This document shows positions 1 to 64,000 of a DNA stretch of 64,000 bases, one piece after another. How positions within the stretch are numbered: the first letter of the stretch is position 1; every line of letters starts with the position of its first letter. Source of the stretch: an uncultured Gammaproteobacteria bacterium (GTDB lineage: Bacteria > Pseudomonadota > Gammaproteobacteria > JAURND01); NCBI GenBank assembly GCA_963777715.1, contig CAVZRN010000010.1:86211-150210 (forward strand), read 5' to 3'. Below the pieces are notes generated by a model. That model made no database searches. It was not told the DNA's origin and worked only from the letters and a program-made list of their open reading frames with translations. The translations under genes and the position numbers were made by a program.

Positions 1-160
1 CCCTTGTATCCATTATCCTGCTAGCCTTCATATTGTTGGTGCAGTTTTTCACCCATTCTGTGTAATATAATTCTGGGATGACAACCATTTATAATATGGT
101 CATTTGCAATTTTTGCCGAATAATTACTATACTTGCATACTTTCATATTTGAGGATTTCC

Positions 161-2834
161 ATGCCAGGCCAAGACACTCTAAACACCAAACGTCATCTAA
201 ACATCAATGGCGCTATCTATCAATATTACAGCCTGCCTGAAGCCGACAAGCAGGGGCTGGGCGATAGCTCGCGGCTGCCATTTTCGTTAAAAATACTGCT
301 GGAAAACCTCTTGCGTTTTGAGGATGACCAAACCGTGACCGTGGAGGATATCCGGGCGTTGTACCGTTGGGCTGACACCCGCCACTCGACGCGTGAAATT
401 GCTTATCGCCCGGCACGCGTATTAATGCAAGATTTCACCGGTGTGCCGGCGGTGGTGGATTTGGCGGCGATGCGTGACGCCATGGTAAAGCTCGGCGGTA
501 ATCCAGAAAAAATTAACCCACTAACGCCAGTAGACTTGGTGATCGATCACTCGGTACAAGTTGATGAATTTGCAACCAAGGCGGCGTTTAAAGACAATGT
601 GCATATCGAAATGCAGCGTAACCATGAGCGCTATGAATTTTTACGCTGGGGGCAGCAGGCATTCAAAAAGTTTCGCGTGGTGCCGCCTGGCACGGGTATT
701 TGCCACCAAGTAAATTTAGAATATCTCGCCAAAGCAATTTGGTCACAAACTATTGACGGTGAAACCTATGCCTATCCCGATACCCTGGTCGGCACCGATA
801 GCCACACCACCATGATTAATGGATTGGGTGTACTCGGGTGGGGAGTTGGCGGTATTGAAGCCGAAGCGGCGATGTTAGGTCAGCCGATCACCATGTTAAT
901 CCCCGAAGTGATTGGATTTAAGTTGACTGGGCAATTACGCGAGGGCATTACTGCCACCGACCTGGTATTAACGATTACGCAAATGCTGCGCAAGAAAGGC
1001 GTAGTGGGTAAGTTTGTAGAATTTTATGGCGAAGGACTCAACGGCCTACCGCTGGCGAATCGTGCCACTATCGCCAACATGGCGCCAGAATACGGAGCAA
1101 CGTGTGGCTTCTTTCCTATCGATCAGCAAACGTTAGATTATTTACAGCTAACTGCGCGTGACGAGCAAACCATCGCCCTGGTGAAAGGTTATGCCAAAGC
1201 GCAAGGCTTATGGCGTGACAGCAGCACGCCAGATCCCATTTTTACCGATACGGTGGAATTAGATTTAAGTAGCGTGGAACCCAGCCTGGCTGGCCCCAAA
1301 CGCCCGCAAGATCGGGTGGTGTTGCGTGACATATCACAGGCGTTTGATAAAACTCTCGTCGATATGGGTAAGTCTGTACCAACAACCACTGGCGCTCCTG
1401 ACGCTTCAGCCGCACTGATCATGGCGACGTGATTATTGCCGCCATTACCAGTTGCACCAACACGTCTAATCCCAGTGTATTAATGGCCGCAGGTCTACTG
1501 GCAAAGAAAGCTGTGGAAAGGGGTTTAAAACGCAAGCCCTGGGTGAAATCGTCCCTAGCGCCAGGTTCCAAGGTGGTCACTGATTACCTGGAAAAAGCCG
1601 ATCTGCAAATCTATTTAGATCAGTTCGGATTTAATTTGGTCGGTTATGGTTGCACCACGTGTATTGGTAATTCGGGTCCCCTAGCCGATGAAGTGCAACA
1701 AGCCATTACCGAAAAAAATCTCGTCGTTTGTTCCGTATTATCCGGCAACCGTAATTTTGAAGGTCGGGTTCATCCCCTGGCCAAAGCGAATTGGCTGGCT
1801 TCTCCGCCATTGGTGGTAGCATTTGCGCTCGCTGGCACTACGCGTATTAATCTAATCGATGAACCACTCGGCGAAGATACTCAGGGCAATCCCGTCTATC
1901 TAAAAGATATCTGGCCCTCCGATGCTGAAATTGCTCACGAAGTAACCAAGGTAAGCGGCAGTATGTTCAAGAAGGAATACGCCGACGTGTTTACCGGCGA
2001 TTAGAGTGGCGCGACATTCAAGTGGCTGGCGGCAATACGTATACCTGGGACAATAACTCTACCTATGTGCAAAATCCACCATATTTTACTGAGCTGACGA
2101 TGGCGCCTGCCGCCATCAAGGATATTCACGGCGCACGCGTATTCGCTATGTTAGGCGACAGTATCACTACCGATCATATCTCACCGGCAGGTAATATCAA
2201 GGCTGACAGCCCAGCGGGACAGTATTTAACGGCGCATGGCGTCGCGCCAAAAGATTTCAACTCGTATGGCGCACGCCGCGGTAATCACGAAGTGATGATG
2301 CGTGGCACGTTTGCCAATATCCGTATTCGCAACGAAATGGTGCCGGGTGTAGAAGGTGGATTTACTCATTTCCTACCCACGGGTGAAACGTTACCTATTT
2401 ATGATGCGGCGATGCGCTATAAGGCACAGCATACCCCGCTGATTATTATCGCTGGCAGCGAATATGGCTCTGGTTCATCACGCGATTGGGCAGCCAAAGG
2501 CCCCGCCTTACTAGGTATTAAGGCAGTTATTGCCGAAAGCTTTGAACGCATCCATCGTTCTAATTTAATTGGCATGGGTATTTTACCGCTGCAATTTCCT
2601 GCTGGCGTCATGCGTAAAACTTTGGAACTCATTGGTAACGAGAGCTTTGATATTTTGGGATTGCCACAACTAAAGCCTGGTGGAGAATTGCAGGTGTTAA
2701 TTACGCGCCACTCCGGGGAACAAATTAAACTGCATGTATTGTGTCGAGTGGACACCCAAAATGAATTAGAATATTTTAATAATGGCGGTATTTTGCCCTA
2801 TGTGTTAAGAAATTTAGTCAGGACAGCAATATGA
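161..2834 (+). pseudogene. acnA: aconitate hydratase A (AcnA/IRP family), split by two frameshifts
   Basis: Three consecutive ORFs in three different frames (104..1432, 1429..2004, 2022..2834) are colinear with one full-length aconitase. Supporting motifs are [60 protein letters not shown], and GSGSSRDWAAKG with ERIHRSNLIGMGILPL. The frame breaks lie at ~1402-1425 and ~2000-2006. The likely start is the ATG at 161. Confidence 0.85.
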
Positions 2835-3322
2835 AGAAAACAGTTGGTTTAGTCATGGGTTCCCAATCGGATTGGGAAGTACTAAAAAACGCTGCCGAAA
2901 CATTGGAAGCATTAAACATCCCATTTGAAACAAAAGTAGTCTCTGCGCATCGCACGCCAGATTTATTGTTTGAGTATGCCGCTACAGCTGCTGAACGCGG
3001 ATTGCAAATAATTATTGCTGGCGCTGGCGGCGCCGCACATTTGCCCGGCATGTTAGCCGCTAAAACCGCACTACCCGTGTTAGGCGTACCCATTCCCAGC
3101 ACTGCATTGCAAGGCATGGATTCACTCTTATCCATCGTGCAAATGCCTAGCGGCGTTCCGGTTGCCACCTTCGCCATTGGTAAGCCCGGCGCTATTAATG
3201 CCGCATTGTTTGCTGCGGCAATATTGGCGCGCAGCATACCAGAAGTTGACAAGGCGTTGCACGCCTATCGCGAAAATCAAACGCGACGTGTATTAGCAAA
3301 ACCAAATCCCAGCGAGAATTAG
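2831..3322 (+). CDS. purE: N5-carboxyaminoimidazole ribonucleotide mutase
   Basis: 163 aa. Carries the PurE hallmarks GSQSDW, SAHRTP and [14 protein letters not shown]. The start overlaps the acnA stop (ATGA). Confidence 0.95.
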
Positions 3323-3341
3323 TCCGAGTGAGAATTAGAAG

Positions 3342-4427
3342 GTGAAAATCGGTGTCATTGGTGGTGGGCAGCTAGCGCAAATGTTGGCGTTGGCAGGTTA
3401 TCCGCTCGGCTTAAAAATTATCTGTCTGGAGCCAACTGCTGATTGTCCGGCAAGTTTAGTGACCGACGTCATCAATGGCCAATACGACGATGTAAAAAAA
3501 TTACAACAACTGGCAACCGCTGTTGATGTGATGACGTATGAATTTGAAAATATCTCTGCTGCGGCGCTGACGCAAATGCAGCATACCGCATTGTATCCGC
3601 CCGCCACAGCGTTGGCTATTTCTCAGGATAGGCTACAGGAAAAACGCTTTTTTGAGCAATTGCATATTCCTACTACAACCTATGCGGAGGTCAACTCACT
3701 TGAAGAATTACAGCAGGCGCTTGAGCATATTAACATTCCCGCCATGCTGAAAACACGCCGCCTGGGTTATGACGGCAAGGGGCAATATAGCATCAATCAA
3801 CCACAAGATATTGCACCCGCCTGGAAAGCACTAGAAGGCCACGCGCTATTAGTAGAAACCAAAATTAATTTTCAGCGTGAGGTGTCGTGCATCGGCGTGC
3901 GTAACACGCATGACGATGTGGTATTTTATCCGCTGGTCGAAAATCAGCATCGAAATGGGATTTTGCATTTATCCCAGGTTAGCAATGAGCATCATGATGA
4001 TCGCATCACGCAACTGGCGCAGACATATGTCGGCAATATTTTGCGCGAATTAAACTACGTTGGTGTGCTGACGGTCGAATTTTTCCAGCAAGGCGATCAA
4101 CTAATTGCCAATGAAATTGCGCCACGCGTGCATAATTCTGGCCATTGGACTATCGAGGGCGCCGACACCAGTCAATTTGAAAATCACTTACGCGCGGTTT
4201 GTGGATTACCACTTGGCGCGACCAACGCCCGCAACTACGTTGCCATGGTGAATATAGTAGGGGAAATTCCTGATACCAATGCATTACTACGCATCGCACA
4301 CACACATTGCCATCTATACGGCAAGACACCACGCCCTGGACGCAAATTGGGTAGCGTGACACTTTGTGCTGATGATCGAAAGACCTATGTGCAGCAATTA
4401 CAAGCCATACTTGAATGTATTAAATAA
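3342..4427 (+). CDS. purK: N5-carboxyaminoimidazole ribonucleotide synthase (ATP-grasp)
   Basis: 361 aa. N-terminus is IGVIGGGQLAQM, with ATP-grasp motifs (GYDGKGQ, NEIAPRVHNSGHWT). Sits directly downstream of purE. Confidence 0.93.
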   Translation: MKIGVIGGGQLAQMLALAGYPLGLKIICLEPTADCPASLVTDVINGQYDDVKKLQQLATAVDVMTYEFENISAAALTQMQHTALYPPATALAISQDRLQEKRFFEQLHIPTTTYAEVNSLEELQQALEHINIPAMLKTRRLGYDGKGQYSINQPQDIAPAWKALEGHALLVETKINFQREVSCIGVRNTHDDVVFYPLVENQHRNGILHLSQVSNEHHDDRITQLAQTYVGNILRELNYVGVLTVEFFQQGDQLIANEIAPRVHNSGHWTIEGADTSQFENHLRAVCGLPLGATNARNYVAMVNIVGEIPDTNALLRIAHTHCHLYGKTPRPGRKLGSVTLCADDRKTYVQQLQAILECIK

Positions 4428-4435
4428 AGAATAGA

Positions 4436-4750
4436 TTAAGCTGCATTTTTAATCCCTTGAAACGTCTTTAAAAAAGCTTCTGGTACTTTCTTGGCTATTA
4501 ATAGTAAACTTTTTGCTGAACCATGTGGTTCACGTCTTCCTTGCTCCCAATTGCGCAAAGTAGCAACACTCACCCCCATAAACGCGGCAAATGCTTGCTG
4601 ACTAAGCCCCAACTTGTGCCGAATTTTTGCCACATCTCCTGCTGTTGGCAAGGTAAGACGAGTAACTTTTAATTTCTTTTGGCCTTTCTGCCATGCCTTG
4701 ATTTCTTCAATACCAGATAATATTTCTTGGCCAATATTTCTATTCTTCAT
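4436..4750 (-). CDS. type II antitoxin, XRE-family HTH (HigA-like)
   Basis: 104 aa. HTH segment is LGLSQQAFAAFMGVSVATLRNWEQGRREP. There is a 4-nt overlap with the upstream toxin ORF, in toxin-first (higBA-type) order. Confidence 0.8.
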   Translation of the reverse strand: MKNRNIGQEILSGIEEIKAWQKGQKKLKVTRLTLPTAGDVAKIRHKLGLSQQAFAAFMGVSVATLRNWEQGRREPHGSAKSLLLIAKKVPEAFLKTFQGIKNAA

Positions 4751-5082
4751 TTGATTGCCTCCAAAGACTTAGCAATACGTGCTAATGTTTGGGTATTTAT
4801 ATTTTCACGCTCTGATTTACTATACATAGTCAACATATAAATTTGATCTCGCGCTTTAGCCCAATAATAAATAACTCGTACACCGCCCGATTTCCCCGTG
4901 CCTTGGAGAGCCCAACGAAGTTTACGAATGCCCCCACTACCAGCAATAATTTTTCCTGCTTCGGGATGCTCCATCAAATAATATTGCATCTCTCGATATT
5001 CTTCGTCACTAAAATATTCCTTTAAGCGGTGACTAAAGTGCGTAGTTTCCACGAATACTACCGTATTATAATTATACGTCAT
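4747..5082 (-). CDS. type II toxin, RelE/HigB (Gp49-like) family
   Basis: 111 aa. The motifs GGIRKLRW and GKSGGVRVIYYW...IYMLTMYSKSE are typical of HigB/Gp49-like mRNA interferases. The gene is translationally coupled to the antitoxin. Confidence 0.8.
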   Translation of the reverse strand: MTYNYNTVVFVETTHFSHRLKEYFSDEEYREMQYYLMEHPEAGKIIAGSGGIRKLRWALQGTGKSGGVRVIYYWAKARDQIYMLTMYSKSERENINTQTLARIAKSLEAIK

Positions 5083-5100
5083 TGGCGCACCCTTCGCAAG

Positions 5101-5421
5101 TTAACGACAACCCTTTTCATTGTATAGCTTGGTAAGGCTGGAGCGTCGATCATTAATTGCCTGGGTTGCTTGCCCCGCATCATAATACGTGTAGGCTAAC
5201 CCCGGCAGCCAAAATAGGGCGGACGCAACATTAGTGCCAGTAACACCTTTTTTAGAATTAACATTTTTTTCAGCTTGATCTGTTTTATGCAATTCAACCT
5301 TTATCTGACTGCAAGATAGGTGGTTATCACCCGCTTGCACCACTTGCACTTTGTCGGAAGTAGCGCAGCCTGTTAACAGACCAGCCATAATCACTGTTGC
5401 AACACAAATAATTTTTTTCAT
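5101..5421 (-). CDS. lipoprotein, unknown function
   Basis: 106 aa. Signal peptide with lipobox LLTGC (MKKIICVATVIMAGLLTGCATS). Confidence 0.6.
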   Translation of the reverse strand: MKKIICVATVIMAGLLTGCATSDKVQVVQAGDNHLSCSQIKVELHKTDQAEKNVNSKKGVTGTNVASALFWLPGLAYTYYDAGQATQAINDRRSSLTKLYNEKGCR

Positions 5422-5474
5422 TGATTTTCCTCTTTTTTATTGTTATGCCCATAGGGATTGATTTATTGTCATTA

Positions 5475-6014
5475 TTATTTGCCTTTCTTAACGGTTCTTT
5501 TTACTTTAAATATTGCGAAATTCATTTCATAGGTGGTTTCAGTTCCCCTAACCTCCAGCCCGTTTTCAGGAATAAGCAAATCGGCCATTAAATCTCCCGT
5601 ATGTTCCATCAGTGATCGCTGTTTAGGTGAATTTTCTGGCAACGTTTGCATTTGGTGAACAACATGGCCCAGTTCTTTGACTTTGGCGAAGGTTTCAATA
5701 ATAGCTATCGTAGTTTCTACCGCTTTGGAGCTTTTTAGAATGGTGGCTAACATATAAAGCCCCTTTTCAGTAAAGGCTGTTGGCGGCTTAACCTTTCCAC
5801 CCTTGATTGAAGTCGAAAATTTCGACTTCAATGGCTCCCATTCCTCCTTACTAAGATCAAAAATATAATCCTCAGGGAACTTTTCTGGATTATTTTTAAC
5901 CGCTTCGTTTATTCGCTTTGTTTCTACACCGTATAACTCAGCGACATCTGCATCAATAATAGCTCTCTGATTGCGAAGGGTAAGAATTTTTTCTTGCACG
6001 GATACTTTTTTCAT
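5475..6014 (-). CDS. ORF6N (KilA-N-like) domain protein
   Basis: 179 aa. The N-terminus ILTLRNQRAIIDADVAELYGVETKRINEAVKNNPEKFPEDYIFDLSKEE matches the ORF6N DNA-binding domain pattern common in mobile elements. Confidence 0.7.
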   Translation of the reverse strand: MKKVSVQEKILTLRNQRAIIDADVAELYGVETKRINEAVKNNPEKFPEDYIFDLSKEEWEPLKSKFSTSIKGGKVKPPTAFTEKGLYMLATILKSSKAVETTIAIIETFAKVKELGHVVHQMQTLPENSPKQRSLMEHTGDLMADLLIPENGLEVRGTETTYEMNFAIFKVKRTVKKGK

Positions 6015-6037
6015 TAGACTTCTTTCCTCATTGTTAT

Positions 6038-6583
6038 CTACTGCACAGAAATCCAGGCAGGTCTATCCCAATGTGGGTCGACACTACCTGACGAAAAAGT
6101 CAAGGTAGGTGTACAGCGAACCCAACCTTGGGGTGACTTTACAATGTCGCCTACTACGTATAATTGATTGTTATAATTGCAGCGTTGCGTTTTCGCAGCA
6201 TCTGACATGTGTTTATCTCCTGGTGTTGTACTTGGTTGAGTCGGTGTGTCCACAGTCGCTTCTCCCATAGAATTAGGCGAATTAGGCTGTAACGGAATTG
6301 GTTTTTTAGCGAGCGGCAGTTTGGGGTTGGCATCGAATACATCTTGGATATATCTTTGTTTCGCTGCCTGTTCAACAAGGTGCTCTACGGCGCTCTTGGT
6401 TAATACTTGCGGCATATCTGCCACATTACTAGACTGTTTTGGTTTGCTATTACCTGTCAAGTTAGTTAGGTTTTTAGATACCAATACGCTCACAACCAAA
6501 ATAGCTATCGCGATAAGTAGTAATCTAAATATCCAAACCTGTGTACGCAAGGAAGGCTTGGTCTTAGTGATCGAAAAAAACAT
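6038..6583 (-). CDS. membrane-anchored hypothetical protein
   Basis: 181 aa. One N-terminal TM helix (VWIFRLLLIAIAILVVSVLV), a Pro/Thr-rich linker and a Cys-containing C-terminal domain. Sits immediately downstream of virB11. Confidence 0.5.
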   Translation of the reverse strand: MFFSITKTKPSLRTQVWIFRLLLIAIAILVVSVLVSKNLTNLTGNSKPKQSSNVADMPQVLTKSAVEHLVEQAAKQRYIQDVFDANPKLPLAKKPIPLQPNSPNSMGEATVDTPTQPSTTPGDKHMSDAAKTQRCNYNNQLYVVGDIVKSPQGWVRCTPTLTFSSGSVDPHWDRPAWISVQ

Positions 6584-6715
6584 GTCTTAATCTCCTATCT
6601 CTTCATACAGTAAAAAATAACCACATAGACCCCCATCCTAACCTTCCCCCGCAAGCGGTGAAAGGGACGAGTCGGTAGAACTCAATCACACTAGCAGACC
6701 TCTCGGCCCTTGTGC

Positions 6716-7684
6716 CTACGTTTGATGTTTGAAGTAAATTTCAGAAACATACATAAACCGATCACTGCTGCCGCAACGCTTGAGTTGGATAACAACGTCA
6801 ATGATAGATTCGATATAATCCCTGATGCGCGCATCGTTCGAAGTAGAACCCGCCTGCTGCATCATAAATACCATCTGGTCAAAACACGCCTGCGGCGTGT
6901 CGGCATGCACTGTAGTTAAACTGCCTGGATGTCCAGAATTAGCCGCTCGCAGATATGGCCATATTTCTACGCCGCGTAATTCCGATAAAAATATGCGATC
7001 AGGTCGCAAGCGCAGACATATTTGAAATATTTTCAGCGCGGTAATTTGCGGATCATCTTCGTTGTAAAGTAAGCGCGCCACATTTGGCTGCTCTACCACG
7101 ACCTCTTTTACATCTTCCACAGTAATCAAGCGTTGATCCGCCGGGACGTATTTAAGACAGGCATTAAGAAACGTGGTTTTTCCGGTTCCAGTGCCACCAC
7201 TAATAATAATGTTCTTGCGAGCAGTTATCGCCAATTGCAAAAATCTTAAGATATCCCGCTGTTCATAAAGCGTTTTCAGTCGATTGGTTACCGGATCAAC
7301 CTGCTGTGATGTAACAAACTCTTTAAACACACCCGCTAATTCATATTCTTGCAATGTCATGTCGCGCATTTGATGGCGACGGATAGACATGACTATATTT
7401 CCATGCTCACACGCAGGGTTCATCACTGCTTGCACGCGTTCGCCATGCGGTAACACGCCGGAAACCAACGGCCTGGGAAATTCCTTGTGATTAAATTCAG
7501 CAATTAATGCAACCAGGGTTTTCAGAAAATTAAACTCCAACACCTCTATCTCATAACGTTCAAATCGGCTATTTTTTTCAACAAACATCTCTCCTGGTCT
7601 GTTGATACAAATTTCTGTTACCCCGGGAATCTCTAAAAAAGGCGCAATGGGTTTTAAGTGATGTTCTAACGCTTTTAGTGACAT
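6716..7684 (-). CDS. virB11: type IV secretion ATPase VirB11
   Basis: 322 aa. Walker A is GGTGTGKTT and RPDRIFLSELRG is present. It is the last gene of the virB-ordered operon. Confidence 0.92.
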   Translation of the reverse strand: MSLKALEHHLKPIAPFLEIPGVTEICINRPGEMFVEKNSRFERYEIEVLEFNFLKTLVALIAEFNHKEFPRPLVSGVLPHGERVQAVMNPACEHGNIVMSIRRHQMRDMTLQEYELAGVFKEFVTSQQVDPVTNRLKTLYEQRDILRFLQLAITARKNIIISGGTGTGKTTFLNACLKYVPADQRLITVEDVKEVVVEQPNVARLLYNEDDPQITALKIFQICLRLRPDRIFLSELRGVEIWPYLRAANSGHPGSLTTVHADTPQACFDQMVFMMQQAGSTSNDARIRDYIESIIDVVIQLKRCGSSDRFMYVSEIYFKHQT

Positions 7685-7685
7685 A

Positions 7686-8873
7686 TCAAAACACGTTTAT
7701 CTTTCTACCGGCCATCTGCATGGCCGTGCCAAAATCCAAGTCATGCGCGACAAATACATTAATTTCCTTACCTTGGTGTGAATATAACGTCGGCGCTAAT
7801 GTGCCGGTTTGTTTTAAGCTCTCATTAGCAGATTGCGCCAGACTATCGGCAACGGCAATTCGATATGCCTGCGCGGCGTTATAGGGGTCACTGCTTTCCA
7901 CTCCCACGTTTTGTACCCCCGCACCAATAATCGACAGCAATACCGCCGAACCAAAACGCTGCCAAAAGTGTCTATTGATCACATCGGCGCCCATCCCAGC
8001 CACACCAATGCTATCCGTACCAGGGGAACCTAGATCAACACTGATGCCGTCAGGTGTAATGAGTCGTGTCCACACCACAAAAATGCGTGATTGCCCCATT
8101 GCTAAGCCACTTTTATACTCTCCCACTAACCGGCTGCCGCGTGGAATAAGAATACGCGAACCATCTTCAGCATAACCTGGTTCTGAAACGACTGCCCTCA
8201 ACATGCCAGGTAGATCTGAATCGGTGGCTGGTTCTAACGTTGCTCGGATAATGCTACCCTGTAAAATCAAATCCGATAGTGGACCCACATGAGTTGCCTC
8301 AACAACTCTGTCATTGACTTCGTGAGAAACCTCAACAACCTCGTCTAAGAAATTGGTATTGGGATCACCCTTGTAACCCTTCGCATGGGTGGCGATAGGC
8401 TTTTGAACGTCAAGTAAATTATTACTACTTGCTGTTTGCATCATTGGGGCCGTCAAACGCGCCTGTAATTCTTTTTCTTTCTCCATAATCATCTTTAATT
8501 GCGCCTCTGTGATTAGCGATTTCTCTGCTGGTTTGGCTGCTGGCATTGGCGCACTGGACTTTTGCTCTGGCCTTACTGGTGAACTTGAAAACCCATAGGT
8601 TTCTTCTACTAGAGCAGCATCTTGTTTTTTGTTAGCGTGATGTGAACACGAGCCAATGACAATCATCACAATCACTGCCGCGATACCCAATACAATTAAT
8701 TTTTTCTTGCTGATATTACCCACAGCTATTTCTGGCCTTCCGTCGGATTCAAAATAATCTTCGTCGCTGTCAATAATTGGCGGCTGCGGCTTAATTATAT
8801 TCTCTGGAATTATTTTTTTTGGAGTTATTTTTTTTGGAATTTTAGTTTTGAGTGGCATATTTTTTCCAATCAC
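7686..8873 (-). CDS. virB10: type IV secretion protein VirB10 (TrbI family)
   Basis: 395 aa. Has an N-terminal Pro-rich region, one TM helix and a C-terminal TrbI-like domain (RIFVVWTRLITPDGISVDL...GVAGMGADVINRH). The true start is possibly the internal M at ~8858. Confidence 0.9.
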   Translation of the reverse strand: MIGKNMPLKTKIPKKITPKKIIPENIIKPQPPIIDSDEDYFESDGRPEIAVGNISKKKLIVLGIAAVIVMIVIGSCSHHANKKQDAALVEETYGFSSSPVRPEQKSSAPMPAAKPAEKSLITEAQLKMIMEKEKELQARLTAPMMQTASSNNLLDVQKPIATHAKGYKGDPNTNFLDEVVEVSHEVNDRVVEATHVGPLSDLILQGSIIRATLEPATDSDLPGMLRAVVSEPGYAEDGSRILIPRGSRLVGEYKSGLAMGQSRIFVVWTRLITPDGISVDLGSPGTDSIGVAGMGADVINRHFWQRFGSAVLLSIIGAGVQNVGVESSDPYNAAQAYRIAVADSLAQSANESLKQTGTLAPTLYSHQGKEINVFVAHDLDFGTAMQMAGRKINVF

Positions 8874-9576
8874 CTATCAGATAATCGTTATAAACACTGG
8901 TCACCACATTGCCGTTACGCAAGGTAAACTGTTTTGCTACCGTGTGAATAACCAGGTAGTCTCCTTCCATATGGTAGTTCACTAATGATTCCTGGCGATT
9001 TTCTCCGACCACGAATACGGCGGGTAGACGACTCATGCCATTGTCTTTGAACTTTAGGTAGGTGAATTTATTATTATCGTAGGCTTCAATCGGCGCTAAA
9101 TTTCTATCGCCCGTAAAACTATATTTCCAGTTAATGTCATTGGGATTAAATTGCCCAACTGCATTGGAATTGCCAAAACTATCGAAGCCACCATCGAGGT
9201 ATTTAAATTGTAGTTTAAACGTCGGCGTTACCGCTTCGTTTTTTGAATCGAGCTGGAAGTTATAACTATTTATGTTGGTTAATACCGTCATATTAGTCTG
9301 CGAAGATGCAACTGGCTTGATAAACAAATTGTTACCCACCGGAACTGCTTGCCAGGCGAGACTATCCCCTAATGATACGTTTTGTACTGTTTCATTTGGC
9401 GCAAATACCACTTGAGTTTGATAACCATAGCGTCCATAAACTACCACCACATTATTAGGATCATAGTTCACCAGCTTTACGCGCCGATCAGCCGATACGC
9501 TTCTTGGAATAAGCTGCGCTTGCGCAACTGAGACGAATAAGCTGGATAAAATAAGGTACAGTATTATTTTTTTCAT
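8842..9576 (-). CDS. virB9: type IV secretion protein VirB9
   Basis: 244 aa with a signal peptide. The beta-rich CagX/VirB9-like sequence includes NWKYSFTGD. Position lies between virB8 and virB10. Confidence 0.85.
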   Translation of the reverse strand: MKKIILYLILSSLFVSVAQAQLIPRSVSADRRVKLVNYDPNNVVVVYGRYGYQTQVVFAPNETVQNVSLGDSLAWQAVPVGNNLFIKPVASSQTNMTVLTNINSYNFQLDSKNEAVTPTFKLQFKYLDGGFDSFGNSNAVGQFNPNDINWKYSFTGDRNLAPIEAYDNNKFTYLKFKDNGMSRLPAVFVVGENRQESLVNYHMEGDYLVIHTVAKQFTLRNGNVVTSVYNDYLIGDWKKYATQN

Positions 9577-9592
9577 ATTAAAATCCTTAATT

Positions 9593-9685
9593 AACCTGAG
9601 TTCGATATATTAAATAAAATACCATATGAACTCAGGTTATCCCAGAAATTTGCTTCATGGACGAGCAAATTATCTGGGATCCAGG
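9593..9685. repeat. family-B double-hairpin dispersed repeat, copy 1 (inside the virB operon)
   Basis: The ~93-nt element aacctgagtt...aactcaggtt + atcccagaaatttgc...gcaaattatctgggat recurs at 37324..37413. A further AT-rich hairpin follows (ttcgatataaaaaat/attttttatatcgaa, ~9702-9737). Confidence 0.85.
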
Positions 9686-9742
9686 TTCATAAAAATACAG
9701 CTTCGATATAAAAAATAGGATATTTTTTATATCGAACTGACG

Positions 9743-10414
9743 TTAATTAACCTGCGAGGTCTGGTAATACACCATTTTAAATCCAAGCGGGTCGCGATCT
9801 AACATTTTTTGCGTCGTATCCGGATTAACGTACTTCCATTTTACAATCGCCTCCCTTTCAACCACTGACTGCGCAGATGAATTACGATCATGTAGTATTT
9901 TTTCAAATTTGACCGAGGCAGTATTAGCATTTAATTGTGATACTGATTTCACCACCACGGTGATGTATTTATCCTTGCCATACATTTTGTAAGGAGATGA
10001 TGCACTGCTACTATTGACGTCACCCTCATACTGCGTTTGTACGTTGTAATCTGACATCGCCCAGGCGATTTGATACGGGTGGTCAATATTGTAGTAATCA
10101 TAACTTTCGCGATTTAGTGTGTAGGTAATTAAGAAATAACGCGTCATTGCCCAATCTGCCGTCATGGTGCTGGCCTCTAGCCGACCTAGTTTTGTCACCT
10201 CTCCAGTGGCGTGATCAAATGAATACAGGTAGGGCACTTTTTCCTTTAGTGGCGCTAAATTTAAATTGGCGATTAACGATAAAATCAAGGCAACAGATAA
10301 AACCACGATGACGACTAAGCATCTTTTTAACCAGACGGATGCATTGAGGTACATGTCGTATAGCCACGCCTCTGACTCTTTCACGATTAATACGTCTTCG
10401 TCGTTGTTTTGCAT
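9743..10414 (-). CDS. virB8: type IV secretion protein VirB8
   Basis: 223 aa. Has an N-terminal TM helix and the C-terminal DPLGFKMVYYQ signature of VirB8. Confidence 0.88.
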   Translation of the reverse strand: MQNNDEDVLIVKESEAWLYDMYLNASVWLKRCLVVIVVLSVALILSLIANLNLAPLKEKVPYLYSFDHATGEVTKLGRLEASTMTADWAMTRYFLITYTLNRESYDYYNIDHPYQIAWAMSDYNVQTQYEGDVNSSSASSPYKMYGKDKYITVVVKSVSQLNANTASVKFEKILHDRNSSAQSVVEREAIVKWKYVNPDTTQKMLDRDPLGFKMVYYQTSQVN

Positions 10415-10464
10415 TGCGATAACCCTTGTATGGCTCTTACTATGAATTTGTCATCCCGAAATGA

Positions 10465-11814
10465 TTAGCCTCTATCTCGAGGATCACGTGGATCACGCGA
10501 ATCATCAGGAATAGTGGGAGGTATACGGCTACCATCACCATCCGGGATAGTGGGTACCTCGTCTGGTTGACGGGGAATACGTGAACCATCACCACCACCA
10601 CCATTCCTGCCACCACCACTACGATCAGGAATATCTATATCAGGGCGTCGATTTATAGGTGGCAACGAACGACTGGGACGAGTCCCGGTATGATTATCAT
10701 CGCGTCGATGGGGGACATGCCCGCCACCACTTCTGCTGCCGCCTCTATGGTCATGGTCATGATCGCGGTGTGAATGATCACGATCGGGCATAAGATTGTG
10801 TTGCCTGCGTCGATGCGAAATAAGGGCGCTCAGGGCGCGTCTATGATGACCCGAGTGTTCAGATGAATGATCGTGATCTGCGCCATCAACCGTCTTTTGC
10901 GTGTTAGCCCTGGCGCCGTTTAGCGTTTGACTAGTGGATGTGAATAGTTGACTCATGCCCGTGAGCGATAACAATCCACTCAACGAAACACATATCGGTA
11001 ATACTTGCCTTAACACCATGAATGCAACAATGCCGACGCAGATAAATGGCAGAATACGTACCTCCTGCGATGCAGTTATGCTGGGATCCGCAGCATTTAA
11101 CGCCGCAGTTTCAATCACCACCATCATGGCTAACACGCTGGTGGTAATTACTGGAATCAGTGCAAAATTCAGCGCATTGCGCACCCAGCTATCAAATAAT
11201 CCACGCGTATTGTCCCAGAGCAGGAACATAATAAATATTGGCCCAACACCTAAGATAACTGCTAATGCCAGCTTGGCGTAAACCAGTAAACATAACCCCA
11301 TCGCACATGAGAATACATCAACCGCTGCAACTAAAAATGCATAGAAGGCTAACCCAATTTTACTTAAGGTCACTTGCTTCATTAGAACAGTGGCAATGTT
11401 CATACCCTGGTTAAATATGGTGTTGAGTGCCTGTGCCGCTGCCAATCCACCATCTGCGCCAGCCTGACCGGGATTGATAGTCTTGGCGATAATAATTGCC
11501 AGTTGATCGGGTTCGTTGGTAAAAATATTAAAAAAGAATTTATTGTAGAGTGACCAGTTAACAATAAGACCATATACAATCGTCATCAATATTAATCGCC
11601 GTATTAATACATGCACATCGGCAGAGGCAGAGCGCACCAGGAACGGATATCCCGCCATGACCACAAAGACTGTAAACAATATGGTAATTTCCGTCATATT
11701 ACTACTGACCAGATTTTGATATACCGCCTGCACGAAGTTACCAATTGACTGGTTTACAAGGTTCATGGTGTCGGTAAAAATTGTCTCAACACCTATGGTA
11801 GAAGTTGTAGCCAT
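10465..11814 (-). CDS. virB6: type IV secretion protein VirB6 (TrbL/VirB6) with a low-complexity C-terminal extension
   Basis: 449 aa. The polytopic core includes GVGPIFIMFLLWDNTRGLFDSWVRN. The last ~140 aa are rich in His/Asp/Arg/Gly/Pro. Confidence 0.85.
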   Translation of the reverse strand: MATTSTIGVETIFTDTMNLVNQSIGNFVQAVYQNLVSSNMTEITILFTVFVVMAGYPFLVRSASADVHVLIRRLILMTIVYGLIVNWSLYNKFFFNIFTNEPDQLAIIIAKTINPGQAGADGGLAAAQALNTIFNQGMNIATVLMKQVTLSKIGLAFYAFLVAAVDVFSCAMGLCLLVYAKLALAVILGVGPIFIMFLLWDNTRGLFDSWVRNALNFALIPVITTSVLAMMVVIETAALNAADPSITASQEVRILPFICVGIVAFMVLRQVLPICVSLSGLLSLTGMSQLFTSTSQTLNGARANTQKTVDGADHDHSSEHSGHHRRALSALISHRRRQHNLMPDRDHSHRDHDHDHRGGSRSGGGHVPHRRDDNHTGTRPSRSLPPINRRPDIDIPDRSGGGRNGGGGDGSRIPRQPDEVPTIPDGDGSRIPPTIPDDSRDPRDPRDRG

Positions 11815-11831
11815 TACTTTATTCCACTAGA

Positions 11832-12221
11832 TTAATTTTGTTTCTCACAAGGTGGCGGCTCTGGTGTTAAAACAAGCTTCCACAGCTGTGGATCTCTTAA
11901 ATCTTCAATAGTGGCATGCTTTGGCAATGCCCCACCGTTTGAAAGGCTTTTAAATATATCATTGGTGAGATCTGCACATTGCTTTTCGAATTCCGGTGCA
12001 GATTTTCTGTCAAGATAGTAGTTACCACACTGCAGCATTCCCCTCTGTGAAGAACCGTAGTTTATATACCTGATCGCCGTATCAGCATAGCCTGGCGTAT
12101 CAAGGATCGGGTTAGCGCGGTGCATGATACCCTTGCTGCAACTGGTTAAGATTAAGCAACCCATGACACACAGACTGGAAAATTTTAGTGAGTTAATTAT
12201 TTTTTTCATTGGCTTCACCAT
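11832..12221 (-). CDS. T4SS-associated lipoprotein (entry-exclusion-like or VirB7-like position)
   Basis: 129 aa (or 125 aa from the MKKIINS start). Lipobox is ILTSC. Lies between the virB5-like and virB6 genes. Confidence 0.55.
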   Translation of the reverse strand: MVKPMKKIINSLKFSSLCVMGCLILTSCSKGIMHRANPILDTPGYADTAIRYINYGSSQRGMLQCGNYYLDRKSAPEFEKQCADLTNDIFKSLSNGGALPKHATIEDLRDPQLWKLVLTPEPPPCEKQN

Positions 12222-12349
12222 TGATTGATTTTGGTTTTCACACCACAGAACGTGGCATGCTCGTCACATGGAGCATTTAACGTTCGCGAGGCGCATCCTG
12301 ACACCAGCACTGCATAAAATAATAAGATAAGAGAAACACTGGTCTTCAT
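12215..12349 (-). CDS. small lipoprotein, VirB7 candidate (not in the ORF track)
   Basis: My own translation of the minus strand gives MKTSVSLILLFYAVLVSGCASRTLNAPCDEHATFCGVKTKINQW (44 aa). Lipobox is VSGC. An AAGGA sequence lies ~9 nt upstream of the ATG, and the stop overlaps the ATG at 12219-12221, one candidate start of the next ORF. Confidence 0.55.
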   Translation of the reverse strand: MKTSVSLILLFYAVLVSGCASRTLNAPCDEHATFCGVKTKINQW

Positions 12350-12366
12350 CGTTAACGTTCCTTAGA

Positions 12367-13083
12367 TTATTGCGTAGGGGTTAAACTTTGCATCACTTCT
12401 ACCTGTGAGTTGACTTCATCCTGGGTTTGCAACGCCTGGTTTTGACTAATCAGGGAAATTTGTCGTAACACTTCTAAATTAATTAAATTTCCTTCCACTT
12501 GCAGGCGGTTCTGCAAATCCGTTGCCGCTTTTAAATCCGCAGTGTTTTCAATCTCCTGTTGCAACGCCTGTTGATTCTGTATCTGTTGTTCTATCTTGTT
12601 GTAATCTAATTGACTCGCTGCGCGTTGCGCCAGGGCTGTTTGTGCCTGCGTAGCGTAGAAACTCTGCTGAATTTTTGAGGGATTACCAGTTAACCCATCA
12701 GGTTGAATGGGAAACTGATTTGCCAGTTGTTGCACTACCTTGCCGTAGTCGCTGGAATCACCCCCACCTTGTGCAATCGATAGCACGCTATTCCAATCAT
12801 GGGTGCTATCTCCCCACGAGATTGCCTGTTGCGTCTTGCTAAAATTTTTGTCCCCTAAGCCATATTTTCCCGTCATCAATTTAGTAATGTCTGCATCCAT
12901 ATCCTTGATATCCTGACCCACTATCTTGGATAAATCCGCATCAACCATTGAAGTTCCGCTGTTTATTTCATTCAATACGTCCATAATGTCGGAAAATTCA
13001 TCGGCATATGCCGCATGTGAAAAAACAAATAATGTGCAAGCCAGGGTTATAGGTTTATTTAAAAAAGGTCTAATGATCTGCAT
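12367..13083 (-). CDS. virB5: VirB5-like minor pilus subunit
   Basis: 238 aa. Has a signal peptide (..FSHAAYA), a Gln-rich helical body, and the right size and position after virB4. No diagnostic motif, so the call is by context. Confidence 0.6.
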   Translation of the reverse strand: MQIIRPFLNKPITLACTLFVFSHAAYADEFSDIMDVLNEINSGTSMVDADLSKIVGQDIKDMDADITKLMTGKYGLGDKNFSKTQQAISWGDSTHDWNSVLSIAQGGGDSSDYGKVVQQLANQFPIQPDGLTGNPSKIQQSFYATQAQTALAQRAASQLDYNKIEQQIQNQQALQQEIENTADLKAATDLQNRLQVEGNLINLEVLRQISLISQNQALQTQDEVNSQVEVMQSLTPTQ

Positions 13084-15523
13084 TTTTTAGCTGCCTCACT
13101 TTTTGTCTGAACACCGGTAGCCAGGTTGAAGGTTCATCACCTAACTCTGCGCGCAGGCTGTCCAATAACATCACCGATTTTTCGGTAGCGGAAATAACCG
13201 CAATTTCATCTTCCATTCCTTCCAAGTTAGCACGCAACACCACCGATTCCTTCCCGCGACCATAATTTAACAAGAAGCAATGCGAATCTTGGCTAAGACG
13301 TTTTACTATGTCATATTCTGATTCGCTCAATCCCAAGTGTGTCACGTAGGTGTCGTAATCGGCAGAGGGATTTGGAAAGAAAATTTTGCATGCAGCCGCT
13401 TCATTAATCGTCGCACTAATGCTGGAGTTAACCGTGTCCTTAGCTGATTGCGTTGCCAACCCAAGGAAGCGATCCTTCTTGCGCGGCGTTCGGGTTTCGT
13501 CATTGATGATGTGCTTAAAATATTCATCATTCATCAAGTTAAAGCCTTCGTCAGCAAAGATCATACTGCGTTGCCCCTTCATCATTTGGCGGCATTTATA
13601 TAGCAAGTACATACATGCTGGTGTCTTGCACATAGCATCCGACAAGATTTCGCCCATATCAAACCCAAGAACACTAACATCAAACGTTAGGCTGTCGTTC
13701 TTGTTATCAAATAGCCACGCGTACTTACCATTACTGTGCCACTCATCCCAACGATGGCGAATGGAATTTTGCTGTTTAGCGCCAAAAAAAGGCGCAATGT
13801 GACATAACTGACGTTCGGAAAAATCTAGCCGATACATGCCTTCGATCGCCAACTCGATTAAATCAGCATCACTTTGTAATAGTGGATCGCCACCTGGAAA
13901 CAGCATCCTGGCAAATAAATTCGATAGGAATTTACGATTGTCTGCGGTATCTTCCAGTTGACAGGGGTTAAACCCCGTAGGCGTACCGGGCTTAATAATT
14001 TCGTACACGCCATTTATAGCACGCACCATAATTTCCAAGCCCCGATCTTTATCGAAAACCAGGCGTTTACCACCGAACTTCATGCTTTGCAAAATAAGAA
14101 ACCCGATCAACACCGTCTTACCGCTGCCAGTTGCACCATACACTAAAAAATTACCTACATCTTTGTAATGAAAGTTAAAGTAGTAGGGACTACCCGCCAA
14201 GGTTTCAAACAATGTCACCGCATCGCCCCAGTGGTTACCAGTTAACTTTCCGCCGGCGGCATTGTGCATACTGGCAAGCGCAGCCATATTCTTAGTAGAG
14301 ATAGTAGCCTTACGTGCTATATAGCTAAAATTACCCGGCAATTGCGCCCAGTATTCGGTTTCGGCAGCCACGTCCTCTCGCACACAGATAATATCTAAAT
14401 CAATAAACCTTGCCACAATATGACCAATCGCATCGGTAAGTTGCGCCTGGCTATCAGCAAAACAAACCAGGCTGAAATGATGTGCGCCAAACCCAACCTC
14501 GCCACTAGCGGCATCATCTAACGCTTGTTCAAGTTGATCTATGTGTCTGCTGGATTCATCGCTAGCCTGACTCATGTCCTTTTTTTGATCACGCACCTTA
14601 CTCTTGGTGGCATGTCGCTCGTAAAAACGGTACGACTGGGTAATGATATATTCCACTGATAATTTACTTATTTCATCTAACATGCCTGCATACGTGTTTG
14701 GCGTGTATTGCTTGATAGACAACACCGCAGCAAATTTTTTGCCGCCGTCAGCATGGCGTATTTCGATGGTCCCGGAACGGCGATTAAAGAATAGGCGGTT
14801 GCGCATTAATGCCCTGGTTGCATCTGGCGTTTCAAACAAAACAGCATGTGGGCTACCATTAAGGATTTGGCTAATTAATTCCAGTGGTCTTGAAAAACGT
14901 AAGCCATTTTTTTTATAGGTCGTTAGCACTTCCGGCTTATAGCTAACCAGCGTATGCAATATTTTTCGCTTTATTTGTTCCAACTCTATTCGCCTTTTGG
15001 CTAGATATTTTCTCTTGGTTTCTTTGTCGGCTTTATGACTTAGTTGTTGGAATTGATTTAGTCCCTTATAAATAATGCCTTCGGGTGGCTTGGTAATAAC
15101 CGCCAAATACAGTTGGTTGACATGCATTTCGCGTTTGCAAATAATTTCCCGGTACTTAGCATTAACTGATCTTGCATAAGAATTTTCAAACTCACCCGCC
15201 GGAAAAGTTACTTGCTTATTACGTATCTGCCAAAAATATAACGCGTAGTCTGATGTAAATCCTTTTAACAAATTATTGCGTCGATGTTTCTGCGTATCGA
15301 GCACAATATCAGCCTGGGTCGATGGATCTATGCCTGCTATTTTAAAAATCATGATGAGCTTTCCACCCTTATCTATTAACGTTTCATGATCGTAATGTCC
15401 GATGATGTTAATTTTTTTTGCAGCTGGCGTTTCACGGCGCGTTAAGAAATCCAATGAATTTGGCAGCCGCTGTTTAAGAATTTGTATTTTTTCTTTATTT
15501 CCCAACATCTCAACCAGGCTCAT
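13070..15523 (-). CDS. virB4: type IV secretion ATPase VirB4
   Basis: 817 aa. Walker A is GATGSGKT, and the length and organisation are CagE/TrbE/VirB4-like. It overlaps both flanking genes. Confidence 0.93.
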   Translation of the reverse strand: MSLVEMLGNKEKIQILKQRLPNSLDFLTRRETPAAKKINIIGHYDHETLIDKGGKLIMIFKIAGIDPSTQADIVLDTQKHRRNNLLKGFTSDYALYFWQIRNKQVTFPAGEFENSYARSVNAKYREIICKREMHVNQLYLAVITKPPEGIIYKGLNQFQQLSHKADKETKRKYLAKRRIELEQIKRKILHTLVSYKPEVLTTYKKNGLRFSRPLELISQILNGSPHAVLFETPDATRALMRNRLFFNRRSGTIEIRHADGGKKFAAVLSIKQYTPNTYAGMLDEISKLSVEYIITQSYRFYERHATKSKVRDQKKDMSQASDESSRHIDQLEQALDDAASGEVGFGAHHFSLVCFADSQAQLTDAIGHIVARFIDLDIICVREDVAAETEYWAQLPGNFSYIARKATISTKNMAALASMHNAAGGKLTGNHWGDAVTLFETLAGSPYYFNFHYKDVGNFLVYGATGSGKTVLIGFLILQSMKFGGKRLVFDKDRGLEIMVRAINGVYEIIKPGTPTGFNPCQLEDTADNRKFLSNLFARMLFPGGDPLLQSDADLIELAIEGMYRLDFSERQLCHIAPFFGAKQQNSIRHRWDEWHSNGKYAWLFDNKNDSLTFDVSVLGFDMGEILSDAMCKTPACMYLLYKCRQMMKGQRSMIFADEGFNLMNDEYFKHIINDETRTPRKKDRFLGLATQSAKDTVNSSISATINEAAACKIFFPNPSADYDTYVTHLGLSESEYDIVKRLSQDSHCFLLNYGRGKESVVLRANLEGMEDEIAVISATEKSVMLLDSLRAELGDEPSTWLPVFRQKVRQLKNADH

Positions 15524-15812
15524 AGCTATTAACTCCTCCCCAAAACCAAAAGTTTTTAACCATGAATGTCCTGGCGAATGCTGTCGTCCATAAGGACAAA
15601 AAATTAGCGTCCCTTGCCGAACAGCGTAATAGGATAACGTGATTTATTACAAACAAACCTGTGCCCCAAAATGATTTAGTATAAATACAGCTTAAAACCC
15701 CAATAGACAGGTTAATCAGGAATAAATTAAAATTAACTCCAGCGAACATAGCCGGACGAGTCATTCCCAGCGCCAGTGCATCTATTTCTAATGTGTAATT
15801 TAAAGTTGGCAT
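15510..15812 (-). CDS. virB3: type IV secretion protein VirB3
   Basis: 100 aa. Contains LALGMTRPAMFAGV followed by a TM segment, directly upstream of virB4. Confidence 0.85.
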   Translation of the reverse strand: MPTLNYTLEIDALALGMTRPAMFAGVNFNLFLINLSIGVLSCIYTKSFWGTGLFVINHVILLRCSARDANFLSLWTTAFARTFMVKNFWFWGGVNSYEPG

Positions 15813-15819
15813 CGTCTGG

Positions 15820-16161
15820 TTACGGTGTTATCAGCGACTTCACGCCAGTGACGATTGCTGGCGCGCCAAACACAATGCAAATGCCACTGATTGTACCGAA
15901 GAAATACATCCAACCGAGCCTACCGAATTTGCACAATAATCCAACAATCGTTACCGCAATTGTCGCAATGGTTACCCCAGTCGCCCCATACATCGCGTCT
16001 AACCAATATTGACCACCCTCGCTAATGGGGGTTTCCCCACTTGCAGCCCATGCGAAAATTGGTATCAACATTAGGCTGTTACATAACCCAATTAGAACAC
16101 ACCACTTATTAAATTTTTTTCTCATGTTTAAGACACCTCTTAAGTCATTGACCAAGTCCAT
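15820..16161 (-). CDS. virB2: VirB2/TrbC-family pilin
   Basis: Long signal sequence ending AWA, then two hydrophobic helices. The likely true start is MRKKFNK at 16125. First gene of the operon. Confidence 0.8.
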   Translation of the reverse strand: MDLVNDLRGVLNMRKKFNKWCVLIGLCNSLMLIPIFAWAASGETPISEGGQYWLDAMYGATGVTIATIAVTIVGLLCKFGRLGWMYFFGTISGICIVFGAPAIVTGVKSLITP

Positions 16162-16221
16162 TCATTAATCACTTCTCCACACAACAATCCTGTAATACTA
16201 AACAGTTATTTTTGATATTCA

Positions 16222-16242
16222 TATAGGTGAAAAATACCTATA
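16222..16242. promoter_or_regulatory. 21-bp palindrome TATAGGT-N7-ACCTATA between the luxR-like gene and virB2
   Basis: Perfect 7-bp arms with a 7-nt spacer, read directly from the sequence, in the 101-nt gap upstream of virB2. This is a candidate operator. Confidence 0.35.
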
Positions 16243-16262
16243 GGGTTTTTATTTTTAATCGA

Positions 16263-16991
16263 CTAGATTCTACTGATCCGGACAGCCAGTATTTCTAACA
16301 ATCCCTTTATGGTGTAACTGCCTCGTGCTTTTTCCCTTATTTTTCCCAAGTGGTTATCTAATGTTTTGTGGGTAATATCTAAAAAGTAGCTGGCTTTTTT
16401 ACTGCTTCTGTATTTTAATAAGCTAAGTAAACAATCTATCTCTCGTAAGGAAAATTTTAGTTTAATGCCTTCTTGAAAATTTATATGTTTCATGAACCAC
16501 AAATTGGCTGCTACCTTGTCGGCATAAAAGTTAAAATATAACTCCCTGATCGTAGTCACGCTTTCCATCCTGGTGACATCAAGGCTCATGGTTAAAATAC
16601 CTCTGACATTTTTTTTATCATTGAAAATTGGTGACTTCACAATTGAATGCACAACGACATAGCCTGTTTTGTTTAAAAATGATTTGTGATTTATGTGCAG
16701 TGCTTTTTTATGCTTCACCACCCAAAGATCAGCGTGGTGTATTTCTTGTACAAACGCATCTGACCATTTATCACGCATGATCTCCTTTCTAAGATCAAAT
16801 ATGGTCTTGCCCATTATTTGAGTTTCCTGCTGTAGATTATAGACATCGAGATTGGCCTGATTGGAAATTTGATAGGTAAGGCCTGTGCTCTCTTTAAAGT
16901 GAGCAATCTCAGGGAAGTTATAAATAAAATCGGGCAATGAATATGCTATAAGATCCTCCCCAGTAAAGTTTTTATGCATTTTACCATCCAA
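16263..16991 (-). CDS. LuxR/GerE-family transcriptional regulator with an N-terminal sensor-like domain
   Basis: 242 aa. The C-terminal HTH is LSLREIDCLLSLLKYRSSKKASYFLDITHKTLDNHLGKIREK. The N-terminal ~170 aa look PAS-like (inference). Confidence 0.75.
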   Translation of the reverse strand: MDGKMHKNFTGEDLIAYSLPDFIYNFPEIAHFKESTGLTYQISNQANLDVYNLQQETQIMGKTIFDLRKEIMRDKWSDAFVQEIHHADLWVVKHKKALHINHKSFLNKTGYVVVHSIVKSPIFNDKKNVRGILTMSLDVTRMESVTTIRELYFNFYADKVAANLWFMKHINFQEGIKLKFSLREIDCLLSLLKYRSSKKASYFLDITHKTLDNHLGKIREKARGSYTIKGLLEILAVRISRI

Positions 16992-17075
16992 TCAGAAGTA
17001 TAAAAATATACTATGTTTAAAAAATGATATAATATGTGTTATTTTGTACTATAGCAATACCGTATTTGCAAGGGG

Positions 17076-17300
17076 GTGAGTAAGGTGACTGAAAAATTGA
17101 CTAACTACGATCCTGCCGAGGATCTAACCTCTGAAGAAGCAATGGCAATCTTCATGACGGAGGCACTTGAGACAAACGACGCTGGCTACATCGTGCATGC
17201 ACTTGGTGTGGTCGCTCGTGCGATTGGTATAACATCCCCCTATTTTTTGACCTCATGTCTGTGTATCCTTTCAGAGTTAAGTATCGTTAACTCTCATTAA
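17076..17300 (+). pseudogene. truncated addiction-module antidote (HigA-family) remnant
   Basis: The N-terminus YDPAEDLTSEEAMAIFMTEALETNDAGYIVHALGVVARA matches the conserved leader of antidote proteins. The HTH part is missing and no toxin partner is present. Confidence 0.5.
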
Positions 17301-17301
17301 T

Positions 17302-17856
17302 ATGCCCCAATACAACCACCAGGACTTAATCGGTTTATTCAACCATCTATTTATGCACACCGAACAAACTGTGTTGGTGGCAGGTAGCGCTGAACCTGTT
17401 TATTTACCACCCGATCAAGATTGTGCGTTTCACCGTATTATTTTCACCCAGGATTATTACGCCAGTGCATTGCATGAAGTTGCGCATTGGTGTATTGCAG
17501 GTAAACAACGGCGTCAACGAATTGATTATGGTTATTGGTATAATCCTGATGGGCGCGATGCTGAGCAACAACAGTTATTTCAACTGGCAGAGGTGAAGCC
17601 GCAGGCGTTAGAGTGGATATTTTCTGCGGCAGCTGGTATAAAATTTCACCTTAGTCAGGATAATCTATCTGCCAATCATACCGCGGATAATCGCTTCGCC
17701 GACGACGTTTACCAGCAAGCATATACTTATTTAATTAATGGCTTACCAGCACGGGCAGAAAAATTTAAGCAAGCATTATTGGATTTTTATGTTGGTGATT
17801 CCACAAAAAATATAACACTGCGTCTTGAAGACATCATGATCCAGAATATTCTATGA
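17302..17856 (+). CDS. epmC: elongation factor P hydroxylase
   Basis: 184 aa, colinear with E. coli YfcM/EpmC. Shared segments are YASALHEVAHWCIAGKQRR, DYGYWYNPDGRDA and EVKPQALEWIF. Confidence 0.85.
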   Translation: MPQYNHQDLIGLFNHLFMHTEQTVLVAGSAEPVYLPPDQDCAFHRIIFTQDYYASALHEVAHWCIAGKQRRQRIDYGYWYNPDGRDAEQQQLFQLAEVKPQALEWIFSAAAGIKFHLSQDNLSANHTADNRFADDVYQQAYTYLINGLPARAEKFKQALLDFYVGDSTKNITLRLEDIMIQNIL

Positions 17857-18923
17857 ACACACACGAAAATTTTCCTTTTGCCAAGTTACTGCTTTCCTGG
17901 TATGACAAGCAGGGTCGTAATCATTTACCCTGGCGTCAAACTATTTCTGCTTATCGTGTATGGGTATCAGAAATTATGTTACAACAAACGCAGGTCAAGA
18001 CCGTCATTCCTTACTTTGAACGATTTATAGCGCGTTTTCCGACCGTTAATGAATTAGCCCATGCAACTGAAGATGAAGTACTACATCTGTGGACTGGACT
18101 GGGCTACTACGCAAGGGGACGTAACCTACATCGCGCTGCACAATATATCGTTAATCATCATAATGGTTTATTTCCTACTACATTAGAAGATATACAAGCA
18201 TTACCTGGGATTGGCCGCTCAACGGCAGGCGCCATTTTGGCAATTGCTACAGGAAGGAAGGCAGCTATTTTAGACGGAAATGTAAAACGCGTATTAGCAC
18301 GTTTTCATCGGGTTGTTGGTGTTCCCTCACAAACCACTGTGACTAAACAATTATGGGAACTGGCAGAACAGTACACGCCGGAAAAACAAACAGCCGATTA
18401 TACACAGGCGATTATGGATTTAGGCGCATTGATTTGTACACGTACTAAACCTTTGTGCGAACTATGTCCGGTTGCATCGGGCTGCCAGGCATATTTACAT
18501 CACGATCAAGATCAATTCCCGACTCCAAAACCCAGAAAGATAATCCCACTACGTGAAATTAATATGCTTATTTTTCATGATAAGAAAAGTAATCGCGTAT
18601 TTCTGGAGAAACGTCCTCCCGTTGGCATTTGGGGAGGGTTATGGGGTTTTCCAGAATGCGCAATAGATACTAATATCATCGAATGGTGCGCAACCAATTT
18701 GCATATCAAGGTGGAGAAGACACAAACGCTGGCTCCATTTAAACATACGTTTAGTCATTTTCAATTGATGATTAACCCAATATATATTAGCCACTACCAC
18801 GAAACACCAGGTGTAATGGACTCAGATAGCTACATCTGGTATACACTGGATACACCAACTGCACGTGGTTTTGCCGCGCCGGTTAAGCAGTTGCTAACCA
18901 CTTTGGTTAAGATTATTCGCTAA
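17853..18923 (+). CDS. mutY: A/G-specific adenine DNA glycosylase
   Basis: 356 aa. Contains VWVSEIMLQQTQV, the HhH-GPD motif GLGYYARGRNLH...LPGIGRSTAGAI, and a Cys cluster (CTRTKPLCELCPVASGC). The last 8 codons differ from the duplicated remnant at 19611..19718. Confidence 0.93.
   Translation: MNTHENFPFAKLLLSWYDKQGRNHLPWRQTISAYRVWVSEIMLQQTQVKTVIPYFERFIARFPTVNELAHATEDEVLHLWTGLGYYARGRNLHRAAQYIVNHHNGLFPTTLEDIQALPGIGRSTAGAILAIATGRKAAILDGNVKRVLARFHRVVGVPSQTTVTKQLWELAEQYTPEKQTADYTQAIMDLGALICTRTKPLCELCPVASGCQAYLHHDQDQFPTPKPRKIIPLREINMLIFHDKKSNRVFLEKRPPVGIWGGLWGFPECAIDTNIIEWCATNLHIKVEKTQTLAPFKHTFSHFQLMINPIYISHYHETPGVMDSDSYIWYTLDTPTARGFAAPVKQLLTTLVKIIR
18813..18895 (+). repeat. 83-bp direct repeat, copy 1 (mutY 3' end)
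   Basis: Identical to 19611..19693 except for one mismatch (ggttaaGcag vs ggttaaAcag). Confidence 0.95.
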
Positions 18924-18969
18924 GTTATCCACAATTCGTTAAGAGGGATTTAACGGTTTTGCATAGCCC

Positions 18970-19497
18970 CTATAATATAATACAACCCTTTTTCATTGTG
19001 TCCCTGTGCTCCGACTCATCACTATGGTCAGCATCGTCTGTATCTGGTGAACAAGCGCTTATTAACTCGTCATGCATTGAGATTTTTTTAGAGTCCTGTG
19101 GGGGAGGAAATATTTGACCGGAAGTAGAAGCAAACACACTTGAAGAATTAATTTGGTCCGAGTTAGTAGAGAGAGTATTATTTTTCTTATATGCTAGTAT
19201 TGACATTGCTTTTTTACATTCCTCTAATAAACGCTCCTCAAGTGGAGTTCTCTTTTCTATTAAACTAAGTGCATTATAGTCCTCCTGAACACGTCTAGTA
19301 TGTTCTTCAATACTCCTATATTCTCTTCCCGCAACCTGATCTACAAGAGCAATTCTATGGAGAGGAATCTCTATTGTCTCACCACCAGGATTGGAAGAAG
19401 GCGGTTCGAATTTGGACAAGAACGCGCTATGCTCTCCCTCGCTTCGCGATGTTATATCTTGTTCTTTTTTCTGTACTTTAGATTTTTCATCACTCAT
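18970..19497 (-). CDS. hypothetical protein ending in a CaaX box (candidate host-prenylated effector)
   Basis: 175 aa, acidic and Ser-rich. The C-terminus ...MKKGCIIL-stop was verified on the minus strand (ATG AAA AAG GGT TGT ATT ATA TTA TAG). The gene is AT-rich (17/60 G+C in the line starting 19141). Confidence 0.6.
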   Translation of the reverse strand: MSDEKSKVQKKEQDITSRSEGEHSAFLSKFEPPSSNPGGETIEIPLHRIALVDQVAGREYRSIEEHTRRVQEDYNALSLIEKRTPLEERLLEECKKAMSILAYKKNNTLSTNSDQINSSSVFASTSGQIFPPPQDSKKISMHDELISACSPDTDDADHSDESEHRDTMKKGCIIL

Positions 19498-19610
19498 ATA
19501 TCCTCCCGTTTCATTAATAGGTTAAGATTAAAATAATACTTTGTTGCACTATAATAAGCCAGCATAAGACCAACATTTGCTTAACGCTTTTACAGACAAA
19601 TACCATGCAT

Positions 19611-29265: not shown

Positions 29266-31119
29266 ATGTGCGGAATTGCAGGTTGGCTGTCCTATACCCA
29301 AGATTTGCGTCACAAGCGCGATGTTCTGCAGCGCATGACAGACACTATGACTTTGCGTGGACCAGATGCGGAAGGAGTCTGGGTTGATGGTCCAATTGGC
29401 TTGGGGCACCGTAGACTATCGGTCATCGACCTTGAGGGTGGCCATCAGCCAATGGTGGCAAGGCAAACCAATGATCGAGAAATCGCAGTTATCAGTTACG
29501 TTGGCGAGGTCTACAACTTTAAGGAATTGCGTGCCGAGCTACAGTCAAGAGGTCATTGCTTTGAAACACGCAGCGATACGGAAGTTGTATTGCGAGCCTA
29601 TGTAGAGTGGGGTGAGAGCTTTGCTGAAAGGCTCAACGGTATGTTTGGCTTCGCTATCTGGGATATCCGCACTCAAGAACTGTTGTTAGTCCGTGACCGG
29701 ATGGGCGTGAAGCCTCTATTCTATTTTGAGATGCACGACGGCGTTGTGTTTGGTTCGGAACCCAAGGCTATTGTGGCCAACCCGTTAGTCCCGCGTCGGC
29801 TTGCGGCTGATGGCCTGCGTGAGCTTCTGGAGCTGGTAAAGACACCAGGGCAAGCAGTGTTTGCCGGGATGCGTGAGGTGTTACCGGGCGAAATCGTGAA
29901 AATTGGCCGCCAGGGTATTGTCTCCCGACGCTATTGGCAACTGGAAGCGCGTGAACACGTGGACAGTCTTGAACAGACGATCCAACATACCCGGGCGCTT
30001 CTAGAAGACATCGTGGACAGGCAAATGGTCACAGATGTTCCTCTATGCGTCCTGCTGTCGGGCGGCCTCGATTCTTCCACCATAACTGCATTAGCCTCAA
30101 AAAAGCTTCTCGCTCTTGGCAAGGAAAACATCCGCACTTTTTCGCTCGATTTCAAGGACCACGGGGCTGATTTTGTAAGTGATGGCTTTCGATTGACTCC
30201 AGATACACCATTTGTCAATGACATGGTTAAGTGGATCAAGTCCAGACACGGGCAAATTATTCTCGACAGCCAGGAGTTAGCCAATCCGAGCCTACATGCG
30301 ATGGTCGTCCGTGCGCTCGACCTGCCGCCTGCTTACTGGGGTGACCTGTATCCATCCCTATACCGTCTCTTCGAAGAAGTGCGTAAATATTCAACAGTCG
30401 CACTCTCAGGGGAAGCCGCAGACGAGGTATTTGGTGGCTACCGCTGGTTCCATGACCCGAAGGCGATCCCGGCAAATACCTTCCCCTGGATGACGTCGGC
30501 TACCATTAAGCTTTTTGATGGCAAGAGCCTGTTTGACCAACAGCTGCTCGACAAACTAGACATGGAGCACTTCGTACGTGATAGCTACATGCAAGCTCTG
30601 AATGCAGTACCTGAACTCCCCAGCGAGAATGCTGTAAATCGTCGTATGCGGCAGATAACACATCTTCACCTGACTCGTTACGTGCAGTCCCTGCTGGATC
30701 GAAAGGACCGCATGAGCATGGCGGTGGGGTTAGAATTACGTGTACCATTTTGTGATCATAACCTGGTCGAATACGCCTTCAATATTCCCTGGGAAATGAA
30801 GACATTTGACGGCAGAGAGAAGAGCGTCCTGCGTGCTGCAGCCCAAGACATGCTGCCGGACTCCATCGTAAAACGAGTTAAAAATCCTTATCCTGCCACA
30901 CAAGACCCGGCCTATGAACAAAAACTGCGCATAGCAATGACCAAGATCGTGTCTGACAATAACGCGCCCATTAGGCCGCTGCTTGATTTAGGACGCGTAA
31001 ATGAAACTCTGAGCCGGAAAACTGGCGCAGTTTCGCCGTTACATGATCGCATGGGCATGGAGCGAGTCATTGGCATGAACACTTGGTTGGCCGAGTACAA
31101 TGTTACGTTGGATATTTGA
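29266..31119 (+). CDS. asparagine synthetase B-type glutamine amidotransferase/adenylating enzyme
   Basis: 617 aa. Has the N-terminal nucleophile MCGIAG, the PP-loop LLSGGLDSS and SGEAADEVFGGY. G+C is markedly higher than in the neighbouring genes. Confidence 0.88.
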   Translation: MCGIAGWLSYTQDLRHKRDVLQRMTDTMTLRGPDAEGVWVDGPIGLGHRRLSVIDLEGGHQPMVARQTNDREIAVISYVGEVYNFKELRAELQSRGHCFETRSDTEVVLRAYVEWGESFAERLNGMFGFAIWDIRTQELLLVRDRMGVKPLFYFEMHDGVVFGSEPKAIVANPLVPRRLAADGLRELLELVKTPGQAVFAGMREVLPGEIVKIGRQGIVSRRYWQLEAREHVDSLEQTIQHTRALLEDIVDRQMVTDVPLCVLLSGGLDSSTITALASKKLLALGKENIRTFSLDFKDHGADFVSDGFRLTPDTPFVNDMVKWIKSRHGQIILDSQELANPSLHAMVVRALDLPPAYWGDLYPSLYRLFEEVRKYSTVALSGEAADEVFGGYRWFHDPKAIPANTFPWMTSATIKLFDGKSLFDQQLLDKLDMEHFVRDSYMQALNAVPELPSENAVNRRMRQITHLHLTRYVQSLLDRKDRMSMAVGLELRVPFCDHNLVEYAFNIPWEMKTFDGREKSVLRAAAQDMLPDSIVKRVKNPYPATQDPAYEQKLRIAMTKIVSDNNAPIRPLLDLGRVNETLSRKTGAVSPLHDRMGMERVIGMNTWLAEYNVTLDI

Positions 31120-31167
31120 TCGCAATCAGGCTATCGACGTTGAAAGAATGAAACAGGATAAGTTAAG

Positions 31168-32367
31168 GTGCTAGCAGAACCCACAAACTCATCGATTCGT
31201 ATTTGGTTGACGGTGATTGTCCTTGGCGTTGCTGCATTTGCCATGGTGACGACCGAGTTCGCACCTATTGGGCTGCTATCCCAGATAGCATTCAATTTAG
31301 GGCGGGACCGCTCCACAATTGGGCTTACTGTGGCCATCTATGCCTGGATTGGTGCAGCCAGCGGTTTACTATCAGCTGTCCTGCACCATCGCTTTCCACG
31401 GAAGCCGTTGCTGGTTGCGTTGATGCTGGTTCTCGCTGTATCGAACGCTGCGGCGATGATTTCCCAGACATTCTCGGCGTTGTTGTTGGCACGGATATTG
31501 GGGGCCATCTCCCATGGGGTTTTCTGGGCAATGGTCGCCGCGTCTGCAACGCAGATTGCCCCACCCAATCGCATGGGTCTTGCGACAGCGATTGTATTTG
31601 GCGGGATATCGATCGCGACCGTAATGGGCGTGCCGCTCACGAATCTAATCGGGGAAGCAAACGGTTGGCGAGTGGCGTTTGGCGTACTCAGCGCGCTCTG
31701 TCTGTTGACCGCGTTGCTCATGATTGTCGTCATCCCTAAGATGAAGGTTAACGTAATGGCTAGTGGCTTCACGCTGAGGTGTGTGTTGCGCCGCCATGGC
31801 TTGCTTGTCATCTATTTGGTTACCGCCTTCACGGCAGCAGCGCATTTCGGAGCATACACATTCGTTGAACCCTTTATTGGGGAAATACCTGGCATTTCTC
31901 ACTTTATGATTGCAGTACTGTTGTTCGGTTTTGGAGCGGCGGGACTGCTCGGCAATATCCTGACTGCGCTGTTCATCGATCGTTTCATGAAACCGATTAT
32001 TGTGTTGGCGCTGCTTGCTCTGTGCTTGACACTTATTACCCTGGGACGGTTTGGACCCACATCTGGGACTGTATCAGTGCTTATTCTTCTTGTAATCTGG
32101 GGTGCTGCAATAGCAACGCTTTTTGCAGGCCTACAGACTTGGGTTTTACGGGTTGCTGGTTTAGCAACCATGGCTGCAGCGGCATTTCATACTGCGGTTC
32201 TCAACGCATCCATCGGTATCGGAGCCATGATTGGTGCCTGGAGTCTAAATATTTTCGGTTTGTCTGGAGCGATGTTATCCGCAGGCGTAGTTGTTATCCC
32301 CGCTCTCTTAATGATTTTATTGCAGGGGCCGTTAACTCAAAACCGTAACGTCTCCTTCAATCAATGA
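31168..32367 (+). CDS. MFS transporter (DHA1-like efflux type)
   Basis: 399 aa with ~12 predicted hydrophobic helices. The N-terminal motif is TTEFAPIGLLSQIA. The many overlapping ORF-track entries here are artefacts of high G+C. Confidence 0.85.
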   Translation: MLAEPTNSSIRIWLTVIVLGVAAFAMVTTEFAPIGLLSQIAFNLGRDRSTIGLTVAIYAWIGAASGLLSAVLHHRFPRKPLLVALMLVLAVSNAAAMISQTFSALLLARILGAISHGVFWAMVAASATQIAPPNRMGLATAIVFGGISIATVMGVPLTNLIGEANGWRVAFGVLSALCLLTALLMIVVIPKMKVNVMASGFTLRCVLRRHGLLVIYLVTAFTAAAHFGAYTFVEPFIGEIPGISHFMIAVLLFGFGAAGLLGNILTALFIDRFMKPIIVLALLALCLTLITLGRFGPTSGTVSVLILLVIWGAAIATLFAGLQTWVLRVAGLATMAAAAFHTAVLNASIGIGAMIGAWSLNIFGLSGAMLSAGVVVIPALLMILLQGPLTQNRNVSFNQ

Positions 32368-32428
32368 AGACTTATAGCTGGTGTTTCTGGCGATTCTTTG
32401 GAAATTAAACATAAAAATACATGCAAGC

Positions 32429-32848
32429 ATGCAACATAGTGAAGAGATTTGTGAAAATAGGTGGCAAATTAAATTAATAGCGCCAGGCGATCTTCGAGCT
32501 TCTGAGGAATGCAATTGGGATCGAGCCAAGGCCTTACGCGATAAAATACTACGCGATAATGTTTGGTCTGTCCCACTATTAGTTGAGGGAGTCAGAAAAA
32601 TCGTGATGGATGGACATCATAGGCTGCTAGTTGCTCAGATGTTAAATTTTAAATATGTGCCGTGTGTGCTGCTATCGTACGAAGACAAACGTGTTAGCGT
32701 TACATCATGGGCTGATTCATCACCCTTCGATTACAAAACTATTCTAAATGCGGGGGTGACAGGGCGGTTACTTCTTTATAAAACAACAAGGCATCACTTG
32801 TCAGAATATATACCCAGATGTGATATCCGATTGGACGATTTGAGATGA
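32429..32848 (+). CDS. ParB/sulfiredoxin-fold (ParB-like nuclease domain) small protein
   Basis: About 139 aa from the ATG at 32429. The motif is PLLVEGVRKIVMDGHHRLLVAQML. It is the last gene of the co-directional block. Confidence 0.65.
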   Translation: MQHSEEICENRWQIKLIAPGDLRASEECNWDRAKALRDKILRDNVWSVPLLVEGVRKIVMDGHHRLLVAQMLNFKYVPCVLLSYEDKRVSVTSWADSSPFDYKTILNAGVTGRLLLYKTTRHHLSEYIPRCDIRLDDLR

Positions 32849-32900
32849 CATCCTCCCCATTCTAAAGGCTTCACAGACTATCTGACTTGAATCCAAAAGA

Positions 32901-32941
32901 GGACATTTCTAAATTGCCCAAAGTGGACATTACTAAATTGC
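32901..32941 (+). repeat. two 17-nt direct repeats GGACATTNCTAAATTGC spaced 24 nt apart
   Basis: ggacatttctaaattgc lies at 32901..32917 and ggacattactaaattgc at 32925..32941, ~115 nt upstream of the porin gene. Confidence 0.6.
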
Positions 32942-33054
32942 TCCTACGTTGTTTTATCCACGGGCGCATGATGGTATTATGTACAGATTAATTGCTATGG
33001 GATATTCCTGTCGCCAGCAACAGGAGTTACTATCAAGATTATTAACCACAGGGA

Positions 33055-34110
33055 GTGATGATGAAAAAACTTATTCTGGTTGCATCAACCGTCGGCTTAA
33101 TTGCCTCAATTAACACCTATGCAGCAGTTCCTACCGGCGCTGCGCCATTTCAAGTAGTAGTTCCCAACTTAAAAAGTGGTTTGGAATTTACCGTAGAGGG
33201 GTTGTACTTGCAGCCTACCAATTCGGATTTGGATTACGCCACGTTTGTTACTACCGTTTCCAACCCAACCAACACGTCAGTTTCTACGGTTAATCCAGAC
33301 TCTGATTTTGGCTTCCGTATTGGTTTGGCCTATGTATTCCCCAATTCAGGCAACGACGTCCAATTAAACTGGACGCATTTTGACAACAGCGATAGTGATA
33401 GCGCCAGTAATAACAGTGTCGATGGCATCATTATTACCCGTGGCGGTTCTATTTTTTCCAGCTCAGATAGCACATTCGTTGCAAATAGCGATGCGGATTT
33501 TAATTATGATGCGGTGGATTTGGATGTGGGACAATACCTTAGCATCGGTACTCGCTTACAGGCACGACTATTTGCTGGCCTACGTTATGTGCAAGTTAAA
33601 AATAATCTAGTCGATACCTATACGCTATCGTCTGCTGCGAGCGTCACAGCAAGTGGCTATGAGAGCTTTAACTCTAAATTTACGGGTATTGGTCCACGTC
33701 TTGGTGTGAATGTTAACTATCATGTGGGAAATTGCTTTGGCATCGTGGGGGAGGTTTCAACGGCCTTATTAGTGGGTCGAGTTGAATCGAGCAGTATTAT
33801 TAGCGAGTCTTTTGCATCGACTGCACAAGATCCTGTCGTCTCTTCCGACAATCAAACTCGTGTGGCGCCAGCCATCGATGCTAAATTAGGTATCGATTAT
33901 TCCTGGCCGATTCGCAACGATGCACAGCGTTTTACCATTGAGGCAGGTTATCAGGTAACGCAATACATTGATGCAATTGACAGACTTTCTAGTAACGCGT
34001 CCCCACCCGTGAGCGCAAATCTTATGAGCATTAATAACGGCAATGCAGTAAGGACTACCAGTGGTATTGGATTTAATGGTCCCTATCTGAGCTTGAATTT
34101 TAAACTGTAA
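33055..34110 (+). CDS. Legionella-type major outer membrane protein (MOMP-family porin)
   Basis: 351 aa. Has a signal peptide ending YAA, alternating beta-strand pattern and a C-terminal ...GPYLSLNFKL. The start TGAAPFQVVVPNLKSGLEFTVEGLYLQP is typical of Legionella/Coxiella MOMP-like porins. Confidence 0.75.
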   Translation: MMMKKLILVASTVGLIASINTYAAVPTGAAPFQVVVPNLKSGLEFTVEGLYLQPTNSDLDYATFVTTVSNPTNTSVSTVNPDSDFGFRIGLAYVFPNSGNDVQLNWTHFDNSDSDSASNNSVDGIIITRGGSIFSSSDSTFVANSDADFNYDAVDLDVGQYLSIGTRLQARLFAGLRYVQVKNNLVDTYTLSSAASVTASGYESFNSKFTGIGPRLGVNVNYHVGNCFGIVGEVSTALLVGRVESSSIISESFASTAQDPVVSSDNQTRVAPAIDAKLGIDYSWPIRNDAQRFTIEAGYQVTQYIDAIDRLSSNASPPVSANLMSINNGNAVRTTSGIGFNGPYLSLNFKL

Positions 34111-34336
34111 TAAAAATTAGAACTGCCGTATCCGGACGTTGGCACAGGACACAGCCTGGGTTAACTTGTATTTTCGTACCGTCCAGAGCATTTTAAGGCG
34201 CGATGAGTGTATAATAGTTGCCTGGTATTAGGGCAAGCAGGAAATTTTTGTAGTCATCGATTTCGTGGATGATGGCTGCAAGATGCTGCTTTTTAACAGC
34301 AAACTTTAGCAATGTGCCACCATTTTCCCGTCCTTC

Positions 34337-35425
34337 ATGAGCCTAACGCTACTAGATATCCAACATTTGCGCAACTTAGAGGAGGTTAGGGCAGAGTTTG
34401 CGAGTAAATTCAATCTAATATACGGTGATAATGGCAGTGGTAAGACTAGCCTGTTAGAGGCCATACATTATCTTGTGCTAGGAAGATCGTTTAGAACTCG
34501 CCTTAATTCTCGTATTGTATATCACGAAGCTGATTGTTTTCGCTTGTTTGGTCATATTCAAAAGGCTGACCAGGCTTGGTTGGTAGGTATTGAACGATAT
34601 GCCAACGGCGATGGTCGCCTACGTATCAATGAACAGAATGCCAAATCCTTTATCGAAATAACCCAAGCATTACCCGTTCGCTTGTTGTATACCGACAGCC
34701 GTTTATTGCTAACAGGGACATCAAAGCTGCGTCGCCAGTTTATTGACTGGGGAGTGTTCCACGTGGAACCAACCTTCATCACGTATTGGCAGCATGTCCA
34801 GCGTGCCTTAAAACAGCGTAATGCCGCGCTAAGGTCGCGTGCTGCGAAGGCATTAATCCAACTATGGGATGATGAGTTAGATAAGGCAACGCACACACTA
34901 AACACCATGCGTAGAGGTTACATTGAGGGGTTTGAGGCTGTTTTTAAAATGATAGTGCAAGAGTTGTTGCCTGATATACCCATTTCTATTGCTTATAAAC
35001 CGGGCTGGAATGAAGAAATTGGTTTGAAGCACGTATTGGAGCAATCATTGGCGCGTGATTTAGAGCTAGGGTATACCCAGTATGGTCCGCAAAGAGCTGA
35101 TCTATTAATTAGGGTGAATAAAACCATCCCAGCCCAGGATAAGCTTTCCCAAGGTCAACAGAAGTTATTGGTATATGCTCTGTATCTTGCCCAGGGTGTT
35201 TTTTTGAAACAGCAGTTAGGAAGGTCATGTGTTTATCTGTTGGATGATTTACCTGCGGAATTGGACCAACACAACCGCCAGCGTGTGTTAAAGATGCTGG
35301 AAACTATCGATGCCCAAGTATTTGTGACGGGAGTTAATCGAGAAGATTTGATGGCGTTTAATTACAGTTCAGAGAATAAAATGTTCCACGTGGAACGAGG
35401 GAGGGTGCTGGAAGCAGCACTTTGA
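34337..35425 (+). CDS. recF: DNA replication and repair protein RecF
   Basis: 362 aa. Contains Walker A GDNGSGKTSLLEA, the signature SQGQQK and Walker B VYLLDD. Confidence 0.93.
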   Translation: MSLTLLDIQHLRNLEEVRAEFASKFNLIYGDNGSGKTSLLEAIHYLVLGRSFRTRLNSRIVYHEADCFRLFGHIQKADQAWLVGIERYANGDGRLRINEQNAKSFIEITQALPVRLLYTDSRLLLTGTSKLRRQFIDWGVFHVEPTFITYWQHVQRALKQRNAALRSRAAKALIQLWDDELDKATHTLNTMRRGYIEGFEAVFKMIVQELLPDIPISIAYKPGWNEEIGLKHVLEQSLARDLELGYTQYGPQRADLLIRVNKTIPAQDKLSQGQQKLLVYALYLAQGVFLKQQLGRSCVYLLDDLPAELDQHNRQRVLKMLETIDAQVFVTGVNREDLMAFNYSSENKMFHVERGRVLEAAL

Positions 35426-35577
35426 AAAGGGGGTAGGGAGGGTATGGGTAAGATATTTTGAGCTATAATTATGGGGAGAGCACCTTTCCCCCCAAGGGCT
35501 AGGGTATGCACACATCTTTAAACGAAAGCTATATCCATCGCACTTCAAGTGCGAGATTAGCTTACCAACTACGACTT

Positions 35578-35740
35578 GTCATCCCCGCCGCTCGTAGTTT
35601 GCAAGAGACTACCAACAGGATAGCGGGGAACCAAGACCCAACTTAACAACAGGCTAGGTTTTTAGTATCGAAAAGCTTGGTTTTTGGGTTCCCGCTGTCT
35701 TGTCTGATACTTTTAATAGGCTGTGAGCGGCGGGAATGAC
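35578..35740. repeat. family-A 163-nt palindromic element (MITE-like), copy 1
   Basis: Terminal inverted repeats are gtcatccccgccgctc and gagcggcgggaatgac. A ~100-nt core is nearly identical to the copy at 46583..46745. The element is embedded in a further inverted repeat, ggtatgcacaca (35503) / tgtgtgcatacc (35752). Confidence 0.9.
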
Positions 35741-35818
35741 AACAGGAAAGTTGTGTGCATACCTTATAGCCACAAGGGGAGAAGGGAAAATAGTAAGTTG
35801 CTTAATTAGGAGATAATT

Positions 35819-36148
35819 ATGATTAAAAAATATAATTGGTTGGTAATGTTAGGGGTTATTACAGTAACAACTGTAGGTATGGCTGATATAAATACGCCAA
35901 TGGCTACGCCAAATAACGCCAATAGCTCACCCGATCCGTGTTTAAATAATCCGAATATCTACGTAAAACAGTCGTGTGAACAGGCGCGGCAAGCAACCAC
36001 ACAACGAACACAAGGTAATGCTATGTCACCGGGAGGGGCGCCAGCTACGGGTACCTCGCAAAGTCAAGCTGCTCACTCATCTATGCCGGCATGGCAGCAG
36101 GCATTACAACATAATACAACCAATACACCTGCTGGTAATCCTAATTAA
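35819..36148 (+). CDS. small secreted protein, paralogous to the N-terminal part of the icmW-icmX intervening ORF
   Basis: 109 aa with a signal peptide and the RBS aggaga. It shares DPCLNNPNIYVKQSCEQARQA and MPAWQQAL with DECANSNPYLQQTCQQMKQA and LPAWQQAI of the ORF at 37893..38483. Confidence 0.6.
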   Translation: MIKKYNWLVMLGVITVTTVGMADINTPMATPNNANSSPDPCLNNPNIYVKQSCEQARQATTQRTQGNAMSPGGAPATGTSQSQAAHSSMPAWQQALQHNTTNTPAGNPN

Positions 36149-36160
36149 CCAACTTACCGT

Positions 36161-36414
36161 TTTTCCTTCTCCCCTCGTGGGAGAAGGTGGCCGCACGTTG
36201 GAGTTGGCTTCAAATTTGGCATAGCCAACGTACTATATCAACAGATAAATTTTGATAATACTGTGCGGACGGATGAGGGGGTGATGAGGTTGGCAGAGAA
36301 CTAAGGCTTACCCCTCACCCGCCATACGACGTGTGTCGACCTCTCCCACAAGGGGAGAGGTGATTAATGAATTGACTGCGTCAATGATTTAAAGAGGAGG
36401 AAACAATGCCATGG
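36161..36414. repeat. family-E MITE-like element, copy 1 (right half degenerate)
   Basis: The left end is ccttctcccctcgtgggagaaggtggccgcac (36165..36196). The internal segment is ctgtgcggacggatgaggggg (36261..36281). The degenerate right end is ctctcccacaaggggagagg ... ggaaacaatgccatgg. Confidence 0.75.
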
Positions 36415-36492
36415 TTGAATGAGAACGAACAAGGGTTAGTCGCGATTCTCTACTTAATTTGACCCATTAAAATACAAATTATTTACAAAAAC

Positions 36493-37134
36493 ATGATTGA
36501 TAATATCTATAAAAATACCGCCGCAATTGCAGGCCCTGCTGGAAATTTAGAAGTGGTGATTGCATCCCCAACAAGGGAGGTAGTGCCTGCCGTTGGTATC
36601 ATTTGCCACCCCCATCCGTTGTATGGTGGCGCTATGCACAACAAGGTGGTTACCACATTAGCGCGTACATTTTATGAGTTGGGTTTGTGGAGCATACGTT
36701 TTAATTTTCGGGGGGTCGGGAAGAGCACGGGTACTTATGCTAATGGGGAGGGGGAGACGGAAGATCTGTTAGCGGTAATGCATTGGGCGCGTGAACATTT
36801 TCCCGCACATAAAATTTGGTTGGCTGGTTTCTCCTTTGGGGCGTATGTGGCAATGCAGGGAGCTCGACGAGAAGCTGAAAACGTCAGCTGTCTCATTACC
36901 GTTGCCCCAGCAGTAAATCATATTGATTTTCCTGATAGGGCGGACATACGCTGCCCGTGGATATTAGTCATGGGTGAGGCAGACGAAATTGTGCCATTAC
37001 AAGCAGTAAAACACTGGGTAGAGAAGCAGCCAGCCATCACCAAAAGTATCTATTTTCCCGGGGCAAGTCATTTCTTTCATGGGCATCTAATGCAGCTTCG
37101 AGAGCGGCTAAAAGAGGCGATTCTCGCTATTTAA
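36493..37134 (+). CDS. alpha/beta-fold hydrolase
   Basis: 213 aa. Contains CHPHPLYGGAMHNKVV, the nucleophile elbow GFSFGA, and a C-terminal His region. Confidence 0.75.
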   Translation: MIDNIYKNTAAIAGPAGNLEVVIASPTREVVPAVGIICHPHPLYGGAMHNKVVTTLARTFYELGLWSIRFNFRGVGKSTGTYANGEGETEDLLAVMHWAREHFPAHKIWLAGFSFGAYVAMQGARREAENVSCLITVAPAVNHIDFPDRADIRCPWILVMGEADEIVPLQAVKHWVEKQPAITKSIYFPGASHFFHGHLMQLRERLKEAILAI

Positions 37135-37135
37135 G

Positions 37136-37285
37136 CCATGGCATTGTTTCCTTCTACCGCTTGCGGGAGAAGGTGGCCGCACCTTGGCGTTGGCTATAAA
37201 TTTAATTTAGGCAAGTACTAGATTAGCTCATAAATTATGGAGAATCTGTGCGGACGGATGAGGGTAAGCCATTCTTCCCTACCGG
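37136..37285. repeat. family-E element, copy 2 (left half only)
   Basis: Reads ccatggcattgtttccttctaccgcttgcgggagaaggtggccgcac, then ctgtgcggacggatgaggg (37246..37264). Confidence 0.75.
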
Positions 37286-37323
37286 ATACTTTCTCGCTAT
37301 ACCCTAACAGTTGTACTATAATT

Positions 37324-37413
37324 AACCTGAGTCGGATGTATTAAATAAAATACCGAGAAACTCAGGTTATCCTGGAAGGTTGCCTCATGGATGAGCAAAC
37401 TATCTGGGATCCA
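37324..37413. repeat. family-B double-hairpin repeat, copy 2
   Basis: aacctgagtcgg...aactcaggttatcctggaaggttgcctcatggatgagcaaactatctgggatccag aligns with 9593..9685. Confidence 0.85.
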
Positions 37414-37449
37414 GCGTAATAAAAACAACAAGATGGGAGATCAAAAAGT

Positions 37450-37890
37450 ATGCCAGATTTAAGCTTGCCCGCTGCGCAGCGGTTTTGGCATGAATACCAA
37501 GACCCTATTATCTACCGCGTAGTTACCTTCATGGAAGGAGTGGAGGACTGGACACTGGATGGAGACCCTCATTTAGAGGCAGCTATGCAGCAACTAGGGC
37601 AAGTATTGGAAGATATTGGTGGCGTAGATCTGCAAAGAGAAGATGATTTCATCAAGCTTGCTGCATATATAAAGGCGAGCCGCAATTTGCGATTATTACA
37701 ATGTTTAGATACTGCGCATCCAGGCGCCGCTTCAAAACTATTAATGCATGCTGAAACAGCTGCTGCAGCAAATGATGAAATCGCAGATTTATTTTTAAGG
37801 CGTAATATTGTTTTTGAACGCCTACGTTTGTTAACACGAGTTTTTTCTCCGGAACGATTTGCATTGCTACAAAAAGTGTTGGAGGAATAA
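37450..37890 (+). CDS. icmW: Dot/Icm type IVB secretion chaperone IcmW
   Basis: 146 aa. The sequence MPDLS...FWHEYQDPIIYRVVTFMEGVEDWTLDGDPHLEAAMQQLGQ...RNIVFERLRLLTRVF is colinear with L. pneumophila IcmW as I remember it. Confidence 0.85.
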   Translation: MPDLSLPAAQRFWHEYQDPIIYRVVTFMEGVEDWTLDGDPHLEAAMQQLGQVLEDIGGVDLQREDDFIKLAAYIKASRNLRLLQCLDTAHPGAASKLLMHAETAAAANDEIADLFLRRNIVFERLRLLTRVFSPERFALLQKVLEE

Positions 37891-37892
37891 GT

Positions 37893-38483
37893 ATGAAACG
37901 CGTAATGAATTGCATAGCGATTCCTGTTGATGGCGGTGCTGCATCTAAAACAGGAAAACTGTTTTCAGCGGCCATGCTGATAAGTAGTGTTATCGTGTTA
38001 TTAAGCATTTCATTAGAGGGATACGCGGATACAGATGAGTGTGCAAACTCCAACCCCTATTTGCAACAAACGTGCCAACAAATGAAACAAGCGGCAGATG
38101 CAACAAAGCAGGCCAATGATCAGGCCTATCAAAAAGCTGCCGAGCAAGGAACAAAGCAAGAAGAAAAAAACATTGCACAAAGTAATCAACCACCGGCTCC
38201 TTCGCCTCCGCCACTTCCAGCCTGGCAACAGGCAATTACCCCATCATCCTCAACACAAGCACAAACGGGTGCAGCCGGTTCTACAACGACACAAGCCACT
38301 GGCGGAACTACGGCAGATAACTCAGGAACACAGGGAGCGACGGCGACACAAGACCAAACACAGGCGCCTCCTCCGCCAGGACCTGCAGAGTTAGCAGGGC
38401 CAGCGCCAATAAAGGGCCCTGGTGCGTTAACAATTATTCCGGTAAAGAAACCCGATAGCGGTGGGCCGGCAATGTATTACTAA
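37893..38483 (+). CDS. secreted/anchored Gln/Thr/Pro-rich protein between icmW and icmX
   Basis: 196 aa. The RBS ggagga is followed by an ATG 3 nt after the icmW stop. Has a hydrophobic leader, a Cys pair and a low-complexity C-terminal half. Confidence 0.6.
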   Translation: MKRVMNCIAIPVDGGAASKTGKLFSAAMLISSVIVLLSISLEGYADTDECANSNPYLQQTCQQMKQAADATKQANDQAYQKAAEQGTKQEEKNIAQSNQPPAPSPPPLPAWQQAITPSSSTQAQTGAAGSTTTQATGGTTADNSGTQGATATQDQTQAPPPPGPAELAGPAPIKGPGALTIIPVKKPDSGGPAMYY

Positions 38484-38515
38484 ACATTTCTTAATTTCTT
38501 ATAGAGATAATAACT

Positions 38516-39778
38516 ATGAACAAGTCAAAACTAAATTACAAATTAAAGGCATCGCCCCGTAAAAACAACGCCAAACGTGCATTAGCCGTTATCGCCCTGG
38601 GATTATTTGTGTCACCAATGGCGTTAGCAGCAAAAACGTTGGACGACGTGGTCACGGCCATTACTACTTTTCAAACCAGCCTTGTTGGGCAACAAGTAAT
38701 ACCGTTTGTCAGTTATTATCAAGGGTTAATGAACATGGTTGATACGACCTATGAGCCGGCGGCAAGTTTGGCAAATACCAGCTTTAAAACTGCATCGGTA
38801 GGGTCGTTCGTCCGCACTCAGGTAGATGAGAAAACGTTAACAAAAGTAGCACAAGTGCTGACACAGGCTAATTCAGGCGCCCAATTTTCTGCGTTAGCTG
38901 CCCTTCCTGCCAGTGATATCGAACCGAATGTAATAACTAATTCGAAACCGTGGAATTCTGATGATTTTCGCTTGTATGCGAATTCATTATTAGGGAAGGA
39001 TGCCTATGATCAAGGCACCACTGGCAGTACTGATAAGAATAATGCAGAACAAGCGGTTGTATTTCTATCAGATTACACCAACCCATTGGGTTCTATCGAT
39101 TTATCAACATTAACTGCTGATCAACTAAAAACAGTTCAAACATCAGTGGATGGACAACAATATCTCACACACCGTCGTGGTAAGGCGGCGATCCGCTCGT
39201 TAATACTCAGTAATTTTTATAGCATGTTAATGGCGCGCACACCGGTTAAGAATTTAGGTCTGGATGCAGGGTTGCCGGGGAGCAGTAGTACAGCGGGAGC
39301 GAATGGAGCACCGGCAACAGCAGGAAGCCCAGATGCCAGCCCATTGCAAGTTGAAAGATACATTGCTACCAGGCGGGTTGACGATGCTGATTGGTATACA
39401 GCGATGAATAAGGCGCCGGAGATAGTTGTGGCGCGAGAAACACTATTTGTCTTGGCGGAAATGGAAAAACAACTGTTTCAGATTCAGCAACAAAATGAAC
39501 GCATATTGGCGACATTAACCGCCACAGCAGTGATAAACCTTAGTTCCAGCACGTTACTACCAGACCAAAACGAAAATGATTTACGTGGTCAACTGGGCTT
39601 GGCTCAGACAGGTCCAGCAGCAGCGATTACCACTGCTGCAAGCCAGGCTAGCGACAATAACAATAAAAACAATAGCAACAATAACAGCTCGTCAAATCAA
39701 GCAAATAGTGCCCTGAGTGCAGCAGGAGTTACACCGCCAGCAGGAAGCAGTACTACTACAACGTCAGGAGGGAAGTAG
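38516..39778 (+). CDS. icmX: probable IcmX (Dot/Icm periplasmic/secreted component)
   Basis: 420 aa with a Sec signal peptide (ALGLFVSPMALAA). Position downstream of icmW is as in Legionella and Coxiella. The call is mainly by synteny and size. Confidence 0.5.
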   Translation: MNKSKLNYKLKASPRKNNAKRALAVIALGLFVSPMALAAKTLDDVVTAITTFQTSLVGQQVIPFVSYYQGLMNMVDTTYEPAASLANTSFKTASVGSFVRTQVDEKTLTKVAQVLTQANSGAQFSALAALPASDIEPNVITNSKPWNSDDFRLYANSLLGKDAYDQGTTGSTDKNNAEQAVVFLSDYTNPLGSIDLSTLTADQLKTVQTSVDGQQYLTHRRGKAAIRSLILSNFYSMLMARTPVKNLGLDAGLPGSSSTAGANGAPATAGSPDASPLQVERYIATRRVDDADWYTAMNKAPEIVVARETLFVLAEMEKQLFQIQQQNERILATLTATAVINLSSSTLLPDQNENDLRGQLGLAQTGPAAAITTAASQASDNNNKNNSNNNSSSNQANSALSAAGVTPPAGSSTTTTSGGK

Positions 39779-39999
39779 TACTACTACAAAGCCACACTAA
39801 CTAACAATTAATAGGACGAGCTTTTTGGGAGGATTTAGAGGGTAAAAGAGGGGAAATACCAGTTTTTTTAGCCATCGAGGCTGGATTGGGGCCAAAAACC
39901 GCATAATTTGCGTGCATTTTGCAAATAACAGTGTTATCGTTTCGCCGTGCATCGACGAGGGAGCGATTAGAATTGCGGTTAAAACAGGGGTTTCGCTTT

Positions 40000-40143
40000 A
40001 GACTTCTTTCCAAACCATCGTCTTTTGCTCGACTGCGGCGTTGTGCTCACGCTTCCGATGCTCATTTAAACCCAAGTAAACTGCGCTTCGGGTCGTTCGC
40101 ACGCCTTGCATTCAAACAAAATACTTGGTTTGGAAAGAAGTCT
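40000..40143. repeat. long inverted repeat (18-bp perfect arms, ~108-nt loop)
   Basis: agacttctttccaaacca (40000..40017) pairs with tggtttggaaagaagtct (40126..40143). Confidence 0.8.
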
Positions 40144-40226
40144 GGGCAACCCCCATATGTTTTAAAAGTACATTTTCTAGTAGATGTGAACTCCCTGTTA
40201 ACTTAACTTCATGAAGGAATTAACCC

Positions 40227-40685
40227 ATGGCAATTAAAAAAACCAAAAAAAAACCTGTTGTTAAAAAAGTAGTAAAAACTGCTAAACGACCAGTAGCCAA
40301 AGCTGCTGCAAAAAAAGTTAATAAATCCGCAGCTAAGTCAGCAAGACCCGTTCAACCTAAAAAAATAACCTTAAATGTAAAGAAGCCATTGACTAAGTCA
40401 CAGACGGTTGAGCAGATTTCTTTATCGACTGGTGTGAAAAAACGCGACGTTTCTAACGTATTGGAAGCTATCGCTGGCTTGATGGAAGCACATCTAAGTA
40501 AGAAAGGTCCAGGTGAAATGAACTTTGCTGGCTTACTCAAATGCCGTGTTGTCAACAAACCGGCCACAAAGGCAAGACAGGGCATTAATCCATTTACTGG
40601 CCAGCCCATGACATTTTCTGCTAAACCAGCGCGTAGCGTAATCAAGATTCGTCCGCTGAAGAAGCTGAAAGAGATTGTTGGCTAA
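40227..40685 (+). CDS. HU/IHF-fold DNA-binding protein with an N-terminal Lys/Ala-rich histone-H1-like tail
   Basis: 152 aa. The first ~55 aa are KKTKKKPVVKKVVKTAKRPVAKAAAKKVNKSAAKSARPVQPKK. The remainder is HU-like (KSQTVEQIS...FAGLLKCRVVNKPATKARQGINPFTGQPMTFSAKPARSVIKIRPLKKLKE). Confidence 0.8.
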   Translation: MAIKKTKKKPVVKKVVKTAKRPVAKAAAKKVNKSAAKSARPVQPKKITLNVKKPLTKSQTVEQISLSTGVKKRDVSNVLEAIAGLMEAHLSKKGPGEMNFAGLLKCRVVNKPATKARQGINPFTGQPMTFSAKPARSVIKIRPLKKLKEIVG

Positions 40686-40704
40686 ATCTTTAGTTTTACA
40701 CGAA

Positions 40705-40728
40705 GGGGCAGGTAGCTGCCCCTTTTTT
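40705..40728 (+). terminator. rho-independent terminator
   Basis: The GC hairpin ggggcaggtagctgcccc is followed by tttttt, 20 nt after the stop codon. Confidence 0.8.
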
Positions 40729-40749
40729 AAGCTATAGAGCATTATTGAT

Positions 40750-40974
40750 ATGAGTTCTTCCTCCCCCTTAGAAATTACCCGCCTTGAACTTACGATTGAT
40801 CGTCTTGTTTTCAACTATCAAGAATTATTACACGAAAATCGTCGCTTACAGCAAGAAATACAACAAATGAAGCAGCGGCAAGCTATATTGATCGATAAAA
40901 GCCAACGTGCTGCAGTTCATGTCAAACAGGTCATCCATCAACTACGAGAAGCCACGCATGAGCGAAGCACATAA
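40750..40974 (+). CDS. small coiled-coil protein upstream of zapA (ZapB/TIGR02449-like)
   Basis: 74 aa with a heptad-rich sequence (LLHENRRLQQEIQQMKQRQAILIDK). It overlaps the zapA start. Confidence 0.55.
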   Translation: MSSSSPLEITRLELTIDRLVFNYQELLHENRRLQQEIQQMKQRQAILIDKSQRAAVHVKQVIHQLREATHERST

Positions 40975-41278
40975 TACAGTTTCCTTGAGCATCATGGGGA
41001 AGCTTTACAAAGTAAAATGTCCACAAGATAAAATTGCGGAGCTTCGCGAATCAGCCCAATACCTGGAAAGTAAAATGCGCGAGTTAAGTCACAATGGAAA
41101 AATTCAGGGTATTGACCGATTAATTGTGATTACAGCGCTTAACGTAGTACACGAGTTGCTGGGGCAAAAGAAACAGGCAGGCACATACATGGATGTGATG
41201 AGTCAGCAAATACGCGCATTACAAGGTAAAATTGATAATGTGTTGATGAGTACGCAAGAGGATGAAATAGAGGTTTAA
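40958..41278 (+). CDS. zapA: cell division protein ZapA
   Basis: 106 aa from the ATG at 40958. VSLSIMGKLYKVKCPQDKIAELRESAQYLESKMRELS...LIVITALNVVHEL is colinear with E. coli ZapA. Confidence 0.85.
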   Translation: MSEAHNTVSLSIMGKLYKVKCPQDKIAELRESAQYLESKMRELSHNGKIQGIDRLIVITALNVVHELLGQKKQAGTYMDVMSQQIRALQGKIDNVLMSTQEDEIEV

Positions 41279-41319
41279 TAATTTAGGTACATTGAGCGGT
41301 AATGCGTTATAATATACAA

Positions 41320-41512
41320 CCTCTGCGGTATACGTGAGCTTGGACTATTATTCTTGAACCTATGTAAATAATAGGGGATTTGTAGAGTGGTGGCCGTTGA
41401 GCCAGGCCTCTCTCCTTCTGTGAAGTGAGAGAAGGAAGGCCTGAAGCTACCCTGATAATCCCACCTGGACCGTTGGTTCAGAAATACTCCCGGTAACGAT
41501 ATTGCGGAGGGA
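41320..41512 (+). ncRNA. ssrS: 6S RNA
   Basis: Conserved zapA-ssrS-ygfA synteny. A TATAAT lies at 41308..41313. A 12-bp closing stem pairs 5' ccucugcgguau (41320..41331) with auauugcggagg (41499..41510). The ~190-nt length includes internal hairpins. Confidence 0.7.
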
Positions 41513-41566
41513 TAATTCTTAGCCAGTGGGGGCAACGGGCATAATCATATAGCCGTCATCCCGGTT

Positions 41567-41625
41567 GTAGGGGCAACCCTTGTGGTTGCCCGAATAAATC
41601 GGGCAGGCACAAGGCCTGCCCCTAC
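41567..41625. repeat. family-C palindromic repeat, copy 1
   Basis: gtaggggcaacccttgtggttgcccgaataaatcgggcaggcacaaggcctgcccctac. An inverted-orientation copy lies at 51711..51771. Confidence 0.85.
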
Positions 41626-41671
41626 ATATAAAATCTGACCGTTTGTGCCAGTCATTGTGGGTAGCAACGTA

Positions 41672-42235
41672 ATGCCTGACCGTCAAACTATTCGTCGTAG
41701 TATTCGTCAACAACGCGAGCAACTTTCCTCACAGCAACAGATGGATGCTGCCCATGCGATTAGCCAATATATCGCCACCACAGCCTGGTTTCGCCGTAGC
41801 CAACGTATCGCATTCTATCAGGCCGTGCGCGGAGAGGTTGATCCATACCCATTGATTGCCCGCGCCTGGAAAAGGGGCAAGACGTGTTACTTACCTGTGT
41901 GTCATCCGCTAAAACCTTCATTGTTATTTTTACCGTATTCTGCCGACGATGCATTAACGCCTAATCGTTACGGCATTCTGGAACCTCGGTGCGATAAACG
42001 TCCTTGTCCTCCCTATGTATTGGATTTGGTGTTTGTACCCGTAGTGGCATTTGACACAGATAGCAATCGCCTAGGCTCAGGCAAGGGCTACTATGATCGA
42101 ACGTTTGCCTACCTGCGGCGTTTCCCGGCAGCCAGAAGGCCACGATTAGTAGGATTAGCCTATGATTTCCAGCAAGTAGCACACATTGAGGCAGCGAGCT
42201 GGGATGTGGTATTGGATGAGGTCGTGGTGTGTTAG
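41672..42235 (+). CDS. ygfA: 5-formyltetrahydrofolate cyclo-ligase
   Basis: 187 aa from the ATG at 41672. Contains GILEP and VPVVAFDTDSNRLGSGKGYYDRTF. Confidence 0.88.
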   Translation: MPDRQTIRRSIRQQREQLSSQQQMDAAHAISQYIATTAWFRRSQRIAFYQAVRGEVDPYPLIARAWKRGKTCYLPVCHPLKPSLLFLPYSADDALTPNRYGILEPRCDKRPCPPYVLDLVFVPVVAFDTDSNRLGSGKGYYDRTFAYLRRFPAARRPRLVGLAYDFQQVAHIEAASWDVVLDEVVVC

Positions 42236-42324
42236 CATAATAGTTTCCTCATGGCGGGTTGATATTGACTAAAAACTGATCTATACTTGAGATACAAAGT
42301 AACTCATCATAAAGGCTTTCCATT

Positions 42325-42561
42325 ATGCACACATCCCCTACATCCATGATCCATGTACGTGTAAATAACAAAATAAAGGCACGGGCTGCCAAGACCCTAT
42401 CCGCTATGGGGTTGTCCGTCTCAGATGTTGTCCGTATGTTACTAACCCGTGTGATTGCGGAAAAAGCATTACCTTTTGATGTTCGCGTACCTAATGCTGA
42501 AACTGTTGCCGCTATGAAGGCGGCTGAACGTGGTGAAGTATCAAGGGCAGCTAATGTCTAA
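42325..42561 (+). CDS. dinJ: type II antitoxin, RelB/DinJ family
   Basis: 78 aa. Contains IHVRVNNKIKARAAKTLSAMGLSVSDVVRMLLTRVIAEKALPFDVRVPN. Confidence 0.85.
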   Translation: MHTSPTSMIHVRVNNKIKARAAKTLSAMGLSVSDVVRMLLTRVIAEKALPFDVRVPNAETVAAMKAAERGEVSRAANV

Positions 42562-42581
42562 AGAGATGATGGAAAAATTGC

Positions 42582-42860
42582 ATGCGGACGATTGAATGGT
42601 CTAACGCATTTAAACGTGATTTCAAACGCGTATGTAAGGGGTCGCGTTATAAAAAAATTGACCTGATATTAAGCACTGTAACTGATATGCTTGTAAGTGA
42701 TCAACCACTATCTAAAAAATATTCGGACCACGCTTTATCCAACAATTGGAAAGACTATCGTGAGTGTCACCTATTTCCTGATCTTCTTTTAATTTACAAA
42801 TTGGTTGGAACCAAGACATTGCGACTTGTGCGTCTTGGTAGTCACAGCGAACTATTTTAG
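42582..42860 (+). CDS. yafQ: type II toxin, YafQ/RelE family mRNA interferase
   Basis: 92 aa. Contains FKRDFKR, DHALSNNWKDYRECHLFPDLLLIYK and RLGSHSELF. Confidence 0.85.
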   Translation: MRTIEWSNAFKRDFKRVCKGSRYKKIDLILSTVTDMLVSDQPLSKKYSDHALSNNWKDYRECHLFPDLLLIYKLVGTKTLRLVRLGSHSELF

Positions 42861-42891
42861 CGTAAAGCAGTGTTCATGCTATACTCCTCCA

Positions 42892-43260
42892 GAGTCAGCC
42901 AGACAGTCGCTGCGGGTTATAAATCCGCAGAGGAAAGTCCGGGCTCCAGCGGGCAAGATGCCAGGTAACGCCTGGGAGGCGCGAGCCTACGGAAAGTGCC
43001 ACAGAAAATATACCGCCTCATACTTAACGGTGCGAGGTAAGGGTGAAATGGTGCGGTAAGAGCGCACCGCGCGTGTGGTAACACACGTGGCAGGGAAAAC
43101 CCCATCGGGAGCAAGACCAAATAGGAGTTCACGTTGTAGAGTAAATTCCACAGCAAGTGTTGTCCCCACCGAACTCGGGTAGGTTGCTTGAGGTGTATGG
43201 CGACATACATCCCAGAGAGATGGCTGTCCTAGACAGAACCCGGCTTATCGGCTGACTCGT
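42892..43260 (+). ncRNA. rnpB: RNase P RNA, bacterial type A
   Basis: Universal elements present are GAGGAAAGTCCGGGCTCC, CCAGGTAACGCCTGGG, GGAAAGTGCCACAGAAAA, GGTAAGGGTGAAA and ACAGAACCCGGCTTAT. The P1 stem pairs gagtcagcc (42892) with ggctgactc (43250). A TATACT -10 lies at 42880. Confidence 0.93.
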
Positions 43261-43266
43261 TTCTTT

Positions 43267-43917
43267 CTATATCCAATAAGCAGTTCGCACCATCACCTGC
43301 GAAAATCCCTTCATCAGAATTTTAATCGGTTGCGGTAATGCTATAGCGCCAGCCGTCCACGCGGTAGTGGCATGATGTGCCTCATCTTCACGCATTTGCT
43401 GCAGTATTTCTCGGCTTTTTTCGTCGACGTCAGGTAGCCTGGTTAAATGTTGATCCAAATGATTGACTACCTGCCGCTCAGTTTCTGCCAAAAATCCTAA
43501 ATTCCATTGATCGCCCGCAAGGCCTGCGCAAACGCCAATGGCAAATGAACCGACGTACCATAAGGGATTTAAATAGCTGGTGCGCCCACTAAGTTCTTGC
43601 AGACGTTGCTCACACCAGGCCAGGTGATCATTTTCTTCGACAGCAGCTTGTTGCATCGCTTCACGTACCTGCGGCGAGCGTGCGGTTAATGCTTGTGCGT
43701 GATAGAGCGCCTGCGCGCTTATTTCGCCACTGTGGTTGACGCGCATAAGACGCAAACTTTGCTGGCGTTGTTCAGCCGATAACGACGCTTCTGCGGTATT
43801 CTGCGCTGGATATTGGCGATCAGCACTAGCCCTGGCAAATAGCGTGCGCAAACCGCCATCGAGTTGCATCAAGCAGCGATCGAGAAAGGAGTAGTGTCGG
43901 GAAATAATAGATGACAT
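43267..43917 (-). CDS. coq7: demethoxyubiquinone hydroxylase (di-iron Coq7 family)
   Basis: 216 aa. Contains RVNHSGEISAQALY and EENDHLAWC, and the second half holds EDEAHH. Confidence 0.88.
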   Translation of the reverse strand: MSSIISRHYSFLDRCLMQLDGGLRTLFARASADRQYPAQNTAEASLSAEQRQQSLRLMRVNHSGEISAQALYHAQALTARSPQVREAMQQAAVEENDHLAWCEQRLQELSGRTSYLNPLWYVGSFAIGVCAGLAGDQWNLGFLAETERQVVNHLDQHLTRLPDVDEKSREILQQMREDEAHHATTAWTAGAIALPQPIKILMKGFSQVMVRTAYWI

Positions 43918-44153
43918 AAAGGTCGCCGTTATCCATCATTCCGTAAAACCTCGTTATTTATGACGGGGTTTTACGGAACTCTTTCGATCATTTTATTTTT
44001 TGTGATTGCACAATGTACTACGGTATTGTGTTCACTTCAAATCGCACTATACTAGTCGCATGAAACGACTACAAGCCTTTAAATTCCGTATGACGCATCA
44101 ATTATTGGCATTAATGCTACCGTAGTCCCTTGCGCATAATTTAGGAACCACCA

Positions 44154-44691
44154 ATGAAACAACTGATATTAGACCCTGAATATCAAGCTTTCTTAACGCA
44201 TATTAAACAGAATTATCAAAAAGCTCAATTAAAAGCTGCCTACGCGGTTAACCGCGAAATGATCCAGTTTTACTGGCAGTTAGGCCAGATGATTATTGAA
44301 AAACAAGCCCAAACTGCCTGGGGAGGTAAATTTCTTGAGCAGCTTTCTAAAGATTTACAAACAGAATTCCCTGGGACTGTGGGTTTTTCAAAAAGAAACC
44401 TTGAGCGTATGCGTAAATTCGCCCAATTATACAATAGCTTGGAATTTGCGGCACAGGCTGTGTCGCAATTACCTTGGGGGCATATTATTGTCCTTATGCA
44501 ACAGGTTAAAGACCCCGAAGCTCGTGAATGGTAAGTTAGTCGCTGATTATTCCTTAAAGCGTACTGACGGTGCTATTGGCATTGCCGAATATCGTCTATC
44601 GCACAAACTGCCTAAAGAACTTAAAGAAAGCCTACCCGATCTTGATTTGCTAGAAGCAAAGCTCACTGAAAAAATGGAGACGAAGGGATAG
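44154..44691 (+). pseudogene. YhcG/DUF1016-family PD-(D/E)XK protein with an internal deletion and frameshift
   Basis: The N-terminal ~125 aa (YWQLGQMIIEKQAQTAWGGKFLEQLSKDL...FSKRNLERMRKFAQLY...LPWGHI) is joined out of frame to a short C-terminal tail (IGIAEYRL..LP..LEAKL). The nuclease core is absent. Confidence 0.65.
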
Positions 44692-44761
44692 GGTATACAG
44701 AAATACCCTATTTAAATCTAATCAAGATGAGGTGCTGAATAGCTATTCGTAGGAGCATGCC

Positions 44762-45958
44762 CTATTTTCGCACCAAACACCAGTACACCAACAAGCTTAC
44801 CAATAATAATAACACATACACCCACAGCAGCGGAATGACGCTCTGCACATGAACAAAGCTAAGTAAAAATGCTGTTAAGCTGGTGATGAGAATATTAATC
44901 AAGAACATCATTGCTGAAGCAGCGCCAGCGATGTGACGAAATAATGATAAACCCTTGCCCATGGACATGGGGAAGATAAAACCGCAGGCAAAAAACATCA
45001 AGGCGCTGATAACTGTGATAAGGACAATGCTGTGTGTAAATATATAACCGCTCGCCAGGCCCACCAATGCAACAAATAAGCACGCAGGTATGACGATAGA
45101 TAACAACCGCTCAACTTTATAATAGTTCAGCAAATAGCGACAAATAAAGGGGGCGGATAAAAACACCAGACCCAGGTACAACGCCACGTGTCCAAAAAAC
45201 ACCGGCGAATAGTGCAAAACGGTTTGAATCAAGAATGGTCCAGACGTGTTAAAGGTGATAATCAACGAATACGCCATACCCATCAGTAATGCCATTGCCA
45301 TGAAGAGGGGATGCTTAATGGTCTCACTTAAGTTATGTTTAATCGTGCTAAAATTTAGCGCGTGTCGATTAAAATGTGTTTCGGGAACTAAGCAATATAT
45401 AGCGATAAACAGGATAAACGACACGGCAGTGAAAAAGCAGAAACCAGCCTTCCAACCGAAATAAACCTGCAAATAACCGCCGATTAATGGACCAATCACA
45501 GGGCCTAAACCCCACATTGCGCCGATCAAAATGCCCATGCGCACTAATTTTTCTGGCATCAAAATGTCAGAAAATATCGCACGCGCAAGTACTGCTGTTG
45601 CGCCCAGCGTAATGCCTTGTAAAAAGCGCGTCAGCAATACGACTTGTATATTCGATAATAATAGGGGTAGTAAGCTGACGATAGCAAAACTCAACAATGT
45701 GGTGCGGATTAGTTTTTTTCTTCCCCAGGCATCGGTTAGAAAGCCAGTAACAAAATTACCCAGGGCATAACCAAGCAAATAAATCGAGATAATGCCCTTT
45801 ATTGTTTCAGCAGAGCTATGCAGATCAGTCACCATTGCGGGTAGTGAGGGAGCGATTAGATCAACCGCCATGCCAGCAATTGGCATTAGACCAAGTAATA
45901 TCCATATAATCAATCGAGTACGTTTTTCGGATAAAATGAGTGAGTTGTTATTTATCAT
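44762..45958 (-). CDS. MFS drug-efflux transporter (Bcr/CflA-like)
   Basis: 398 aa with 12 hydrophobic segments and the motif GFLTDAWGRKK. It overlaps the marR-like gene upstream. Confidence 0.85.
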   Translation of the reverse strand: MINNNSLILSEKRTRLIIWILLGLMPIAGMAVDLIAPSLPAMVTDLHSSAETIKGIISIYLLGYALGNFVTGFLTDAWGRKKLIRTTLLSFAIVSLLPLLLSNIQVVLLTRFLQGITLGATAVLARAIFSDILMPEKLVRMGILIGAMWGLGPVIGPLIGGYLQVYFGWKAGFCFFTAVSFILFIAIYCLVPETHFNRHALNFSTIKHNLSETIKHPLFMAMALLMGMAYSLIITFNTSGPFLIQTVLHYSPVFFGHVALYLGLVFLSAPFICRYLLNYYKVERLLSIVIPACLFVALVGLASGYIFTHSIVLITVISALMFFACGFIFPMSMGKGLSLFRHIAGAASAMMFLINILITSLTAFLLSFVHVQSVIPLLWVYVLLLLVSLLVYWCLVRK

Positions 45959-46457
45959 GTGTCGTCTTAGCCATTAATAGATCGTTTAATGGGGATTCCA
46001 TGTTGTGTTGCATTTTCTCCAATAATTGATGCAGTCGTTCTTGATCCGCCAGCGTTAGTCCCTTGAATAAAAGGGCGTTTTCTTTTTCCATGGTGGCCTG
46101 GATGTGTGGGACCAAGTGTTGTTTACTGTGCGCCGTAAGCTGGATGGATAACGCACGGCGATCACCTTCCACTGCTGCGCGCACGATATAATTATTTTTT
46201 TCGAGCTCTTCCAACACGCGCGCCAGATGCGCCGCATCAATATCCGCACGATTTAACAATTCCTGTTGCGTGCAGGGGCACAATAAACTCATGTAAAACA
46301 GCACTTGCCACTGTGTTCGAGAAAGTCCCAATGGCTTTATGTCGATATCAATCAGACGCCGTTTGAGTTTTACGATTTGCGCTAATTGATAACCGATGGA
46401 ATGCGCCAGATCGGCGGACGTGGTCGGGTGTTGTTGGGGGGCTTTAGGTTTCGTCAT
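45948..46457 (-). CDS. MarR-family transcriptional regulator
   Basis: 169 aa with a winged-helix region (LSRTQWQVLFYMSLLCPCTQQELLNRADIDAAHLARVLEELEKNNYIVR). Confidence 0.85.
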   Translation of the reverse strand: MTKPKAPQQHPTTSADLAHSIGYQLAQIVKLKRRLIDIDIKPLGLSRTQWQVLFYMSLLCPCTQQELLNRADIDAAHLARVLEELEKNNYIVRAAVEGDRRALSIQLTAHSKQHLVPHIQATMEKENALLFKGLTLADQERLHQLLEKMQHNMESPLNDLLMAKTTHDK

Positions 46458-46582
46458 AAAAATTTAGTTAGTAGGGTTTTTTATGGCAGATAGTTGGGTT
46501 CTGCCGTTAAAGCGATAAGAGTAATTCAAAGAGGTATATAGTCATTACGTGAGATTGCGGAGTTTCGATTCACCTCGACGCT

Positions 46583-46745
46583 GTCATCCCCGCCGCTCAT
46601 AATTAATCAGAGGCTCCCAACAGGATAGCGGGGAACCAAGACCCAACTTAACAACAGGCTAGGTCTTTAGTATCGAAAAGCTTGGTTTTTGGGTTCCCGC
46701 TGTCTTGCTTGGTATTTTTAATAAACTTTGAGCGGCGGGAATGAC
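46583..46745. repeat. family-A 163-nt palindromic element, copy 2
   Basis: Same length and termini as 35578..35740. The ~100-nt core has one mismatch, while the sub-terminal segments diverge. Confidence 0.9.
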
Positions 46746-46994
46746 AAGCCGGGGTTATGCGCCAAAACCCCGAAATCTCAAACGCGATGACTATAATCCT
46801 GAAATAATTGTAATATACAATTATTGTATTTGTCAACAAACAGATAAACTTATATTGTATTGCGACCCACGAAGGAATGTGACGGGTGAATGCCAATTAT
46901 TGATTCAATTTGGACGAAAAAACTATTACGCACTGTTAATGTTCCCCTAATATTCCCCTGCTATACTGAAATCAAATACGCCTGAAGCGAGGAA

Positions 46995-49900
46995 ATGAAG
47001 ATGTCTAAAGAAAATAATGAAGAGAAGCAAACGGGTAGTGCTGCGCAGCAAGGAGAACTAGCGCGTGCGGAATTAGTGGCTGCTGTAGAAAAACCATTAA
47101 ATGAGCAACTGAACGCGATGGAGGTAGCGCAAGAATCTAAGTCTGAGCCTAAGCTGGCGGAGCAACTGAGTGGGGAGCAGGTGGTAACAGCATTAAGCGC
47201 TGCTGTTAAAATAGATATAAATAATGCGGCAGATGAAAAAAGCCCAGAGAAAGACGTTTTGTCCAATGCAAGAGACATAATCATTAAAACAACAGAAAAT
47301 GCCTATGACGCCATGCCTAAACCTGGGTTAAGGAGCTTTCTGATAGCGTTACATACATCATTATTGGAAGAGGATCCAGGCTATGCCGCAGCGCCGGATA
47401 AATTTGACTACATTACCCGCTGTGCGCCGCAGGTGGCTAGCAAGATTAGGAAATTATATAAAGCTAATTCTAATTACGGCGTGGAGTTGTCACAGGAGGT
47501 AGCATCTAAGTTATTCCCGAATGCGCCAGTGGAGCAAAAAGAAAAAAGTAAGGATGGGAGAATAAAGCGGCTCTATCCTATAACTAAGCTCCCGGATAAA
47601 GGGCCAGATATAGACACGCCAGAGTGGGAGGCAGAACAAGCCAGGCTGGTTGCAGAGGGGGAGGCGATAAGGGTCAGGGGAAGGGGAGGCGCACTACCAT
47701 CAACCCGCAATAAAGAGCCTAATCGACCTGCAACACCAGATGATATAAAGAGTCCTGCCATTGAATTAGTTGACATAAAGGCGCAGGACAAGGAAAAACC
47801 AATCGCCGCAGTATCTGCTGACTCCAAAAAAACATCTGAAATACCCCCACCCATCATCCCGCGTGATCGTCACGTGCGTCACAATCAACGCGAATTGTTC
47901 CTGAACCCGTGGGAAGCCAGTGTAGAGGCTGGACGTCTATTAAAACAGGGATATGCCGATAGTTTGCGCAACGATCAATATGCCGAAGGGTCGCTGTTGC
48001 AAAAGGATCTGGATTACTGTCACCGGCAATTTCGCAGCATGGATGGCGCAAATTTAGCGCCACGCAAGGAGCGCGGGAGCGAACGTCATAACGCCTATCT
48101 TGCCGAGCAGCGTAACGAATTAATCAACCTGATGAATGCGGTACAGTCGATGGCGGATGCCGCCTATGATGGCGCGCGTGCCGGTCAGCCAATCCCGGAT
48201 GCATTACATCGTGATTTATTTGCTGCACTCGACAGCGCCGAGCGCCGCCTGAAGCACATACCGCAAGATAATACAGCTACAAAGCAAGATGAAATGTCTG
48301 TCTGGAAAAGCGACATGCAAACGTCTATCCACTCTGCGCGCGCCAGTATGTTAAATGCACTGGATGCACATGTGGACTATCGGACAGATCACTGGGATAT
48401 AAGAAGGGGGGTTATGGGAGAGATAGCAACGGCTGAAGCGCGTCTTGCACGCCTGGCGGTTGCTCAAAACGATCCCGATCTGGCTAAAGCTCCACCTACG
48501 CTTCCAGCTACTACACCGAAGTGGTATGCGCGAGCCGCCAGCGCAATCGGTCGAGGCTTAAATGGATTGGCGAATGGCGTTTACTTTGTCGGCTCGATCA
48601 CTGAACCCTTGCGCCAGGTGCGCCTGTTCACACAGGGCCTGGCTGATCGCGCCACGAAATACCGGGAGCGAATGGATAAGCAGCAAGCGTTAAACCCAAG
48701 GAGCATAGGCGCAGCCCTGGGTCAGCTTGGCGCCTTTATGTTGACGCTGGCAGCCTATACCTTGCACGCCATTCCCTGGGCGAGCCAGGTTTTCACCGAA
48801 AGCGGCCGTTGGTATGAGCAGGCCAAGAGCAACTGGAATCATCCGGAAAAATCCAGATTAGTATGGGGACCCCTGATTGTTGTGGCATATGTGTGGCATA
48901 ACGCCATAGAGTTGGTCAAGCTGCCAGCCAGAGGGTTATATTCGCTTATTTCCATTGTCGCCAGTCCATTTCAGGCATGGTCGGCGACACAGCAGCTCGT
49001 CAGTCCCCCGGTTGCAAAAGCGGCAGCCAGCATGACCGAGCAAGATTTTGCCAAAGACTATGACAAGCAGCGGGGAATTCAGCGCCGCGATTTAGGTTTG
49101 AGCGTAGCGCCTGAGCCGCAACTCGAAGCAGTCGTGAGACAGACGGCGCAGCCAACTGCGGCAAAAGCAGCGTTTGATGCGCGCTTACAGGCAGTGAACA
49201 GTGCATTCGATGATCGAAGGTTGTTTGAGAAGTACAAGGATGCAAGTGGAGAGACATTTATGAGGGCTGCTGGGGATGTAGACCCATCCACCGTTGAACA
49301 GTATGTAAAACAGGATCTACGCGAGTGGTCGGATTCGGGTGAATTGCAATACCATGCTACCGTCATTGAACAGGCAGCACGTCATGCGCAAACACCCGAA
49401 AATAAATTTCAGAAAGACGCGGTAAACATACAAGTGGCGCATTTAGGACATCTGATAAAAATGCTGGATGTACTAAGTTTCCATCTACAATCGAGCAAGG
49501 TGTGGCATGACGTCAACCAGCAACAGCGTTTTGTGCAACTGTTAACCGACATCGTGACGAAGGCTGATAAGGTCGTGTTTGATTTAAGGAAATCGGGTTA
49601 TACCATCGATACAAATACTGCAGAGCGTTTAAAAAAATACGAACAATCTGCATTCAGCTATTTACCCGAAGTTCCGCGCATCGTGCGTGAAATAACGCGA
49701 CTACGCGATGACGGAGAAAACCCTCTTGATCGTCACCAGCGCGTGATGTTTGTGCTGGAGCGCGCACAGCAGCTCCTGGATCGTCGGGATGACACAAACA
49801 AGACAAATCCTGATCCAGCGGAGATGTTGGAGATGCGTTACCTGCTGACCAGCCAACGTCAGCAGCACTATGACGATCTGCTGGGCGCAGAGAAATATTT

Positions 49901-51596
49901 CGAAAAAACTAACCAACTACCCTGGTTATTGAGCGCGTTGTACGAAACGGATCCAACACGGTTTAAGAGCGAGGCAAATGATCAAAATAGTGAGTTGTCT
50001 AAATTGGTAGATATGCAGGCGAGAAGGGAACTACCACCTGATGAAAAGTCGCTGGATAGGCCTGCCGTGCTGGAAGCAGCAAAAGAGTTGTTGCCGTCGT
50101 TAAGAAAGGAAAGGATATATGTGCGAACGAAGGAAGGACCAGGAATTAGAAGAGAAGAGTTCATCGAGCCTATAGAAAAGCGCGGCTACTTCATGCGTCG
50201 TGAGCGCGCAGGTAAGCCATTGTCCATAGATGGAGTGACGTGGAAACCTGAAAAAATAGAGCTGCAGGAAGAAATCAACAATTACCAGCAGAAGATAGCA
50301 AATATAAAGGCGAAGCTGGAAGTAGGGCGCGGCGAGCAAGCACCCAAAAAGCAAATAGAAGTAAAAGAAGAGAAGCTGAAATCTGAAACATCTGAAACAA
50401 TAAAGTTGCGGGAAGAAATCAACAGCTATCAGGATCAGATAGCAGCTATAACAGCGCAGCTGAAAGAAGAACAGAAAAAACAAACGCCCAAAAATCAAAT
50501 AGAAATAAAAGAACAGAAGCAGCAGCCATCGATTTTGCCGACCCCGCCATCTTCGCAACCAACGGTAACACCATTACCAATACAACGGCCCAAGCTGGCG
50601 GAAGAACCTAAAATGCCGGGGCCTGCTGTTGAATCAAAAACAGAGGTCAAACAAACATCACCTCCAAAACAACCATCCAGCGCTAGACATATTATGGGAG
50701 CCATATTAGGAGTAACTAAAGCTCGCAAAATAAATGCAGAAGCTGGCAAAATAAATGCAGATATTAATCAGTACATTAGTACAGAGATGGTCAAGATACG
50801 TGAGACAAACGATAAGTTGCTCGCGGCTTTTCCGAAATTGGATGATAAAAGTGTGAATTCTCCTAATGATAAACTGCTGAAAAATGCAGAAACAATATTG
50901 GATAATCTGCAGAAAGTAATAGATAAAAGAAATACATTTAACTCCAAGACGAGCAACGGCAAGTCCCTGGATCAATTAGACTTTGATAAATTTGATCAGG
51001 AATTCGAAAACCTGCTTAAACCATCAAGACAAGCATTAAAAGAACTTAATAAATATAGCCAATATGTACAGCAAACATGTGCAGCGATAAAAACAGATGA
51101 TTTATCGGAAAAAGAGAAATTGCAAAAATATAAAGAGGTAGTGCAGGTAGGAAGGGTTTTTGCTAAGTTTGAAAAAATAAAAACAAATTTGATGCAGAAT
51201 GACAATACAGTGTTTAATCAAAGTGTTCCTGAATTTGCATCAATTGATGCAGGCGCTGTTCAATCGTGGATACAGAGTGCGCGATTTTTCCTTGAGAGAA
51301 GTATGGAAGCTAATCCTGATTCTCTCGATGAAATAAAAAGAATAGATGCTGGAATTAAAACAGCTAAATCAGCACAAAGGCCAGAATCATCTTCCCCGTT
51401 GGGGATCATTTCAAGTGCGTCAGAGCTGCGATTAGCTGCGCAACAAGCCTCGAACAGAACCAAACCTTCAGCCGGATTTTTTGGGCACCGTGAGCAACCA
51501 CCATCATCACAGTCGTTGGATAATAAACATCAAAAACCTCAAGGTGAGGCGCCTGATAGTAATAATAACAACCCAGAAGGTCCTCCAACAACATAA
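46995..51596 (+). CDS. very large hypothetical protein (candidate secretion substrate)
   Basis: 1533 aa with the RBS gaggaa. I recognised no enzymatic motif. A central pair of hydrophobic helices lies at DNA ~48700-48930, a 144-nt tandem duplication at 50268..50525, and the tail is Pro/Ser/Asn-rich. Confidence 0.7.
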   Translation: MKMSKENNEEKQTGSAAQQGELARAELVAAVEKPLNEQLNAMEVAQESKSEPKLAEQLSGEQVVTALSAAVKIDINNAADEKSPEKDVLSNARDIIIKTTENAYDAMPKPGLRSFLIALHTSLLEEDPGYAAAPDKFDYITRCAPQVASKIRKLYKANSNYGVELSQEVASKLFPNAPVEQKEKSKDGRIKRLYPITKLPDKGPDIDTPEWEAEQARLVAEGEAIRVRGRGGALPSTRNKEPNRPATPDDIKSPAIELVDIKAQDKEKPIAAVSADSKKTSEIPPPIIPRDRHVRHNQRELFLNPWEASVEAGRLLKQGYADSLRNDQYAEGSLLQKDLDYCHRQFRSMDGANLAPRKERGSERHNAYLAEQRNELINLMNAVQSMADAAYDGARAGQPIPDALHRDLFAALDSAERRLKHIPQDNTATKQDEMSVWKSDMQTSIHSARASMLNALDAHVDYRTDHWDIRRGVMGEIATAEARLARLAVAQNDPDLAKAPPTLPATTPKWYARAASAIGRGLNGLANGVYFVGSITEPLRQVRLFTQGLADRATKYRERMDKQQALNPRSIGAALGQLGAFMLTLAAYTLHAIPWASQVFTESGRWYEQAKSNWNHPEKSRLVWGPLIVVAYVWHNAIELVKLPARGLYSLISIVASPFQAWSATQQLVSPPVAKAAASMTEQDFAKDYDKQRGIQRRDLGLSVAPEPQLEAVVRQTAQPTAAKAAFDARLQAVNSAFDDRRLFEKYKDASGETFMRAAGDVDPSTVEQYVKQDLREWSDSGELQYHATVIEQAARHAQTPENKFQKDAVNIQVAHLGHLIKMLDVLSFHLQSSKVWHDVNQQQRFVQLLTDIVTKADKVVFDLRKSGYTIDTNTAERLKKYEQSAFSYLPEVPRIVREITRLRDDGENPLDRHQRVMFVLERAQQLLDRRDDTNKTNPDPAEMLEMRYLLTSQRQQHYDDLLGAEKYFEKTNQLPWLLSALYETDPTRFKSEANDQNSELSKLVDMQARRELPPDEKSLDRPAVLEAAKELLPSLRKERIYVRTKEGPGIRREEFIEPIEKRGYFMRRERAGKPLSIDGVTWKPEKIELQEEINNYQQKIANIKAKLEVGRGEQAPKKQIEVKEEKLKSETSETIKLREEINSYQDQIAAITAQLKEEQKKQTPKNQIEIKEQKQQPSILPTPPSSQPTVTPLPIQRPKLAEEPKMPGPAVESKTEVKQTSPPKQPSSARHIMGAILGVTKARKINAEAGKINADINQYISTEMVKIRETNDKLLAAFPKLDDKSVNSPNDKLLKNAETILDNLQKVIDKRNTFNSKTSNGKSLDQLDFDKFDQEFENLLKPSRQALKELNKYSQYVQQTCAAIKTDDLSEKEKLQKYKEVVQVGRVFAKFEKIKTNLMQNDNTVFNQSVPEFASIDAGAVQSWIQSARFFLERSMEANPDSLDEIKRIDAGIKTAKSAQRPESSSPLGIISSASELRLAAQQASNRTKPSAGFFGHREQPPSSQSLDNKHQKPQGEAPDSNNNNPEGPPTT

Positions 51597-51677
51597 TCAA
51601 GAGTATAGTCGTCGCGTTTAAGACTGTGGGGTTTGGCAGTTACGCTGGTTGATTGCTTACGCAACGCGAATGGCACA

Positions 51678-51790
51678 AAGCCCCTGGGAGCGCGGACGGC
51701 TCGTCCGCATGTAGGGGCTGGCCTTGTGCCTGCCCGTAAAAGATTCGGGCAACCACAAGGGTTGCCCCTACAGCGCTCCTAGGGGCTTTA
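51678..51790. repeat. composite family-D/family-C palindromic repeat
   Basis: aaagcccctgggagcgcggacggctcgtccgcat is followed by the family-C core (51711..51771) and then cagcgctcctaggggcttt. Confidence 0.8.
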
Positions 51791-51842
51791 CGCCATCTAT
51801 AGGATTGGTTGATATGCACCAAACCTTCCACGTAGACATTAT

Positions 51843-52481
51843 TCAGCTCGATGAATTTTTGAATTCTCTTATGCCATGATGTATTTGCTGCGGTAGGTTG
51901 TAATAGTCTTGTATAGTTTTAAAAAGCCATTCGCGTTCAGCATTATTTGCAGAAATGCCAAGATAATATTTTTTCTCCTGATCGTATACTGTTAATACTA
52001 TATAAACAATACTCAGCTTGGTTAACGCTAAAGTTTTTAATTTTAAGTAGTTAATTTCTGTCCTGATTCTTTTTTGGAATAGAATCCGGAAAAATATCGG
52101 TAATGGCGCACGCCTTGTGGTGAATGAAGGTAAAAAGAGTGGTGGTAGTTGGGTAATGCCGGAATCGTATTGTAAACTTTGTTGTGATAACGTTATAGTT
52201 TCTGGGAGTATGGTTTTAAAATTTCTAAATAATAAAAAAATAAGATATAGAATAATTATAGGTTGAATAGCTAAATATAGTAATAAATTAAGATGATTGG
52301 TGTTTTTGAGAAATTCACTTCCTAATAATTTACATAAGAATGCCAGGGTGAAAATAGCTAAGATTATAAATATAGTATTCAAAACTCTGCGCATTATCGA
52401 TGTGGAACACGGTATGGTGATCTTGGGGTCACCATTTTCATAAGTAATTTTTATTTTTGATCCAACAGGCGGTTCAAGCAT
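51843..52481 (-). CDS. extremely AT-rich polytopic membrane protein, unknown function
   Basis: About 212 aa from MLEPPVGSK; the longer ORF-track start would overlap rnr. It has several hydrophobic helices. G+C is 10/60 in the line starting 52201. Confidence 0.5.
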   Translation of the reverse strand: MLEPPVGSKIKITYENGDPKITIPCSTSIMRRVLNTIFIILAIFTLAFLCKLLGSEFLKNTNHLNLLLYLAIQPIIILYLIFLLFRNFKTILPETITLSQQSLQYDSGITQLPPLFLPSFTTRRAPLPIFFRILFQKRIRTEINYLKLKTLALTKLSIVYIVLTVYDQEKKYYLGISANNAEREWLFKTIQDYYNLPQQIHHGIREFKNSSS

Positions 52482-52500
52482 AATTTTCTCCGCGGACAAA

Positions 52501-54693
52501 TTAACTTTGTTTAGCCTTTTTCTTCTTAACCACCAACTCAAAATCCAACTCGCGCTCATCGGGATTTACCTTCGCAACGAGAACGCGAAGCGGATCGCCC
52601 AGACGGTAAACGGTGCCGGTGCGTTTGCCGCGCAACAGATGTTTGGTCGGCTCATGATGATAATAATCATCGCGCAGGGCGGTGATATGCACCAAGCCTT
52701 CGACGTAAATATTATTTAACTCGACGAATACGCCAAAGCCAGTGACACCGGTGATGATGCCATCAAACTCTTGTCCCAATTTATCCTGCATGTAATAGCA
52801 TTTCAGCCAACTGGTCGCATCGCGTGTGGCCTCATCGGCGCGACGTTCGGTAAACGAGCAATGCTCGCCAAACGTAACCAAGGTAGCATGATCGTAATTA
52901 GGACTATTTTTTTTCTGAGATTTCAATTGTTGGCGGATTGCACGATGTATTAATAAATCAGGATAACGGCGAATAGGTGAGGTGAAGTGTGTATAACTTT
53001 CATATGCCAAGCCAAAGTGACCGCCATTATCTGGCGAATACACCGCTTGCATTAATGAGCGCAATAATACAGTTTGAATCAAGTGCGCATCAGTGCGGTT
53101 TGTCGCTTGCTTGAGTAATTTCTGAAAATCTTGCGGAGATGGTTTATCGCCGCCGCCCAGTTGCAATCCCACCCCCTTGAGAAAATCGCGTAGGCGTTCT
53201 AGTTTTTCGAGATTGGGGGTTTCATGAACACGATATAACATCCTTGCCTGGTGCTGCTCTAAAAATTGCGCCGTCGCCACATTCGCCATCAACATACATT
53301 CTTCGATCAGGCGGTGTGCTTCGTTACGCACTGTGGGGACAATCGCTTGTATCTTTTGGTCCTTGCCGAAAATAATCCGCGTTTCCGTGGTTTCAAAATC
53401 CAGCGCGCCACGCACTTGCCGTTGCGCGAACATTTTTTGATAGACTTTGTAAAGATCTTGTAAGTGCGGCAATAGTCCCATTTGGGTTTTTTTCTCACCG
53501 GCCAGCATGGCGGCAACTTCGGTGTAAGTTAAGCGCGCACGTGAGCGCATGACCGCGTCATATAATGTAGATTTGAGTAATTCACCTGCGCTGTTGATGT
53601 GCATGTCACACACCATACACAAACGATCAACCTGTGGTTTTAATGAGCACAGTTCATTGGATAACAATTCCGGCAACATGGGGATCACGCGACCGGGAAA
53701 ATACACGGAATTTCCACGGTTATATGCTTCTTTATCCAATGTGCTATTGGGTAATATGTAGTGACTGACATCGGCAATAGCAACAATGAGACGGAAGCTG
53801 CCATCTGGATGGCTACTACAAAAAACAGCATCGTCAAAATCCTTAGCGTCTTCGCCATCGATGGTGACCAGGGCAAGGTCGCGAATATCGGTGCGGCCTT
53901 GTTTATCCATCTCGGTAACTTCCACACCAAGGCGCGAAATTTCTTCGGTAACCTCATCGGGCCATTGGTGGGGAATTCCATGGGTGCGAATGGCGACATC
54001 AATTTCCATGCCAGGCGATAGATGCTCGCCGATAATTTCTACTACGCGTGCAGTGGCCTGGCGTCGTGCTGTGGGATAGGTAATGAGTTCTACCGCGACG
54101 AATTGCCCGTTTTTTGCTGCACCCTGCTCACCGGGTAGAATTAGAATATCTTGCGTAATATCTTTGTGATGCGGTTGTAAAAAGGCGACGTGTTTTTCCT
54201 CAAAATAGCGCCCGACGATACGTTGCGTACGGCGCTCTAATATCTCAACAATCACGGCTTCACGCTTGCCGCGGCTGCCGTTGACGATGCGCGCTAATAC
54301 GCGGTCTCCCGGTAATAGCGAGCGCATTTGATAGGGGGAAATAAAGGCATCGCCATTCTTGTCATCAGGGATTAAAAAACCAAAACCGTCCTTATGGCCA
54401 ACGATGCGGCCACGGGTTAACTCTAATTGATCGACCAATGCGTACTTGCCACGACGGTTGCGGATTAATTGCCCGGCGCGTTCCATCGCCACCAGACGTC
54501 GGCGTAACGCCTCGGTTGCATCAGGATCTTTCAAGTCGAATAAGGAGAGGAGTACTTCGCCAGAGGTTGGCTCGCCCAATTCATCCAAACATTGCATGAT
54601 AAATTCGCGACTGGGAATGGGATCAGGGTATTTCTCGCATTCGCGGGCGTAGTAGGGATCGTGCTTGCGGTAGTTTTTAAATTTTTTCGACAT
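52501..54693 (-). CDS. rnr: ribonuclease R
   Basis: About 730 aa. Contains an RNB domain (DFDDAV...SPIRRYPDL), a cold-shock-like N-terminus, a C-terminal S1 domain ([15 protein letters not shown]) and a Lys-rich tail. Confidence 0.93.
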
Positions 54694-56473
54694 GTAGTTT
54701 TTCTTTGTTAGGTGTGACAAGGCGTATGCCTAGCTCTTTAAGCTGCGCATCGCTGACTTCGCTTGGTGCAGAAGTTAGCGGACATTGCGCGCGTTGTGTT
54801 TTGGGAAATGCGATCACTTCACGAATGGAAGAAGCGCCAGTCATTAACATGGCAACGCGATCCATACCAAGGGCTAAACCACCGTGTGGCGGGCAGCCGA
54901 AGCGGAAGGCATTTAACAGGTGCGAAAATTTTTCTTCCGCTTCGCGTGGGCTGATGCCAAGAATATCAAATATCGTGCGCTGCATGGCGGCATCATGAAT
55001 ACGAATGGAGCCACCGCCCAATTCCGAGCCGTTAAGCACTAAATCGTAGGCATCAGATAACATAGCGCCAGGATTTGCTCTAACATTTACAGGATCAGAA
55101 TCCTTGGGTGAGGTAAATGGGTGATGCGGTGATTGCCAGCGTTTTTCTTTTTCATCCCATTCAAATAACGGGAAATCCACCACCCAGACAAAGCGCCAAC
55201 CGTGTTCAATTAATTGGCGATCATGACCCAGTCGAATGCGTAAGGCACTTAAGGAATCATTCACCACCTTCGCCTTATCCGCACCGAAAAATACCAGGTC
55301 ACCATCCTGTGCGTCGACGCGTTGCATGATTTGTAAAATGACATCGTGTGGCAAGAATTTTAAAATTGGCGACTGTAAGCCTTCCACGCCGGCGCTGACG
55401 CTATTTACCTTAATGTAGGCCAAACCCTTCGCGCCCAGGCTGCCGACTAATTGGGTATAGTCGTCAATTTCCTTGCGCGATAGCGTGGCGCCTTCTGGCA
55501 CACGTAATGCTACCACGCGGCTATCGGGATCATTGGCCGCTTGCGCAAATACTTTAAATTCCACCTCGCGTAGCAAATCGGCAACATCGACAAATTCCAG
55601 CGGGATGCGTAAGTCAGGGCGATCGATGCCAAAACGGCGGATGGCTTCTGCATACGTCATATGGGGAAATGGGTTGGGTAGCGCGACATCCAGTAACTCG
55701 CTAAATAATTCACGCACCATCGCTTCAATCAATTGGATTACGGCTGCCTGATCGACGAAGGACATTTCCAAATCTAACTGGGTAAATTCAGGTTGACGAT
55801 CAGCACGTAAATCTTCGTCGCGAAAACAGCGCACGATTTGATAGTAACGATCCATGCCCGCCACCATTAATAACTGCTTAAATATTTGCGGTGATTGTGG
55901 CAGCGCGTAAAAACTACCCGGGTAAACGCGACTGGGGACTAAATAGTCACGTGCGCCTTCGGGTGTGGACTTGGTTAGAAATGGCGTTTCTATTTCTAAA
56001 AAATCATGGTGATTTAAATAATTGCGAATTTTCTGATTCAGCCGTGCGCGGAAACGCAAACGCTCGGATAATTCTTCGCGGCGTATGTCGAGATAGCGAT
56101 ATTGCAAGCGGACTTCTTCGCTGATTTCGGTGTATTCATCGATGCGAAATGGCGTGGGTTCGGAGGTGTTTAAAATAGTGATGTTATCAGCGATCACTTC
56201 AACATGGCCGGTCTTCAGCTTCTCGTTAACCGTCCCGGCTGGACGATGCCGCACGCGGCCGGTTACCTTTATCACGTATTCATTGCGCACGGTTTCGGCA
56301 ATGGGAAATGCACTGCTTTCTGGGTTAAACACCACTTGCACACGACCCTCGCGGTCACGCACATCGAGAAAAATAACGCCACCGTGGTCGCGACGGCGAT
56401 GTACCCAGCCGCACAGTTCCACCGTTTGATCGATTAAGGATTCGTTAACATCGCCACAATAATGAGTACGCAT
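54677..56473 (-). CDS. aspS: aspartate--tRNA ligase
   Basis: 598 aa with class IIb motifs ([34 protein letters not shown]). Confidence 0.95.
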
Positions 56474-56542
56474 AGGATTTTTAAGTGATAAGGTTTATAG
56501 TTAGTATTTAGTAGGTATAGTACCTTAGAAACAGGTAACCTG

Positions 56543-57499
56543 TCATGCAGCGGTAAAGCTTATTACCTCGGCAATGGAAGTTGCCTGTGTGGCCAGCATC
56601 ACCAGCCGATCAATGCCAAGTGCAATACCGGCGCAATCGGGCAAGCCATGCGCCAATGCAGCAATTAACGCATTATCCAGCGGAATTTGCGGCAAGCCCA
56701 GGGCAGCGCGACGTTGATTATCCAGCTGGAAACGGTGGCGTTGCTCATCAGGATTGCCTAGCTCGTGATAAGCATTCGCCAACTCGATGCCACGGAAATA
56801 CACCTCAAAGCGTTCGGCTACCGGGGGATTACCCGGGCGAATTCTGGCCAATGCCGCTTGTGATGCTGGATAATCGGTAATAAAAATCGGACGCAACTGA
56901 CCGATATGTGGTTCGATATAATGCATCATTAATAGTTGCCGCCAAAAATCCACGTCCTCCATATGCGCATTTTTGGGGATCGATATGGCGCGTTGCTGCG
57001 CACGCGCTGCCAGCGTTGACGCACTGGCAGTATGGGGATCAACGCCAACAAAGTGTTGGAATAATTGTGCATACGTCACTCGCTCTGCAGATATAGTATC
57101 CAGGATGAGCTTTAATAACTCATCCACCTCGTCCATCAACTGATGGTGATCGAAACCAACGCGATACCACTCTAGCATGGTGAATTCGCTATTATGGAAG
57201 CGCCCATTTTCCTCGGCGCGAAACGCCTTGCAGATTTGGTAAATGCTGCCACTGCCAGCAGCCAGCAGGCGCTTCATCGGAAATTCAGGAGAGGTTTGTA
57301 AGTAGGGTGGGTGCTGATGCTGATTGACTTCCGCAACCATTAAGCTATCAATAAAGGGATTGGTGGCGGTGCTGTGTCCCAACAACGGCGTTTCCACCTC
57401 CATCACGTGACGATCAAGAAAAAATTGCCGGATCGTTGCCAGGATAGCTGCGCGCTGTTGCAGATTTTGTCGTGATGCAGTTGGTTGCCACGCAGTCAT
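56543..57499 (-). CDS. epmA: EF-P lysine-34 lysyltransferase (PoxA/GenX)
   Basis: 318 aa. This is a truncated class-II LysRS-like core lacking an anticodon domain (YLQTSPEFPMKRLL, FRAEE, GIALGIDRL). Confidence 0.88.
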   Translation of the reverse strand: MTAWQPTASRQNLQQRAAILATIRQFFLDRHVMEVETPLLGHSTATNPFIDSLMVAEVNQHQHPPYLQTSPEFPMKRLLAAGSGSIYQICKAFRAEENGRFHNSEFTMLEWYRVGFDHHQLMDEVDELLKLILDTISAERVTYAQLFQHFVGVDPHTASASTLAARAQQRAISIPKNAHMEDVDFWRQLLMMHYIEPHIGQLRPIFITDYPASQAALARIRPGNPPVAERFEVYFRGIELANAYHELGNPDEQRHRFQLDNQRRAALGLPQIPLDNALIAALAHGLPDCAGIALGIDRLVMLATQATSIAEVISFTAA

Positions 57500-57500
57500 G

Positions 57501-64000: not shown

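Follow-up and report, generated by a model that had tools for sequence, protein, structure and literature searches.

A VirB2–B11 operon without a linked coupling protein or relaxase: the probable stranded channel module of a Legionellales/Coxiellaceae conjugative element

Introduction

A self-transmissible conjugative element is defined by VirB4, a coupling protein (T4CP) and a relaxase (PMC3158045). Loci with a VirB4 cluster but no relaxase form the "MOBless T4SS" class (Guglielmini et al. 2011), and most of them have been argued to be protein secretion systems (PMC3158045). VirB-type channels are also known to exist without VirD4, namely Bordetella Ptl, Brucella VirB, Helicobacter ComB and Bartonella Trw (PMC12857230).

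Here we describe a minus-strand block within a 64-kb window from an uncultured Legionella/Coxiella-like bacterium; by window we mean the whole stretch of DNA that was analyzed. With the R388 Trw and pKM101 Tra systems (MPF_T, minimal VirB-type) this island shares the component set, the order B2–B11 and a small lipoprotein gene between B5 and B6, and R388 TrwK is the best solved-structure match of its VirB4 (1.2e-130). However, the identity is only ~35–37%, as it is to the VirB4 proteins of rhizobial plasmids. Moreover, the island lacks VirB1, coupling protein and relaxase, and it carries an additional protein, p181, after B11 and a long charged VirB6 tail. Much closer are the VirB-type elements of Rickettsiella, Coxiellaceae and Legionellales MAGs (e.g. 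on the Candidatus Rickettsiella viridis chromosome, L010), with 54–62% identity in VirB4, the same gene order, a VirB7-like and a 113–129-aa lipoprotein as in the island, and LuxR/GerE or CsrA regulators nearby. In contrast to the island, these elements have a TrwB-type coupling protein and a 214-aa MobC-like protein. The Lvh system of Legionella pneumophila is likewise of VirB type and comes from an order with Dot/Icm, and the 44-aa lipoprotein of the island gives a weak LvhB7 match. In Lvh, lvhD4 adjoins lvhB11.

With the MOBless class the island has the VirB4 cluster without relaxase in common; it also lacks a T4CP and a nearby integrase, and lies in a small host-associated genome. It differs from typical members in that the comparison with its relatives points to a recent loss from a conjugative ancestor. 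Like Ptl, Brucella VirB, ComB and Trw, the locus encodes a VirB-type channel without coupling protein. Unlike them, it has a single virB2, a single virB5 and no linked substrate genes, its neighbors being a toxin–antitoxin pair, an ORF6N protein, lipoproteins and a regulator. VirB5 and VirB11 are present in the island. Furthermore, its coupling-protein-less state is not conserved in the lineage: 15 related loci have retained this protein, and no close relative of the genome has the island.

Results

Intact genes for VirB2, B3, B4, B5, a VirB7-like lipoprotein, a second lipoprotein, B6, B8, B9, B10 and B11 occupy positions 6716–16161 of the window on the minus strand. The B2–B11 parts of this block had been named in a preceding sequence-only reading, and Pfam and NCBIfam profiles confirmed each of them. 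The island genes are all intact and mostly overlapping or closely spaced. The VirB2 pilin (15820..16161) and VirB3 (15510..15812), both identified by Pfam/NCBIfam profiles, precede the VirB4 ATPase (13070..15523; Walker A motif GATGSGKT), which matches TIGR00929 with 1.9e-201 and 671 bits, above the cut-off of 643, and is the sole VirB4 of the assembly. A VirB5-like protein (12367..13083; 3.1e-09) is followed by the VirB7-like lipoprotein of 44 aa (12215..12349), which has a lipobox and is conserved in all relatives compared; its LvhB7 match (3.1e-05) lies far below the cut-off. The second lipoprotein, of 129 aa (11832..12221), has a conserved place in one sub-branch, between the genes for VirB6 and the VirB7-like protein. 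The remaining channel genes encode VirB6 (10465..11814; 449 aa; TrbL, 5.8e-28), VirB8 (9743..10414; 1.5e-35), VirB9 (8842..9576; CagX, 4.4e-55), VirB10 (7686..8873; TrbI, 4.6e-54) and an intact VirB11 ATPase (6716..7684; T2SSE; TIGR02788, 6.6e-99; Walker A motif GGTGTGKT). The VirB4 profile together with B2, B3, B5, B6 and B8–B11 in one operon indicates an MPF_T (VirB/Trw-type) type IVA secretion system.

Both flanks of the VirB2–B11 block carry further minus-strand genes. Beside virB2, a LuxR-like gene (16263..16991) encodes a divergent PAS plus LuxR/GerE-type regulator, both matches being weak and below the Pfam cut-offs. On the other side, virB11 is followed by the small membrane protein p181 (6038..6583), an ORF6N (KilA-N-like) DNA-binding protein (5475..6014; 6.2e-31) with a homologue near the T4SS of the relative L007, and a 106-aa lipoprotein (5101..5421; lipobox LTGC) without a family match or a homologue in the related loci compared. 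The higBA-like pair proposed for the left edge was recovered as a HigB/RelE-like toxin of 111 aa (4747..5082; PF06296, 4.8e-08) and a HigA-like antitoxin of 104 aa (4436..4750; HTH_3/MqsA-like; HTH_3, 4.5e-09), the stop codon of the latter being 8 bp from the purK stop. The truncated antidote proposed for the right edge is a half-length HI1420-type gene on the plus strand (17076..17300); it covers profile positions 2–47 of 90, and its partner toxin is absent. Promoter and terminator scans did not exceed the shuffled expectation.

The placement of the island between purK and epmC, also taken from the first reading, proved correct only on the purK side. A comparison of the borders, as that reading had suggested, found purK and mutY adjacent, 15 bp apart, and the block absent in the family relative G001. 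Since synteny in relatives runs from purK to mutY, the break lies between these two genes, and epmC (17302..17856, plus strand) is inside the non-syntenic block. VirB4 of this branch is absent from all eight family genomes examined. The half antidote gene is located on the side where sub-branch relatives carry the MobC-like gene and the coupling protein; without its toxin it appears to be a rearrangement scar at the expected position of the transfer module. Two MAGs of the same genus are ~1 Mb in size, highly fragmented and ~65% identical in PurK.

By sequence comparison, VirB4 belongs to a VirB/Trw-type branch that appears confined to Legionellales/Coxiellaceae; no Legionella genome is among the best 80 VirB4 loci, and no description of this element family was found in the literature searched for it. 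With no more than 62% VirB4 identity to the closest relative, synonymous sites are saturated. A TrwB-type coupling protein is encoded beside the same operon in 15 related loci, i.e. those with enough flanking DNA, and its distance from the virB operon is at most ~8 kb in every informative relative. In most of the 15 it is directly preceded by the 214-aa MobC-like (MOB_C) protein, which matches the MobC family NF041423 over nearly its full length (9e-14). Within the sub-branch that has p181, this pair lies upstream of virB2 in L020, L105 and the plasmid-like contig L104, and the coupling gene of L007 is in fragments. Apart from this island, the coupling-protein-less state is seen in L007 alone, where the gene is a pseudogene. 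Other members of the branch also show decay: split genes are B9 in R. viridis, B8 and B11 in L017 and the coupling gene in L022, and L025 has a truncated VirB4. In root-to-tip distance the island resembles the Rickettsiella sister group. A 560-aa ORF at 20082–21764 resembles in length an ORF near the T4SS in L007, yet it is unrelated to it and encodes an AAA-ATPase_like plus PDDEXK_9 protein.

Coupling protein, relaxase, integrase and VirB1 are all missing from the 64-kb window. The same had been stated in advance for VirD4, relaxase, lytic transglycosylase and integrase, and it holds: the integrase and SLT matches of the assembly all lie outside the window (none to PF00589 inside), and the T4CP and MOB profiles gave nothing beyond P-loop noise. 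No VirB1 was called in nine annotated related loci either, and its absence appears to be a trait of the whole branch rather than a peculiarity of this island. The VirB1 lytic transglycosylase is often dispensable. On its two sides the block is followed by >4 kb and >40 kb of window sequence, both without a coupling protein, and no direct repeats or attachment sites were found flanking the island. T4CP, relaxase and integrase or attachment repeats, the marks of a self-transmissible conjugative element, are all absent from the locus.

The profile search for VirD4 and relaxases was extended, as the reading had proposed, to the assembly of 2.05 Mb (67% complete) and found neither. There, PF02534, PF12696, PF03432, PF08751, PF03389, PF07514 and PF13814 had zero matches, tblastn and branch-specific HMMs detected neither the coupling protein nor the MobC-like protein, and profiles of the relaxase families MOB_F, P, Q, H and C gave no match (MOB_V and MOB_T were outside the search). 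Matches to PF10412 were P-loop noise, namely Ffh and a PilT-like ATPase. As a control, a DotG-sized TrbI protein is present in five near-complete relatives, and none is found in this assembly. PF12696 was rejected as a DotL control, because what it detects in relatives is TraD of the F or TOL/SXT type. With 67% completeness and no dotG, the absence of transfer genes cannot be extended to the whole genome; the description "without VirD4 or relaxase" is valid for the locus and the 2.05-Mb assembly but not as a genome-wide claim. From the Dot/Icm genes reported for the same window, icmW was verified (37450–37890; 3.5e-55), whereas the probable icmX (38516–39778) gave only a weak match (7e-09), far below the family cut-off.

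VirB6 is the most divergent core protein. Eighteen of 51 positions that are invariant among relatives are changed here, and a unique tail of ~130 aa is rich in His, Arg, Asp, Gly and Pro. The other channel proteins show 24 changes at otherwise invariant positions, compared with 21 in the intact relative L020. In p181, a single membrane helix at the N terminus is joined by a linker to a small beta domain with two cysteines; its gene follows virB11 in one sub-branch (L007, L020, L104, L105). A word-based search returned one homologue, and an exhaustive profile search among 1.8 billion proteins revealed a small family of 52 clusters, which carry neither names nor genomic context. Structure prediction from a 4-sequence alignment yielded a mean pLDDT of 54 and a pTM of 0.24, values too low for a comparison of folds. 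Relatives with an intact coupling protein encode p181 too, so it is not an adaptation to the loss of that protein. The gap between virB8 and virB9 is filled by a palindromic MITE-like repeat of ~165 bp (9577..9752), which begins at the virB8 stop codon and has at least eight more long copies in the same genome. As this repeat lies inside the operon without disrupting a gene, the island has presumably resided long enough for invasion by a repeat of the host genome.

Discussion

Comparison with the related loci makes it probable that the block is the leftover channel half of a lineage-specific conjugative element, stranded and non-self-transmissible. It would then be a leftover of a known kind and not a new secretion system. 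The block would represent the mating-pair-formation half of a plasmid or ICE of the type confined to Legionellales/Coxiellaceae, which inserted into the variable purK–mutY gap and later lost a ~214-aa MobC-like relaxase candidate, a ~570-aa TrwB-type coupling ATPase and any recombinase. Because relatives of this T4SS branch nearly always have a coupling protein and a MobC-like candidate nearby, the absence here is presumably a derived loss and not a design feature. The cell probably still assembles the envelope channel and pilus, since pilus production needs no coupling protein; deletion of the coupling protein left it unchanged or increased (PMC13463995). Recruitment or export of DNA by the island alone would not be possible. 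The module would either be drifting to decay or be usable only as a channel for another element equipped with a coupling protein and relaxase of its own. The island could still make pili or act as a helper channel. Of the options originally put forward, a decaying or stranded conjugative element is the one favored by the relatives with coupling protein and MobC-like protein and by the fragments in L007; the effector or DNA-uptake and borrowed-coupling options gained no specific support.

Several observations nevertheless speak against a remnant. The twelve channel genes are all open with translational coupling preserved, changes at invariant positions outside VirB6 are no commoner than in L020, the root-to-tip distance is like that of the Rickettsiella sister group, and over time a repeat entered the operon without breaking any gene. 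Open genes, repeat tolerance and ordinary change rates could mean continued selection for a function. By analogy, the channel may have been repurposed as a machine independent of a coupling protein, i.e. an adhesive pilus as in Bartonella Trw, a two-step secretion route from the periplasm like those of Ptl and certain Brucella substrates, or a ComB-like DNA uptake system. An intact operon despite long residence and the unusual change of VirB6, whose altered, charged tail may belong to such a repurposing, would fit this explanation. Furthermore, the literature recognizes VirD4-less systems as a class of their own (PMC12857230) and reports an enrichment of T4SSs without relaxase in host-associated bacteria (PMC3158045). 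However, the neighborhood offers neither a candidate substrate or toxin nor a second pilin or VirB5 gene, p181 is shared with relatives that keep the coupling protein, the coupling-protein-less state recurs only as the L007 pseudogene, and the island, unlike ComB, has VirB11 and VirB5. We therefore regard repurposing as unlikely. The narrower version, in which an intracellular Legionellales bacterium kept the channel beside Dot/Icm for an adhesive pilus or periplasm-to-outside secretion and the remodelled VirB6 is part of the new function, appears rather improbable.

As a further alternative, a coupling protein and a relaxase, encoded on a plasmid or in the third of the genome that is not assembled, could act in trans, the island being part of a working conjugative or mobilizing set. 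The completeness of 67%, the lack of dotG next to a confirmed icmW when five near-complete relatives have the DotG-sized protein, and the intact channel genes leave room for this. On the other hand, every informative relative has the coupling protein within ~8 kb of the virB operon, the two flanks of >4 kb and >40 kb lack it, and the half antidote gene forms a scar at the place expected for the transfer module. A trans-acting set is consequently quite doubtful. That the channel borrows the Dot/Icm coupling protein DotL is hardly credible: icmW, which encodes an adaptor of the DotL complex, lies in the same window, but no DotL-like or other T4CP-like gene was found in the 67% complete assembly, and no case is known to us in which DotL serves a channel of VirB type.

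On its own, the island is an ordinary case of a T4SS without relaxase and coupling protein. Read as a stranded channel module, it would illustrate the erosion of conjugative elements in host-restricted bacteria, where the genes for DNA processing disappear before those for the channel. As a by-product, the comparison delineates a coherent family of VirB-type elements, apparently restricted to Legionellales/Coxiellaceae, whose compact transfer module comprises a MobC-like protein and a TrwB-type ATPase and whose regulators are phage-like. Elements of this family could plausibly carry genes between intracellular bacteria in shared amoebal or arthropod hosts.

The channel operon and its branch

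ORF listing and profile searches bear out the gene map, virB2 to virB11 with its flanking genes, that the sequence-only reading had proposed. On the minus strand and in transcription order the block comprises a divergent PAS/LuxR-like gene (16263-16991), virB2 (15820-16161), virB3 (15510-15812), virB4 (13070-15523), a virB5-like gene (12367-13083), a 44-aa VirB7-like lipoprotein (12215-12349), a 129-aa lipoprotein (11832-12221), virB6 (10465-11814), virB8 (9743-10414), virB9 (8842-9576), virB10 (7686-8873), virB11 (6716-7684), the 181-aa single-pass membrane protein p181 (6038-6583), an ORF6N protein (5475-6014), a 106-aa lipoprotein (5101-5421) and a HigB/HigA-like pair (5082-4436). The predicted structure of p181 was too poor in quality for use. 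All ORFs are uninterrupted, adjacent genes mostly overlap or lie less than 20 bp apart, and Walker motifs were found in both VirB4 and VirB11. Each channel gene, including virB4, is single-copy in the organism's own assembly.

Homologues of this VirB4 number in the thousands. A band of 54-62% identity contains only Coxiellaceae, Rickettsiella, Aquirickettsiella and Legionellales genomes or MAGs, and below it identity resumes at about 35%. The top plasmid matches are rhizobial (37%), and the best solved-structure match is TrwK of R388. The system is of the VirB/Trw type (MPF_T) and belongs to an order-restricted branch. VirB1 was not seen by Pfam annotation in nine related loci either, hence its lack is a trait of the branch. 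In a tree built from six concatenated core proteins, the window groups with the related loci L007 and L020 and with Rickettsiella; measured from root to tip, its distance is 0.57, similar to the 0.52-0.58 of the Rickettsiella tips. A Rickettsiella-type T4SS is also encoded by L023, whose contig is assigned to a Wolbachia bin (record title: Wolbachia endosymbiont of Folsomia candida). In the same tree it almost coincides with the systems of L026 and L028; misbinning or a recent transfer is the probable cause.

The transfer module of related elements

ORF clustering across 23 related loci revealed two families that recur beside the operon, a TrwB/TraD-type coupling protein (~570 aa) and a ~214-aa protein, usually encoded directly upstream of it. 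In one group the pair follows virB11, commonly with an SSB gene in between; in Rickettsiella and the sub-branch that carries p181 (L020, L104, L105) it precedes virB2. Almost the entire 214-aa protein is covered by a match to the MobC replication-relaxation subfamily of NCBIfam (9e-14, below the curated cut-off). L010-L028, L104 and L105 carry a putative compact transfer module, the MobC-like protein followed by the coupling protein. No classical relaxase was found in these elements, as MOB_C relaxases are restriction-endonuclease-like (PMC12857230, relaxase table). They often also encode an S24/HTH repressor, CsrA and SSB. L104 carries ParA and RepA_C and is therefore plasmid-like, and L020 has a tyrosine recombinase. 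Literature searches aimed at this Legionellales/Coxiellaceae VirB-type element family returned no description of it.

The coupling protein is present in the 15 related loci with enough flank; the others, L007 aside, end too early. In L007 the coupling gene lies in five or six fragments next to an intact channel operon. Between these fragments and virB2 (L007:5982-7460) are encoded an OTU (deubiquitinase-like) domain protein and two DUF6765-like paralogues, which may represent eukaryote-directed cargo on such elements.

In several related loci, genes for the Phg_2220_C protein and the small p94 precede virB2. Homologues of both (HMM E-values 8e-74 and 3e-17) occur on contig C20 of the own assembly (C20:12021-13278, minus strand), where the surrounding region is prophage-like and includes a tyrosine recombinase (C20:16176-16676). 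Hence the branch elements share a phage-type replication/regulation module.

Search for the missing coupling protein and relaxase

In the own assembly, which comprises 2.05 Mb in 25 contigs and is 67% complete, there was no match to PF02534, PF12696, PF03432, PF08751, PF03389, PF07514 or PF13814, and PF10412 gave only P-loop noise (Ffh, a PilT-like ATPase and VirB11 itself). Neither tblastn with coupling proteins of branch or family relatives nor HMMs built from the branch, run against all six frames, detected anything there. The icmW gene claimed earlier was confirmed at 37450-37890; the probable icmX corresponds to an IcmX-like protein after it (38516-39778), with a weak match. Despite these genes, the assembly encodes no long TrbI-domain protein of the DotG kind, which five near-complete family genomes possess (835-892 aa). 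The assembly therefore lacks a core Dot/Icm region, and the main cluster probably lies in unassembled DNA. Consequently, the earlier statement that VirD4 and relaxase are lacking holds for the locus and the 2.05 Mb searched, but cannot be claimed genome-wide.

Insertion between purK and mutY

In G001, a genome of the organism's family, mutY and then yggX follow purK with a purK-mutY spacing of 15 bp. This gap measures 1.1 kb in G006, 3 kb in G003 and 13.4 kb in the window (4428-17852), epmC included; epmC is present in one of eight family genomes. The VirB4 branch is absent from all eight, whose VirB4 proteins share 31-33% identity with that of the window. The block is therefore an acquisition at a variable position. 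Synteny with relatives moves its right limit to mutY, with epmC inside. Neither an integrase within the block nor flanking direct repeats were found. The G+C content is 0.42-0.43 (genome 0.444).

A 175-aa orphan ORF (18970-19497) separates mutY and yggX, direct neighbours in relatives, and a gene with AAA-ATPase_like and PDDEXK_9 domains (20082-21764) lies just past yggX. Both are further small insertions in this neighbourhood.

Between virB8 and virB9, 167 bp are found instead of about 10 bp in relatives. A palindromic MITE-like repeat, about 165 bp long (9577-9752), occupies this gap. Its insertion point is precisely the stop codon of virB8, and it has terminal inverted repeats TTAATTAAC[CG]T[GC]AGTTCGATATA and an inner perfect 16-bp A/T hairpin. 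At least eight further long copies occur in the genome (contigs C4, C9, C10, C13, C18 and C19), one just upstream of icmW (about 37319-37425). Thus, the island has been resident long enough for colonisation.

Decay or a new function

Upstream of virB2 the window has the LuxR-like gene and, 85 bp on, an HI1420-type antidote gene without a toxin (17076-17300, plus strand, upstream of epmC). It is half-length, as the earlier reading of a truncated antidote at the right edge had it. Located where the p181 sub-branch carries its transfer module, it is a rearrangement scar. The simplest account is that a conjugative element of the branch inserted into the purK-mutY gap, after which the MobC-like gene, the coupling protein and the recombinase were lost; the remainder would be a channel-only module. 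Among the three options raised earlier (effector or DNA release/uptake machine, borrowing of another coupling protein, decaying conjugative element), the last is favoured, and the interpretation is supported in part. Single broken genes also occur elsewhere in the branch; they affect B9 of R. viridis, both B8 and B11 of L017, the coupling gene of L022 and VirB4 of L025.

An intact operon and an altered VirB6 make repurposing of the block for another function possible. Where all other members share an invariant residue, the window shows 24 changes outside VirB6, similar to the 21 of the intact singleton L020. In VirB6 18 of 51 such positions are changed, and a low-complexity C-terminal tail of about 130 aa (10465-10860; rich in His, Arg, Asp, Gly, Pro; repeated GDGSRIP motif) is missing from all relatives compared (VirB6 of 315-350 aa). 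However, no linked substrates lie near the operon, pilin genes are not multiplied, p181 is common to relatives that keep the coupling protein, and none of the visible lineages conserves the coupling-protein-less state.

Both relaxase-less T4SSs (PMC3158045) and VirD4-less systems (PMC12857230) are recognised classes. The coupling protein is required for substrate transfer but dispensable for pilus production, and its deletion raises piliation in F and pKM101 (PMC13463995). Hence, the channel-only module left by a decayed element may still be able to assemble both a channel and a pilus. Another possible role is that of a helper channel for an element that supplies a coupling protein and a MOB_C relaxase of its own; CloDF13 works via such a helper channel, supplying both itself.
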